From: Mobula hypostoma | Taxonomy: Eukaryota | Length of the DNA: 64,000 nt | NCBI RefSeq assembly: GCF_963921235.1 | Contig: NC_086108.1 | Location: 69,876,001-69,940,000 of the forward strand | Direction: 5' to 3' | Shown: positions 1 to 64,000 of the stretch, one piece after another | Numbering within the stretch: the stretch's first letter is position 1 | How the letters are laid out: the number at the start of each line of letters is the position of its first letter | Translations under genes and position numbers: made by a program | Notes under the pieces: model-generated | The model's database searches: none | Told to the model about the DNA's origin: nothing | What the model saw: only the letters and a program-made list of their open reading frames with translations

Positions 1-170
1 AGGTTTCATGGGTTATTTGGCATGATTTGGTAGGTTATTTTTGGGTCTGCGAACGCTCACAAATTTTTCCCATATAAATAAATGGTAATTGCTTCTTCGC
101 TTTACGACATTTCGGCTTACGAACCGTTTCATAGGAACGCTCTACCTTCGGATGGCGGGGGAAACCTGTA
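1..170. mobile_element. Right end of a pogo/Tigger-like (TcMar) DNA transposon or MITE, truncated by the window edge
   Basis: Ends ...GGGGGAAACCTG followed by TA; CpG-rich subterminal motifs (cgctttacgac, cggcttacgaac) resemble Tigger/MER2-type ends. The left end is outside the window. Confidence 0.55.
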
Positions 171-287
171 TCCACTTTTAGTTTATTTCAATGACATTTA
201 ATATCATCTTGAGCCTTTTCACCAGTTTTTATTTTGGTTCTGGCTCCCTCTCATGGCAGCTATATTACATTAATTCTTGGAGCTAAT

Positions 288-840
288 TTCAAAGTGTAAA
301 GTACATTTATTATCAAAGTACATGTGTGTTATCATATACAAAGATATTCATTTTTTTTATGGGCATACTCAGTAAATCCAAGAGCCATAATACAATCAAT
401 GAAAGACCAACCCAACAGGATGGACAGACAACCAAAGTGCAAGACAGCAAACTGCTAATGCAAGAGAAAATGAATGAATAAATAAATAAGCAATAAATAT
501 CGAGAACCCGAGATGAAGAGTCCTTGAAAGTGAATCCATAAGTTGTGGGAACATTTCAATCATGAGGCAAGAGAGGTCAGCTCCTTTGGTTCAAGAGCCT
601 GATGGTTGAGGGGTATTAACTGTTCCTGAACCTGGTGGTGGGGGTCTTTGATGATAGATGCTGCTTTCCTGTGACTATGCTCAATATAGATGTACTTAAT
701 GGTGCGGAGGGCTTTACCCATGATAAAATGGGCCTTGTCCATGACTTCTTGTAGGATTTTCTGTTCAAGGGCATTGGTGTTGCTATACCAGGCTGTTTTG
801 CAGCCAGTCAATATACTCTCCACCACACATCTATTGAATT
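288..840 (-). mobile_element. Rex1/Babar-like LINE 3' fragment
   Basis: ORF 560-826 (ESILTGCKTAWY...KAASIIKDPHH) matches the Rex1-type C-terminal domain; the same 3' tail occurs in the copy at 35564-37590. Confidence 0.75.
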
Positions 841-1111
841 TCTTCCTATAAAATTATGTTATCTTCCTTCAATTGAGTGTTGGTTTTGAAATCATTAACA
901 GGTCCCAGCTTGCTAATGATTTCAAAACTGATAGTCAAATTTTATCTCTTTTACAAAACCCTTAATTTTGAAGTGAATCTTAACATCTGAAATTCCTTTT
1001 GTTGCTCTCTTTCTTGAGCAACGAATGATTTAATATCCTTTTCCTTATCTGCTTGATCAGTAACTTTTTAAAATAATTTCCATGATGATATTCCCTTTTG
1101 TATTTTGACAG

Positions 1112-1175
1112 GATGTGTCTCAGTGCTTGATTATGATGAGCACTATATTCTCACTTTTCCAAATGGCTATGGAAG
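1112..1175 (+). CDS. OSBPL9: Oxysterol-binding protein-related protein 9, internal exon ([22 protein letters not shown])
   Basis: Acceptor ttttgacag at 1111; peptide matches the ORP9 ligand-binding domain; donor is AG/GCAAGT (GC donor); phase continuous with the next exon. Confidence 0.93.
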
Positions 1176-1314
1176 GCAAGTACTGGCTAATATAGTACCA
1201 CTTAAAATATGCTGTACATATTGTCCATCAGTATATATTAAGGGAATCATTATTTAATTTGAAAGCCAAGTTAAATGTTGTGCTTTTTGAAGATTTTCTA
1301 ATTTCTCTTGACAG

Positions 1315-1455
1315 GTCAATTCTAACGGTTCCATGGGTGGAACTAGGAGGCGAATGCAACATAACTTGTGCTAAAACAGGATACAATGCCAGCATTATAT
1401 TTCATACCAAACCCTTCTACGGAGGCAAGAAACACCGAGTAACTGCAGAAATCTT
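1315..1455 (+). CDS. OSBPL9: OSBPL9 exon ([46 protein letters not shown])
   Basis: AG at 1313-1314, GT at 1456; ORP9/10/11-type ORD sequence. Confidence 0.96.
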
Positions 1456-1536
1456 GTAGGTTTATATTAGATATCTTGTTATCATTGTTTATCAACAATA
1501 ACTTGAATGAAATTACCTATTAATTTGCTGTTTTAG

Positions 1537-1615
1537 TTCTCCACATGACAAGAAATCCTTTTGCTCAATTGAAGGGGAGTGGAATGGAGTGATGTATGCT
1601 AAATGGAGTACCGGG
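1537..1615 (+). CDS. OSBPL9: OSBPL9 exon ([27 protein letters not shown])
   Basis: ttttag acceptor and GTAAGT donor; the preceding intron is only 81 nt; frame continuous. Confidence 0.96.
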
Positions 1616-1940
1616 GTAAGTATTGTCTCTGGAAAAAGGTATAAATATCACTTTGCATGCAGTACTCTTTTTCTGATAGATAAATGAACATTCCAAGAGA
1701 AATTAAATTATTGCTTAGGTGCAAAATCTAGCAGATTAGACTTTGAATGAAGTTGTTTAAAGTGATTAACCTTTTTTTATAAATAAAATGAACTGTTTGA
1801 AATACTCAGTAGACAACACAGCATTTTGTGGAGTAGGAGTAAGGACATTAAAGGTTAACTGTGTGTCTCTGGACCTGCTCATCTATCATACAACCTGGGC
1901 ACAGACATTTCAGCCCTTAACCAACCAGTACACATCTCAT

Positions 1941-2022
1941 ACACGAGGAAATCTGCAGATGCTGGAATTTCAAGCAACACACATAAAAGTTGCTGGTGAA
2001 CGCAGCAGGCCAGGCAGCATCT
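1941..2022. mobile_element. Short Penelope-like pLTR fragment
   Basis: Same sequence as copies at 3592, 20431, 31251, 32591 and 47313; flanked by CATCTCAT (1933-1940 / 2018-2025, partly overlapping the element end). Confidence 0.75.
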
Positions 2023-2023
2023 C

Positions 2024-3960
2024 ATGATTGTTTAATGTCATTTTCTATATACAAGTGTAAGGAGTACGAAATAATTGTTATTCTGGATCCGATGCAGCAC
2101 AAAAAAAAACACAAAAGATAATGAACACAACAATAATGAAACACACAATAAATATAAATACATAAGATAACTTGTATACATTGATTGTATGAGGCTAGGC
2201 TATACATAGATGGCTAATGGGAAGTAAAGTCGTGGTGGAGGTGCTGATCATCCCTACTGCTGGGGAAAGTAATTTTATTTTTGAGTGCAGTGGTCCTGGC
2301 GTGAATGCTATATAGCCTCCTCCCTGATGGAGGTGAGGCAGTCCATGAGCAGGGTGTGTGGGATTACTGGCACTTTGCCGACATCTTTCTGTATATAAAA
2401 AGTTTCAAAGGTACAATTTAATGTTAGAGAAATGTATACAATATACATCCTGAAATTATTTTTCTTAGCAACCATCCACAAAAACAAAGGAGTGCCCCAA
2501 AGAATGAACAACAGTTAAATGTTAAGAACCCCAAAGTCCCTTCCAGTGTGTAAGCAGCAGCGAGCAACAATCCCCCCTTCCCCCACCCGCAAAAACAACT
2601 GCAATAGCACTGCCACTGAGCACTCAAGCGTGAGCAAAGCAACAGCAAAGACACAGACTTGCAGTTACCCCAAAGAGTTTGTGTTTCACAGGGTATTCGA
2701 CATACCACACGTTCTTTCTTTCACTGATAAGGGAGAAAGAGGTGTCTCCATTTTCCTAGCGAGCAGGGAGACATAACAAACAACGCGCTGGTTTATGATG
2801 TTAAAAGTCCGTTACGTCACTTTTTTCGAGCTCTGTGCCTGAAGATCACAAAGATCCCGGGTCTCCAGGCACACAGTCCTGGATATTTCGGCTCCCCTGA
2901 ATACACAGGGGTCTCCTGCCGTGACACCGACCCTCGATCCACCCATCTCCAGAGCCCCGAGATCCTAATCTTCCGAATCTGAGCCAGACTCTTAGGCCAA
3001 GCCTTTGGTGAGGTAACAACGGCCAGTTTTAGAACCCTGACAGCGGGTCCTATTCCTGCAAAGAACTGTAGTCAGCGTTCAACTCCAGGTCAGGGTCTTC
3101 AAAAGAACCCTGAAAGGGAAAAATAAGAGATATAAAGATGGAAATTAGAGCTGTTTCTGAAGATGCAAGCAAAGGAATGACCGTTAACCCTCCTAAGCAC
3201 CGCCTTCAGTTATGTGGCCTTTTTTGGCAGGTAGGCTGGTGCTGGTGATGTGTCGGTCAGTTTTGACTACCGGTTGTAGAGCCTTCTTGTCCACCGCGGT
3301 GCAGTCTCCGTATTGTGCAGTGATGCAGCTTGTCAGGATACTCTCTACTGCACATCTGTAGAATGAGGCATGTATGAAATTGCAAAGTCCAGCTCCCTTC
3401 AGCCTCAGAAAGTAGAGGTGTTGGTGAGCTTTCTTGACTGTGTCGGATATTTTCTGGACTATGAGAGGTTGTCTATGATGTGCACTCTCAGGAGTTTAAT
3501 AAAGCTTGCAGTTTCTACTGCTATGCTGTTGATGTAAAGAGAGGGGTGAGTGCTATGAGTTCTCCTGAATTTGATAACCATCTCCTTCCTTAAAAACACA
3601 AACACGAGGAAACCTGCAGATGCTGGAAATTCAAGCAACACACACAAAATGCTGGTGGAACGCAGCAGGTCAGACAGCATCCATAGGAAGAAGCACAGTC
3701 GACATTTTGGGCCGAGACCCTTCGTCAGGACTCCTGCCTTTGTTTTGTTGACATTAAGGAAGAGGTTACTTGCCTGGCTCCAGGAGTTGAGCTCTTCCAC
3801 CTCCTCGCTGGAGGCATTCTCATCGTTGCTGGTGATGAGCCCCACCACTATCGTGTTATTGGTAAACTCCATCATGTGATTGACCTTGCAGTCGTGCATT
3901 CACAGAGCGTACAGCAGTGGGCTCAGCACACAGCCCAAGGGGACACCTGTTGAGGATGAC
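2024..3960 (-). mobile_element. Degenerate Rex1/Babar-like LINE interrupted by another repeat (~2398-3190) and by a pLTR insert
   Basis: Translation FTNNTIVVGLITSNDENASSEEVEELNSWSQASNLFLNVNKTK...EMVIKFRR is the Rex1 RT C-terminal region (degenerate FADDTT). Boundaries are approximate. Confidence 0.65.
3592..3732 (-). mobile_element. Penelope-like pLTR insert with a mutated hammerhead motif
   Basis: Imperfect TSD CTCCTTCCTT (3582-3591) / CTCCTGCCTT (3731-3740); minus strand reads agtcCTGACGAagggtctcggcccAAAAtgtcgactg, with GAAA changed to AAAA. Confidence 0.8.
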
Positions 3961-4741
3961 CTTTTTACACTAGTCCTACACTAGCTGTATTTTATTTTCC
4001 CGTCTTTCCATTCAACTCCCCCTCACATTCTATCACGACATCTACACAGCTGGGGTACTTTACAATTGCCAATTTACCTGCACCATGACCTCGGGATTGG
4101 GGAGGAAACTGCAGCACTTGGGGAAAGCCCCCAGGGAAAACATGCAAACTCCACACAGGCAACACTGGAGGCATTAACTGAACCCAGGTCATCGTAACGA
4201 TAACAACCATAATGATCAGTGCTGCCTAACCTGCTGAGTTCCTCCAGCATTTTGTGTGCACTGCCTTGGATTTCCAACATCTCAATCATTGGAACTGTAA
4301 GCCAGCTTTATGCTACCCAGCTGAGTATTTCATGAACTTTGTCTTCATTTCAGATTCTCAGCTTTTTTATTATTTTAATTCATGCTACTTTTTCATTTCC
4401 AAAAAAAAACCTGGTGGTATGGAAGATTACAGTGATAGTCCTTTTGATTTCATGAGATAATTAGGCAATTTAATTATATTAACATCACTGGATGCCAATA
4501 AAATACTTATTATACAGGAATTGTTGAGGAGATGATGAGAAATTTATAAATTACAATATAAGCCTTGATAGGTGCTCCCATCTAAGACAAGTTGAGAAGG
4601 GTTTAAAGTTCAATATTAAATTCACAGAAATGATGCTTTGAATATATACATTTTAATTTATATAATCCAATAATCAAGATTATGCGCTTTAAAAATGTCT
4701 CAATAACTAAGCTAATAAGAGCTATTATGTTTCTAATGAAG

Positions 4742-4833
4742 GAAAGCAGCATATTTGTGGATACAAAGAAAATGCCCATTATCAAAAAGAAAGTAAGAAA
4801 ATTGGAAGATCAAGATGACTTTGAATCCAGAAG
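4742..4833 (+). CDS. OSBPL9: OSBPL9 exon ([30 protein letters not shown])
   Basis: AAG acceptor at 4739-4741, GTAATG donor at 4834; frame continuous. Confidence 0.93.
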
Positions 4834-5185
4834 GTAATGAGGATCTTCGTATTGAGACTGAATGATTACTTATGAGATGGAAGAGAGTGATATTCTACTT
4901 TTTAATCACAATATTGTAAATCTATTAGGCTATGTAGAAGGTTCATAGTATTTGCTGACCACAAAGATATTTTTAGTTTTCATTATTAAAATACTTTTCC
5001 ATATCCTTTTAAATGGCTCGGAATGATTTTGTTTTTAAGAAGTGCCTAATGTGTATTTTTTTTAAATTTAATATGCACCTTTATATTAAACTACCTCTAA
5101 CACCACAATAGGCATTCCATTATATTTTGTTATATTCTTTACAATCTACTAACTGGAAATTTATATCAATGGGAGTGTAACAGTT

Positions 5186-6728
5186 ATAGAAACATAGAAA
5201 ATAGGTGCAGGAGTAGGCCATTCGGCCCTTCGAGCCTGCACCGCCATTTATTATGATCATGGCTGATCATCCAACTCAGAACCCAGCCTTCCCTCCATAC
5301 CCCCTGACCCCTGTAGCCACAAGGGCCATATCTAACTCCCTCTTAAACATAGCCAATGAACTGGCCACAACAGTTTGCTGTGGCAGAGAATTCCACAGAT
5401 TCACCACTCTCTGTGTGAAGAAGTTTTTCCTAATCTCGGTCCGAAAAGGCTTCCCCTCTATCCTCAAACTGTGACCCCTCGTTCTGGACCTCCCCAACAT
5501 CGGGAACAATCTTCCCGCATCCAGCCTGTCCAATCCCTTTAGGATCTTATACGTTTCAATCAGATCCCCCCTCAATCTTCTAAATTCCAACGAGAACAAG
5601 CCCAGTTCATCCAGTCTTTCTTCATATGAAAGACCTGCCATCCCAGGAATCAATCTGGTGAACCTTCTTTGTACTCCCTCTATGGCAAAGATGTCTTTCC
5701 TCAGATTAGGGGACCAAAACTGCACACAATACTCCAGGTGTGGTCTCACCAAGGCCTTGTACAACTGCAGTAGTACCTCCCTGCTCCTGTACTCGAATCC
5801 TCTCGCTATAAATGCCAGCATACCGTTCGCCTTTTTCACCGCCTGCTGTACCTGCATGCCCACTTTCAATGACTGGTGTATAATGACACCCAGGTCCCGT
5901 TGCACCTCCCCTTTTCCTAATCGGCCACCATTCAGATAATAATCTGTTTTCCTATTTTTGCCACCAAAGTGGATAACTTCACATTTATCCACATTAAATT
6001 GCATCTGCCATGAGTTTGCCCACTCACCCAACCTATCCAAGTCACCCTGCATCCTCTTAGCATCCTCTTCACTGCTAACACTGCCACCCAGCTTCGTGTC
6101 ATCCGCAAACTTGGAGATGCTGCATTTAATTCCCTCATCCAAGTCATTAATATATATTGTAAACAACTGGGGTCCCAGCACTGAGCCTTGTGGTACCCCA
6201 CTAGTCACCGCCTGCCATTCTGAAAAGGTCCCGTTTATTCCCACTCTTTGCTTCCTGTCTGCTAACCAATTCTCCACCCACACCAATACCTTACCCCCAA
6301 TACCGTGTGCTTTAAGTTTGCACACTAATCTCCTGTGTGGGACCTTGTCAAAAGCCTTTTGAAAATCCAAATATACCACATCCACTGGTTCTCCCCTATC
6401 CACTCTACTAGTTACATCCTCAAAAAATTCTATGAGATTCGTCAGACATGATTTTCCTTTCACAAATCCATGCTGACTTTGTCCGATCATTTCACCGCTT
6501 TCCAAATGTGCTGTTATCACATCCTTGATAACTGACTCCAGCAGTTTCCCCACCACCGACGTTAGGCTAACCGGCCTATAATTCCCCGGTTTCTCTCTCC
6601 CTCCTTTTTTAAAAAGTGGGGTTACATTAGCCACCCTCCAATCCTCAGGAACTAGTCCAGAATCTAACGAGTTTTGAAAAATTATCACTAATGCATCCAC
6701 TATTTCTTGGGCTACTTCCTTAAGCACA
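5186..6728 (-). mobile_element. Young 5'-truncated CR1 LINE with an uninterrupted RT-containing ORF2 part
   Basis: ORF 5276-6811 contains NYRPVSLTS, YLDFQKAFDKV, GVPQGSVLGP and KFADDTK; 8-bp microsatellite tail (ATAGAAAC)n; homology to the second copy ends at 6728. Confidence 0.95.
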
Positions 6729-7189
6729 TAGTTAACGATGTGGCATACAGAAATGCCAAACCCCCTCCAATTGTTTTCATATAATGCTTCTAAATGTAGA
6801 ACAATAAGCAAGAGAATTCAGCTATTCTTTTACTTAATTATTTCTGAGATATTACTTATCAGTATAGGCACTAAGTGTTAGGTACTTGAAACTCAGATAA
6901 GGTACATTTCCTAATAGTTTTTTTTTGTTAAATATTTACCTGTTTGTGATTATTTTCTGTCCTCCTTTGTAGATCTCCAAATGTTTCCAGTTTTCCTAAT
7001 AATGCAGCTGAATTTTAACTTTACTAAATTTTAGGCTAGTGCCTCTAAATTATCATGCACATCGTTTGTAAACCAGAAATGTAAGTTTAATGTGAATTAT
7101 TAGATGTGTAAGAATGTTATTCCTTTTTGAGTGGATTGTGACTGTCTTGCAAATTTAAATAGCCACGAGCCTGCATCATCAGTAGGATG

Positions 7190-8270
7190 GCTGCCATTTT
7201 TGGTACCTTCAGCACAAATTGAAGATGATGCTCAAAGATGCTCTATTTGTCTGTGGCTTATAACCCCAATGCGTTCACATCCCTCATCTGGATTCGGTTT
7301 GGACTTGTCCAGCCACTGGAAGCTGCATCACAGACATGACAACTATTGTCGAAAAGTGAAACTAAATGACATATCCACTCAACAGCATAACTGAGAATTA
7401 AACTAGTCCTTCTGTAGCCTTTCTGCTTCTTCAAAACTACTTGCAAACCTAGCCACAAAGTCATCAATTCCATCATTCAAATCACTGACATATAACATAA
7501 AAAGAAGTGGTCCCAACACACAGCCCTGTGGAACACTAGTCACCAGCAGCCAAACAGTAAAGGCTCCCTTTACTCCCACTCTTTGCCTCCTGCCAATCAG
7601 CCAGTGCTAGTGTCTTTCCTGTAATTCCATGGGCTAACTGTTAAGCAGCCTCATGTATGGCACTTTGTTAAAGGCCTTCTGAAAATTCAAGTACACAACA
7701 TCCACCAATTCTCTTTTGTCTATCCTGCTTGTTATTTCTTCAAAGAATTCCAACAGATTTGTCAGACAAGATTTCTCTTAAAGGAAACCATGCTGACTAA
7801 GGCCTATTTTATCACGTGCCCCTTAAGTATCCAAAAACCATATCTTTAACAAAAGACTCCAACATCCTTCCAACCACTGAGGTCAGACTAACTTGCCTAT
7901 AATTTTCTTTCTTCTGCCTCCCTCCTTTATTGAAGAATGGAGTGACATTTACAATTTTCCAGTCCTCCAGAACCATGCCAGAATCCACTGATTCTTGAAC
8001 TTCAGCCACCCCTTTCAGAACTCTGGGGTGTAGACCATTTCATCCAGTTGACTTATCTACCTTCAGCCCTTTCAGTTCCCCAAGCACCTTCTCCCTAGTA
8101 ATGGCAACTTCATTCACTACTAACACTTCAAACTTCTGGCATATTGCTAGTATCTTCTACGGTGAAGACTAATGTTAAATACTTATTCAGTTTGTCTTCT
8201 GCTATTTCCTTGTCACCTATTACTACCTTGCCAACATCACTTTCCAGCAGTCCAATAGCTACTCATCTCT
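7190..8270 (-). mobile_element. Old CR1 ORF2 fragments
   Basis: ORF 7812-8009 (EDWKIVNVTPFFNKGGRQKKENYRQVSLTSVVG) plus frameshifted RT pieces. Confidence 0.8.
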
Positions 8271-8304
8271 TTTACACTTTATATATCTGAAGAAATTTTT
8301 GATA

Positions 8305-8485
8305 AAAGGAGGCTTTTTCATTCACAGAACTGCCACTGTCTGTTTTTTGTTTCTTGCACCATTCTCTGTAAATGCTGGAGACTGTTCTGTGTGAAAAGCT
8401 GAGATTAGCATTTGAGATGCTCAAACTAACTTTTTTGGCACCAACAATCATTCCACAGTCAAAAGTCACTTAGATCACATTTCAC
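8305..8485 (-). mobile_element. Tc1-type transposase N-terminal (HTH) remnant
   Basis: ORF 8272-8469 DCGMIVGAKKVSLSIS...FSHRTVSSIYREWCKKQK resembles the Tc1 HTH region (GMIVGARRAGLSIS..VSRVYREW). Confidence 0.6.
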
Positions 8486-8619
8486 TCTCCTTTTAACACT
8501 CGCTCCCCAGTGAAAACACCTATAATATTAGTACAAATTGTTTCCATCTATTGTAAACTGATGGCTAGAAATTTTGATATGTGTCAAAAAACATGGATTC
8601 TATTTGTGGTTTTCTACAG

Positions 8620-8755
8620 ACTTTGGAAGGACGTAACATATAACTTAAAAATAAAGGATATTGATGCTGCCACAGAGGCAAAACACAGACTCGAAGAAAG
8701 ACAAAGAGCTGAAGCAAGGGAGAGAAAAGAGAATGAAGTTCAATGGGAGACACGG
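8620..8755 (+). CDS. OSBPL9: OSBPL9 penultimate coding exon ([45 protein letters not shown])
   Basis: tttctacag acceptor and GTATGA donor; OSBP-family K..LEE.QR motif. Confidence 0.96.
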
Positions 8756-9128
8756 GTATGAAAGCACACATTTCTCTTTCCAGATTTAACTACTTCTGCA
8801 CCATACAATAATGTTATTATTTATAGTGCAAATGAAAATCTGTTAGTGAAAGCCAAAAAAAACTGTAATGCTGTTTGTGACCCCACAGGAGCTGACAGTG
8901 CAATTAAATTTTCTGGTAGAGGAGAAAGTAGCCTAACCAGTATTGAGAGAAGCGAAGGTGAAAAATTGCAAATTTCTGGCGGTTCTGGGACAAATCAGGT
9001 GGCACCGGAAGCCTAAGGCTCAAATGGTACCCTACACTTAAACTGGGTAGTGAAACCAGTCAAAGCAATACCAGTGGTGGGCAAACTTCTACAAACAACA
9101 ATCGAAGTAAAACTAGCAGGGGTATATA

Positions 9129-10754
9129 CAGTTGAAGTCAGTTGTTTACATACACCTTAGCCAAATACATTTCAACTCAGTTTTTCACAATTCCTGACAT
9201 TTAATCCTAGAAAACATTCCCTGTCTTAGTTCAGTTAGGATCACTGTTTTATGAATGCGAAATGTCAGAATAGTAGTAGAGAGAATGATTTATTTCAGCT
9301 TTTATTTCTTTCATCACTTTCCCAGTGGGTCAGAAGTTTACATACACTTTGTTTGTATTTGATAGCATTGCCTTTAAATTGTTTAATTTGGGTCAAATGT
9401 TTTGGATAGCCTTCCACAAGCTTCTCACAGTAGGTTGCTGGAATTTTATTCCATTCCTCCAGACAGAACTGGTGTAACTGAGTCAGGTTTGTAGGCCTGC
9501 TTGCTTGCACACGCTTTTTCAGTTCTGACCACAAATTTTCTATTGGATTGAGGTCAGAAAATGATGTCAAATCTGGTTCAACCTTGGGAGCAATTTCCAA
9601 ACGCCTGAAGGTACCACGTTCATCTGTACAATCAATAATACGCAAGTATAAACACCATGGGACTATGCAGCCGTCATACCGCTCAGGAAGGAGACGCATT
9701 CTGTCTCCTAGAGATGAACATACTTTGGCGCGAAAAGTGCAAATCAATCCCAGAACAACAGCAAAGAACCTTGTGAAGATGCTGGAAGAAACAGGTAGAC
9801 AAGTATCTATATTCTCAGTAAAACGAGTCCTATATCGACATAACCTGAAAGGCTGCTCAGCAAAGAAGCCACAGTTCCAAAACCACCATAAAAAAGCCAG
9901 ACTACAGTTTGCAAGTGCACATGGGGACAAAGATCTTACTTTTTGGAGAAGTGTCCTCTGGTCTGATGAAACAAAAATTGAACTGTTTGGCCATAATGAC
10001 CATCGTTATGTTTGGAGGAAAAAGGGTGAGGCTTGCAAGCCAAGGAACAACATCCCAACCGTGAAGTTTGGGGGTGGCAGCATCATGTTGTGGAGGTGAT
10101 TTGCTGCAGGAGGGACTGGTGCACTTCACAAAATAGATGGCATCATGAGGAAGGAAAATTATGTGGATGTATTGAAGCAACATCTCAAGACATCAGGCAG
10201 GAAGTTAAAACTCGGTCGCAAATGGATCTTCCAAATGGACAATGACCCCAAGCATACCTCCAAAGTTGTGGAAAAATTGCTTAAGGGCAACAAAGTCAAG
10301 GTATTGGAGTGGCCATCACAAAGCCCTGACCTCAATTCGATAGAAAATTTGTGGGCAGAGCTGAAAAAGCGTGTGCGAGCAAGGAGGCCTACAAACCTGA
10401 CTCAGTTACATCAGTTCTGTCTGGAGGAATGGAACAAAATTCCAGCAATTTACTATGAGAAGCTTGTGGAAGGCTACCCAAAACGTTTGACCCAAGTTAA
10501 ACAATTTAAAGGCAATGCTACCAAATACTAACAAAGTGTGTGTAAACTTCTGACCCACTGGGAAAGTGCTGAATGAAATAAAAGCTGAAATAAATCATTC
10601 TCTCTACTATTAATCTGACATTCCACATTCTTAAAATAGTGATCCTAATTGACCTAAGACAGGAAATGTTTTCTAGGATTAAATGTCAGGAATTGTGAAA
10701 AACTGAGCTTAAAAGTATTTGTCTGAGGTGTATGTAAACTTCTGGCTTCAACTG
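9129..10754 (+). mobile_element. Sleeping-Beauty/Tss1-type Tc1 transposon, rearranged, with ~429 bp inverted ends
   Basis: TA-flanked termini CAGTTGAAGTC.../...GGCTTCAACTG. Transposase runs from KSGSTLGAISKRLKVPRSSVQ to FKGNATKY (about 9569-10531) in one frame, with one TGA at 10097-10099; DD34E residues (WSDE, MDND, IEN) are present. Confidence 0.95.
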
Positions 10755-10819
10755 TAAATACAAAAGGAGAAAGCTGCAAGATGGGTGAACACTTCAGGTC
10801 AATGAACCATACAGCAGAG

Positions 10820-11600
10820 AAGTCAGAATCAGGTTTCATATCACCAGCATATGTCATGAAATTTGTTAACTTTTTGGTAGCAGTACAATGCAATACTTGA
10901 TATAGAGGGGCAAAAACTGTCACAGTAAATAGTTAAATTAGTGCAAAAAAAAAGTAGTGAGGAGGTGTTCGTGGGTTCAATGTCCATTCAGATATCAGAC
11001 GGCTGAGGGGAAGAAGCTGTTCTTGAATTGTTAAGTGTGCCTTTAGGCTTCTGTACTTCCTTCTTGATGGTAACAATGACAAGAGGGCATGTTCTGGGTT
11101 GTTGGGGGTCTCTAATAATGGACGCCACCATTTTGGGGACTATTCCCTAAAGATGTCATGGATACTAGTACCAATGATTGAGCTGACTAATTTTACAACT
11201 CTGCAGCTTACTTCAATCCTGTGCAGAAGCTGTGTTCTCCACCCCCCACCCCCCGTATACCAGATGGTGATGCAGCCAGTTAGAATGCTGTCTATGGTAC
11301 AACTGTAGAAATTGAGTGTTTTAGGTGACACACCAAATTTCCTCAAACTCCTAATGAAATATAGCCACCTCAATGTGCTGGGGTCCAGGTTTGATCCTCA
11401 GAGATATTGACACCCAGGATCTTGAACTTACTCACTCTACTTCTGATTCCTCTATGATGACTGGTGTGTTTCCAAAGTCCACAATCGGCTGTCTTTAATA
11501 CTGTTGAGTGCAGGGTTGTTGCTGCGACTCTTCTCACCCAGCTGGTATATCTCACTCCTGCATGCTGTATTGTCACCATCTGAGATTCTTCCAGCAATGG
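10820..11600 (-). mobile_element. Rex1/Babar-like LINE 3' fragment
   Basis: ORF 11140-11373 (LYFIRSLRKFGVSPKTLNFYSCTIDSILTGCITIWY) and FKILGVNISED. Confidence 0.8.
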
Positions 11601-12517
11601 AAATAGGCCCTTTTGCCCAATTGGTTGGTGTAGTTAGGAATGAATTGTTTTAAATTGCTGAGGAAAGATAGGAGTGGAAAGAAAATGAAGCAAGATCTTT
11701 GATAGGCTGGAGACCAAGACAGACTGCATGATAGTAATGGTAATAGTATGTAGCTTTTAGCTGGTTGGAAAAAAAGGTATGGTTGAGTGAAATCTGAAAT
11801 ATCTGAAAGGGGTGGTTGGGGAGGAAATTGAATGCTGGAACTGAGAAACAAAACTAGGATGTCTAATGATTGTAATCTATTGCAATCTGATCAGGTTTAA
11901 GCTTTGTGGGAATACAGTTAGAACCCAAAGGCATAGATTAAGCTGAGAGTGAGATGGACAGTTATAGAGGCTAGCGATTTAACCTCAAGGTCACCCTTGC
12001 AGACAGAGTGGGAGTGTTTTATAAAGCAGTTACCTAGACCAATGGAAAGGAAGCTATTTTAACTATATTTGGCACCATATGCATTTAGTTTGCTATGTCG
12101 CAGTTGTAGGAAGATAACAGCACAGAAACACCATAAAAGAATCAAATACCCGTTCAGTATTTTTCATTACACCTGTGCATATGGCAATAGACTCTAATCA
12201 TTAATCTCTCTCGATTCTACCCCTTCACCTGTGCAGTAGGGGTGATTTACAGCAGATGATTAACCTTATAACAAGCATGTTTTTGAAATGTGGGAGGAAA
12301 ACAGTACTGGGGTATTATCCATAAAGTACTATGTGGAGTATGCACAAGCTGCGCACTGGAAGTTGGATCTCAAATCTGGTCAGTGGAGCCGTGAGGCAGC
12401 TCTACTGGTTGTACCTCTGTTCCACCCTTTACCAACTAGCTTTCCTTTGTGTTCATTTATTTAATGTAGTTTGCTTGACGCAAGGTTCGAAATGACCTTT
12501 GATCTCTTTCCTTTTAG

Positions 12518-12592
12518 GTGTTCCATGAAGATGGCGAATGTTGGATATATGATTATCCACTGCTAAAGAGGTTGGGTGGCAATAAATATTAG
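12518..12592 (+). CDS. OSBPL9: OSBPL9 last coding exon (VFHEDGECWIYDYPLLKRLGGNKY*)
   Basis: ctctttccttttag acceptor; C-terminus matches ORP9 (FHEDGECW.YD.PLLKRLG); TAG at 12590-12592. Confidence 0.96.
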   Translation: MFHEDGECWIYDYPLLKRLGGNKY

Positions 12593-13440
12593 GATATTAC
12601 TCAAAATGGTTGAATAGAACACATTTAAAGCCTACAATTAAGTAAAAACTTTCTTTTGCCTAACAGAAATTTTGTATTATTTCTTAATATTTAATAAAAC
12701 ACTATAACTTTGTGGTTACATAAATGCATTCATTTAAGAAATGCATTGTTTAGATTTCATCTGGTAAATTTTAAGTGGTTCGTTTCTCAGGGAAATTGGA
12801 CTTCAAAAAGATGTGGTGGAACAATTAACATCCTGCAAGAGTTGTGAGAATATTCTTTTTAGTGCTGTACAATGAAATATTGGAATGTGTGCTCCTGCTC
12901 CACATCAGAAACTTGTAGTGATGTCTGTTGCAATTCTCTAAGTATGCAATTTCATCTGCCAAATTTATGTCAACACTGCAAATCAAAAAGGCAACCAAGA
13001 ATAGATTTTGGATAGCTGTACAAACCTATTTTAGTGCACTGTCCATAATGTCATGCTACAGAATTAAAAATGTACCACTTTGATGTATTGTTCATAAGTC
13101 CTGTTTGCAAATGTAGGACTCTCCTATTATGTTTCTTTATTGCCTGAACCTCTTTTCATAGATATGTGTACATATATAGTAAATATATATATATATATGG
13201 AGAATTTCATTAATATGAAGTGTGAACTTGGATACATGTTTATATATAGCAGATACAAAATGAAAATGAAGCCAATGACTGCTTTATAATTTAACACAGA
13301 GGCCTTGTTATTAATTTCAGAGTGTCACATTTGATTGAAACCTGTATATAATTTTATTCCAAAAATGAATGATTGCGGCTAGTTTTCATTCTGGTTATTG
13401 TAACAACATAATAAACCTTCATGGAGAACATTTGGAAGTG
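12593..13440 (+). other. OSBPL9: Probable OSBPL9 3'UTR with candidate poly(A) signals
   Basis: AT-rich sequence with no recognisable interspersed repeat after the stop; AATAAA at 12693-12698 and 13410-13415. The true end is unknown. Confidence 0.5.
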
Positions 13441-14569
13441 ATCATAATGATTTTTCTCAAATTAATGTTGCACTATTTGAATAACATATCTAGCAATATA
13501 GAAGTATTAGAAAATACGTAAACTTTTGGCTTACAGGGCAAGGAAAATGATTACAATATTTTTGTTTAACTGCAACTTTAATTTTACAGGATAAAAGTAA
13601 TATCTCTTTTGCTGTACACCAAAAAAGTTCACAATTTTTTCATTTCTCCTTACATATACATGTTCATTATACATTTGGATCCCTAGTTTCTCTTCTCATT
13701 AATACTTCTGCCTTTTCACTATTGACAAAATACACCTTGCACAAGCTGAAAGGAGATTACTAGAATTAATACTCCTGTACAATCATGCAAAGATGGGCTT
13801 ACAGCAGTTCACAACTTTTATACAGTGGGAATATGGAAGGAACTTTGTGACTCAAAAACTTAGTGCCCTGCTTAAGCTGCAGGAAAGGTTATCTGCTCAT
13901 AGTCACCAACTATTAGCAGCAGCTTTATATTTTAACATCTCAATAGCAGCTCCTGAAGCTAACCATTTTTTAAGCCATGAATACCATTGGCAACACCATC
14001 CTAATGCATGCCTGGTCTCAAAATTTTTGAACTGCCTTTTTAGCATCACCCTGGAGTTATTTCTGTAGACTGCAGCAACTTCAGAATCAATAATTTGGTA
14101 ACTGTTTAATTTAGAATATCTGCTGATTTCAAAGTGATCACCCATTTAAAATTGGTAAGAAGCGAGCAAATGGTACAGTTTTTCCTTATACTTCCTCTCT
14201 AAATACACTAACTTGTGTGGAGACCAAGTTTCATAATTTGATGATCATTCAAATCTTTCACATGCAAGTTTAAGTATTGCCAGTTAAAAACAATCAAATT
14301 ATTTACAAATAGCCAATTTTAAGTGTATTTGATTGAAACTTGCTGCCCTAACTGTGACCAATTGCTGAATACATCTGTAAGGGCAGCTAGTTAAGTTTAT
14401 AAAACATTCAATCTCACCTGTGTGCTACTAGTTTTCCCCAGATTTGTTAAATAGAATGCAGATTTATTTGCTGCAACTTTCTAATGTCAAATTCTTATAT
14501 ACAGCTTGAAGGGAGGGGAAAAAAGTCATCTAAGAACAAATATATACCTTTCCAATTTGAGTTCAGTGG

Positions 14570-14930
14570 AAACCATCATTCTTCCTCAGTAGTAGTCAAT
14601 TAAAGACAAGACAAACAGTAGAACAGCATCTCATATTCCACTTGGGTAACTTGCAAACCCATGGCATGAATGTTGAATTTTCTACTTTCAAGTAGTACAC
14701 TCCTGTTCCTTTCTACTGCCAACAGTCAACCCAGGTTCCCTCTCCTTTTCATCTTTTCCATCCTTATCCTCCATCTGCCCAGCATTCCTCACTCCCCCAA
14801 ACCTGGTCCTACTTAGCAGCTCCTGTATATGCTGGCCACCTTTCCTCCCCATCTCAGTCTGAAACACCAACATTCCTTCTGCCTCCACAGATGCTTCTTG
14901 ACCCACTGAATTCTTCCAGTAGTTATGCTC
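14570..14930 (+). mobile_element. Penelope-like element 3' fragment (end of the GIY-YIG ORF plus degenerate pLTR)
   Basis: Translates EQHLIFHLGNLQTHGMNVEFSTFK*, followed by a pyrimidine-rich tract and a pLTR-like ctgaaac...cagatgct...tgaattcttccag. Confidence 0.65.
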
Positions 14931-15405
14931 AAGTATAATAAATTTGCTTGGATGCACATTTTAATACATGCTATGTCTTTTAAGGTTATTGATGTGTAGA
15001 AATTCATGACTTTTTTTTTTAGAAACCAGAATCAATATTGTTTGCTCCTTTTAAAATTGTATGCACAATTTTTTTTTCACTCAAATTCTAGCTTATTTTT
15101 TCACTTTCATTTTGAGCTATAAAAATAAAACCACAATAAAGTATAACCCTTCCAGAACTTTCAAATGTTAGGACAAAATAAAACGTCAGAAGCAAGCCTT
15201 TCCACTTTAAGTTCTAAGGTACTCTAATATATAGTTAGCAACCACAATCTAAGATTGAAAAAGAACATGACTAGGAATTTTCAGTCTCCATCCCCTGTCA
15301 ATTAATTCCCACTGCAACCACCTTTATGGTAATTTAAGTATTCTAAAATATCAATGACATTTAAATAAAAAGAAAACACCAGTTAGTTTCAACTTATGAA
15401 TTGTA

Positions 15406-15411
15406 TTTATT
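15406..15411 (-). terminator. NRDC: Candidate NRDC poly(A) signal
   Basis: AATAAA on the minus strand ~590 nt after the stop, followed by a GU/U-rich downstream element (ggtgttttcttttt). Confidence 0.6.
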
Positions 15412-16001
15412 CTGATTACAGAATTATAATTCTTACAGGAAATTTAAAATGTCCCTACTCCCCACCAAAACTAGAAAGCAATAAAATCAAACACTACAAT
15501 TTAAAACAACTCCCTCACAGCTTTAATTAAAGATTAGTTATTGTTTTCTTTGCAAAAGTATCAGTTTGCTTTTTAAGAACACCAGTCCATTGGAGAATTA
15601 ACTAAGGCTGGATAATGATTACTTCTCATGCAGAACTGGTGTGTCAGGTTTGAGGCTTACTATGATCAGGAAGCATTCATAATACCTCTTCTCAAGAAAA
15701 TTATTGCCAAACTGTTATGACTTTTTCCCCCAAAAGGAAAAGTAATGGCAAACCAAAGTGCATTATCATTTAAATATCTACTTGTACCTGCGCCTCAGTG
15801 AATTGGTGCACATTATTGGATGATCCATAAAGGCATAAACTTCATAATAAACTCTTAGTTATATTAACATACTTTTGAAATATATCAGTTCATGGCGAAA
15901 TGCCTTTGCTCAAAGCAGAAACACTAATCAGATTTCATTTTATATGTCAACTGCACATTCTAAGCAACACACCACATTCTTATGGTTTGATTTAACTAAC
16001 C

Positions 16002-16196
16002 TCATTTCAAAATCTTATGAAAATTGTAAAGCTTTAGACTTGAAGTGAAAGCAGAGATGTTGTTAATGGCAATTGCATCTTTCATCAGAGGAGACACAGA
16101 TACGAAAGTTAGTTGGTTATTTTCTCCACCCACAGGCTGAGCTTCGCATGTGGAGTCTGTGGTCTTATCGGGTTCATGTCGCCCATATCCAATTAC
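16002..16196 (-). CDS. NRDC: Nardilysin last coding exon (VIGYGRHEPD...NQLTFVSVSPLMKDAIAINNISAFTSSLKLYNFHKILK*)
   Basis: Acceptor at 16197-16198, 65 codons ending in TGA; matches the nardilysin C-terminus (VVGYG...LTYLP.SPLL...F...L.L..YHKIVK). Confidence 0.93.
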   Translation of the reverse strand, partial: VIGYGRHEPDKTTDSTCEAQPVGGENNQLTFVSVSPLMKDAIAINNISAFTSSLKLYNFHKILK

Positions 16197-16311
16197 CTAT
16201 GAAACCATAATCAACAAGAATTAATGAGTATATCACAATCAATATTTCAATATGATAGGCCATTTGCCCTTCAACTATTACAGTTCTACTTTAATGTAAT
16301 CCAGCTGCTAT

Positions 16312-18308
16312 TAGAAACATAGAAACATAGAAACATAGAAAATAGGTGCAGGAGTAGGCCATTCGGCCCTTCGAGCCTGCACCGCCATTTATTATGATCA
16401 TGGCTGATCATCCAACTCAGAACCCAGCCTTCCCTCCATACCCCCTGACCCCTGTAGCCACAAGGGCCATATCTAACTTCCTTTTAAACATAGCTAATGA
16501 ACTGGCCTCAACAGTTTGCTGTGGCAGAGAATTCCACAGATTCACCACTCTCTGTGTGAAGAAGTTTTTCCTAACCTCGGTCCTAAAAGGCTTCCCCTCT
16601 ATCCTCAAACTGTGACCCCTCGTTCTAGACCTCCCCAACATCGGGAACAATCTTCCTGCATCTAGCCTGTCCAATCCCTTTAGGATCTTATACGTTTCAA
16701 TCAGATCCCCCCTCAATCTTCTAAATTCCAACGAGTACAAGCCCAGTTCATCCAGTCTTTCTTCATATGAAAGACCTGCCATCCCAGGAATCAATCTGGT
16801 GAACCTTCTTTGTACTCCCTCTATGGCAAAGATGTCTTTCCTCAGATTAGGGGACCAAAACTGCACACAATACTCCAGGTGTGGTCTCACCAAGGCCTTG
16901 TACAACTGCAGTAGTACCTCCCTGCTCCTGTACTCGAATCCTCTCGCTATAAATGCCAGCATACCGTTCGCCTTTTTCACCGCCTGCTGTACCTGCATGC
17001 CCACTTTCAATGACTGGTGTATAATGACACCCAGGTCTCGTTGCACCTCCCCTTTTCCTAATCGGCCACCATTCAGATAATAATCTGTTTTCCTATTTTT
17101 GCCACCAAAGTGGATAACTTCACATTTATCCACATTAAATTGCATCTGCCATGAGTTTGCCCACTCACCCAACCTATCCAAGTCACCCTGCATCCTCTTA
17201 GCATCCTCCTCACTGCTAACACTGCCACCCAGCTTCGTGTCATCCGCAAACTTGGAGATGCTGCATTTAATTCCCTCATCCAAGTCATTAATATATATTG
17301 TAAACAACTGGGGTCCCAGCACTGAGCCTTGCGGTACCCCACTAGTCACCGCCTGCCATTCTGAAAAGGTCCCGTTTATTCCCACTCTTTGCTTCCTGTC
17401 TGCTAACCAATTCTCCACCCACACCAATACCTTACCCCCAATACCGTGTGCTTTAAGTTTGCACACTAATCTCCTATGTGGGACCTTGTCAAAAGCCTTT
17501 TGAAAATCCAAATATACCACATCCACTGGTTCTCCCCTATCCACTCTACTAGTTACATCCTCAAAAAATTCTATGAGATTCGTCAGACATGATTTTCCTT
17601 TCACAAATCCATGCTGACTTTGTCCGATCATTTCACCGCTTTCCAAATGTGCTGTTATCACATCCTTGATAACTGACTCCAGCAGTTTCCCCACCACCGA
17701 CGTTAGGCTAACCGGCCTATAATTCCCCGGTTTCTCTCTCCCTCCTTTTTTAAAAAGTGGGGTTACATTAGCCACCCTCCAATCCTCAGGAACTAGTCCA
17801 GAATCTAACGAGTTTTGAAAAATTATCACTAATGCATCCACTATTTCTTGGGCCACTTCCTTAAGCACTCTGGGATGCAGACCATCTGGCCCTGGGGATT
17901 TATCTGCCTTCAATCCCTTCAATTTACCTAACACCACTTCCCTACTAACATGTATTTCGCTCAGTTCCTCCATCTCACTGGACCCTCTGTCCCTTACTAT
18001 TTCTGGAAGATTATTTATGTCCTCCTTAGTGAAGACAGAACCAAAGTAATTATTCAATTGGTCTGCCATGTCCTTGCTCCCCATAATCAATTCACCTGTT
18101 TCTGTTTGCAGGGGACCTACATTTGTCTTTATAAGTCTTTTCCTTTTTACATATCTATAAAAGCTTTTACAGTCCGTTTTTATGTTCTCTGCCAGTTTTC
18201 TCTCATAATCTTTTTTCCCCTTCCTAATTAAGCCCTTTGTCCTCCTCTGCTGAACTCTGAATTTCTCCCAGTCCTCAGGTGAGCCACTTTGTCTGGCTAA
18301 TTTGTATT
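16312..18308 (-). mobile_element. Young 5'-truncated CR1 LINE with an uninterrupted ORF2 part
   Basis: 646-aa ORF 16417-18357 with the full RT motif set; (TAGAAACA)n tail; near-identical to 5186-6728. Confidence 0.95.
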
Positions 18309-20430
18309 CAATGTCAATGTCAATAGCACTGCAACTGTTTCTTCTTCCAGATGACAACCAATAGCAGCATGAAAATCATTTTCTCTTCTCACTCAAATTC
18401 CATGGCTAATCACCATCATGTAATGTACTCCAGTTCTTGCCCTATTATGGCACCAGGAATAGTTTCTATTTACAATGTCTTGAGACTTAAAGATTTAAAA
18501 TCCCAGATATACTTTCGATTTCCCCAACTTTCAATATAGTAACCTCTTCTGCTTCAATACCATCAACAACAGTCTCTTCAGCGTATCTACAACAAAAATT
18601 GATTTCAGGGCTGAATATTCTCAATCTTTTTTGGACTTTTCCTGAAGATTTCAAGTCTTTTCTGAAATGCCCATTATTACACTGATGCGAGTAATATACA
18701 TCATATCTGCACTGTGGCACACGCCATAAATGTACTGTAACTAAGTGAAATCATACAGTGCCAAAATACAAGATCCACATTCATAACTGATTTTCAGGGT
18801 GCATTACATGAGTACTGCTTATATTTTATTTGAGAGGGGTTCTAGCATTTTCTCCGACTCACAACGCTCAGGGATTAGGTAAGAGTTCTGGAAGTGGGAA
18901 AGTGATGGAATTCAAAGATCAAGGTTCATGGGAGAAATGTGGTGTAAAAGTAGTTCAAGTTGAGTAAAGGCCTAGGGGTTAGTTTAAGAAGCCAGCCCAG
19001 GCTGCTGCAGATCCCCACAATGCAGCACTTGAGACAACGCCTCACAGATGAAGGATGTGGAAATGCAGCACTCTGAAAAGCCTGATCACAACTTCAGACC
19101 AGCAAAAGAGGGGCTTGTGACTGGAAACCCAATCAACATAGTGACACCATACCCAAATCATTTTGCCTTATTTTCTACTCTGACGGGCCTCATTTATCTT
19201 TAGTTCTCTATACCTGCCTCACATTTCCTTTATCTCTAACCAATCTCAATAATACTCAATGCCCAGAATCACCTGAACCTGTTCCAGGCCTTTACATTTG
19301 CACTGAATTCTTGTTATTTCTCCTTTGAATTCCTTCCCACAGTGCAAATGTACTCTTCGCTGTAAATGGATGCTCCTGTTCTAATGAAATCAGCATTCCG
19401 CCATTTTAAGATGTTTATTTCTGGCCCACCCCCATCTTTTTCCAAGTACTTTGAAATATAGAGCTACAGTCACTCCTCCCATAATACACCCCCACCAACA
19501 TTCCTTTCACTCAATCAGCTTCTTTGCCCAAGATCCAGTAATGCTCCTTTCCTCATTAGTTTAATCAAAATTCTGTGTCAAAAAGCTGTCCAGATACATT
19601 TCAAAAATTCCATCCTTCCTCAGCCTTTAAGACAAGCCCAATTATTCTTCAGGAAATTAACATTCTCTGGTACCATAACCCAATTGTATTGCCAAAATAT
19701 TGTTCTTTTATCTCTCATTGTCTTGTTGGGAGATCTGTAATACATCCTAATAAGATGTCAACATACTTTGTTCCTAATTTCTACTCATTTGAGAAACTTT
19801 CAAGGATATCCTCTCTCAGTACTGAAGTCATGCACTAATTAACAGTGCAATGCCACCTCCTCTTTCACTTCCCTGTCTCACCTGAATATATTGTACCCTG
19901 GGATATTGAGTTGCTAGTACTGTCCACCTTCAACCATGTCTCTGTGATGGCATCCATATTGTGTTTCTATGCATAAATCAGCTGAGTTCATCTACTTTAC
20001 TAGTTGTCTCCTTGTGTTTAAATAGGCGCAATATAGCTTTGAATTCCCATTATGACTTCCTCTGCCAACTGGACTTGCTATTTTCCTCTCCATCCAAACA
20101 CCTAGACCAACAGCACAGGCAAATCTTCCCCTCAATGAGGTTGGTCCTGTTCTAGTTAAGGTGTAATCTCCCTTCCCCAGAAGCAATCCTAGTGATTCAG
20201 GAAACTAAACACCATCCCTTCAAACAAGCATTCATCTGACCTATGCTAATACTCAATAATCTTAGCACTAGAAGCAATCCAGAAGGGTAGTTGTAAGGAA
20301 AGATTGTAATGGCTGAGTTTATTCTCATTAGAATGTAGGAAGGTGAGGAGTGACCTTACAAAATGAAACAGGGTACAGATAGTAATTTTCCCAGGGAATT
20401 AGAGTCTGGAACTAAAGGGTGCAGGTTTAA

Positions 20431-20762
20431 AAACACAAACACGAGGAAATCTGCAGATGCTGGAATTTCAAGCAACACACATAAAAGTTGCTGGTGAATG
20501 CAGCAGGCCAGGCAGCACCTCTAGGAAGAGGTACAGTCGACATTTTGGGCCGACGAAATACGAGGGCAAACTAGCCAACAATAAAAAGCACAATACTAAA
20601 AGTTTTTTCAGTTATATAGAGTAAAAGGGAAGTAGATATTGGACTAGTGGAAAATGATGCTGGTGAAGTAGTAATGGGGGACAAAGATATGGCCCCGAAA
20701 CGTCGACTGTACCTCTTCCAAGGGATGCTGCCTGGCCTGCTGCATTCACCAGCAACTTTTAT
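20431..20762. mobile_element. Fold-back Penelope-like pLTR insert enclosing a CR1 fragment
   Basis: 14-bp TSD GGGTGCAGGTTTAA (20417-20430 / 20763-20776); inverted pLTR arms; loop ~20553-20692 is CR1 ORF2-like. Confidence 0.85.
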
Positions 20763-23234
20763 GGGTGCAGGTTTAATGTGGTTTGTGGTGGGGGGGGGAG
20801 CAGGGATTTTAAAGGAGCTCTGAGGGATGTTTTTGCAGACAAATGATGCTAGTTTTCTGGAAAAGACTGCTAGAGGCAGAAACAACGACAATACTTAAAA
20901 GGCATTTGGACAGGAAAGACGTAGCATGCAGGCCCAAGGCAGACAAGTAGGATTAGTATGGATAGGATGATGCCAATACAAATACATAAAGCACTGAATT
21001 GCAGCAATTTGGTGTTTTTGAGCAGTGGCCAATCAGAGATCTGAAGCATGAGAAGATGTAGCTCATCGATGGAGTGCATAAGGCATTGACTCACAGCAGT
21101 TTGGTGTTTTTGAGCAGGAGCCAATAAGCAATCCAGATTGATTTGCAAGAACAAATTAAATTAAAGCAGGGACAAGTGGAGCGGCCATTTTTGGAGTGGA
21201 CAGTGTTAAAGAATGGGGGTTTTGAAGTTTCAGCGAGGAGAGACTTGGGTCACAAAGCATAAAGCTGTAGTTAGATTCCCCCTCACAGATGATTATCCTT
21301 CTTTGTACAAACGTTTGTATTTACTCAGTTAGAGTAGGAGGATGCCAGGCAAGATAGATGAATGTTCCTCTTGTAGGATATGGGAAGACAGGGAGACTCC
21401 ATTGTTCCTGATGACTATACCTGTGAAAAGTGCATCTTATACTCCACCTTAAGGAATTTGAACTGGAACTGGATGAAGTCCGGATCATTCAGGAGACTGA
21501 TGGGGGGTGATAGGTAGGACATATAGGGAGGTTGTTACACCCAAGGTGCAGGACCCAAAAACTGGGTCACAGGAAGGGGCAAGTTGTTAAACAGCCAATG
21601 GGCACCAGGTCCAACTCTCTGACTCAGAAAGGAAGGCGGAGGGGGGGAAAGAGGTGAGCAGTGGTGAGAGGAGATTCGTTAGTTAGGAGAACAGAAGGGA
21701 GATCCTGTGGATGCAAACGAGATTCCCTGATGATATGTTGTCTCCTAGGTGCTGGGAAATCTCGGATCGAGTCTTTAGCTATTCAGCCTTCCACTTAAAA
21801 ATGCTGGAGGACATGGTCCATGTTGGTAGCAATGACATAGATAGGAAGAGTGATGAGGTTTTGGAAAATGAATTCAGGGAGGTAGGTGCTAAGGTAAAAG
21901 GCAGGATCTCCAGGGTTGTGATCTCAGGATTGCCATGTGCTATTGAGGCCAGAAATAGGGAGATTATAGAGGTTAACTAACAGTGGCTGAAGAATTGGTG
22001 CAGGAGGGAGGACATAAAATTTTTTTAGATCTTTGGGCTGTTTTCCAGGGAAGGTAGGACCTGTACAGAAGAGACTGTTTGGACCTGAACTGGAAGGGGA
22101 CTAATATCCTAGCAGAAAGGTATACCAATGCTGTACAGGGGGTTTTAAACTAGAATTGCAAGGTGTCAGGAACCAGAGTGCCAGCACAGATAAAGGAGAG
22201 GTTGTGGACACATGTTGTTAAGACCTCAAAGTCAGGAACCAAAAGGTTCAGCATGGTGCAACTGATATCCTGAGTTGCACGTATTTAAATACAAGTAGTA
22301 TTGTAGGAAAGGCAGGTGAGCTCAGGGCACGGATCAAAACATGGAACTGTGATATTGTGGCCATTCGTGAGACTTGCTTGCAGGAGGGACAGAACTGGCA
22401 ACTTAATATTCTGGGTTTTTGTTGGTTAAGATGCGACAGAGTGGGCGGGCAAGTGATATTGCTGTTCAGAGGAAGTGTCACAGCAGTACTGAGTACAGAC
22501 TGGAGAATTCGCCTACTGAGGTGTTATGCATGGAAATGAGGAATAAGAAAGGCATGACCATGTTAATGGGCTGTATTACCTACCACCCAACAGTCCATGG
22601 GAATTAGAGGAACAAATTTGTAGAGAGATCGCAGACTGTTTCAAGAAACAAGATTGTTATAGTAGGTGATTTTAACTTTCCACGTGTTGATTGGGACTCC
22701 CATGCTGTAAAAAGACTACATGGATGGAGCTTGTCAAATGTGTTCAGAAAAGTCTCTAATCAGTATGTAGAAGTCTCAACAAGAGAGACCATATCTTATG
22801 AGTAATTAATGCAGAAAACCAGGTAATTGCAAAAGGTTCACAAACTGAGGAAAAGGATTGCAAGAGACAAAGCTGGTCCTCTGTAAGATCAGAACAGTAG
22901 TCAATGTGTGGAGCCAAAAGAGATGGGGGAAGACCTTAAATGGATGTTTTTGTATCTGCATTTACTCTGGAGTCAGACACAGAGCATACAGAAGTGAGCC
23001 AAGGTAGCATCGACTTCATGGACCCTTTACAGATTACAGAGGAGGGAGGTGTTTGCCGTCTTGAGGCAAATTAGGGTGGATAAGTCTCTACGGCCTGACA
23101 AGGTGTTCTCTTGGACCCTGTGGGAAGCAAGTGCAGAAATTGCAGGGGCCCTAGCAGAGATATTTAAATTACTCTTAGTAACAGGTAAGGTACCAGAGGG
23201 TTGGAGGATAGCTAATGTTGTTCAGCTGTTTAAG

Positions 23235-23490
23235 ATCACAAGATCACAAGACAAAGAAGCAGATGCAGGCCATTCAGCCCATCGAGTCTGCTCCACCATG
23301 AGCTATTCTCCCACCTAGTTCCAATTTCCGGCTTTTTCCCCATATCCCTTGATACCCTGACTAATTAGATACCTATCAATCTCCTCCGTAAACACCCTCA
23401 ATGATCAGGCCTCTGCAGCTGTATGTGGCAACGAATTCCATAAATCCATGACCTTCTGGCTAAAAAATTTCTCCCCATCTGTTTTAAATC
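23235..23490 (-). mobile_element. Short CR1 3' end nested antisense inside the old CR1
   Basis: (ATCACAAG)n tail; flanked by ctgtttaaga / ctgttttaaga; the host frame NVVQLFK resumes as K..NYRPVSL after the insert. Confidence 0.7.
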
Positions 23491-23719
23491 TCTGTTTTAA
23501 GAAAAGCTCTAAAAATTAATCGGAAAATTATAGACCGGTGAGCCTGGCATCAATAGTGGGAACGTTATTGTAAGGTATACCAAGGGACCAGATATGAGTG
23601 TCTGGATAGACATGGACTGATTGATGATAGCATTGCTTCGTGAGTGGTAGGACATGTCCAACTGAGCTTATAATGTTTTTCGAGGAGGTTACCAGGAAAG
23701 CTGATAAAGATAAGGCAGT

Positions 23720-23801
23720 GGACTTCAGTGGCAGTGGATAAGACAGTGTCTACATGGACTTCAGTGGCAGTGGATAAGACAGTGTCTACATGGACTTCAG
23801 T
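23720..23801 (+). repeat. 36-bp tandem duplication (2.3 copies)
   Basis: GGACTTCAGTGGCAGTGGATAAGACAGTGTCTACAT twice, then GGACTTCAGT. Confidence 0.9.
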
Positions 23802-25019
23802 AAGGCGTTTGACAAGATCCTGCATGGGAGGTTGGTCAAGCAGGTTCAGTTGCTCAGAATTCAAGACGAGGTATAAATTGGATTAGGCACTGGTTTTCTC
23901 AGAGAAGCCAGAGACCAGTAGTAGATGGTTGCCTCTCTGACTGGAGGTCTGTGACTAGGGAGCTGTCATAGGCATTGGTGTTGGATCCATGTTTATTTGT
24001 CGTCTATATCACTGATCTGGATGATAATGTGGTTAACTGGATCAGCAAATTTGCAGACAACAGCAAGATTGGGTGTAGCGGACAGAGAGGAAAACTATCA
24101 GAGCTTGCAGTGGGATCTGGACCAGTTGGGAAAATGGGCTGAAAAACGGCAGATGGAATTTAATACAGATGAGTGCAAGGTATTCCACTTCAGTCGGACC
24201 AACCAGGGTACTTCTTATGCAGTGACGGGTTGGGCACTGAGGAGTGCTGTAGAACAAAGGGATCTGGAAATATGGGTCCATAATTTAATCGAAAGTGGCG
24301 TCACAGGTAGATATTGTCAGAAAGAAAGCTTCTGGCACATTGGCCTTCATAAATCAAAGTACTGAGTATAGGAGATGGATGCTACGTTGAATAAGATATC
24401 GGTGAAGTCTACTTTAGAGTATTTGCAGTTTTGGTCACCTACCCACAGGAAAGATGTAAATAAGATTGAAAAAGTACAGAGAAAATTTACAAGGATGTTG
24501 CTGGGTCTGGAGGAGCTGAGTTATACGGAATTAATGAATAGGTTAGGACTTTAATCCTTGGAACGTAGAATACCGAGGGGAGATTTGATAGGGGGTATAC
24601 AAAATTATGAGAAGTATAGATAGGGTAAATGCAAGCAGGCTTCCCCCCCCCACTGAGGTTGGGGGGGAATACAGAGGTCATGGGTTAAGGGTGAAAGGTG
24701 AAAAGTTTAAGGGGAACTTGAGAGTGTAGAACAAGCTGCCACCGTAGTGGTGCATGTAGCTTGATTTCAACGTTTAAGGGAAATTTGGATAGGTACGTGG
24801 ATATTGGGGGTGTGAAGGGCTATGGATCCAGAGCAGGTTAATTGGAGTAGGCAGTTTAAATGCTTCAGCATGGACCAGATGGGCCAAAGGGCCTGTTTCT
24901 GTGCTGTATTTATCTATGACTAATCAGCCATGATGGAATGGCAGAGCAGACTCAATTGGCATCATTATAAGACACATCTACTGATGGATTTGAGGAAATA
25001 TGCTGTACATTATCAGATG

Positions 25020-25655
25020 AAGTGGGCTTTAAAAACTGACAACAGTACCTGGGGGTGACCTGGATGACAGATTTGAGTACAGTACCAACACAGAGGCTGT
25101 GTACAAGAAGGGCCAAAGTTGCCTCTACTTCCAAAGAAGACTGAGGTCCTTTGGAGTATGTAGGTCTCTGTTCACACGTCCTACCAGTCTGTTGTCACCA
25201 GTACTATCTTCTATGAATGATCAACATGAACGATGCCAACAGGCTCAGTAAACTGATTATAAAGGCTGACTCTGTTATAGGAGTCAAATTGGAGGCTGTG
25301 ATAGAACAAAGGATGCTACAGAAAATCCCGGCAATTCTAGACAATGTTTCTCACCCTCTGCGTACCATCTTGGCTGAACAGGAGAGCACTTTCAGTAATA
25401 GACTAAAGACAAATGCACTGCTCCAAAGAGTGTTATACGAGATCATTCTTACCCTCGTCCATTAGACTCTTATATAATGAGTCAACCTATAACCAGGAAA
25501 GCGATGACCCCCTCCACCCCCATTAGACTGTTTGAGGCAACTTATTTTTTTATTCCTTCTTACTTCTCTTCCAATATTAGCATATCAGTGCATTTGTGAT
25601 GCTACTGTGACACCATAATTTCCTTTGGGACCAATAAAATATCCATCTATCTAAA
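25020..25655 (+). mobile_element. Rex1/Babar-like LINE 3' fragment
   Basis: ORF 25217-25465 (DANRLSKLIIKADSVIG...ILDNVSHPL) and a (TATC)n tail at ~25640. Confidence 0.7.
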
Positions 25656-25930
25656 CTGCTGGAGGAACTCAGGAGGATGAGCAGTATCTGTTGGGAGGGG
25701 GTGGGGGGTGGGGAAGGAAGGAATTGACAACATTTTAGATCAAAATGCCCCCTCCACAGATGCTGCCCACTGAGTTCCTCCAGCACTTTTTTATGCTCCA
25801 GTTCCCAGCAGCTCTTATGTCTTCACATTTACAGTACTGCTTTGCATTTCATCCAAACTATTTTTATAGCAGACCTTTGACATGTAAGACAGCTACACAA
25901 GAGATTATTTAAAGACAAGCCTGGACTTAC

Positions 25931-26020
25931 ATGAATACTAAGTTTTTTACTCTTCTTTCCCTGATGATCACTGAACCAGTTCACCAAATCTGTTTTGCTG
26001 AACGACTTAAGAGCTTGAAT
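25931..26020 (-). CDS. NRDC: NRDC exon (IQALKSFSKTDLVNWFSDHQGKKSKKLSIH)
   Basis: AG/GT boundaries, 30 codons, frame continuous. Confidence 0.94.
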
Positions 26021-26432
26021 CTGTTAACAAAAGATAATAAGAATTTTGACAACTAATATTAATCAAACATAATTTGGATTTTAAAAAATGAGGAAAACTT
26101 TCTTCTTTCTGATCTTTGCCAGTAATTCTGCTGTTCCTTTCAAATGAACTGTATTAAGGAAGACATGGCTGCATGCAAGGCCAAGTCCACTTTCCAAAAT
26201 CTTTCCCAAGATCCATTACAGAATGGTAGCCAAAATGATTGGGAGGAAGGTTCCTCACTCATTCCCAGCTTATGTAGATTTATGAAAAGTATTATACAGA
26301 TATAAATTATTTATATATGCAAGTTAAAATATGGCCCTTTATTGCTGTTCCATTATAAGATCAAGCCTGCACCTGACTGAAAACTCAACTTTGCATTCCC
26401 ACCTCTCTATCACTTTGCTTTTAAATACCAAT

Positions 26433-26685
26433 GACCCGGCTGGTGGCGTAGTGGCATCAGTGCTGGACTTCGGGATGAAAGGTCCTGAGTTCGAATTCAG
26501 CTGGCTCCCCTGCATGCTTTTAATCCGTGCTGGGTTACAATCTCTTTGGAAACTCACCTAGCAGAAGGCAATGGCAAACCACTGCTGTAACTCGCCTTGT
26601 ACGTGGTTCCCCACTATGTCAGAGAGGCATGGTGGGAAATCATCCGCTAACCGGAGAAACTCTGGATGTAACATACCTTTCCTTC
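26433..26685 (+). mobile_element. tRNA-derived SINE with RTE-like body
   Basis: A box TGGCGTAGTGG, B box GAGTTCGAATT, body motif GAAGGCAATGGCAAACCACT. Confidence 0.7.
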
Positions 26686-27276
26686 TTTTTAAATATCAAG
26701 CTACCTCTGGTTTAAAGTGTTCATAGACAGATCCAGTACATTTCCAGGAACAGGCTACATAAGTTGCCATTTGGGGCCTCCAGAAAGACACAGGGGACAA
26801 TTTTCAATGTTAAAATGTAACAACAAATCATCAAAAGAAAACTTTTTCTTCGGTAGCTTAATTTGACACTGTAAATTTCCCTTGTTGGTAGGTGGGTAAT
26901 AGAATCTGCAGGCAGTTGATGGGAATTTGGGGAGAACAGAATACAATTAGCTCAGGATTAATGTAACTAGGCACCTGATGGTGTGGATAAGGTAGACAAA
27001 AATATCTGTTGTCATGCTGTATGACTACAATTCCAAATTGTATTAGATGAGAATTAAATGACTGAAATTAAATTAAATATGGTTAATCTAGTACAAAGGT
27101 AAAAGAATATTCTCATTGCTCTAACATCTTTAAATAGCAAAACCTGAAATACTCTGTATATCAATTAGAATGTTTTGAAAATATAATTCATTGCTTAATC
27201 AAATAAATTCCCATGTTAGCTAGGCTGCATCAAGTGTAACATAATTTCTTATTAAATATATTTAACTTATTAATAC

Positions 27277-27393
27277 CTCATGGGTAAGCCTGTCAAACAG
27301 ATATTGTTGCGTAAAAACTTCATCCCAATTTCTGTCTACCTCCTCTCCTAGATGTGTATCTTCACAGAGCTTAAGCTTAATCAATGCAGTTAC
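27277..27393 (-). CDS. NRDC: NRDC exon (VTALIKLKLCEDTHLGEEVDRNWDEVFTQQYLFDRLTHE)
   Basis: AG/GT boundaries, 39 codons, high similarity to nardilysin. Confidence 0.96.
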
Positions 27394-29039
27394 CTGTTGA
27401 AGTAAAAAGATGAAAAAATTAACAAACTGAAATCCATACATCCTAACTGAAATACAGCATTGCTCAAATCATGCAATAATCAAAACAAAGGCAAAAGAGC
27501 AGGACAACCAAAGAAATAAACTTTATTAGCTTGCAGCTGAACATTAGATTGGCAAAACAATGTCTGAACTAGTAACCGCTCCGAGTGTTCTGCTCAGCTT
27601 CCTAAACCCGGTTCCATTTACTTCAATAGACCCGAATTGCAGAAGAAGGTAGAACATGCAGCTGCTGGTATAAAGCACATTTAGCTACAGGAGGATTTCT
27701 ACATAACAAAATCATAGTAAAGTAAATGTTAAGTTTAATAAAATAATGCCCAACCTTAGTAGAGCAATTCAGAAAGCTCTGTTTCACAATTCTTTACTAA
27801 GAGCCCTGCAAATTGTTGTTTATTTTAAGTATGTATCATCCGAACCTGTAACCACTCCAGGTTCAATGACTTGCTGCATAAAAATCAGTTTCTTTGTCTT
27901 GTTACTTCTGTATCTATTGGTAATCTTGACTGTTCCGCAAATGAAAAGTTTCTTTTTACCATATCTAAACCCCAAAGTAAATTTCTTACTATTAAATCTA
28001 CTCTTTCCCAACTATGTGACACTATAATTACAGAGAGAAGCAAATTTAGTATTTTTGAAAGGATTCATGTAGCAAAATTACCAACATCAAAACAAATATG
28101 TAAACTTGGATACAAGTTATGATGCACAAACTTAGTTTTTAAAAAATGCTATTTCGGTGTTGCTTAAATTACCACGAAACACTAGATGCGACTCCCTGAC
28201 TTGTCTTACTAAATAGGCATTAACCCACCCCGAGATGTTATCTTTATATTATCCATAACTTGAATTCCACCTACATTAGACTCAAGAGATACAGAATTGA
28301 AACAGGGCCTTGGGTCCACAGAGTCTGTGACAAACTTGCCCTCATCTATTTTATCCTTCCTACACTCGTTAACTCTCCACTCCTGTCCACATTCTATACA
28401 GTAGGGGAAATTTTAAATAGGCAATTACTCTAGCTATCTACATATCTTTTGTGATGTGAGGGGAAACAGAACACCCAGAGGATCAGCGAGCAGTCACAGG
28501 GGAACTTGCAACCTCCTCACAGACAGCACTGAAGATCAGAATTGGAAATGGGTCACTGGAGCCATGAAGCAGCAACTCTACAAGGTATGTCACTGTGCTG
28601 TCCAAAACTGCACAATGGTGACCTGGGTACCTACTAACCTGAATCAACCCAAATTCATTTAAAGACAAGATCATTTCTGAGGTGATAATTCTTATCACCT
28701 AAAATTTTTTTTTAAGGAAATTGGAGGACAGCAAGGGGAGGCAAATGTGAGAGACAATTTTTTTTTATATAAACACACACACCCCTCTACCACCAGGGAG
28801 TAGAGGTAAATATATTAGGACATTTAAGAAATGTTACAGGTCAGCCCCAGGTACTGTTGTCAGTTTTTAAAGCCCACTTCATCTGATAACGTACAGCATA
28901 TTTCCTCAAATCCATCGGTAGATTAATCTTAGAGTAGGTTATAAGGTCAGTACAACGTTGTGAACCAAAAGGCCTGTACTATGTGTAGGTATATTTTGTA
29001 TTCTACAATTTGCCAGGGGAAGCCCAATTGGAATTTCAC

Positions 29040-29990
29040 TGTCCATGCTGGCCAAAATATCTCTTTTGCATAATCTACTAAGAGATTTATTTATTTTATA
29101 TGTGATTTGGATACTAATGCTTGATCAGCAAGCTGCAGATGCACTAAATTATGAGATACTGCTGGTAGTGAAGGTTATTGTAGATTACAAGGGAATCTTG
29201 ATCAGTTAGGGAAGTAGGCTGAGGAGCAGCAAATGGAGTTCTTTACAGCAAAGTGTAAAGTGATGTATCTGGGAAAGTCAGACCAGTGGAGGACTTACAC
29301 TATGAATGGTAGGGCACTAGAGAATGTAATGGAACAGAGGAACCTACAAATACGTCCATTGTTTGTTGAAAGCAGCATCGTAGGCAGACAGGTGTTCAAA
29401 AGACAATTAGCATGCTGGCTTTCATCAGTCAGAGCACTGAGCATAGGAGTTAGGGTATTATAGTAATGATCTTTAAAGATTCACTAGATTCTGGAATGGC
29501 TCCGGAAGACTGGAAAATTGCAAATGTCACTTCACTCTTAAAGAGGGGAGAGAGGCAGAAGATAGGAAACTATAAGCCAATTAGTGGGGCTGAGGAGGGG
29601 GAAAAAAGGATCAGCTATGATTGGCGGAACAGACTCAACGGGCCAAATCTGCTCCTATGTCTTATGGTCTTAATTGACTCCAAAGTCTGACCCCTGTGGA
29701 GTCAACTAAGGATGAAGTCTCAAGGTATTTGGAGGCACATGATAATACAGACTTGTAGTCAGCACGGTTTCCTCGAGGGAAAATCTCTTCTGACAAATCT
29801 GTTGGAATTCCTTGAAGAAATAACAAGGATAGACAAAGGAGAATTGGTAGATGCTGTGTACTTGGATTTTCAGAAGATCTTTGACAAGGTGACACACAAG
29901 GCTCTCAACAAACTACAAGCCCATGGTATTACAGTAAAGACTTGTTAGGCTGAAGGGCCTGTATCCATACAGTATTGCTCTATGGCTCGG
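29040..29990 (+). mobile_element. Mosaic of CR1 ORF2 fragments
   Basis: ORFs 29233, 29466 (EDWKIANVT..GNYKPIS) and 29712 (QHGFLEGKSLLTNLLEF..YLDFQKIFDKV). Confidence 0.8.
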
Positions 29991-30029
29991 AAATTATTTG
30001 CTCAGGCATTCTGACAAGACCAACAAGAC

Positions 30030-30695
30030 CCAGGATACTACAGATGCTGGAATCTGAAGCAACAAACACTTTACTGGAGGAACTCAACAGGCCATGTAGT
30101 ATCTGTGGATGGAAAGGAATCGTTGACATTTTGGGTTGAAACTCTGCATCAGGACAGAGTGGAGAAGCAAGATGGCCAGCAGAGAGGGTTCCAAAAAGTG
30201 ATAGGTAGACTGAGGATGGGTGTGAGATGGCATGCAGGTTGTGCCAAGTAGGGGAGGTGAAGGGATGGAGTTGGAAGCCTGTAGCAGGTGACAGATGGAG
30301 GCACAGGTACAGGAAAAAACGGATGGAGAAAGGTTGCAGGGGTAGGGGGGAGAAGAGGAGCATAAAGATAAGAGGCAATTGCTGGAGGGAGATACAAGCA
30401 GCACAAAGCACTGCCAAAGCTGGATCTGTAAAAGTAAAGGAGATGAAAATGCAAGCCTTTAGAGTTGGAACCAGATGGTGGGGTGGAGTTACAGCAAGGA
30501 AATTGTGTGTGAAGTGGGTGGATGAGCCTGGAGCGGGAAGGGGTTGAAGATGGGTGAAGGGGGTGGGGGAGAGAGTGGGCAAGAGGCCAACCAGCTCTGA
30601 AGCAGGGTTTTGACCTTTAAATGTCAACTTCTTTTCCTCTGACAATGCTGCATGACCCCTTGATTTGCTTCAGCACATTGTTGGTTGCTCCAACG
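30030..30695. mobile_element. Old fold-back Penelope-like terminus with a purine-rich spacer
   Basis: Degenerate pLTR at 30035-30155 and an inverted degenerate pLTR at 30595-30692, both with decayed CTGA..GAAA motifs. Confidence 0.55.
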
Positions 30696-31250
30696 TCCTG
30701 AAGAGATTGAAATGCACTCAAATGTGAATGTGACTAATGCAAGAATGTGTTTCAGCAGCAGATCTAAAACACCGATGAAAGAGAGTGTCTTAACACACTC
30801 TCAGTGATGGAGTGCATGTGCTTTTGGAATCTCAGCTCAGGATATGTAAGTTTGAATAGTTTTCTTTCAAATGATCCAGCTCACGTGAATGTGGATATTA
30901 GTGGCTGGGTAAAAGAGAAAGACAATAGTTTTTTTGGGGGGTGGGGGTTGGAAAGCACGTGGAGATGAATTGCACAGGTTTAATCAGAGTAACTGAGAAT
31001 TTAATAAAAAACTGCACATATAGCAAATCTGAAACAAAAAAGAAAACACTGGAAACTCTCAGCAGGTCAGAAGAGTTTCCAATGTAAATGGTTAACATTT
31101 ATTTTCCCATTTTTCCACAGAGGCTCCTTTGTTTCCACCACCTCCACTGCCTCCCCCACTCCACCAATCCAGCATTTTCAGTTTTTATTTCTTTGGTGTA
31201 CAGTTACCAGGGTCAGGAAAAGATGTGCAAGCTGACTAAACGGAAGCAGT

Positions 31251-31418
31251 AAACACGAGGAATTCTGCAGATGCTGGAAATTCAAGCAAAACACGTCAAA
31301 ATTGCTGGTGAACACAGCAGTCCTGACGAAGGGTCTCGGCCCGAAACGTCGACTGTACCTCTTCCTAGAGATGCTGCCTGGCCTGCTGTGTTCACCAGCA
31401 ACTTTGATGTGTGTTGTT
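31251..31418. mobile_element. Fold-back Penelope-like pLTR insert
   Basis: 14-bp TSD with one mismatch, TAAACGGAAGCAGT (31237-31250) / TAAACAGAAGCAGT (31419-31432); inverted arms surround a hammerhead motif. Confidence 0.85.
31318..31355 (+). ncRNA. Minimal type I hammerhead ribozyme motif (Penelope-associated)
   Basis: CAGTC-CTGACGA-A-GGGT(CTCG)GCCC-GAAA-C-GTC/GACTG: stem I CAGTC:GACTG, core CUGANGA and GAAA, stem II, palindromic ACGT stem III, predicted cleavage after 31350. Confidence 0.75.
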
Positions 31419-31605
31419 TAAACAGAAGCAGTTACAGTTTCAAAATTTATCAGCACATTTGTGGAATAGACATGTCTCCAATTTTTTAGCGACAGTTACA
31501 TTTGTTTAAATTAAAAGCTCTATTGGATTAACAAAAGCTATACAGAAGAACTGATTTTGAAAAGATTTACAATGTCTTCTTTGAATTATTTGTAATATTA
31601 CTTAC

Positions 31606-31696
31606 CTGAGCATTGAAGGAATCCTGACTCATTGACATTAATCTTTTATTAAAGCTTTTCAGAAATTCTTCAATTTTCTTGTCTACTACTTCAGTA
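31606..31696 (-). CDS. NRDC: NRDC exon (TEVVDKKIEEFLKSFNKRLMSMSQDSFNAQ)
   Basis: AG acceptor and GTAAGT donor; frame continuous. Confidence 0.95.
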
Positions 31697-32590
31697 CTGT
31701 TCAAGAATTTAAATACAATTAATAATGCTGGAATCAGGACCCTATACATTAAACTATAAAATTCCATTTGAAATGGAAATAAGGGTTGTTCCACAGTGCA
31801 CATTCAATAAGATCATGGCTATTCCTCTACCTGGAATCCACATTCATTCTAATCCCCATTCCCTCTATTCCCATAAATTCATCATCGACTTAACTGCAAC
31901 TCTCTGCATTACAGAAGTTCTAAGACTTGAAACCTCCAAAGTAAAGACATTCCCACTTACTTAATGGGCTGACCTCTTACCCCAAGTTCTAGATTCATCA
32001 GCCAAAGCAATCTGTTTCGCAGAATTCATTATATTTTAAAATCAAAATCATTTCACACATCTGATTTTCAATGAGGTTAGGGTTATTCTCCTCAATCTCT
32101 CTGATTGAAAAACCCCTTTACCCATGAATCAATGAAGTGAATCTACATTGTACCCAAAGAAAATGTAGCTGCCTTGAAAATGGTGCAGGGACAAAAACTG
32201 CATCCAATAAAGTATATACAGTGAGGTCAGCCCATAGTTCTATACAAATACAGCAAGATTTCCTTACCCTTGCACCCCAGCTCCCCTCGATTCCTAAATG
32301 TTCACTACCCAAACGTTAACTTTGTAATCATTCTGAACATCCGCATTTACTAGCTCAAAAATAAAATACAAATACTAGAATTCTGAAATGAAAAGAGAAA
32401 CAACAGGAATTGCCAGCAGCTGTGAATATTCAGCAGAAGCTCAAGAGAAAGCAATCTTTAAGATGTAGAAAATTAAAAGGAAGGAGCAAAGCACACAAAA
32501 AGGAATATGATAGTGTAAGGCATGAAAGTATAAATGCGAAAATCAGGTGATGCCGAAAGAAGTTGATAAAGGGATTAGTGAATAACACAA

Positions 32591-32766
32591 ACACGAGGAA
32601 TTCTGCAGATGCTGGAAATTCAAGCAACACACATCAAAGTTGCTGGTGAACGCAGCAGGTCAGGCAGCATCCTGACGAAGGGTCTCGGCCTGAAACGTCG
32701 ACTGTACCTCTTCCTAGAGATGCTGCCTGACCTGCTGCGTTCACCAGCAACTTTGATGTGTGTTGC
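32591..32766. mobile_element. Fold-back Penelope-like pLTR insert with a hammerhead core
   Basis: Perfect 14-bp TSD AGTGAATAACACAA (32577-32590 / 32767-32780); CTGACGA (32672)...GAAACGTC (32692-32699); stem I truncated by the inversion junction. Confidence 0.87.
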
Positions 32767-32938
32767 AGTGAATAACACAAGGTTGGTTTAGAGAGGGGGT
32801 ATAAATGAGAGAAATGGAATAATTCACTTGCACCAAATTATATATATTGTTCTGTAATCTTCAAAGCTAATTGCTGCACTCTTTCCCCTGCCCAGCCCAA
32901 AGATACAATAAACAGAAGCAACAGTCAGAAAAACACAC

Positions 32939-33022
32939 TTAAATTTTGTTGCCTGTGTTTCCACTGTGATTGAGAACCCCAAGATTCCAGAAGTATTTCG
33001 GCTGGAAGGATACACATGGTAC
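32939..33022 (-). CDS. NRDC: NRDC exon (YHVYPSSRNTSGILGFSITVETQATKF)
   Basis: cttcag acceptor and GTGTGT donor; phases match both neighbours. Confidence 0.93.
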   Translation of the reverse strand, partial: VPCVSFQPKYFWNLGVLNHSGNTGNKI

Positions 33023-34272
33023 CTGAAGCATAGAATACAAAACTACATGAAATAAGCTGTTATTTCAAATTAGTCTCCACTTGTAATTAGAATTTATTTA
33101 TGGAATGTAGGATCAGCCTTTCTGTAAACAAACTTCAGGAATTGTTCAAGCAATGCACATTATTTACTTTTAACTGAAGTTGATTCAGTAACTTTATTTG
33201 ATTACAACCACAAATGTGAGACTTTAGCAATCCAGTGCATTTTGAATAGGATTTGAAGATTTATAATGAAACTAGTAAGCAAATTCCCACAGCAGGTGCA
33301 AATTTGTCGAATGTTTTTCAAACTAATTCAATTTATCTATCAAATCCAATAAGCCAACATCTCCTGTTTGTGCTACAAGGAAGCACAGAGATGATGTTCA
33401 GTTGGTGTCCAGTTATTAAGAAACATTTAAGAATTTTGGCAATATTACAACAAATTATTATTTCTACTTCCCACCAACCCCTACAATTTGATTTTGTTTG
33501 CCCCTCATTTGTTTTATTTAAATACAGTGTTCATTATAACACACACTGTGCACATTTGACTTCCCTTCACAAATATAGCGGTGCAATATACAATGTTTTA
33601 TTTTAATTAACTAAAACACGGTTCATTTTCAGAAAAAGAACTCACCGAGATTTCACCAGTCCTTCCAATAATCAAGTCAATCTTACAACTTCATTTCAGA
33701 ACTAATGATAAGAAAACCATCTCCAGTGGAGAAATTGGCAGCAGCCCAGGGACCACACAAAAACATGTCATATAACACATGATATAAATATATCCCCAAT
33801 CCTCTTGCAAGCATCTACTCTGATCAAGATGAAAATCTGATCGCTGAACTCTGACAGTTATTTCAATGTTCAATTTTCTTTTTGTTAAAACATTTATTTC
33901 ACCTCAACAAATCTATTCAAATCTTTCCAAGTTAAATCTAGAAATCTGTCTTCCTTGCTGGGCCAGGATTTAGGCTGATATTCTACAATCCTGCTTAGCA
34001 CTGAACTGGACATTCCAATTTTAATACAATTGATGTTTTAAAATCATAATGAATTGCATTATTGCCTATTCTACACGGGTGAACTTCATTCTTTGTTTAC
34101 TTTTTACCCACTTTTAAATCCAGAATGCAATGTCATTCAATTATATCTATATTTACCCTTTTGAACCGAAATGACATCCTAGTCTTTACTTAATGTGAGT
34201 TTCAAGAAGAGTATTGCTGATAATGACTTTGAATAATACACATTGTAAAAAAGGAGGTGAAAAAATATTTAC

Positions 34273-34325
34273 CCAAGTGTTTCTTTTGTCCTCAGAAAAT
34301 CAAAACAAGGTTCTTCCATGTGCAT
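34273..34325 (-). CDS. NRDC: NRDC exon (MHMEEPCFDFLRTKETLG)
   Basis: M16 peptidase F..LRT.E.LGY motif; AG/GT boundaries. Confidence 0.96.
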
Positions 34326-35563
34326 CTGAAATCAAGGATCAAAATCAACTCAGCAAAAGAATCTTGTCCTCTGTATGGCATACAGTAGCATCTATCCCTC
34401 TTGCAAGGATTTTTTTAAAAGTCTGAGCACTTAACAAAAAAAAAGGCTAACAATGTTCGGAGTCTTAGAGGAGACGGTGTGAAATTTTCGAAGTCGCAAA
34501 TCAGTTTCAAGACAGTTTCCATTGATTTGAAGCAAATGTAAGCCCATAATTTAAGGGAAATAAAGGGGAACTCTTGGTGAGCTAGCAAGACATGAGTAGG
34601 AAGGTCCAGACTTATGAAGGAAATGGTAACAGGCAAGTTTGGAAATAACATGATTGAGCAGAGCTACATAGATTTATGAAAAGAAAATCATGTTTGACAA
34701 ACCTTCATAAATGGGCCATTTTTGGGATGAGAGGTTTTGACAAGTAGGGTTCTGCAGAAGCACTGCTGTGCCTGTATCTTTATCTCAATGATATGCATGA
34801 AGAGTGTGAACCAAATTTATCAAAGTTTTACGATGATAATAAGCCAGGAGGTAGTGAGGCCTGATAGGAGTGCTGGGATATAGACAAGTTAAGGACATAA
34901 CAGGTGGTATATAATACAGAAAAATTCAACGTTATCCACTTTAGTGAAAAAAAAGAGAAGTTATGCAGAATATAGGGACTCCCTGGGTTACAAATGACAT
35001 GGTTCGTACAAAACTACAAATTCTCCCACACATCTTTAAAGCACATTTAAAACTAGTAACAACAATAACAAAATGTTTGATGGCATTCATTAATGAAAGG
35101 AATGAGTGTATATTCCATTAGTTTAGGCAGTGAAGATAATTATTCAATGAATTGAAAGCATTACAGTATGTATATATGTAGAGTGATATACAGATAGCTA
35201 TGGAAATTTATTTCTTAGAGATTGACTTACAAACAGTTCTCAGGAACTTTCTGTACCACAGATTCCTGTACTTTTTAAAATAATGATAGATTATAAGGGT
35301 AAACTGTGTCCTTTGACAAAGATCCTTAAAAGGTGTTAGGAAGTTCAGCAAGCAATTTTGAAGACAAAAGCTAAGCTGGACAATACCACAAAAAAGCTTT
35401 GTGTATAGAGTGGAAATCCAATCCCATGACAAAAATAAGGGTGATCTCACTGAAATGTACACATTTCTCAGAAGCTTGATAAGGTTGAGGTGGAGTTCAT
35501 GCTTCCCGTAGCTGTGCTGCTTAGAATATGTCATGGTCTACAGCCACTCAGGACCAATCACAG

Positions 35564-37590
35564 TTCAAAGTTCTAAGATCAAAGTAAAATTTATTATTGA
35601 AGTACACATACATCACGACATACAACACTAAGAATTATTTTTTTGTGGGCATACACAGTAAATTGAGGAAATATAATAGAATCAATGAAAGATTGCACCA
35701 AACAGACGGACAGACAGCCAATGTGAAAACACAGAAGAAGAAAAAAAATAAATAAGCATTAAGTATCAAGAACTTGAGATGAAGAGTACTTGAAAGTGAG
35801 TTCCTGGGTTGTGGGAAAATAGCAATGATGGAGTGAGTGAAGTTATCCCCGCTGTATCAACAGCCTGATGGTTGAGGGCTAATAACTATTCCTGAACCTG
35901 GTGGTGTGGGTCTTGAGGCTCCTGTATCTTCTTACTGATGGCAGCAGTGAGAAGAGAACAAGGCCTGGGTGGTGACGTTCCTTGATGGTGGATGCTGCTT
36001 TCCTGCAATGGTTGGGAGGGCTTTACTTGTGATGGACTGGTCTGTATCCACTACATTTTGGAGGATTTTTCATTCAACATCATTGGTGGTTTCATACCAA
36101 GCTATGATGCAACCAGTTAATATACTCTCCACCACACATTTATAGAAGTTTATCAGAAGTTTTAGGGTCATGCTCAACCTTCACAAACTCCTAAGGAAGT
36201 AGAGGCACTGCTATGCTTTCTCCGTAATAACACTTGGATGCTGGGCCTGGAGAGATCATCTGAAATGATAACACCAAGGAATTTAAAGTTGCTGAACCTC
36301 TCCACCCAATTCCCTGATGAGAACTGGCACATGGACCTCTAGTTTCCACCTCCTGAAGACAAAAATCAACTTCTTGCTCTTGCTGACATTGAGTGGGAGG
36401 TGATTGTTGTGGCACCACAAAGCCAGAATTTCTATCTTCCTCGTATATACTGATTTGTCACCACCTTTGATTTGGCTTATGACAGTGGTGTCATTGGCAA
36501 ACAAACAGGCATTGGAAGAGCAGTGCTTAGTCTCACAGTCATAAGTATAAAGCGAGTGTAGTAGGGGGCTAAGCATGCAGATTTGTGGTGGACTTGTGCT
36601 GATGAAGACAGTGGAGGAGATGTAGTAGTCAATCCGAAATGACTGGGGTCTGCAAGTGAAGAAATCAAGGATCCAACTGCACTAGGAGTTATTGATGCCA
36701 AGCTCTTGGAGCTTACTAGTTAATTCTGAAGGGATGATGGTATTGAATGCCGAGCTGTAGTCAATAAAGAGCATCCTGATGCATCTATCTTTTCTGCCTA
36801 GATGTTTCATGATTGAGTGAAGAGCCAATGCAACGGCATCTGCTGTGGATCTATTGTGCTGGATGGCAAATTGGAGTGGATCCAAGTCACTTCTTAGGCA
36901 GGAGTTGATGTGCTTCATCACCAAACTCTCAAAGTACTTCATCACTGTGGACGCAAGTGCTACTGGATGACAGTCATCGAGGCAGGTTACCAGGTTTTTT
37001 TAGGCATTGGTATAATTGAAGCTTGCTTGAAGCAGGTGGGTACCTCTAACTGCTAGAGATTAAAGATATCAGTGAACACTCCAGCCCATTGATCAGCACA
37101 GCTCTTTAATACTCAGCCCGATACAGTATTTGGGCTACTCTCCTAAAGGATGCTCTCTTGTCAGCCTCAGAGACTGAAATCTCAGGGTCATCAGGGGCTG
37201 TAGGCATTTGTGAAGGTTCCTCCATGTTTTTACAGTCAAAGTGAGCATAGAAGGCATTGAGCTCATCTGGGAGCAAAGCCTTGTTGTCACCTATGTCACT
37301 TGTTTTCACTTTGAAACAGGTAATAGCATTCAAGCCCTTCCATAGCTTTCGAGCATCCTTGATTCAATTCAGTTCGGTCCAGAATTGCCACTTGACACGT
37401 GAGATAGCTTTCCAGAGATCATACCTGGACTTCTTTTATTATTTGGTCGTCAGTCTTGAATGCCACTGTTCTGACTCTCAACAGACGGCGGATGTCGTGG
37501 TCCTTCCAGGGCTTCTGGTTGGGGAAGACTGAATGATTTTGTAGGGACACATTCATCGTTGACTGTTTTTATAACGTCCATGACAACCAT
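35564..37590 (-). mobile_element. Degenerate Rex1/Babar LINE (RT region to 3' end)
   Basis: LDPLQFA..NRSTADAV..RMLFIDYSSAFNTIIP, LSPLLHSLYTYDC and FANDTTV motifs in broken frames. Confidence 0.9.
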
Positions 37591-38555
37591 GATTCATGAA
37601 GAAATCTTTTTGCACAGACTGTAGTGAATCTTAAAAATTCACAAATGAGCAGAACTGTGGAGACTCAGTCACAGAGTACACTTAAGGCCAACTCACCAGT
37701 CTTTAGATGTTAAGGGAATCAAATGATGAGGTCAGAATAGGGAAGTTATACAGAGGTAAAATGATCTGATTAAATGGTTGAGAAGGTACCAGAAGCCAAA
37801 TGGCCTTCTCCTACAGATCAGTGTAAACCTATGCAAGTGCAACTCATGTCACTAAAATATGCCAGAAACATTCAAATACATTTAGTGTTCTGACAGTTTT
37901 GACATCCAGCTTAGCCAACTGAAGAAGAATTTTTCAACATTGTCTCTGCCAAGCTTTGTTCCCTTCTAATTATAAGATAATTTATGGTAAGGCACAATTA
38001 GCACAAAAACTGTACCAGTGAAGATGGGGTTGGATTTATTCAATTTGCCCCATGGTACGTCTGCACTGTGCAAACTGTGAGTGGCAAGCATATCTGTAGC
38101 AAAGTCTATCTCTTACTCAAGCCAGTGAACACATAGAGAAGTACGCATATTTATATGACTAACTTAAACATTGAAAATATACAGTTATAATGGAGAAGGG
38201 GAAGTTAGTAGATGTTTCAGCCAGTAAAACATAGAGTACATTTTAACTTGTGTCTGCTGAAGCAGGTCTTTTTTAACCAAAATTGAAATTGGAAACTAGC
38301 AAGTATAAACAGGTCTGATATGTGAGTAAAATAGAAAATTGTGGTAGTTATAATATACATAAAATACTAATGAATTACAACTGTAATGTAATTTCTACGT
38401 GGCCTAGAGTAACAAAGTGAAAAAGCAGTAAATCTTGGAATTCCAAAGGCCTTCTGACAAATACTAGTGAACTCTCAATGATTCCTTCAACAAATAGTCT
38501 TTTTTAAAAATTAAAATTACTAATATTGAAAATGAGATTGTGTACATTTACTTAC

Positions 38556-38603
38556 AACAAGTAGTTCCATAAGGGCATTTTCCCTTACTTTGTGACAACC
38601 TGA
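38556..38603 (-). CDS. NRDC: NRDC exon (SGCHKVRENALMELLV)
   Basis: ttttcag acceptor, GTAAGT donor, 16 codons. Confidence 0.92.
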
Positions 38604-38843
38604 CTGAAAAAAATATTAAAGTTAGCTATTTATTCTTAAAAGAATCTTTCACTTGTTAACAGCCAAATTAAAACAAACAACAATATCAAAATGAATGGCA
38701 AGCCTATAGTCATGTAATAATGATGCTTATATTTTCATACAGTACATTCATAGTATACTGTGTAATTTAACAGTTATTTTTAAGATTTAATAAAAATAAG
38801 CTGACATTAGAAATATTCTCTGCAAAAGTTCAAGTACTTGAAA

Positions 38844-39170
38844 GAATAAACTCTTCTTGGGCTTCCAGCCACATACAGATATCGATTATAATTGACATTT
38901 CATTGACAAACTCCACCATCTTCATCAGGGATGATGCCGAGGCATCTCTAGTCTGGTGGCATTTATACTGCCATAGGACGTCCCTCCTCTCATCCAATCA
39001 GGTGGGACGGACTACAGCAGTACAAATACCATCAGACTCGGCATCATCCCTGATGAAGGCGGCAGAGTCTGTCATTGAAACGTCAGTTATAATCGATACC
39101 TGTATCTGGCTGGAAGCCCAAGAAGAGTTTATTCGTCATATACATTGGGAAAGCACTAGATCCTTCAAAA
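38844..39170. mobile_element. Fold-back pLTR insert of a second Penelope-like family
   Basis: ~98-bp inverted arms 38844-38941 / 39037-39134; arm contains CTGATGAAG..GAAACGTC and ends GAAGAGTTTATT. Confidence 0.75.
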
Positions 39171-39524
39171 CATGAAAGGCTGAACATGGACAATTTGGCA
39201 ATACGCACTACCACTTTGAGAGACAGAATAAAAATGTTACTGAAATCCTTCTAACTCTGTTACATTAACTATGGGGAGAACATATGATTATGATTTTCAA
39301 CCAAGAGTATCTCCAACAGATTGAGAAAACACCAAAGATAAGGAATTATAGAGACATATAAGACAGGATACTGTAGGATGGCGAGAAACAGGCCCTTTAG
39401 CTTATGAGTCTGCATCAACCATCAATCAAAGAAAATGTTTGAAAATAGCTAAAATTGGGTGAAAAATGAATACATTAGATTAAATTAGATTATGAGGACA
39501 CTCATTACATTGTCAGTAACTCAC

Positions 39525-39663
39525 CTGATAATAAACAGTGACCTCTGAATTGGCATCATTTTTGTTCAGAGACTTTACTTTGCACACATGTGGCTTATTA
39601 GGTAACTCCACAACCCTGAACTGCACAGGTACATCCTTCACCAGTGGTTTGCACTGCAGCTTC
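39525..39663 (-). CDS. NRDC: NRDC exon (KLQCKPLVKDVPVQFRVVELPNKPHVCKVKSLNKNDANSEVTVYYQ)
   Basis: AG acceptor and GTGAGT donor; frame continuous. Confidence 0.95.
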
Positions 39664-39872
39664 CTGCAATGCAATTAACAAAGTACAGTAATCATTCTAC
39701 CATTTTAAAATTATATGCATGAAGGCAATTATAAGAAATTTAAACAGCATTTCTGGGCTTTCAGAAACTTGTATTTTGTTTAGCAGGAAGGGCTTTATTA
39801 TTAGAATTCACCAATAATTCATTACAAATTTCACCACCTTTGTGTGACAAGGAGAAAGAAAAAAATACTTAC

Positions 39873-39904
39873 TTCACAATATAATTTAGAAATTCAATGG
39901 ACTC
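39873..39904 (-). CDS. NRDC: NRDC 32-nt exon (ESIEFLNYIV)
   Basis: ctcttcaaag acceptor and GTAAGT donor; needed for phase; matches ESMDFLKYVV of nardilysin. Confidence 0.9.
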
Positions 39905-40494
39905 CTTTGAAGAGAAAACAGAATCATTAGTTTCATGCTAAAACTCAATCTTTGATAAACAAATAAAATCTTCTTAAAGTCAAAGTAGATGTACTACATG
40001 AAACAAAACACACAATCTTAAGTTTCCCCAATCAGAAAGCACTAAATTAACTAGTTAAGCCACAGAGGCTTTCTACTCAGTACTGTGTATGTATAATAAC
40101 TATATGTCAATACTTGCAGTTCTTGTGTCTATTTTGACCTTAAATGCCAGATTTTAAAAACATTGGCAGCAAATTTGGTGAGAAGAAATGAAAATAAAAT
40201 AGTTCAATAAGACTTGTGTCTAAACACAAAGAATTTGAGAAGTAATGTGAACATCCTGCTCATAAGGGGCACTAGAAACAATACTTATCTGCCTGACAAT
40301 GACCTGAGTTGTCCTGGCAGTACTGAGCAAAAATAACCCACGTATGTGCCGGAAAGTTGATGGATTTGATGCTTTCATGGTCAAAAACAGAAACTAAAAA
40401 TTTTCCGAGCTGTAATAAAGTCAGGATACATTTTTTTTAAATGAACATTTTATGCTTCATAAAAATATGATTTTAAAATGTATTTTTAGGTATA

Positions 40495-42038
40495 CAATAC
40501 TATGCAGAAGTCTAGGCACATGAAAAAAAAAATCTGTAAAGCAAAGATGCTTCCAAAAATAATGAAATGAAAAATTTCTAAGTATCAAAAATTTACTATA
40601 AAAAGCAGTAAACAGTAAATCAAATCAACATTTGCTGTGAGCACCCTTTGCCTTTAAAACCCCATCAGTTCTCTGAGGTACATTGTCATGCAGTTTTATA
40701 AGATCAGCTGGTAGGTGGTTCCAAGCATCTTGCAGAACTTGCCACAGTTCTTCTGCACACTCTGGTCATCTCGTTTGCTTCTGTCTATCCAGGTAATCCA
40801 AACAGCTTTGATAATGTTCATAATCAGGGCTCTGTAGAGGCCATACCATCTTTTGCAGAACTCCTTGTTCTTCTTTTTGCAGAAGATAATTCTTTATGAC
40901 CTTGGCTGTGTGTCTGGGGCCATTGTCATGCTGCAGAATGAAGTTAGGACAGATCTGTCACCTCCCTGATGGTATTGCACGATTGGTAAGAATACGCTTG
41001 TACTTTTCAATATTAAGGATTCCATTAATTCTGAACAGATCATCAATTCTATTTGCAGAAATGCAGCCCCAAAGCTGCACGGAGCCTCCACCATGCTTCA
41101 CTGTTGGCTGCTGACCCTCATGCATGCAGTGCTCTTCTATGGACAAACTGCCACCTGTATGAGGCAAAATCTTCAAATTTTGACTTGTCAGTCCAGAGCA
41201 CTTGCTGCCATTGCTCAGTATCCCAGTCCGTGTGATTTTGTGCGGAGCCTAGTCTCTTGGCTTTGTTTCCGATTTGGAGGAATGTCTCTTTGGCAGCAAC
41301 TCCATGAAAATCACTTCTGGCAGGACTTCTCTGGACTATAGAGGGCTGCACTTGAGTACAGAGCCAATAGCAATGCTGGATTTTTTCCAATTTAGATGGA
41401 ACATCAGTTTGATGCATCTCTCATCTGCTGCAGTTTCCATGGCTGACCACTGTTTCAGATACTCATTCTTGTCCATTTCTTTGTGGTTCTTCAGAAGAGC
41501 TTGGCCAGCAGATCTTGAAACTCTTGTCTACTATGAAAATTCTGCTTGGGAGAGACCTTGCTGATGCAGGATGACCACCATGCGTCTTGTTGCTGTGCTC
41601 ACTCTTGTCATGGTTACAAGAATTCATGATTTGAAGGTTAAAATGTCACATCTGCCACACCCTCACCTTCCATTTGGTTGTACTTCACCTAGCTCAATTC
41701 CTCCTTCATCCCGTTTGTTTGTTTATCAGTTTAGTTCATTCAACTCATTATGTCATTGATCAACAGCACCTCTTTGTTTTCTTGTTTATTCATGCACTGG
41801 GCTATATATCTACAAAGTATTCAAGTTTTTATTTGAAAAGTGGTTTATTACTTAATATGTTACTTTCTTTATCAAAATACAAACATTTCTCTATAACATT
41901 TACTCTTATGTAAAATTAATGTTTGGAAATCTAAAATTTGCCCTTCCTAGCACACTAATCCAGAAGACCAAAAAAAAAATCAAAACAAAACTTATACAAA
42001 AAAAACCTAAGGTGCCCAAGACATTTTGCACAGTACTG
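40495..42038 (-). mobile_element. Degenerate Tc1 transposon
   Basis: TA-flanked TIRs (CAATACTATGCAGAAGTCTAGGCAC / GTGCCCAAGACATTTTGCACAGTACTG); PTVKHGGGSVQLWGCIS and WQQVLWTDKSKFE fragments. Confidence 0.88.
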
Positions 42039-42404
42039 TACTTTATACCCCGCCCCCCTCCCCACCGCCCCGGCTGTTTGTTGTTCTCAGAGACATTCGG
42101 AAATATTAGTGAAACCTGGCATCTTTGCCATGCAGAAGCAGTACCATCAAAAGCAGCTGGGGCATTGCCGCATAGCTTCAGCAGCCCCATTCAATCGGAT
42201 ATCTTGCATCATCTATGTACATCTTGCATGTGACCCTGTGGGTTTCTCCCAGGCTTTATGTTATCCAGAGTAACAACATTTTAAGAAAGTAGTTTCCACA
42301 CCCTCCCTCTATATAATTTACAGTATTTCCAACCTTCTTAGAAATGTTCAATGTCAATAGAAACTATCTTTTGCTGGTTAACTATTTCGCACTAAAACAT
42401 TTAC

Positions 42405-42570
42405 TTTGCTTGTGAAATTTCCTTGCACTAGTCCTTCTACAAAAAGGTGGGATTTAAAGTTCTTCACAAACGACATCAGTGCTTCAATTGAGATTCCATC
42501 TTTCATCAAGGTCTGGTACTTCTGCATCAAAGACCACCGTTCATGTTCCAGAATTGATAAGCGTACATCT
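42405..42570 (-). CDS. NRDC: NRDC exon (DVRLSILEHERWSLMQKYQTLMKDGISIEALMSFVKNFKSHLFVEGLVQGNFTSK)
   Basis: AG/GT boundaries; frame continuous. Confidence 0.96.
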
Positions 42571-44046
42571 CTGTAAAAAGATAGCACAAAAGAAAGGCTA
42601 CTTGCTGATGCACATATTCAAGATCTGCAATTCAATTTATTTAAGACACTCCAAGCAGAAATGTCTGTAATAAAGCTCCCAAATGGCATAACTTCATTAA
42701 AAAAAACATATTTTAGAGTATAGTGGACCATCCACCACAGAAGTATACAGATATAGTTTTGTCAACAGGGGCCTTAAATGAAAAAAAAAGCTAAGAACTT
42801 ATGCTAAATCCTTAACATATTGCTCATGAGGACTCAATCAGAATATTCTGTAGAATTCCAAGCACCATATTTTGTGAAGATGGCTGATACCCTGGGATGA
42901 GCAGAGAGAGGTTGCCATTTGAGAGCACTGAATGTGAAACAGGGACCACAGGATACTGTTCACATAAGCTGGTTCATGTAAAACAAGCATAACTCAATCT
43001 TGATTGTTAATTAAGTTGTATTCATCTGAGCAAGTGGACAATATTCCCTTGAAGATGGTGAAAATGCTATGGAGAATCAAGAACTGAGTCTTCACTCACC
43101 AGAGTTACCAACCTGTGACCTTCTCTAAAGCTACAGGTCTAATTATCTGGTTGGTCTATTAGGTTTATGATCAAATGGAAACCTGAGGATTTTGACAGTG
43201 AGTGACTACACAAAAAAATTGGCATCAAAAAATCAACACAGAAATTGTTGGAGCAACTCAAGTCAGGCAGACCCTCTTCATCGGGACTGGAAAGGAAAGA
43301 AGCAAAGGCCAGAATCAAAAGATTGGGGTGAGGAGGGGATGCAGCACAAACTGGCAGGTGACACGTGAAATCAGGTGAGGGGGAAGGTGGGAGTGATGAA
43401 GTAAGAAGCTTGGAGGTGATAACTGGAAGAGATATGAGGCAATAGGAGCAATCTAATAAGAAAGGACAGTGCACCATGTAAGAAAGGGAAGGAGGAGGGG
43501 CACCAGAGGGAGGAGATAGGCAGGTGAGGAGAAGAGAGAGGACGAGAAAGGAACTAGAATGGGAAATAGGAAAAGAGAGAAGGGGAAGGGGGAGAAATTA
43601 CTGGGAGTTAACAAAATTGATATTTATGCCTTCAGGTTGGAGGCTACCCAGATGGTACAAGGTGTTGCTTCTACATCCTGAAAGTGGTCTCATCATGGCA
43701 TTAGAGGAAGCTATGGACAGACATGTCAGAATGGGAATAAAAGATCGAATTGAAACGATGGCTACCGGGAGATCCTGCCTTCAGACAGAATGAAGGTGCT
43801 CAATAAAGCGGTCCCTGAATCTACATCGGGACTCACAGATGTAAAGAAGGTTGCTCCAGGAGCACCAGAAGACCCCAAAAGTCTCACAGGTGAAGTGTTG
43901 TCTCACTTGGAAAGCCTGTTTGGAGCCTTAAATATGGTAAGGGAGGAAGTGTAGGTGAAGGGTATCGCACATGTCACACTTGAAGGGACTAGTGCCAGGA
44001 AGGAGATCAGTTGGGAGGGATGAGTGAACAAGGGGGTCATGTAGAC

Positions 44047-45246
44047 CAGCGGTCCCCAACCACCGGGCCGCGGACCGGTACCAGGTCACAAAGCACGTGC
44101 TACTGGGCCGCGAGGAAACGATATGATTTGGCAATATGAGTCAGCTGCACCTTTCCTCATTCCCTGTCACGCCCACTGTTGAGCTTGAATGCATGCGAGG
44201 TCATTACCCGCACATCATCCATGTCAGTGCGGGAAGGAGATCAACTCCTTGAGCTTGCAAATGACAGCTGGCTGAAAAGTATGTTTGACCGCATTCTGGA
44301 TCAAAGTCAAGGCTGAATATCCTGAGATAGCCACGAAAGCACTGAAAACATTGCTTCCATTTCCAACATATCTCTGCAATGAATGCAACGAAAACTAAAT
44401 TGTGGAATAGACTGGACATAAGGTACCCCCTTCGAGTATCGCTGTCTCCCATCACCCCTTGATGGCACCGTCTTGTTGCAGGGAAACAAGCCCAGGGCTC
44501 CCACCGATTCAGCGATATTGGTGTGTTGCAATGATTTTATATGTTCATATGGGGAAAATATGTGCTGTGTGTTTAATATCCAAATGTTACTTAAAATGTT
44601 ATGATGCTATTGACTTACTTATATAACCATATAACAATTACAGCACAGAAACAGGCCATCTCTGCCCTGCTAGTCCATGCCAAACGCTACTCTCACCTAG
44701 TCCCACCGACCTGCATTCAGCCCATAACCCTCCATTCCTTTCCTGTCCATATACCTATCCAATTTTTCATTAAATGATAATATCGAACCTGCCTCTACCA
44801 CTTCTACTGGAAGGTCGTTCAACACTTACTTCATGCTCCCTTGTCCTCCCGACAATGGACTTATCACTATATTCATGCAAGGAAAATATGCACTGTGTGT
44901 TTAATACTAAATTTGTTAGATAAACCCTTTTACAAACGAAATTGAGTGTATTAGCCACTTATCACCTATATTCCGGTTGTGATTAACACCCCCCCGCACC
45001 TCCGAACAAAATCGCCAAAAACGATTTGTAGAAAAAAAAAATCGGCATGTACACGCATGCGTACTGGTGCCCGCGCAAGGTTTCATGGTCATTGCAGTCT
45101 TTCTCGGGGTAAACACAATGTATTTGACTGCTACTCTTGTCCGTTGGCAACCCTACCCCCCCCCGCCCCCAACTGGGTTGGCCAGTCTGCAAGAATATTG
45201 TCAATAATAAACCGGTCCGCGTTGCAAAAAAGGTTGGGGACCCCTG
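44047..45246 (+). mobile_element. Non-autonomous hAT (Charlie-like) DNA transposon
   Basis: 8-bp TSD ATGTAGAC (44039-44046 / 45247-45254); TIRs CAGCGGTCCCCAACC / GGTTGGGGACCCCTG; hATC remnant FWIKVKAEYPEIATKALKTLLPFPT. Confidence 0.93.
44621..44823 (-). mobile_element. CR1 3' fragment inside the hAT element
   Basis: (ATAACCAT)-type tail; flanked by ACTTACTT (44613-44620 / 44824-44831). Confidence 0.7.
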
Positions 45247-46100
45247 ATGTAGACAACAATCCCTACAGAATGGTGCAGGGAGTGAGGGTGGGGGGAGGGA
45301 TAAGTGTGCTTAGTAGTAGAATCCTATTGTACAGTAGATGGCAAAAGTTATTAAGAATGACGTACTGGATACATAGGCTCGTAAGTGGTAAAGTGAGGAC
45401 AAAGGGAACCCCAACCTTGTTTTGACAGCGGCAAGATGGGATGTGCTGGAAATGCAGGAGATGCAGGTGAGGTCACCAGAGGATGTGACAGGACTGCAGA
45501 ACTTTAGTTTGATCTGATGGTTGTGGGTTTATTGAATCATGCTGCTTCACCTGTTGATACAGCTTTAACAAGTTGGCACTTCAACGTTAGCCTTGGCTCA
45601 GTGTTCTTAGGGTGCTCCTATACACATCTCTGAATCAGGATGGAATTTTAATGCCAGCGTGAAAGAAATGACCATTCACAAGTTTACAGATTATCACTAA
45701 TTAATCAATCCAAAATACAAAGCCAATGGAGGTAACGGCAATCCTGAAAGCATCAGAATGTACTAAACACCCATCTAATTCATGAACATACATATAAACT
45801 TTACTGTGCTTTATCCATTGCTCATTGAATTTTAACTACTCCCCCAAAAGGTTTAGTATTCTACTCAGGTGTCACCAGCATATCTTTTTAAGGACATAGA
45901 TATGACAAAGAATGATAGTCTTGTCAACAATATTCACATTGCTCAAGAGTGGAGCAAAACATATAAGATGCAATAACAATCTTCCAGCGGATGTGATTAA
46001 AAGAGTGGGAATTTAAGACATGACTTCTACCATTAAAAGACATCTCAAAATGAAACAATTACAATTAAAGCATCAATAAATGAATGAATTCTTCACTTAC

Positions 46101-46228
46101 TTTCCCAGTTTTTCAGGTTTGATCAAAACATTGAAGTAACTCTTTTTTAATTGTTCTACAATCATTCCAAACACATCTGGAGTGGTTGCAAAATTGGCCA
46201 GATGATCAATGATGAGCTGAAACAGAAG
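46101..46228 (-). CDS. NRDC: NRDC exon (LLFQLIIDHLANFATTPDVFGMIVEQLKKSYFNVLIKPEKLG)
   Basis: AG acceptor and GTAAGT donor; frame continuous. Confidence 0.96.
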
Positions 46229-47312
46229 CTGATGAAAAGAGGTAACTTAAATAATTTATCTGTAGAATTTTGCAAATATGGTATATTGGTATTAGAAATA
46301 CAATCCACTTTTACTTAATTTGTTTGTTTTATTCCCTTCTTTAGTTTAACATCAGAAATTGTAAAAAAAACTCCTTAAATTCCCTTCCCATCTAAGAAAA
46401 TTAATATCCAAACTCAAACTAGAACTCAGGCCCCAGGGACAAGATCATGACTCCAATCTCTACAGTCCATGTTCCTTGTGTCATAGCTAATCTCACATCA
46501 TTGTTTACCAGGTTCTCAGATTCAACAAAATGCTCGTATACTTCAGCTTCAAAACCCAAATCATTATTCCCTGTGCTTCTTTGGAAAGGGTGGAGGAGGG
46601 TAGTGGTGCTAAGGGAGTTCATTTTAGACTGTGGAAGAAAACGATTAATAAACATGTAAACAAATTTAGCTGCAATTAACAAACCACACGTCAGTGTTAG
46701 AGGAAAAAAGGGCCACAAGGAGCAATCAATACTTTTTTTGCATTCCTTTTTCAGCTGTGGTCTTTACTAGCAAGGCTGGCTTTTATCACCTATTCTCAAA
46801 CATTCTTGAGGCAGTGCTAGTAAGCCATTGATCCACTGCAGTCTTCCTGGTGAAGGTACACCCACAGGTAAGGAATCCCAGTACTTTGATCCAGCAATAA
46901 CAGAGGAAATATTAATAAACACTAAAATAGCAATCAGGAGAATAGAAAACAGCAATGACATTTCATTAAAGAAACACAGACAATCCCCCTCACCCCATGT
47001 TATGGAAGGTTTACAGTCCTAGAAAAACCATCCATAGACATTTTCTGTATCACAAAACCCCTATTTACATACATTCCTTCAGGATGTCGCTCAGTACTGT
47101 AGATTTGAATATAACATAACCCAATCAATTTGGTTGGCAGTCACAGTGGAATCCCTCCTTCGTCACGCACTCTCTATTCAAGGACAAAGTGACAGATCTC
47201 TTGATGCACAAGGTTCATGGATTTGGAAAGGGTTTAGGAAGTGGGGATATCATGAAAAGGCATGAACTATGAGAACTGGAATTCATAGTGGAAAGATTAT
47301 TTGGAAGGAGTT

Positions 47313-47472
47313 ACAACATACATCAAAGTTGCTGGTGAACGCAGCAGGCCAAGCAGCATCTATAGGAAGAGGCGCAGTCGACGTTTCCTATAGATGCTGC
47401 TTGGCCTGCTGCGTTCACCAGCAACTTTGATGTATGTTGCTTGAATTTCCAGCATCTGCAGAATTCCTGTTG
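47313..47472. mobile_element. Fold-back Penelope-like pLTR insert with a perfect 55-bp stem
   Basis: 13-bp TSD TTTGGAAGGAGTT (47300-47312 / 47473-47485); arms 47314-47368 and 47385-47439. Confidence 0.88.
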
Positions 47473-48366
47473 TTTGGAAGGAGTTTAAGGGTTTGAAGGA
47501 CTAAAGTGCGGTGATAGTGGAAGAAGAGTAAAGGTTAAGGGACTTCTTTAAGAAGCTACGGCAGCTCCCCATAACGCAGCATGTCAGAGAATATGCCTCA
47601 CAGGTAAACAGCGTGGCAGCACTGCACTCTTGGAACAACTGTTGATGTTTCTGGACTGGAGAGGCTTTGGCAAAGGAGGCTACCCCTATCTCTTCACTAC
47701 GTTAAGTGACTAAAACTACAAATTGACAAAAGGTTTCTTTTGCATTCTGTGTTTACTTAGATTACTGTGTTTACATCCATCGGGATGAATTTTATACCGT
47801 ATCTCAAATATTTGTTATGACTTGTGAAGGAGGTACAGGAACCTCAGGCCACACACCACCAGTTTCAGGTACATTTACTTCTCAACCATCAGGCTCATGA
47901 ACCAGAGGGGATAATTTCATTCACCCCATCACTGAACTGATGCCACAACCTATGGCCTCACTGTCAAAGACTCTACAACTTGTTCTCGATATTTATTTAT
48001 TATTATTTTGTTTTTCTCTCTTTTAGTATTTGCAGTTGTCTTTTGCATATCGGTTGTTTGTCTGCTTTGCTGTGTACAGTTTTTCCACTGATTCTATTTT
48101 GCTTCTTCGTATCTACTGTGAATGCCCACATGAAAATGAATCTCAGGGTAGCCAACGGTGACATATGATAATTAATAACTTTAATACATTTACTTTGAAC
48201 TTCGATTTGCGTCTGGGCAAATTCCTGAAACCCAAATGGGGCCTGCTTTTCAATGTTCCAATTTAAATGTTCCTTCATGTCAGGAATAAGGAACTACAGT
48301 TGAGTGAGAAACAGTGTTTTTAGTTAAGTACACAACTAACAATGGAACTCAGAGTGAATTACATAC

Positions 48367-48517
48367 CCCAAGTTTGTGGTTAAATCCCTTCACTTTGATG
48401 ACTAATCCATGCTCTTCAGCCACTAGTTTATACTCCAGCAGTGCAACATCAGCTTCATATGCAGGTTCAGCTAGGTTGTGAGCCACAATATTCACAAATA
48501 AATCAAACAGCACCAAG
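48367..48517 (-). CDS. NRDC: NRDC exon (LVLFDLFVNIVAHNLAEPAYEADVALLEYKLVAEEHGLVIKVKGFNHKLG)
   Basis: AG acceptor and GTATGT donor; M16 middle domain. Confidence 0.96.
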
Positions 48518-49108
48518 CTAGGGGAAAATAAAGGGATGTATATAATTAAATTCAGCTGCACAATCCACTAACGTGCAAAAATGTCTTAACAATTGCATCT
48601 TTTCATAACTTCTACAAACTGGCCTCTTGAACAAGTAATATAAATTCATTAAACTGTTTCCATACACAGGGAAAGCAGTGGATAAAAATAGACATCAACC
48701 TTGAATCTTTCAAATTGATCTAACAGAACAAGATGGTCATTCTGTTCATGAGTCAGTAAAAAAAACTGGAAGAGCTTGCAGTTGTACATGATTTCCTTGA
48801 ACTCACCTGTTCCCTTATCAGTCCCCAAAAGCCATCACTGCTCGATAGTACAAAAAGCAGTACAATGTGCTCCCCCCACAGATTTTTATTGCACATTATT
48901 TAAAAGTCCAGCTGTAATACTATTTATCTCTTATTAGTGTTCTTTGCTAAATGTAAACATGAATTTCATGTTTACTTTTAATTTATTAAATGATGTTCTC
49001 AACTAATCACTTACTACAATATTAATTCCAAACCCTGCATGATCTAATTTATGATCAATTTATGACAATTTTTATTAGTATATTTACACTGATTAGTTAA
49101 ACTCTTAC

Positions 49109-49160
49109 TTTTCTGCAGATTTATGGATGTGAGGCGATATCAAGTGGAATCGGATATAAC
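49109..49160 (-). CDS. NRDC: NRDC exon (YIRFHLISPHIHKSAE)
   Basis: tttacag acceptor and GTAAGA donor; phases match. Confidence 0.94.
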
Positions 49161-49743
49161 CTGTAAAGTAATCATTTATGAGATCTTTAAAAGCAATAAT
49201 ACATACACTACATTACTGTAAATAAAAATATCCCAATATATAAACTAAAAAATAAACGATATTTCCCTTCCATTTGCTGCAATAGGTTTTACTAATTAGA
49301 TTACAACCATAAATTTGTTACTTATTTGACTTCTATAAAAATTATTTTACAAGGACACACATTATGCAAGAATATTACAAGTAGAATTCTTCTTGACTGA
49401 CACTTGCACCGCATGGACAAAAGGCAGGAGACTTGCTGGAATTTGGAGCAAAAAAAAATAACATGCAGGAAGAACTCAGCATGAAGGTTAAGCAGCAACA
49501 CTGGAGGCAAAGGGATGGTTGAAATTTTGACCAAGACCATCTGTCAGCCCTGGGAGTGCAGGAGAAAGGTATCCAGTAAAAATAAAAAGAGAGAGAGGGA
49601 AGGGTGAGACAGAGGCTGGTTGGTATTAACTGGAACAGGGACAGAGTGAGTAAGGGAGTGTGTAGGGCCAGTCAACCGTTGACACCAAGACTGGCTGGTG
49701 TTAGGTGGAACCATTAAAAATAACAGAGAACCATAAAGAAATT

Positions 49744-51162
49744 CAGTATTGTGTAAAAGTCTTGGGCACCCAAGAACTTTTGCATAAATTTTATTTTAGA
49801 TGTTTATTTTTTGTTTTCTGGATTAATGTGTCAGTAGAAAAGAGGAAACAATAGTTTTCCAAAATAAAATTAAATGCCACAGAGAATTTCTGGTACTGCA
49901 TTAAAGAAAGTAGCATATTAAATAAGACCACTTTTCAAATAAAAACTCAATTACTTTGTAGGCATTAGCCCTGTGCATGAATAAACAAAGGTAACAAACA
50001 GGATGCTTATGATCAGTGACAATGAACTGACTGAAATAAACTGATTAACTGAAACAGAAACCGGGTGCAGAAGGAAACAAACTGGGCAAAGGACAACCAT
50101 GGGTGTGGCAGATGTGACATCTTAACCTTCAAATCATCAACTCTTACACCATGGCAAGAGCATAGCAACAAGACACAAGGTGATCATCCTGCATTAGCAA
50201 GGTCTCTCCCAAACATCTTGTGGCACACAAGAATTTTAAGATGTGCTGTCAAAGCTCTTCTAAATAATCACAAAGATATGGGCAAAGTTGAGGACCAGAA
50301 ACACAGTTATTGGCCATAGATACTGAGTGCTGCAGACAAGAAATACATCAAGCTGATGTCCCTCCTATATTGGAAGTCGTCTAACACTGCTATCAGCTCT
50401 GAATTCACAGAAACCACTGGAAACCAAGGACAGAGAAGTCTTGTCAGAAATGGTCTTCATAGAAGAGTTGTTGCCAAAAAGCCATTCATCTGAAGTGGAA
50501 ACTAAGCTACGAGACTTGCCTCTACACAAAAACACAAAGTCTAGGGTGCTGAACAATGGCAGCAAGTGTACTCAGCTGATGAATCAAAATATCAAATTTT
50601 TGGCTCAAACAGGAGACAGTTTGTCCATAGAAGAACTGGAGAGTGCTGGATGAATGAGTGACTGCAGAGAACATGCAATACCATCAGGGAGGCATTTGAC
50701 TGTGTGGTTTCAACTTCATTTTGCAGGGCAATGACCTCAAACACAGGGCCAAGGTCATAAAGAACTATCTTCAGCAAAAAGAACAAGGAGTTCTGCAACA
50801 GATGGTATGGCCTCCACAGAGCCCTAATCTCAACATTCAGGCTGTCCTGGAGAGTCCAGAAGCAAGCAAGACAGCCAGAGTCTGCAGAAGAACTGTAGCA
50901 AGTATTCCAAGATGCTTGGACAACCCACCAGACAATTTTCTTATAAAACTGCACAATAGTGTACCTAGGAGAATTGATGCACTTTTAAAGGCATAGTGTG
51001 GTCACATCAAATATTGATTTGATTTAGGTTTTATTTTTAAACTATTTACTGTTTTTTTTTTAAATCATAACTTTGATATTTAGGAACTTGTTATTTTTGA
51101 AAGCATCTTCTCTTTACTTACTTTTTTTTTAAACATGTGCCCAAGACTTTTACACAATGCTG
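49744..51162 (+). mobile_element. Degenerate Tc1 transposon, same family as 40495-42038
   Basis: TIRs CAGTATTGTGTAAAAGTCTTGGGCAC / GTGCCCAAGACTTTTACACAATGCTG+TA; QGNDLKHRAK..WPPQSPNLNIQAV fragment. Confidence 0.88.
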
Positions 51163-51339
51163 TATATAGGCATATTGATGGCGAGGGGAAAGGTAGAGAA
51201 GTAGGCTGGTAAGTGCTCAGTGGGATTAAGATCAGATAAAGAAGAGATGATAGGCAAACAGAGCCAAGTTGAGAACGATGATGCTCGGTGATGAGGTAGA
51301 AGGAAACAAAGACATCCTACTGGAACACAAAGGGAGTGA

Positions 51340-51590
51340 GCTATCCAAAATTAGAAAACTCATTGTTCATACTATTGGGCTGTAGTCTATCCAAATGTAA
51401 TACAAGGTGCTGTTCTTCCAGTTTGGCCTCACTATGACAGTGAAGGTGGCTGATGTCAGTGTGGGATTGGAAAAAGGACTTGAGAAGACATGCAACCACC
51501 CTTTGAAGGTAGAGTGCAGATGTCCTGCAATGCAGAGGAGGCCATAAGCTATAAACTTTCCCACCATCACAGAACTGTGGCTGCAACTCT
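51340..51590 (-). mobile_element. Penelope-like GIY-YIG C-terminal fragment
   Basis: ORF 51341-51586 ends KLEEQHLVLHLDRLQPNSMNNEFSNFG, homologous to the pieces at ~14620 and ~43600. Confidence 0.65.
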
Positions 51591-51632
51591 TACTTATGCA
51601 AATTAAGGCAAAATATCCACAAGGAAACTTAC

Positions 51633-51752
51633 CTTTAGGAATCTGAAACTTTGTATCTTTTTTGTACCATAAGCATCCACTCTTAACATCTAAGATTTTC
51701 ACTGGATACATGGTATCAGTACAATCAGAGCTCTTCAGTGTAAAGTCAGTTG
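51633..51752 (-). CDS. NRDC: NRDC exon (TDFTLKSSDCTDTMYPVKILDVKSGCLWYKKDTKFQIPK)
   Basis: AG acceptor and GTAAGT donor; LWYKKD.KF.IPK motif. Confidence 0.96.
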
Positions 51753-51890
51753 CTGGGTAAAAAGAAAGCATTATTTTAACGCTTGGCTCTGGGAAGGTTA
51801 ATGTTTACTATCTTAAATTATTGGTGAATATCTTATTTTGTAAATTTAGTTAGCTATATAACTAAAGAAAACTTCAAAAACTTGACTCAC

Positions 51891-51977
51891 CTATGTATTT
51901 GTTCTTTTCTGGCAGGTGAAGGGCAGGATTCAAAGGGAAATCACTTGCCCATGTTTCAGCCCAATATTTGTCAACTT
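51891..51977 (-). CDS. NRDC: NRDC exon (VDKYWAETWASDFPLNPALHLPEKNKYI)
   Basis: AG acceptor and GTGAGT donor; LHLP..NKYI motif. Confidence 0.94.
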
Positions 51978-52841
51978 CTATTAACACAGAATGAAGATAT
52001 CCTTTCAAGTGATCAACTACTTAAGGAAAACTACAATTCTTCTAGCAGCAACCTCCAGGCATCAATGACTCGCTCTGTTTTTTAAAAAAACTCTCAATTC
52101 CACTTTAAAACTCCTTCCTCTAACTGAAACCAATGTTTTCTTATTTCTGATACCCTTAATAAGGGGAAGATTCATACTATATACTGCGTCATTGATTTAT
52201 AATTTTATATACCTCTCAAGTCACCACTCAGCCCCCTTCACTTCAGGGAAAACAAACCCAATCTATACAATTCTTTCTATAGCTGAAATCATCCAATCCA
52301 GGCAACATACTGCTGAATCTCCTCTGCATTTTCTCTAGCACAACTACCTGCTGCTACAGTGCAGCAGCCACAACTGCACCCAATATTCCATTGCAGTTTA
52401 ACTAACATTTCATAAGTTTGCGATATAACATCCCAACTTTTATATTCTGTGCCCCAAACTATGAAGGCGAGCAAAGATATTGCCACTTTGAGGGAACTAT
52501 GAACTCAGAGCCAAGGTCCTCCTATTCACTGACATTCTTCCCATCCTTTATACAAAGTACATCCGACCCCAATATGACCTCGGGAAATGCATCACCTCAA
52601 ACTTACCTGGATTAAATTCCACTTTCCTTTAACCTGTAATATAAATGTATTTCTCTTTTCACTGCTGCCTAACCAGTTGAGCATTTCTACCATTAGATTT
52701 TATGAGATATTCTATTCTAGCATTTATATTTTATTAACATGTCCTAAGTACCCCATTTCATTTATTTCCTTAGAAATTTCTACCCTTCCAATGATACACT
52801 GACCATTTACTCAGTTACTCTCCTATTATTTGACATCATAC

Positions 52842-52965
52842 CTTCAACACTATATGCCGTCCCAAACCACCGCTCTGTGAGAGTACATTTTCCTTCATTG
52901 TTGGGAGAAAGGAGAATCAAATTTGCTTTCAGTGGGATCAGTTGGGAGATAGCAGCAGCAATAAC
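52842..52965 (-). CDS. NRDC: NRDC exon (VIAAAISQLIPLKANLILLSPNNEGKCTLTERWFGTAYSVE)
   Basis: ttttccag acceptor and GTATGA donor; E.WFGT.YS motif. Confidence 0.95.
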
Positions 52966-54199
52966 CTGGAAAAAAATATTGATGGCTCAGGCAGAATTCC
53001 TCTAGCACAAAAGAGACTTAATCTATATTAAAATAAAGAAAATGCAAACCTACATTACAAAAGATTTCAAATGAATTGAAACAGTGCAGTTCATCCTGAG
53101 AGAGACAAACGATGGTTTTGTTTTCAATTCTAATAATTTATTGAAAAATTGTTTGAAAAGAGTGGTCTTTCCAGATTTTTGGGTAATGCTTTCCAATTTA
53201 CAATAGAAACTCCACCTTATGTTGTATGCATGCATACACAAATAAACAATTTTCAAATAAAATGTACAGTGCATAAATTAATAAGTATTAGAGAGGTGCT
53301 GGCACAGCCGTCAAAGGCCTTGTACATCAATTGCTGATAACCCCAGTTGCATTCTTTATAACGTAAACAACATATCCAGGGAAAATCATCAAGTATTTCC
53401 AAAGAAGCAATAATAATAAAAGAAAACTGTCCCCTTCGCTAAATACACTCGACCTCAAGTTGCTGTGCATAATAAATGTCTCATGCTCTGTAAAAATGAC
53501 AATTTAGATCTATGAAGCAGTTCATAAAGGAAATAAAAACAAAAAAACATAGCACCCCTGTAAAGCAAAAGCTTTGCTCAAGTTGTTTTCCAACAAAGAT
53601 GAAATCGGAGGATTACTGTGTTTGAAACTACTCATCTCAGACTCTTCCCAGCTAAATAGTTCCATAAAATATTTTATATCTTCAGCCTCCTGAATAGCAA
53701 ATAGATTATAAACACCAATTGAAACAGTCCTTTTCAAAACATTTTCAGTTCTTTCAAGAGAAATAGAAATCATTTTATGGGCAATAGGTGTGAAGAAAAC
53801 ATAAGAATAATTAAGTAGAAATAAAAAGCATCTCTGTGACACTCAGTGTATAGATCACATACAAGAATGACTCATTTTTCTTCTATATATTATTCTGCAA
53901 TGTGCATCTTCTGTGTGTAAATGCAACATACATTTCAAAGAACCTGCCAAGTTAAAGAAACTGCACTTTAAAAGGAGGAAAGTCACTGCCTCGCCCCAAT
54001 GCCAATTTCAAGGAGTGCGCCTTTAGATTTGAAGAGCATCTCAAAATTCTCTTAAAAGAGTACCTCTTAAAATTTTAAGAGTAGCATTACAGTTAAGATC
54101 CTTTCACATTGAACAATTGTAAAAGGGCAATTTCTCCCAATAGTTAAATAAATTCTGTAGCATAATTACATAACAAATAATTAACAGATTAATATTTAC

Positions 54200-54304
54200 C
54201 TCAGGCTTGTACTCAAACAGTAATTGGTCTCCAGTGAGAAAATCTTCTTTTTTAAAAAGCTGCATATTTTCACAAACATTTTCTACGAAATCGATGGGAT
54301 CAGT
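54200..54304 (-). CDS. NRDC: NRDC exon (TDPIDFVENVCENMQLFKKEDFLTGDQLLFEYKPE)
   Basis: AG/GT boundaries, 35 codons. Confidence 0.96.
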
Positions 54305-54403
54305 CTAAGAAAAAATATCAAAAGGTGAAGATTGTATCTCTATGATTAATTAATTAGCAATAACTAAAGAGTGAGAGAAAGATGGAAATGGTACACTCCA
54401 TAC

Positions 54404-54458
54404 CTGCTCCTGGTAATGGAATTCATTATCTTCAATTTTTTGAATCTCTTTATAAATT
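54404..54458 (-). CDS. NRDC: NRDC exon (IYKEIQKIEDNEFHYQEQ)
   Basis: ctccccag acceptor and GTATGG donor; phases match. Confidence 0.95.
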
Positions 54459-55330
54459 CTGGGGAGAAAAGTAAGCATAATCAGGTAATTAACAAAAGTA
54501 TTTATTACCCCAAAGAACACATTAATTCCATACTAAATATTTAGTAGATAAAGACAACTTCTAATACGGTACAAAAATTTCTACACTCAATCCTTTGTCT
54601 TTACCAAGTTAAAACTGAACCTTGGAAGAAAGCTCCCATTGTAAACCTCTGATGAAAAGTGATACAATAGCAAATACAAATCTGGGTTGAGAAGAGATAG
54701 CCGAATTAAAGGTCTAAATTACAAGAAGCCTGGCTATACTACTTAGAGGCCTATAGCATACAGATTTCATAAGCATATTATAATGTAATATTCAGTGAAG
54801 ATAATTCAACAATTTTATTTCATATTAAAAAACTGACAAAAATCTCTTTTGTTTAAAGGATAATAAATGCCCCTAGCTTTTATGGCAGGCTGGTGAAATT
54901 ATTCGGTCAAACATCTGAAATGGGTGGAACACAGGCTTGTGATTGGGATGATAGATTTAACAATTTTCTGCTGGGTAAATGAAGTAGGATAGGGATCGGA
55001 ACTCTTCATTTGTAACAATCAACATTCCCTTCCCACGCATCCATGAAAGAGCATTGCATCAATGTTTGTCATAAAGACTGATGATATTAAGTCACATGAA
55101 AGAACAAAAGTGTTGCCAGTGATGGCAAATTGTACCTCAAGGCTAGTTTCAGGAAAAGCAGCCATATATTAATAGGAAGGAAAAAACACCACTTTTTGAT
55201 AATAAGGCAAAGTTAACCTTCATACAGTAGATTTTCTTCACATTTGGAAAAGCATAATGACATGCAGCATTTTCTGTGAATGTCTTATGAGCTGAAATAA
55301 AAATAAGCCATAATATGAAAGAAATATCAC

Positions 55331-55389
55331 CTCTCCTGAGGTCCAAGATTCTGTAACATTTTCATGTATTGAAACACAATATGTGCAAC
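55331..55389 (-). CDS. NRDC: NRDC exon (VAHIVFQYMKMLQNLGPQE)
   Basis: AG/GT boundaries; phases match. Confidence 0.94.
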
Positions 55390-56101
55390 CTATATTAAAA
55401 AGAAAGCAAACTAAATCAACTGCTATTTAAAAGATCCATAAATTTGTGATTGGAAGAATAATAAATCTCTCAAGACATATCATTACTGAGTACAATCAAT
55501 CTACAGTTGCACATAAACTGTTAAATGTAGAAAACCAAAACTCTATTAGCAGGCTTTTGTATAATCTGTTAATACAATCAATATAGAATTGCTAATATGA
55601 AGTGAACTTTCAGCTTTTTGAACACATCAATAATAAACAGTGTACACATTTTTTTGAATGAGGTATAGCTGAGCTTTTAAAACAGCAAACATTATTACTG
55701 CAAAACAAACTAAGCTCGGAAAACTAACTTTACACTTATAGTATGTAATTCATTCAGTATATATATGTCCCACTATTTGGTTTTCTATAGTGATTAAATA
55801 ATGAATAACAATCACAATGAATTATCAGTCTTGCCCCATTGTCTTCACTATTGTCAGATGCCACAGGTCCCCTGTAGATGGTGCCAAATTAGAAGCCAAT
55901 CTAGAGAAAATAATCGTTTAGTCACTGAACGCATCTGACTGGTTTTCTTCTCTGAGCACGATAACCCCCTAACCCCTGCACCCACTCTCAAGCCTGGCAG
56001 CAAACAACATTCCTTTTCAGCTGACCACAAAACATGGGCCAATTCTCAAAAATTGACAATGAGAATAATTTGCCTTCGATTCAATAAAATTAGGAGACTT
56101 G

Positions 56102-56750
56102 TGTGACGAGAATACACATAGATTAAGATGTTAGCTGTCCTGTGCTGGCACCAGTGGGATCAGCAGTTGGTCTGCCACCTGTCTTCAGGAGAGAGAGAGA
56201 GATAAGGAAAACAATGGAGCAGCATTGGAGATGTTAATGAAGGGATGGGAGAGAGTAACGGAAGGAGAGCTGTCAAGATCGGCTCCCCCCTTTGAACCCT
56301 GAACTGTTTGAAGTGATGGACAGGCGATACCCCAGCAGGGGGATAAAAAGGGACAGGTTCGCTAAGGCGACACACACGACACCCGAGGTAATGAGACCCT
56401 GGAAGCAGTGCGTCTCTCACAAGTCGGTGGAAAGTTTTGGAAGGCCGGTTGCGGGACCAGGCCATAGACGCACAGGGTGGAAAGGCACGATCGGCAGGAA
56501 CCTGGTGTGTGTCCACCCTTGCCTGGGTGCCGGGTTCACCACAGAGAAACGATCGTATCGGTAAACGGAGGGGTCACGGTCGGTGACCTCAGATGACATC
56601 ACAAAGGACTCGCCCGAAAGCTGACTGCGGTCTGTGTGGAAGCTGTTTTGAATATTCGTTCGTTTTGCTCTCTCTCTCCTTCCCCCCACAGACTCCAACT
56701 GAGTGATCCATTTCTGCTAGTTTAGCAACCCAGTTACGGGGTACGTAACA
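56102..56750 (+). repeat. 5' LTR (649 bp, internally deleted)
   Basis: Direct repeat of 59986-60869 lacking ~235 bp. Confidence 0.92.
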
Positions 56751-56754
56751 TAAG

Positions 56755-56773
56755 TGGGGTTCTCGTCCGCGAT
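56755..56773 (+). promoter_or_regulatory. Degenerate primer-binding site for tRNA-Pro
   Basis: TGGGGTTCTCGTCCGCGAT versus the canonical tRNA-Pro PBS TGGGGGCTCGTCCGGGAT, 4 nt after the LTR. Confidence 0.8.
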
Positions 56774-56849
56774 TTTGAACGCTAAATTTGGGACGGAGTA
56801 AATTGATTGGGTCAAAATTCCCAAAAGAAAGAAAAGACAAACAGCAGAA

Positions 56850-58974
56850 ATGGAGGCTGAGGAATTTATAAAGGCGCCGACCTTGGAGGCATTAGAGGAT
56901 GCCAGGAAATCGGAATTGGTAGCTGTGGCCAAACGGTTGAATCTTGCTAAGGGGAAGTCGACAATGAGGAGAGAGGAGATACACAGAGCTATCGTAGAGC
57001 ACTATGTATCTAAAGGTGTGTTTCCCCAAGGTGAGCTGGAGGTGGTGTCTATTGAAAAACCTGCTGGAAACGCGGTACAGGTGCAGCTTGAAAAACTGAG
57101 ACTCGAGCACGAGTTCCAGGTACGGCAGTTAGAACACGAAGAGAAGCAGTTAGAAAGGCGGGAGAGAGAGAGAGAGTTGGAAAGGCGGGAGAGAGAGAAA
57201 GAGTTAGAAAGGCGGGAGAGAGAGAGAGAGTTAGAAAGGCGGGAGACAGAGAGACAGAGAGACAGAGAGACAGACACACACACAGTTGGAGCGAGAGGAG
57301 AAACACAGGGAAAGGGAATTCGAGCTGGAGAAGTTAAGGATAAGGACAGAGCAGGGGCTCGTGCCGAACCAAGGTGGAGGGTTCCAGGTGACCCAGGTTA
57401 GGCTGGTTCCCCCATTTAGCGATACCGACGTGGATCGGTACTTTCTCCATTTCGAAAAAGTTGCTACAAGTCAGGACTGGCCGAGGGATAAGTGGGCTGT
57501 TTCGCTTCAGAGTGTACTGAAAGGGAAAGCCCAACAAGCTTACTCAGCTTTGTCCGTGGAAGATGCCCAGAGGTATGAGGTGGTGAAAGAGGCCATCCTC
57601 AGGATTTATGAGTTGGTCCCGGAGGCATACTGGCAGAGGTTCCGTAATGCGAGGAAGCAGTGGGACCGCACGTACTTAGAGTTTGCCCGTGAGATGCAGA
57701 CATATTGTGAGCGTTGGTGCGCCTCGAAGGGGGTAGAGGGGGATTATGACAGACTGCTACAGCTGATCCTGGTCGAGCAGTTTAAAGGTTGTGTCCCTGA
57801 GGGTATGAGACCTTACCTAGATGAGAAAGAGGCAGCCATGTTAGCCGCAACTGCTAAGTTAGCGGATGAGTATGCGTTGACGCATAAAATGAAGTTTGCC
57901 CCGAGTAAAGGCTACCAGAAGGGTAGTCAGGATGGCGGGGAGAGTCCGCCAGAAAAGTCAGAAAGTAAGCCGGGGACTAACAAGAAGGATAAGGTAGACC
58001 GGGAGCAGTCTGGTAGGAAGTCTCCTGGGGTCGTCTGTTATAATTGCGGGAAAGTCGGACACTTTGCGTCCAGGTGCTTTGCCCCAAAGAAGGAGATGGG
58101 AAAAGGAAAAACGGCGATTTTGACTGGCTGTATCGAGCTGATAAAAGAACCGCTAGGACAGGACAGGTCTGCCAAAGTTCAGGAAGGGCGCAAGAGGTTT
58201 ATCTCGGCCGGGTTGGTGTCGGTGAAGGAGGGGTTAAAACCAGTTCCAGTGCGGATCTGGAGAGACACGGGAGCGTGTCAGTCACTAATACTGAAGAGTG
58301 TATTAGAGTTTAGCTCAGAGACCCAGACTGGGGAGGTCAAGGTCAAAGGTATTGGGGAAGGGACAAAGGCCGTCCCTTTGCACCAGATACACTTACAAAG
58401 CAACCTGGCCTCTGGACTAGTCACGATCGGGGTGAGGCCCGAATTACCGATGAAAGGCGTGGAAGTCCTGCTCGGTAATGACCTCGCCGGGGGAATCGTG
58501 TTCCCAGCAGTGGGATTGACAGGTCAGCCTGCCAGCATTGAGGCCCCACTCATGGACTCACAGGTTCATCATGGGACTGCGGTAGTAAATTTAGCTGAGA
58601 CGTTTCTGCCAGCCTTGTACGAGAAGGGGGTAGAAAGTGAAAAGAAGGAGTGTAGTGAGACAAGAGGTAGTGAGGGAGCTGAGACAGACTTAGCATTAGC
58701 CAGGAAGGAATTTGTGCAGGTGCAGGAGCAAGACGAGGGGCTGATGGTTTTGGCAGAGACAGCTCTCTCTGACACAGAATTAACAAGGGAACCAGTAGGC
58801 TATTGTGTGGAGGAGGAAGTGCTAAGGAAGAAAGGGAAACCAAGTACCGTACCCGCAGATGAGGACTGGGGGGTGGTACAAAAGAGTTATGGGGATGAGA
58901 TTTTTAACCTGGCCCACAAGGTACCCCCGGTGGACACTTTGCGGTGCTGGAGGAAACAGTTGGTGGAATCATGA
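56850..58974 (+). pseudogene. Gag-protease polyprotein split into two frames (56850-57401 and 57286-58974)
   Basis: Capsid-like VPPF..DVDRYFLHFEKVA...W; zinc knuckle CYNCGKVGHFASRC; protease RDTGA and LLGND; frameshift within a GA/CA microsatellite. Confidence 0.85.
57148..57284 (+). repeat. Tandem 24-27 bp units plus GA/CA microsatellite encoding ELERRERER repeats
   Basis: AGTTAGAAAGGCGGGAGAGAGAGAG about 4 times, then (GAGACA)n(CA)n. Confidence 0.9.
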
Positions 58975-59985
58975 AAGAGGTTTACCGGCTGCACCGGAGG
59001 AAGGATGTTATTGATTATGGCCGACGCGAACTGAGACGGTCACAGGCTTTTGATATGCTAACAAACCTAGTCGGTGTTAGCGCGGAAATCAATGAAGCTA
59101 GGGTCCCCCGATAAGAGAAAAAAACCATTTTGAAAAGATGAGTATGGTATCGACCAGATGGGAGAAGGCTATTGTTTTGGCCAGCTCTACTGATAAGGTG
59201 TCTCCCTTAATCCCCGAACAAAGCGACTCTTTAGGAGAAGTAATTAAACGACTCGCACACGTGTGTTTGATTGTCCCAAGGCGATGCAAAGAACTGGGAC
59301 GTTGGGTGGTGTTTGTTACACTAGGCCAGCCTAGCCAACAACAGCCCTATAGAATGAGTAATTCGGTGACGAAAGGGCTGACGAACACAGAGGTGTGTAT
59401 TGGCAATGTAATACGGCTGTCCGAAGCCAGCTTGATAGTGAACCTTGAAAAAAATGAGTTCGGCCACACGAAGGCCACTTACCTGGGAATTGTGGTGACA
59501 CAGGGGCAGCTGGCAGCGATGCAAGCTAAAGTGCGGGCTATCTCTGACATCCCAACCCCGACAGACAAGAGGGCCCTCAGAAGGCTCTTGGAGATGGTGG
59601 GGTACTGTAGGAAGTTTTGCAATAACTCTGCGGTTACTACCCCTCCCCCTCCTACTAAGCCCTTGCGAGAGAAAACTAAGTCGGAATGGGACGACCCTTG
59701 TTATTGTGGTCTGGGACGAAACCCAATGAAAGGTTACATTGATCGCAATTCATCAGTGTTTTTGGCCACTATGAAGTTTGCTAAGTTGGAGCCTGGTCTA
59801 AGGGATTATTAATAACACATATAAAAAGAACAGAAAATCTGATGGCTGACTGTCTGTCAGGTGTTGACAACTTCAAATTCGCTGTATTAGCCAAATAGCT
59901 GATAAAGATGTGTATTTGTGTGCATCAAATAATGTATTCATGTTTGTAATTTTTACCCCGGTAAAAATCCTTACGGGGGGGGAAG

Positions 59986-60869
59986 TATGACGAGAATACA
60001 CATAGATTAAGATGTTAGCTGTCCTGTGCTGGCACCAGTGGGATCAGCAGTTGGTCTGCCGCCTGTCTTCAGGAGAGAGAGAGATAAGGAAAACAATGGA
60101 GCAGCATTTGGAGATGTTAATGAAGGGACGGGAGAGAGTAACGGAAGGAGAGCTGTTAAGATCGGCTCCCCCCTTTGAACCCTGAACTGTTTGAAGTGAT
60201 GGACAGGCGATACCCCAGCAGGGGGATAAAAAGGGACAGGTTCGCTAAGGCGACACACACGACACCCGAGGTAACGAGACCCTGGAAACAGTGCGGCTCT
60301 CACAAGTCGGTGGGAAGTTTTGGAAGGCCGGTTGCGGGACCAGGCCATTGACGCACAGGGTGGAAAGGCACGATTGGCGGGAACCTGGTGTGTGTCCACC
60401 CTTGCCTGGGTGCCGGGTTCACCGCAGAGAAACGATCGTATCTGGAAACGGAGGGGTCACGGTCGGTGACCTCAGATGACATCACAAAGGACTCGCCCGA
60501 AAGCTGACTGTGAAGGTCTGTGTGGAAGCCATTTTGAATATTCATTCGTTTTGCTCTCTCTCTCCTTCCCCCCACTGTCCATCGCCACAGCAGCGATTAC
60601 TGCGAACTGAACTGAACTAAATTGAACTGAACTTTGCGTCACTTTGAAACTGGTCATTTATCCCTAGACAACGATAGAGCTTGATTGATCCTGTTATCTT
60701 AATTCTGTGTACATGTATGTTTATCATTGCTGAACTGTTGCATTCATTATCCTTTTGATTACTGTGTTGCTTGTTTCTTTAATAAAACTTTCTTAGTTCT
60801 AGTAATCCAGACTCCAACTGAGTGATCCATTTCTGCTGGTTTGGCAACCCAGTTACGGAGTACGTAACA
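59986..60869 (+). repeat. 3' LTR (884 bp)
   Basis: Follows the polypurine tract; begins TA (TG mutated) and ends TAACA; AATAAA at 60781-60786. Confidence 0.92.
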
Positions 60870-60928
60870 CTTGAAATAATTCCCACTGGACAGGAACAAA
60901 GGAGAGAAAACACTGCATACAAAGTTAC

Positions 60929-61049
60929 CTCATAGAACTGCTGATAGCCTTCATCAGTTAACGTAATTGAGATGTTGAACACAGAATATGTTGAATTTTG
61001 TTCAAATCCAGTTTCACCATTTCCACCAAATAAGGCAAGAGCCAAGCAC
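60929..61049 (-). CDS. NRDC: NRDC exon (CLALALFGGNGETGFEQNSTYSVFNISITLTDEGYQQFYE), the most 5' NRDC exon found in the window
   Basis: ttcttttctag acceptor and GTAACT donor; near-identical to nardilysin. Upstream exons, including the catalytic HXXEH region, appear to lie outside the window. Confidence 0.96.
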
Positions 61050-62145
61050 CTAGAAAAGAACTCCTACTTCAGTTGAGCTTCGAGACTAAAGATGTAACAA
61101 AACAACTTCAATAAGGAAGCTTAATACACAGATTAAGATCTTTGTCAAGATAAAGCTATGCTTGTTTAATTCACAGAAGCATAACCAGAGAAAGACCTGT
61201 ATTCTCAGATTTTTACGGCTTCCACTGGACCTGGATAAAGGAACAGAGCAGCAGCTTTAAGACATGACATCATAATGCTTCCAAAATCAGTCTTCAGCTT
61301 TCAAACCAGTAGAGCAAGGAAGATATAGTTAGGTGTCAATTTAATTCCCTTATTTGTTTTAAAATTTTTTTTTTAAAGGTAGCTAGAACTTTAACACAAG
61401 TTTATGCAATACAAATGTCATTAATTTCAATGGCTCTAAAGGTTAAGAATACAATCCTTCATATTGCATCTTGAACCAAAGCAACCAAGCCATCTGGATT
61501 ACAGATCTACACTGAGAATGAATCATTCAAGGTAGATTTGGGCTATTAGGATGAGAAAAACAATGGAAATACTAACTGGTTAATTCACAAGAACCAAAGA
61601 TCATGTTACCACAATTGAAAGAGTCTTCAAAAATTTAAATTTTGCTTTCCAGAATCAATACTAAGCAGATAATGAGTGATGTGACATTGATTAATTGTTC
61701 AGCAAAGTTGCAAGAAGACATGAAAATGAGAAAGGTGAAGTCAGAAAGTTATTTCAGTGATCAGTGGTTCCCAAAATGGATGATATCACTCCCCTGGGCG
61801 ATGGGAGTTTCTAACTGGATGATAAAGATAAAGGAGACAGTGGGAGGGGACTTGGTAGCAGGGAGGTCAGCTGAGGAATTACATGCTTAATTTCAGAAAT
61901 AAATTACTTTTCGCATTTTATTCTCATAATGGATTACAATGACCATTCAATCACCTCATCTCTTGCTAACCCACCATTCTCTTAGACATTGTTCAAAGCA
62001 CATTATAGTTCCTGAATCAATGTGACACTTTTGTATTTGACACATTATAAGAAACATGGACTGAAGAAATGGTATTATTCCGGGCCTGGTACGCACTTCA
62101 TTGCCATTCACTACTGTAGTTCCCATACCCTAATTATTTTTGCTT

Positions 62146-62335
62146 AGTTGTCGTTCAGTCATTAAGTCGAGTCCAACTCTTTGTGACCTTTTCATGGCAA
62201 GATATGGAAGTAGGTTGCCAGGCCTTTCTTCTGCACGGATAGTGCTGCTGCCCGGGTTGGAACCTGGCTGGGTTTGAACTCAAGACCATCTACCTTGAAG
62301 TCCAATGCTAATGCCACTACACCACCAGCTGGTGT
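62146..62335 (-). mobile_element. tRNA-derived SINE with RTE-like 3' part
   Basis: Minus strand TGGTGTAGTGG A box, GAGTTCAAACC B box, and GGCAACCTACTTCCATATCTTGCCATGAAAA..GACTCGACTTAATGACTGAACGACAAC tail. Confidence 0.65.
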
Positions 62336-62599
62336 TGCAATTCCTATGAAATAGGGTATGACATACAAAGGGGTAAAGTTCAGGCCATAGCTACAGGATC
62401 ATATCAGCGTTGAGGCAAGTAAAGCCTCATGGACTAGAGAGCTGAATACTAGTTTATCCTTCACCCTCAGCCTTGATGCCTTAATCTTAAATCTGGCTCA
62501 GCACTTTAATCAGCTAAATGTGGGTTCATTTGCCACACTTGGGCATGGGCTCTGCCACTTCAATCCAGCCTGAAGTCTGCTCCAGCAATAGGTTTCGCG

Positions 62600-63560
62600 G
62601 CCATACTTGCATTCTCGAGAATCAAATTAGCCGAATCCTTCAGCATACCGCAAAAATGCCTGTTCAAAAAGCACGTCCCTAATAGATGAAACAGCTAAGA
62701 ATGTGGAAGGCACATTTTGCAATATACTTAGCACAACAGAACTTGCTCTGCAGTTGGATGAGTCAATTGGAACTGGAAAATAAAAAAAATTCCAGAGCAG
62801 ATTTTTGATCTCCAAGTTTAACAAAATAAAATCTTCAGGCAAAAATCAATCTTTTTTTTGTACCATGTGGTGTGGGCTCATCAACCATTATGAATGATGC
62901 ACAAATCATTAAATACTGTTATCACAGCAGTAAATAAAATCATCCCATGCTCTCAGTTCTCAGCTATTTTGAGAGCTTTGCATTGAAAAGGACAAACAGT
63001 TTACACACTTGCTGATGCACACAGAAGTCAGATGGCTCTCAAAATAGTCTGCAATGCTTTTATTCACTTTTTGAAACTGATAAAATTCTTGGAAGACTCA
63101 AATGCTTCATTCAGTAATCAATCAAGACTGTTATGCATGGCATTTTTTATTTATCAGAATTATCCATGAAGTTTAATTAACTCAATCTTCAACACCAATC
63201 TGAATTTCATCAAAGTCAAATCAGTTGTCTCCACATTTCTGTCCAAGTTAATCCTATTTAAGTGCGATATTGACCTTCAAAACCTTTTCCAATTTCCGAG
63301 CTTCTGAGTTGGAAGAGAAAGAAAGAAAGAATACCAGATGACGACCTTCAAGAACAGTGTACTGTGCCTTCTTGGGTCAGCTGCATAAACAGGTGTCCGA
63401 GAAACTTAAGGTTCTTCTCTCAATCCAAATTCTTGAACACTTGTAATGATGAATTAACACATTTGAGTATCTTCCTCCAAAACAGAACAAGGACAAACAG
63501 TAACTGGAGTAACTTGTTCACATGGAACGAGTATCCATTCATCAAAATGGTACTTTTGGA
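62600..63560 (+). mobile_element. Degenerate hAT (Charlie/Buster-like) transposase remnants
   Basis: LALQLDES (~62740-62765) and LLMHTEVRWLS (~63010-63042) motifs; possible TIR CAGTGGTTCCCAAA at 61761. Confidence 0.75.
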
Positions 63561-63689
63561 GAAAAGGGGGGAAAAGATCAGAGGAATACACACAGTTGTC
63601 ATGGACTTTTATCAGTCTTTCTCAACCAAAAGCCCTGTAAGAACCATGAGATCTGCGATCTGCAATCTGCTGAGCACCAGATCAGTAGC

Positions 63690-64000
63690 GCTCAGTCCTG
63701 ACAACCAGTAAAGTGCAAGAGGCCCAGGTACGACCTTCAGAAAGCCATGTCACAAGCAAAATGGCAATCCAGACCAAACATGAATCACTGAAGGATGCTT
63801 GACAGCTATGGCTGGGGTTGAATACCATCACCTTCTACGAACTGAAAGCAAGCAACATAGATGACAACAGGATTTTGCTCTCAAATGAGATCAATGCCTT
63901 CTATACCTGCTTTGAGTGTCAAAACATGGAGGCACTTTATGACTTCCCATGGCCCTCAAAGATCATGTAATTTCAATCTCTGATGCCAACATGAAAGCAT
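63690..64000 (+). mobile_element. Rex1/Babar-like LINE fragment
   Basis: Similar to the region of the 35564-37590 copy encoding ..ELNAFYA.F..NMEE. Confidence 0.6.

What the first reader, a model, noticed from the sequence alone, without database searches (positions are those of the whole stretch)
20431..20762. Fold-back pLTR insert captured ~140 bp of CR1 ORF2 between its arms
Seen: one perfect 14-bp TSD encloses pLTR arm, foreign segment (~20553-20692) and inverted pLTR arm. The segment translates KYEGKLANNKKHNTKSFFSYI*SKREVDIGLVENDAGEVVMGDKDMA, homologous to CR1 ORF2 DYERKLAENIKTDCKSFYRYV...VGPLQTETGELIMGSKDMA (see the 16417-18357 ORF). It has no CR1 3' tail, and both junctions fall in hammerhead stem II. 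Inference: a double template switch during Penelope reverse transcription captured an unrelated RNA or DNA, meaning these elements can mobilise passenger sequence.
Basis: partly seen in the sequence, partly recalled or inferred. Interest (0 to 1): 0.7.

Follow-up and report, generated by a model that had tools for sequence, protein, structure and literature searches.

The report
Penelope fold-back insert with CR1 filler
A small two-armed insertion of a Penelope-like jumping gene carries a 140-base scrap of an unrelated jumping gene between its arms, most likely picked up by accident while it was being inserted, a kind of event already described for Penelope elements in rotifers and for human L1.

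Summary
The anatomy is real: a perfect 14-bp duplication encloses a tailed Penelope-type arm, 140 bp of CR1 ORF2 (no tail, no significant duplication of its own) and an inverted tail-less arm. A related organism has both outer junctions, so the insertion is old. The inner junctions were not confirmed in reads, and no donor was found because no genome is held.

The best reading is simpler than a double switch. Both target ends primed copying at the element's two start sites, one copy jumped once onto CR1 RNA (the piece is co-oriented with that arm), and the ends were joined. Read-through from a nested source copy, a patch added during integration, or a later patch at the palindrome centre remain open. 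Nothing shows this chimera moved again, so 'mobilises passengers' is unsupported here.

Unrelated DNA between pLTRs with a TSD is published for a rotifer, and extra cDNA at inversion junctions for L1. The scan has also noted a 13-kb cargo case in this genome (unchecked). Odd detail: both arms stop within 0-4 nt of the same point at hammerhead loop II, past the cut site.

The parts
20417..20430 (.). Left copy of the 14-bp target-site duplication; its last 5 nt (20426-20430) also match the element's own continuation (priming microhomology, inferred)
   Evidence: loose ends at 20426; same TTAAAA start in the copy at 3590. Organism B has one substitution at 20417
20431..20553 (-). Left pLTR arm, 123 bp, with the one-sided tail (about 20431-20470); runs past the hammerhead cut site and stops in loop II
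20554..20693 (+). CR1 ORF2 fragment from upstream of the RT domain, 140 bp, with a 2-bp deletion (frameshift) and probably a second short deletion; last 3 nt (GGC) shared with the pLTR
   Evidence: family contigs carry TA behind 20612
20694..20762 (+). Right pLTR arm, 69 bp, inverted, no tail; starts at the 3' strand of helix II and ends 5-14 nt inside the right-arm ends of the three sibling inserts
20763..20776 (.). Right copy of the target-site duplication; its first 5 nt match the pLTR continuation at 4 of 5
20313..20926 (+). Target: old, decayed CR1 3' fragment interrupted by the insertion; it is not the donor (different part of the element)
16197..25930 (-). Host context: apparent last intron of an M16 peptidase gene (nardilysin-like by recall)
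   Evidence: Pfam PF16187 hits for exons at 48.5 and 51.7 kb. The two exons flanking this intron had no M16 hit and are inferred from splice signals, phase and recall

Best explanation
One Penelope-like integration event with priming from both ends, one template jump and one end-joining step. (1) The endonuclease cut both strands 14 nt apart [TSD shown; enzyme inferred]. (2) The top-strand end primed at the outer start site and made the tailed left arm; the bottom-strand end primed at the inner start site, about 40 nt further in, and made the right arm [two fixed ends shown; twin priming inferred from PMC11167929 and the L1 model]. (3) Both copied uncut RNA past the hammerhead cut site and stopped at about the same point in loop II, perhaps the 5' end of one broken RNA [positions shown; cause inferred]. 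(4) The right-arm cDNA jumped, using about 3 nt of microhomology, onto a CR1 transcript and copied 140 nt [co-orientation and GGC overlap shown; RNA template inferred]. (5) That end was joined to the left-arm cDNA by host repair [inferred]. The product is a dead, apparently single-locus intronic insertion, older than the split of organisms A and B.
For: One perfect TSD around all parts. No tail and no significant TSD for the piece: the imperfect 10-bp repeat around it is matched by 10-26% of random 137-140-bp pieces placed between the same arms. Arm ends cluster at two sites: left arms of 4 of 4 two-armed inserts start at 20431-20437 and right arms end at 20467-20476 in common coordinates; contig loose ends pile up at 20426-20437 and 20471. 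Both target ends show microhomology with the template. In 4 of 4 two-armed inserts both arms share minority variants, as expected from one source. The other 3 of 4 are joined directly, with 2-3 nt of overlap (read by eye). The piece is in the same sense as the right arm, the orientation that a switch onto sense RNA gives (PMC13174262 passages; PMC11702581 section 7). PAc cuts and extends both strands, starts at two sites and prefers uncut RNA (PMC11167929).
Against: No donor locus or RNA was identified. Orientation has a 50% prior, so it is weak. The right junction has one C more than a clean GGC overlap predicts. The near-equal stop points of the two arms fit a later patch in a perfect palindrome equally well. 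Shared arm variants fit fold-back copying or arm-to-arm conversion too. The piece carries deletions, which may mean a dead genomic donor, though 2 indels after insertion are not unusual (P 0.07-0.29). No contig across the inner junctions is listed. Twin priming has not been shown in vivo for PLEs in the papers I read; Arkhipova 2013 favours self-priming.
Confidence: 0.45

Rival explanations
1. Read-through (5' flank) transduction: the source was a truncated pLTR already inserted in a CR1 copy; a transcript across that locus was copied from the pLTR start sites, and one cDNA ran on into the CR1 flank. No template switch is needed.
For: Explains the CR1-pLTR right junction as an old 5' junction with microhomology, and a decayed passenger. 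This is the route published for the rotifer NRPS case (PMC3846280). An earlier scan note (e1-8033579, unchecked) reports unspliced host cargo between outward-facing arms in this genome. An 86-nt gapless contig in X5 with 4 differences fits a paralogue about 2-4 times better than an orthologue (binomial 0.12-0.20 vs 0.055).
Against: The left arm would have to stop by chance within 0-4 nt of the source's pLTR/CR1 border, and its last two bases follow the pLTR consensus rather than the CR1 flank. No such source in the 64-kb window. The X5 contig may simply be the orthologue (P of 4 or more differences 0.08).
Confidence: 0.15
2. Patch during integration: the two cDNA ends could not anneal and host end-joining bridged them with a CR1-derived cDNA or DNA fragment (templated insertion), without the Penelope RT reading CR1.
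For: Short size, 0-3 nt overlaps and possible single extra bases at both inner junctions. For L1, extra cDNAs at an inversion junction (PMC11702581 section 7) and 22 templated insertions under 250 bp (bioRxiv 2024.08.27.596794 passage) are reported.
Against: The L1 templated insertions typically come from within 15 bp of the site; here no local donor exists within the window (best 78%). Sequence alone cannot separate this from the best explanation.
Confidence: 0.15
3. Later repair: the insertion first formed a near-perfect palindrome joined at the self-complementary GGCC; the centre later broke and was patched with CR1 sequence (class 2 TSIP-like, or an internally primed CR1).
For: Both arms end within 0-4 nt of the same template position, around GGCC, whereas the other 3 two-armed inserts are offset by 18, 46 and 57 nt. 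All 5 arm differences lie in the inner 32 nt (P 0.018, post hoc).
Against: The left arm extends 2 nt (GA) beyond the GGCC axis along the pLTR consensus, and each junction matches its own arm better than the other. The flanking 10-bp repeat is not above chance. Patches are rarer than deletions at such breaks (own knowledge).
Confidence: 0.15
4. One reading: one continuous cDNA goes pLTR to CR1 to inverted pLTR by two switches (or a final fold-back onto itself).
For: Arms share variants. Double jumps are published for LINEs (PMC2104539 abstract) and self-priming is proposed for Penelope (PMC3846280).
Against: Starting from the tailed arm it needs an antisense CR1 template and then an antisense pLTR template, and it does not explain why right arms end at a fixed second start site.
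Confidence: 0.05
5. Local misassembly of the loop.
For: No listed contig bridges the inner junctions, and none of about 80 nt or more covers the piece in X1 or X2.
Against: X1 holds 0.92 of the sampled words of 19800-21400 (may be the source sample). An X5 contig matches 20578-20663 without gaps, so this exact deletion pattern exists in the related organism. Unitigs fragment in repeats and the table is cut.
Confidence: 0.05

Closest known systems
Penelope-mediated capture in Adineta vaga (Arkhipova et al. 2013, PMC3846280; main text read)
   Same: [quoted passage not shown]
   Different: There the NRPS gene lies between direct pLTRs, keeps introns and has an empty allele. Here 140 bp of another retrotransposon lie at the joint of two inverted arms, with no donor or empty allele found
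Head-to-head PLE insertions with a 30-40-bp tail and two RT start sites (Craig et al. 2021 PMC8557442, passages; Frangieh et al. 2024 PMC11167929, parts 1-2 of 4)
   Same: Inverted 5'-truncated copy, tail on one side only, two start sites, copying through an uncut hammerhead
   Different: In the parts read, neither paper describes foreign sequence at the inversion joint; the arms here are only 69 and 123 bp with no ORF
L1 twin priming with switching or extra cDNA at the inversion junction (PMC11702581 section 7 and passages; bioRxiv 2024.08.27.596794 section 4 part 1 and passages; Kojima 2010 PMC2912911, passages)
   Same: Two inverted cDNAs inside one TSD with a third sequence between them, explained by one switch before end-joining or by uptake of extra cDNA
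   Different: Human L1 enzyme, poly(A) priming, somatic events. Here both arms copy the same stretch, and the event is germ-line and old
LINE template-switch chimeras, including tripartite ones (PMC2104539, abstract; PMC13174262, passages)
   Same: Parts from different RNAs within one TSD; orientation used to tell a switch from twin priming
   Different: Made by LINE RT, recurrent, donors known. Here a single case with unknown donor
Class 2 templated sequence insertions (PMC5110952, passages)
   Same: Short distant sequence without TSD or tail, with microhomology or extra bases
   Different: Not tied to a retroelement integration. Applies only to the patch rivals

Membership tests
Penelope-like element insertion | RT plus GIY-YIG ORF linked to this terminal repeat | tested here: inconclusive
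   No ORF in the insert. A relic at 43540-44000 that looks like a PLE endonuclease end (recalled resemblance) is followed by a hammerhead-like remnant, but Pfam gave no PLE hit in 6 of 6 frames tested
Penelope-like element insertion | Minimal hammerhead in the pLTR (core, unpaired base before helix II, G10.1-C11.1, palindromic 15.2-16.2; PMC4209133 passages) | tested here: met
   Intact in the sibling copy at 31319-31356; focal arms keep only the 3' part. Rfam at gathering threshold found 0 matches in the window
Penelope-like element insertion | Inverted 5'-truncated copy next to the main copy | tested here: met
   4 such inserts in the window
Penelope-like element insertion | 30-40-bp tail on one side only | tested here: met
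   Left arm starts at 20431, right arm ends at the equivalent of 20476-20481; siblings 20432-37 vs 20467-73
Penelope-like element insertion | Target-site duplication | tested here: met
   14/14
Canonical nested CR1 insertion | Homology to CR1 ORF2 | tested here: met
Canonical nested CR1 insertion | CR1 3' end or tail | tested here: not met
   Piece ends near codon 104 of 652
Canonical nested CR1 insertion | Own TSD | tested here: not met
   Imperfect 10-bp repeat, matched by 10-26% of random pieces in 6 of 6 null sets
Template-switch chimera | All parts inside one TSD | tested here: met
Template-switch chimera | Parts joined by a switch share orientation | tested here: inconclusive
   True for piece and right arm, false for piece and left arm: fits one switch, not two
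Template-switch chimera | Donor RNA identified | not testable with these tools
   No genome held; searches empty or spurious
PLE-mediated cargo mobilisation (A. vaga type) | Empty allele or orthologous empty site | tested here: inconclusive
   Neither organism laid shows an empty site among the listed joints (15 of 179 shown); both carry the outer junctions
PLE-mediated cargo mobilisation (A. vaga type) | Cargo between direct pLTRs, donor intact elsewhere | tested here: not met
   Arms are inverted only; donor part untestable
Non-autonomous family or retrozyme carrying the cargo | The chimera itself is multicopy and keeps whole hammerheads | tested here: not met
   Neither arm has a whole ribozyme. 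No second copy in the window; the only gapless contig on the piece has single-copy depth (56.6 vs 47.9). Genome-wide copy number could not be counted

The most novel reading that the evidence does not exclude
Penelope-like RT routinely primes from both target ends on one RNA, runs off the RNA's 5' end at hammerhead loop II and then jumps end-to-end onto unrelated cellular RNAs. The very many two-armed inserts in this genome would then be a fossil library of captured germ-line RNA fragments and a direct genomic test of the unresolved PLE integration mechanism. Some of them, keeping both start sites inside a transcribed intron as here, could be copied again with their cargo.
Probability: 0.15. 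Interest if true: 0.6.

Novelty: new member of a known kind. Interest (0 to 1): 0.27.

Why it matters
As a single locus it matters little: a dead intronic insertion with no sign of function or spread. Its value is as a pointer. How PLEs make head-to-head arms with a one-sided tail is still unsettled (self-priming in PMC3846280; both-strand extension in vitro in PMC11167929). A genome where this repeat's contig depth is about five orders of magnitude above its flank (not a copy number) should hold many foreign loops. Their orientation, splicing state and donors would tell RT jumping from read-through or repair, and would extend to a vertebrate PLE what is documented for L1.

Tried and rejected
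Whole-genome census of loops, donor search and copy count: not possible, no genome held. DNA scans for the CR1 piece or the pLTR: 0 hits in viral contigs and 0 in metagenome contigs. Protein searches for the donor family: 1 candidate, none significant; HMMER search gave 2 hits, both repeat proteins matching 13-15 residues, rejected as chance. So whether the bases GA at 20552-53 also match the donor is untested. Rfam: 0 matches at gathering threshold. The 16417 and 5186 CR1 copies are not the donor (63-70% DNA identity); 8201-8300 is closer (78%) but too distant. The old CR1 target is not the donor. An own TSD for the piece was considered and rejected as chance. 'Donor was already decayed' was considered and left open: at least 4 substitutions and 1-2 deletions against the family majority are a lower bound and are compatible with decay after insertion. 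Junction at the ribozyme cut site rejected: both arms pass it by 10 nt or more. Pfam did not confirm the PLE endonuclease relics or the three 3' host exons; the PDB search with one exon found nothing. Eight literature searches found no paper describing a foreign piece at the inversion joint of a vertebrate PLE; the library lacks most subscription papers and I read no supplements.

Full report
OBSERVATION. The described structure is in the sequence. A 14-bp direct repeat (20417-20430, 20763-20776) is perfect. Only 1 of 1500 random position pairs at the same distance gave a repeat that long, possibly this site itself. Removing the insert restores a continuous, old CR1 3' fragment. Inside lie a 123-bp arm, a 140-bp middle piece and a 69-bp inverted arm; the arms differ at 5 of 69 shared bases. 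The middle piece, read across its frameshift, matches the window's RVT_1-bearing CR1 ORF at E 1e-11. Its nearest DNA relative in the window is a different CR1 copy at 8201-8300 (78%). It comes from upstream of the RT domain and has no 3' tail.

THE ARMS. The window holds 4 two-armed inserts of this repeat (31251, 32581, 47313 and the focal one) and at least 2 single arms. In common coordinates the tailed arms start at 20431-20437 and the tail-less arms end at 20467-20476. Contig loose ends in the laid runs pile up at 20426-20437 and, in X5, at 20471. This is the one-sided 30-40-bp tail of Penelope-like elements (PMC8557442, passages), which Frangieh et al. equate with two RT start sites in a system that cuts and extends both target strands (PMC11167929, parts 1-2 of 4). 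A sibling copy carries an intact minimal hammerhead with the features listed by Cervera and De la Pena (PMC4209133, passages). Rfam found nothing at gathering threshold. I could not link the repeat to a PLE ORF by a tool hit, so family membership rests on anatomy. Both target ends match the template: the last 5 TSD bases on the left continue the family sequence, and the first 5 on the right match at 4 of 5.

INNER JUNCTIONS. Helix II folds as GGGU/GCCC with a four-base loop. The left arm stops in that loop and the right arm starts at the 3' strand. Both therefore passed the cut site, consistent with uncut RNA as template, and neither keeps a ribozyme. The two stops are within 0-4 nt of each other, while the three siblings are offset by 18, 46 and 57 nt. 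The 11 arm-to-arm joints among the 15 shown (164 more not shown; a biased sample) are offset by 5 to 91 nt. So junctions in helix II are not the rule for the family. At the right junction GGC is shared by CR1 and pLTR, with one extra C. An imperfect 10-bp repeat flanks the piece, but 10-26% of random pieces placed between the same arms score as well, because GGCC is self-complementary. It is not a TSD.

READS. No genome is held. Of 13 runs listed, I laid 4: two of organism A, possibly the source sample, and two of a related organism B from another study. A has contigs 20001-20454 and 20738-21036 with no differences. B has the same two contigs with 14 substitutions in about 750 bases (1.9%). 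They run 23-25 bases into the arms, below the tool's 31-base bar for bridging, but they end inside the repeat with no loose end, where an empty allele would diverge at once. I conclude the insertion predates the A/B split. Arm divergence (7%, 95% interval 2-16%) agrees loosely. No listed contig spans an inner junction, and none of about 80 nt or more covers the piece in A. One 86-nt contig in X5 matches 20578-20663 with 4 differences and no gap at single-copy depth. It is either the orthologue or a paralogue or donor and is not linked to the arms. Family contigs differ from the piece at 4 listed sites and by 2 inserted bases behind 20612. That is a lower bound and cannot show that the donor was already decayed.

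MECHANISM. The piece is in the same sense as the tail-less right arm and opposite to the left. For L1, co-orientation marks a switch or RNA ligation and opposite orientation marks joined twin-primed ends (PMC13174262, passages; PMC11702581, section 7). I therefore favour priming from both ends, one jump of the right-arm cDNA onto CR1 RNA, and end-joining to the left-arm cDNA (0.45). In 4 of 4 two-armed inserts the arms share minority variants, which fits one template but also fold-back copying or conversion. Rivals: read-through from a pLTR nested in a CR1 copy (0.15), a host-made patch during integration (0.15), a later patch at the centre of a GGCC-joined palindrome (0.15), the literal double switch (0.05), misassembly (0.05). 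These probabilities are my judgement.

PRIOR ART. Arkhipova et al. 2013 (PMC3846280, parts 1-4 of 5) report an intron-containing gene and several unrelated non-coding sequences between pLTRs with TSDs, and invoke template jumps; a 2019 review repeats this (PMC6431247, passages). For L1, an insertion with two inverted parts and two extra RT sequences at the internal junction is described (PMC11702581), as are twin priming with switching and 22 short templated insertions (bioRxiv 2024.08.27.596794). Double jumps are reported for LINEs (PMC2104539, abstract only). I also saw passages of PMC2912911, PMC10760644 and PMC12350158 and part 1 of 5 of bioRxiv 2026.07.22.740005. Eight searches found no report of this exact layout for a vertebrate PLE; supplements were not read and may hold such cases. 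Earlier scan notes (unchecked) describe fold-backs of this family as ordinary and one 13-kb cargo case in the same genome.

CONTEXT. The site appears to lie in the last intron of an M16 peptidase gene on the minus strand (Pfam for two upstream exons; flanking exons inferred; the name nardilysin is recalled). On that strand the pre-mRNA would read the left arm in sense with its tail, so recopying with cargo is conceivable, but I have no evidence for it.

VERDICT. Real, old, apparently single-locus, and best explained as an accident of integration. It works like L1 twin priming with a switch. It is a Penelope-type insertion by anatomy, not a nested CR1 and not shown to be a mobile chimera. New member of a known kind; interest 0.27.

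Noticed in passing
window 3590-3736, 31315-31422, 32668-32766: Three arms (one single, two right arms) end within about 2 nt of the 5' edge of hammerhead stem I, not at the cut site; could mark a preferred RNA 5' end or a microhomology hotspot.
   Followed up: no
window 20518-20549 / 20694-20725: All 5 differences between the focal arms lie in the inner 32 nt, three of them within 6 nt; the outer 37 nt are identical (P 0.018, post hoc). Unexplained: conversion of the outer stem or error-prone synthesis near the joint.
   Followed up: partly
window 5186-6727 and 16327-17868: Two young CR1 copies 99% identical over 1.5 kb, 11 kb apart, same strand; the second lies just upstream of the apparent last exon of the host gene.
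   Followed up: no
window 16005-51804, minus strand: Exons of an M16 peptidase gene (nardilysin-like by recall) at about 51.7, 48.5, 27.3, 25.9 and 16.1 kb.
   Followed up: partly
window 24968-25062 and 28837-28931: 95-bp inverted repeat (94%) 3.8 kb apart that brackets two apparent host exons.
   Followed up: no
window 43050-44000 and 51300-51450, minus strand: Relics resembling PLE endonuclease C-termini (recalled resemblance, no Pfam hit); the first is followed by a pyrimidine-rich tract and a deleted hammerhead/pLTR remnant.
   Followed up: partly
window 38844-39134; 9122-10761; 56101-60575: A 291-bp self-palindrome (MITE-like), a Tc1-like element with 436-bp inverted repeats, and an LTR element with 96% identical LTRs (labels by recall).
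   Followed up: no
tables 5 and 5c: Other genomic loci join pLTR arms with short filler letters (1-36 nt), and one contig in all four runs joins a pLTR arm to the repeat family seen at 21168; further junction types exist genome-wide.
   Followed up: no

What the first reader, a model, noticed from the sequence alone, without database searches (positions are those of the whole stretch)
31318..31355. Apparently complete minimal hammerhead ribozyme in the loop of a TSD-flanked fold-back insert
Seen: CAGUC-CUGACGA-A-GGGU(CUCG)GCCC-GAAA-C-GUC^GACUG. It has the hammerhead core (CUGANGA, GAAA, GUC triplet), a perfect 5-bp stem I, a 4-bp stem II, one extra A after the core, and stem III reduced to the palindrome ACGU. 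Known: Penelope-like elements carry minimal hammerheads in their pLTRs, proposed to cleave as dimers through such palindromic stem III. Inference: this is the least-decayed copy in the window (CpGs intact) and could self-cleave after 31350 when paired with a second copy.
Basis: partly seen in the sequence, partly recalled or inferred. Interest (0 to 1): 0.8.

Follow-up and report, generated by a model that had tools for sequence, protein, structure and literature searches.

The report
Penelope retroelement relic with minimal hammerhead
This is a real, letter-perfect minimal hammerhead ribozyme motif inside a 168-base hairpin-shaped leftover of a very abundant Penelope-like jumping gene; such motifs are already described, and this copy is predicted to misfold and is likely inert.

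Summary
The motif is there as described. It is one of 6,052 exact genomic copies of a 32-mer from the terminal repeat of a Neptune-type Penelope-like element, whose full-length relatives encode RT plus GIY-YIG. The 168-bp insert (inverted tail-bearing arm, shorter sense arm, 14-bp TSD) is the textbook PLE structure. (1) The fifth stem I pair comes from the inversion junction, and the fold-back arm is predicted to take stem I's 5' strand (pairing probability 0.002). (2) The C11.1 form is an older subfamily; a U11.1 form has 39,517 exact copies and marks ORF-bearing copies. (3) No covariation was found, and the insert lies antisense in a nardilysin intron. Family-wide, 25 of 95 sampled arms stop at the ribozyme's 5' edge and 1 at the cut site; genome-wide the cut site is about 2-fold over two neighbouring positions. 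Cleavage was not testable. The scan has reported this family many times on other DNA of this genome. Ordinary; low interest.

The parts
31237..31250 (.). left target-site duplication (14 bp)
   Evidence: D16: 13 of 14 identical to 31419-31432
31251..31320 (-). inverted 5'-truncated copy of the element's 3' end, including the tail (about +61 to +129, counting from core C3)
31319..31320 (.). 2-nt microhomology (AG) at the inversion junction; C31318 lies on the inverted-arm side
   Evidence: against the native flank
31319..31418 (+). sense 5'-truncated copy of the pLTR, from -4 to about +95, without tail
31319..31354 (+). minimal type I hammerhead motif: 4-bp native stem I, core 31323-31329, extra A 31330, stem II 31331-31342 (C11.1 form), GAAA, ACGT palindrome, predicted cut after 31350
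   Evidence: features as defined in PMC4209133
31419..31432 (.). right target-site duplication
   Evidence: D16
27397..31599 (-). nardilysin intron that holds the insert (flanking exon matches 31698-31600 and 27396-27274); the hammerhead is antisense to this transcript
32589..32765 (+). neighbouring fold-back copy of the same family, U11.1 form, stem I 5' strand mostly lost at its junction

Best explanation
The feature is a 168-bp, 5'-truncated, partly inverted copy of the terminal repeat of a Neptune-type Penelope-like retroelement, flanked by a 14-bp target duplication, and its hammerhead motif is a passenger that is likely inert at this locus. Shown: family membership, arm structure, TSD, junction and intronic antisense position. 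Inferred mechanism of origin: the element's RT-endonuclease nicked both target strands 14 bp apart and primed two cDNAs, one from each of the two internal start sites in the pLTR RNA (tail end near +129 and near +95). The sense cDNA ran through an uncut hammerhead and stopped at the 5' edge of stem I, and the two cDNAs were joined through a 2-nt microhomology. Inferred role of the motif in the parent element: weak, dimer- or protein-assisted cutting of tandem pLTR transcripts. Predicted fate here: the inverted arm captures the stem I 5' strand and the core pairs GACG with CGUC, so the RNA would not reach the active fold even if transcribed.
For: 6,052 exact copies, control 0; 85,959 copies with CpG positions left free. 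Longer copies continue upstream into GIY-YIG. A 1,043-aa frame with RT (YIDD), a CKRNKCYTC linker and GIY-YIG is bracketed by two same-strand motifs in L062; 3 of 20 long-ORF loci show such a bracket (L062, L066, L072). 3' ends are bimodal: 52 of 95 at +84..105 and 42 of 95 at +122..134; 25 of 27 fold-back records pair a tail arm with a short arm (some fold-backs are counted once per arm). This matches the tail and inverted copy described in bioRxiv 2021.04.23.441226 and the two RT start sites and both-strand extension in PMC11167929. Folding: stem I probability is 0.99 alone and 0.002 in the insert; the cleavage-ready fold costs 4.1 against 8.3 kcal/mol. Damaging CpG changes are about as common as tolerated ones in a hand count of the first 100 of 85,959 matches: G8A 6 vs C7T 10, G16.2A 10 vs C15.2T 5, G1.1A 13 vs C17T 4. 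Antisense in a nardilysin intron.
Against: The motif itself is undamaged (1 mismatch in 81 nt from its subfamily majority, median 3). Nearest-neighbour folding ignores Mg2+, tertiary contacts, co-transcriptional folding and proteins; stem I could form before the 3' arm is transcribed. In PMC11167929 a PLE hammerhead cut once the element's protein was added. Plus-strand transcription of this locus was not measured. The Pfam RT and GIY-YIG scores of the two full-length frames were below Pfam's cut-offs (GIY-YIG was above it in L003). No RT tree was built.
Confidence: 0.9

Rival explanations
1. Passenger of the same origin but catalytically competent: a plus-strand (antisense to nardilysin) transcript is cut after 31350 when paired with another of the tens of thousands of copies, or with help from the element's protein.
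For: All core letters and the ACGU palindrome are intact. Dimeric min-HHRs showed low activity in vitro (PMC4209133) and a PLE hammerhead was protein-assisted (PMC11167929). Partner sequences are abundant.
Against: Stem I is predicted lost in context and no pairing with the 32672 copy is predicted. The ACGU duplex is worth only -3.1 kcal/mol. No transcript is known on that strand. PMC11167929 found no RNA-seq ends at the cut site of its element.
Confidence: 0.07
2. A self-propagating non-autonomous mini-element (retrozyme- or MITE-like) that moves as a fold-back unit.
For: It has a TSD, terminal inverted arms and a hammerhead; fold-backs are common (33 of 95 sampled arms have an inverted neighbour).
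Against: Junctions differ from copy to copy, so each fold-back was made anew at insertion. There is no tandem array here, whereas active non-LTR retrozymes are defined by two or more tandem units (bioRxiv 2026.07.22.740005).
Confidence: 0.02
3. A host-domesticated ribozyme regulating nardilysin.
For: It is intronic, about 180 nt from an exon end, with an intact motif.
Against: It lies on the wrong strand for the pre-mRNA; about 6 or more intact copies per 3.5 Mb are expected anyway from 6,052 in 3.48 Gb; the arms and TSD have diverged as a neutral insert would.
Confidence: 0.01

Closest known systems
Minimal hammerheads (min-HHR) of metazoan PLE pLTRs, including fish Xena, Poseidon and Neptune (Cervera and De la Pena 2014, PMC4209133; parts 1-2 of 4 of the text read)
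   Same: Type I layout, 4-5 bp helix I, unpaired base between positions 9 and 10.1, G10.1-C11.1, palindromic 15.2-16.2 with no loop 3, location in pLTRs, mostly single truncated copies
   Different: Helix II is short (3 G-C + U.G) against 7-8 bp in Schistosoma; copy number is about ten times the 4,000-9,000 given for coelacanth and Xenopus (different search methods); the dominant subfamily here has U at 11.1, a position that paper calls highly conserved
EN+ Penelope-like insertions with an inverted 5'-truncated copy and a 30-40 bp tail (Craig et al., bioRxiv 2021.04.23.441226, passages read; Frangieh et al. 2024, PMC11167929, parts 1-2 of 4 read)
   Same: Inverted truncated copy next to the sense copy, tail on one end only, two 3' end classes about 35 nt apart
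   Different: Extremely short; no coding sequence retained; the Anolis element is Poseidon clade with its ORF starting inside the hammerhead, here the long frame starts downstream of it
Non-LTR retrozymes (bioRxiv 10.64898/2026.07.22.740005, parts 1-2 of 5 and passages read)
   Same: Non-coding, PLE-related, type I hammerhead
   Different: Not a tandem repeat; a single motif; made by truncation and inversion

Membership tests
PLE minimal hammerhead (min-HHR) | CUGANGA and GAAA boxes with an NUH cut triplet | tested here: met
PLE minimal hammerhead (min-HHR) | [quoted passage not shown] | tested here: met
   A31330; feature
PLE minimal hammerhead (min-HHR) | G10.1-C11.1 pair | tested here: met
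   met in this copy (31331/31342); not in the U11.1 subfamily, 39,517 exact copies
PLE minimal hammerhead (min-HHR) | palindromic 15.2-16.2, no helix III loop | tested here: met
   ACGT 31346-31349
PLE minimal hammerhead (min-HHR) | lies in the pLTR of a PLE | tested here: met
PLE minimal hammerhead (min-HHR) | helix I of 4-5 bp forms | tested here: inconclusive
   present in sequence and predicted alone (0.99); predicted lost in the insert (0.002)
PLE minimal hammerhead (min-HHR) | compensatory changes in helices I and II | tested here: inconclusive
   1 two-sided change in 297 cells, 463 of 500 shuffles as high; rows are decayed copies with nearly invariant stems, so power is low
PLE minimal hammerhead (min-HHR) | self-cleavage as a dimer | not testable with these tools
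   needs an in vitro assay; only contigs, no raw RNA reads, were offered
EN+ Penelope-like element, Neptune type | single ORF, RT followed by C-terminal GIY-YIG | tested here: met
   L062 and L063; Pfam hits E 4e-6 and 1e-3, under the curated cut-offs
EN+ Penelope-like element, Neptune type | CX2-5CxxC linker upstream of GIY-YIG (Neptune and Nematis) | tested here: met
   CKRNKCYTC at residue 910; feature
EN+ Penelope-like element, Neptune type | pLTRs, inverted truncated copy, one-sided 30-40 bp tail | tested here: met
EN+ Penelope-like element, Neptune type | RT groups with Neptune rather than Nematis in a tree | not tested
   no reference RT set fetched
Non-LTR retrozyme (active) | two or more tandem units each with a full hammerhead | tested here: not met
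Rfam hammerhead families | covariance-model match | tested here: not met
   none among 15 hits at E up to 10

The most novel reading that the evidence does not exclude
The novelty, if any, is in the family and not this copy. Its tens of thousands of truncated copies record where the template RNA ends: a strong stop at the 5' edge of stem I, just behind a splice-acceptor-like or initiator-like sequence, and a weaker one at the cut site. The youngest, most abundant subfamily replaced the conserved G10.1-C11.1 pair with G.U (or an A-U register shift). This would be a genome-scale natural experiment showing that short PLE copies are run-off cDNAs from the transcript's 5' end and that retrotransposition uses mostly uncut RNA, with the ribozyme tuned down or cutting only a minority of transcripts in vivo.
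Probability: 0.25. Interest if true: 0.45.

Novelty: new member of a known kind. Interest (0 to 1): 0.13.

Why it matters
As a locus it matters little: it is one of thousands of identical relics. As a family it offers a cheap handle on an open question, whether PLE hammerheads cut in vivo and at which step. There are two natural variants (C11.1 and U11.1) of different age, full-length copies with two pLTRs, and a large record of cDNA end points.

Tried and rejected
Rfam scan: no hammerhead model matched. Covariation count on 33 copies (30 with purine at N7, 2 main-family, the window copy): not above shuffles. A descriptor scan of 830 kb gave 179 hits (156 main family, 23 other; reversed control 6), with no family showing clearly different stems. 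Public runs: 18 listed, all contigs and nearly all only guessed to be RNA. Laying 4 of them on a full-length element showed no joint ending at the acceptor-like site among the 15 of 282 joints shown; contigs give no strand or ends, so this is no evidence either way. No read or contig data were obtained for the window locus itself. Spliced-template idea for the pile-up at -7..-3: the upstream flanks of those copies share no sequence (by eye), so no common first exon is seen. A strong spike of 5' ends at the cut site is rejected: 1 of 95 arms; 552 genome-wide against 294 and 207 at two control positions; 14 of 20 inspected are fold-backs, several with GAC or GACT microhomology. The PF22456 search missed the downstream nardilysin exons; a homologous protein found them. 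Lunse et al. (RNA Biol 14:1499) was not held: I saw only its title and citation in PMC6765202, so it or its supplements may already cover 11.1 variants or cartilaginous fish. A search for Penelope + elasmobranch + hammerhead ribozyme found 0 papers; a search on G10.1/C11.1 gave no activity data that I read. No supplements were read.

Full report
Observation. They lie in an insert at 31251-31418 between 14-bp direct repeats with 13 of 14 matches. The 32-mer from the core to the end of stem I occurs 6,052 times exactly in the 3.48-Gb genome, and the reversed control 0 times. Rfam has no matching hammerhead model among 15 hits at E up to 10.

What it belongs to. Among the first 30 exact copies, several continue upstream into a frame ending in a GIY-YIG domain. 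I picked 20 of the 150 listed RT matches for long open frames and fetched them. [quoted passage not shown] The Pfam scores for the full frames are significant or borderline but under the curated cut-offs. The linker fits the CX2-5CxxC motif given for Neptune and Nematis. I built no tree, so Neptune is the likely label, helped by the report of Neptune hammerheads in fishes. The best full-length match by identity to a host exon is a stingray nardilysin (96%), so the host is probably a cartilaginous fish.

Anatomy of this copy. Counting from core C3, the left arm is an inverted copy of about +61 to +129 and the right arm a sense copy of -4 to about +95; they overlap by AG. The native sequence upstream of the core is TTAGTC, so the C that makes the fifth stem I pair perfect comes from the junction; natively that pair is U.G. 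An older subfamily does have CAGTC natively. In 95 unique arms anchored downstream of the motif (101 records, 6 duplicates dropped), 3' ends fall in two classes, 52 at +84..105 and 42 at +122..134, and 25 of 27 fold-back records join one of each. This is the inverted truncated copy with a one-sided tail described for PLEs, and it fits two internal RT start sites and extension of both target strands shown in vitro for an Anolis PLE. The two-cDNA origin is my inference from these.

Would it cut? Alone, the 38-mer forms stems I and II but also pairs GACG of the core with CGUC at the cut site; the open-core fold costs 4.1 kcal/mol. The same holds in native C and U contexts (4.1-4.4). In the insert the long arm takes the 5' strand of stem I: probability 0.002, cost 8.3 kcal/mol. 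On a plus-strand RNA spanning this copy and the one at 32672, no cross-pairing is predicted. By the double-hammerhead model (figure legend; my reading of it), cutting after 31350 would need the partner's core and stem I strand, which the 32672 copy mostly lacks. These are nearest-neighbour predictions without Mg2+, tertiary contacts or protein, and a PLE hammerhead has been shown to cut only with the element's protein. The insert lies in a nardilysin intron on the minus strand, between exon matches at 31698-31600 and 27396-27274, so the pre-mRNA carries the antisense, whose own sense arm lacks the motif. I have no expression data for the locus; only contigs were offered.

Age and selection. 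The copy is well kept (1 mismatch in 81 from its group majority), but its C11.1 form is the older one. The U11.1 32-mer has 39,517 exact copies. In my hand count of the first 100 of 85,959 degenerate matches, 77 are U forms (48 otherwise intact) and 23 C forms (6 intact); the mirror change G12A is seen in only 3 of the 23, so U11.1 is not mainly decay. U copies average 2.0 mismatches (n=59) and C copies 3.5 (n=35). In the 20 long-ORF loci 29 of 33 motifs are U forms; these loci were chosen by likeness to one RT query and may lean to its subfamily. Contigs of two organisms show roughly one C to three or four U at this place. Damaging and harmless CpG changes occur at similar rates, as expected for dead copies. 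Covariation on 33 copies is not above shuffles; the test is weak because the stems hardly vary. An older subfamily changes the free core position N7 to A and differs in both flanks while keeping the stems; this is mild support for constraint in parent elements, with the caveat that the core letters were fixed by my pattern.

Where cDNAs stop. Of 95 arms, 25 end at -7..+7 (2.0% per base against 0.41% just downstream and 0.25% at -19..-100); among ends within 40 bases of C3 this is 25 of 45 (p 3e-8), and 10 of 18 without an inverted neighbour (p 5e-4). One ends at the cut site. The window copy, starting at -4, is in this class. The main subfamily reads pyrimidine tract, CAG, TTAGTC there and the older one pyrimidine tract, CAG, TC. 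That resembles the Drosophila virilis case, where an intron ends at helix I 46+75 bases after the start site; TCAGTT also resembles an initiator (recalled, from no call). I cannot tell a transcript start, a splice-related end and template switching apart; microhomology between the two strands explains part of the inverted cases. Genome-wide, clean starts number 552 at the cut site, 294 four bases downstream and 207 four bases upstream; 14 of 20 inspected cut-site starts are fold-backs, several with GAC or GACT microhomology. So the cut site is at most mildly favoured, and every copy that spans it, this one included, came from uncut or religated RNA (inference).

Comparison and verdict. It meets every sequence feature of the min-HHRs in PMC4209133, whose monomers did not cut and whose dimers cut weakly; a review repeats this (passages). 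It fails the tandem test for retrozymes. One search found no paper holding Penelope, elasmobranch and hammerhead ribozyme together, but a 2026 preprint includes one chondrichthyan genome, and Lunse et al. could not be read. Earlier notes of this scan describe the same family many times; I had reached my reading before seeing them, and two conflicting notes prompted. Verdict: real, a new member of a known kind, likely inert here. Interest 0.13.

Noticed in passing
genome-wide; L061-L080: The dominant and ORF-bearing subfamily has U at hammerhead position 11.1 (39,517 vs 6,052 exact copies), giving G.U or an A-U register shift with the extra A; effect on activity unknown.
   Followed up: partly
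element positions -25..-3 upstream of the core (e.g. L003, L020, L199): Branch-point-like sequence, pyrimidine tract and CAG directly before or inside stem I in both the main and the older subfamily; 5' truncations pile up here. Three arms also end at -18/-17, next to the possible branch point (too few to judge).
   Followed up: partly
31323-31350: N7 = C lets GACG pair with CGUC and lock the monomer in an inactive rod; the older subfamily with N7 = A lacks this pairing.
   Followed up: partly
window 16005-61054 and beyond to about 93732 (minus strand): Nardilysin gene; about 24 exon matches mapped by tblastn with a stingray protein.
   Followed up: yes
window 1941-2023, 3600-3736, 20437-20767, 32589-32765, 47313-47475; faint at 30035-30160: Further truncated or fold-back copies of the same element; the two inside nardilysin introns on its sense strand (20438-20553, 47313-47387) lack the first core box.
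   Followed up: partly
L072: Long-ORF copy whose upstream motifs are the C form and whose downstream motif is the U form, suggesting a chimeric or nested insertion.
   Followed up: no
window 5276-6817 and 16417-18375 (minus): Two nearly identical long open frames (513 and 652 aa) that look like CR1-type LINE reverse transcriptase (label recalled, not scanned); apparently young.
   Followed up: no
window 9482-10531 (plus): Broken Tc1/mariner-like transposase frames (label recalled, not scanned).
   Followed up: no
window 56160-60456: LTR-retroelement-like stretch: repeated ends near 56160-56573 and 60007-60456, a 579-aa gag-like frame with a CCHC motif and broken downstream frames (labels recalled, not scanned); it lies within the nardilysin gene span.
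   Followed up: no
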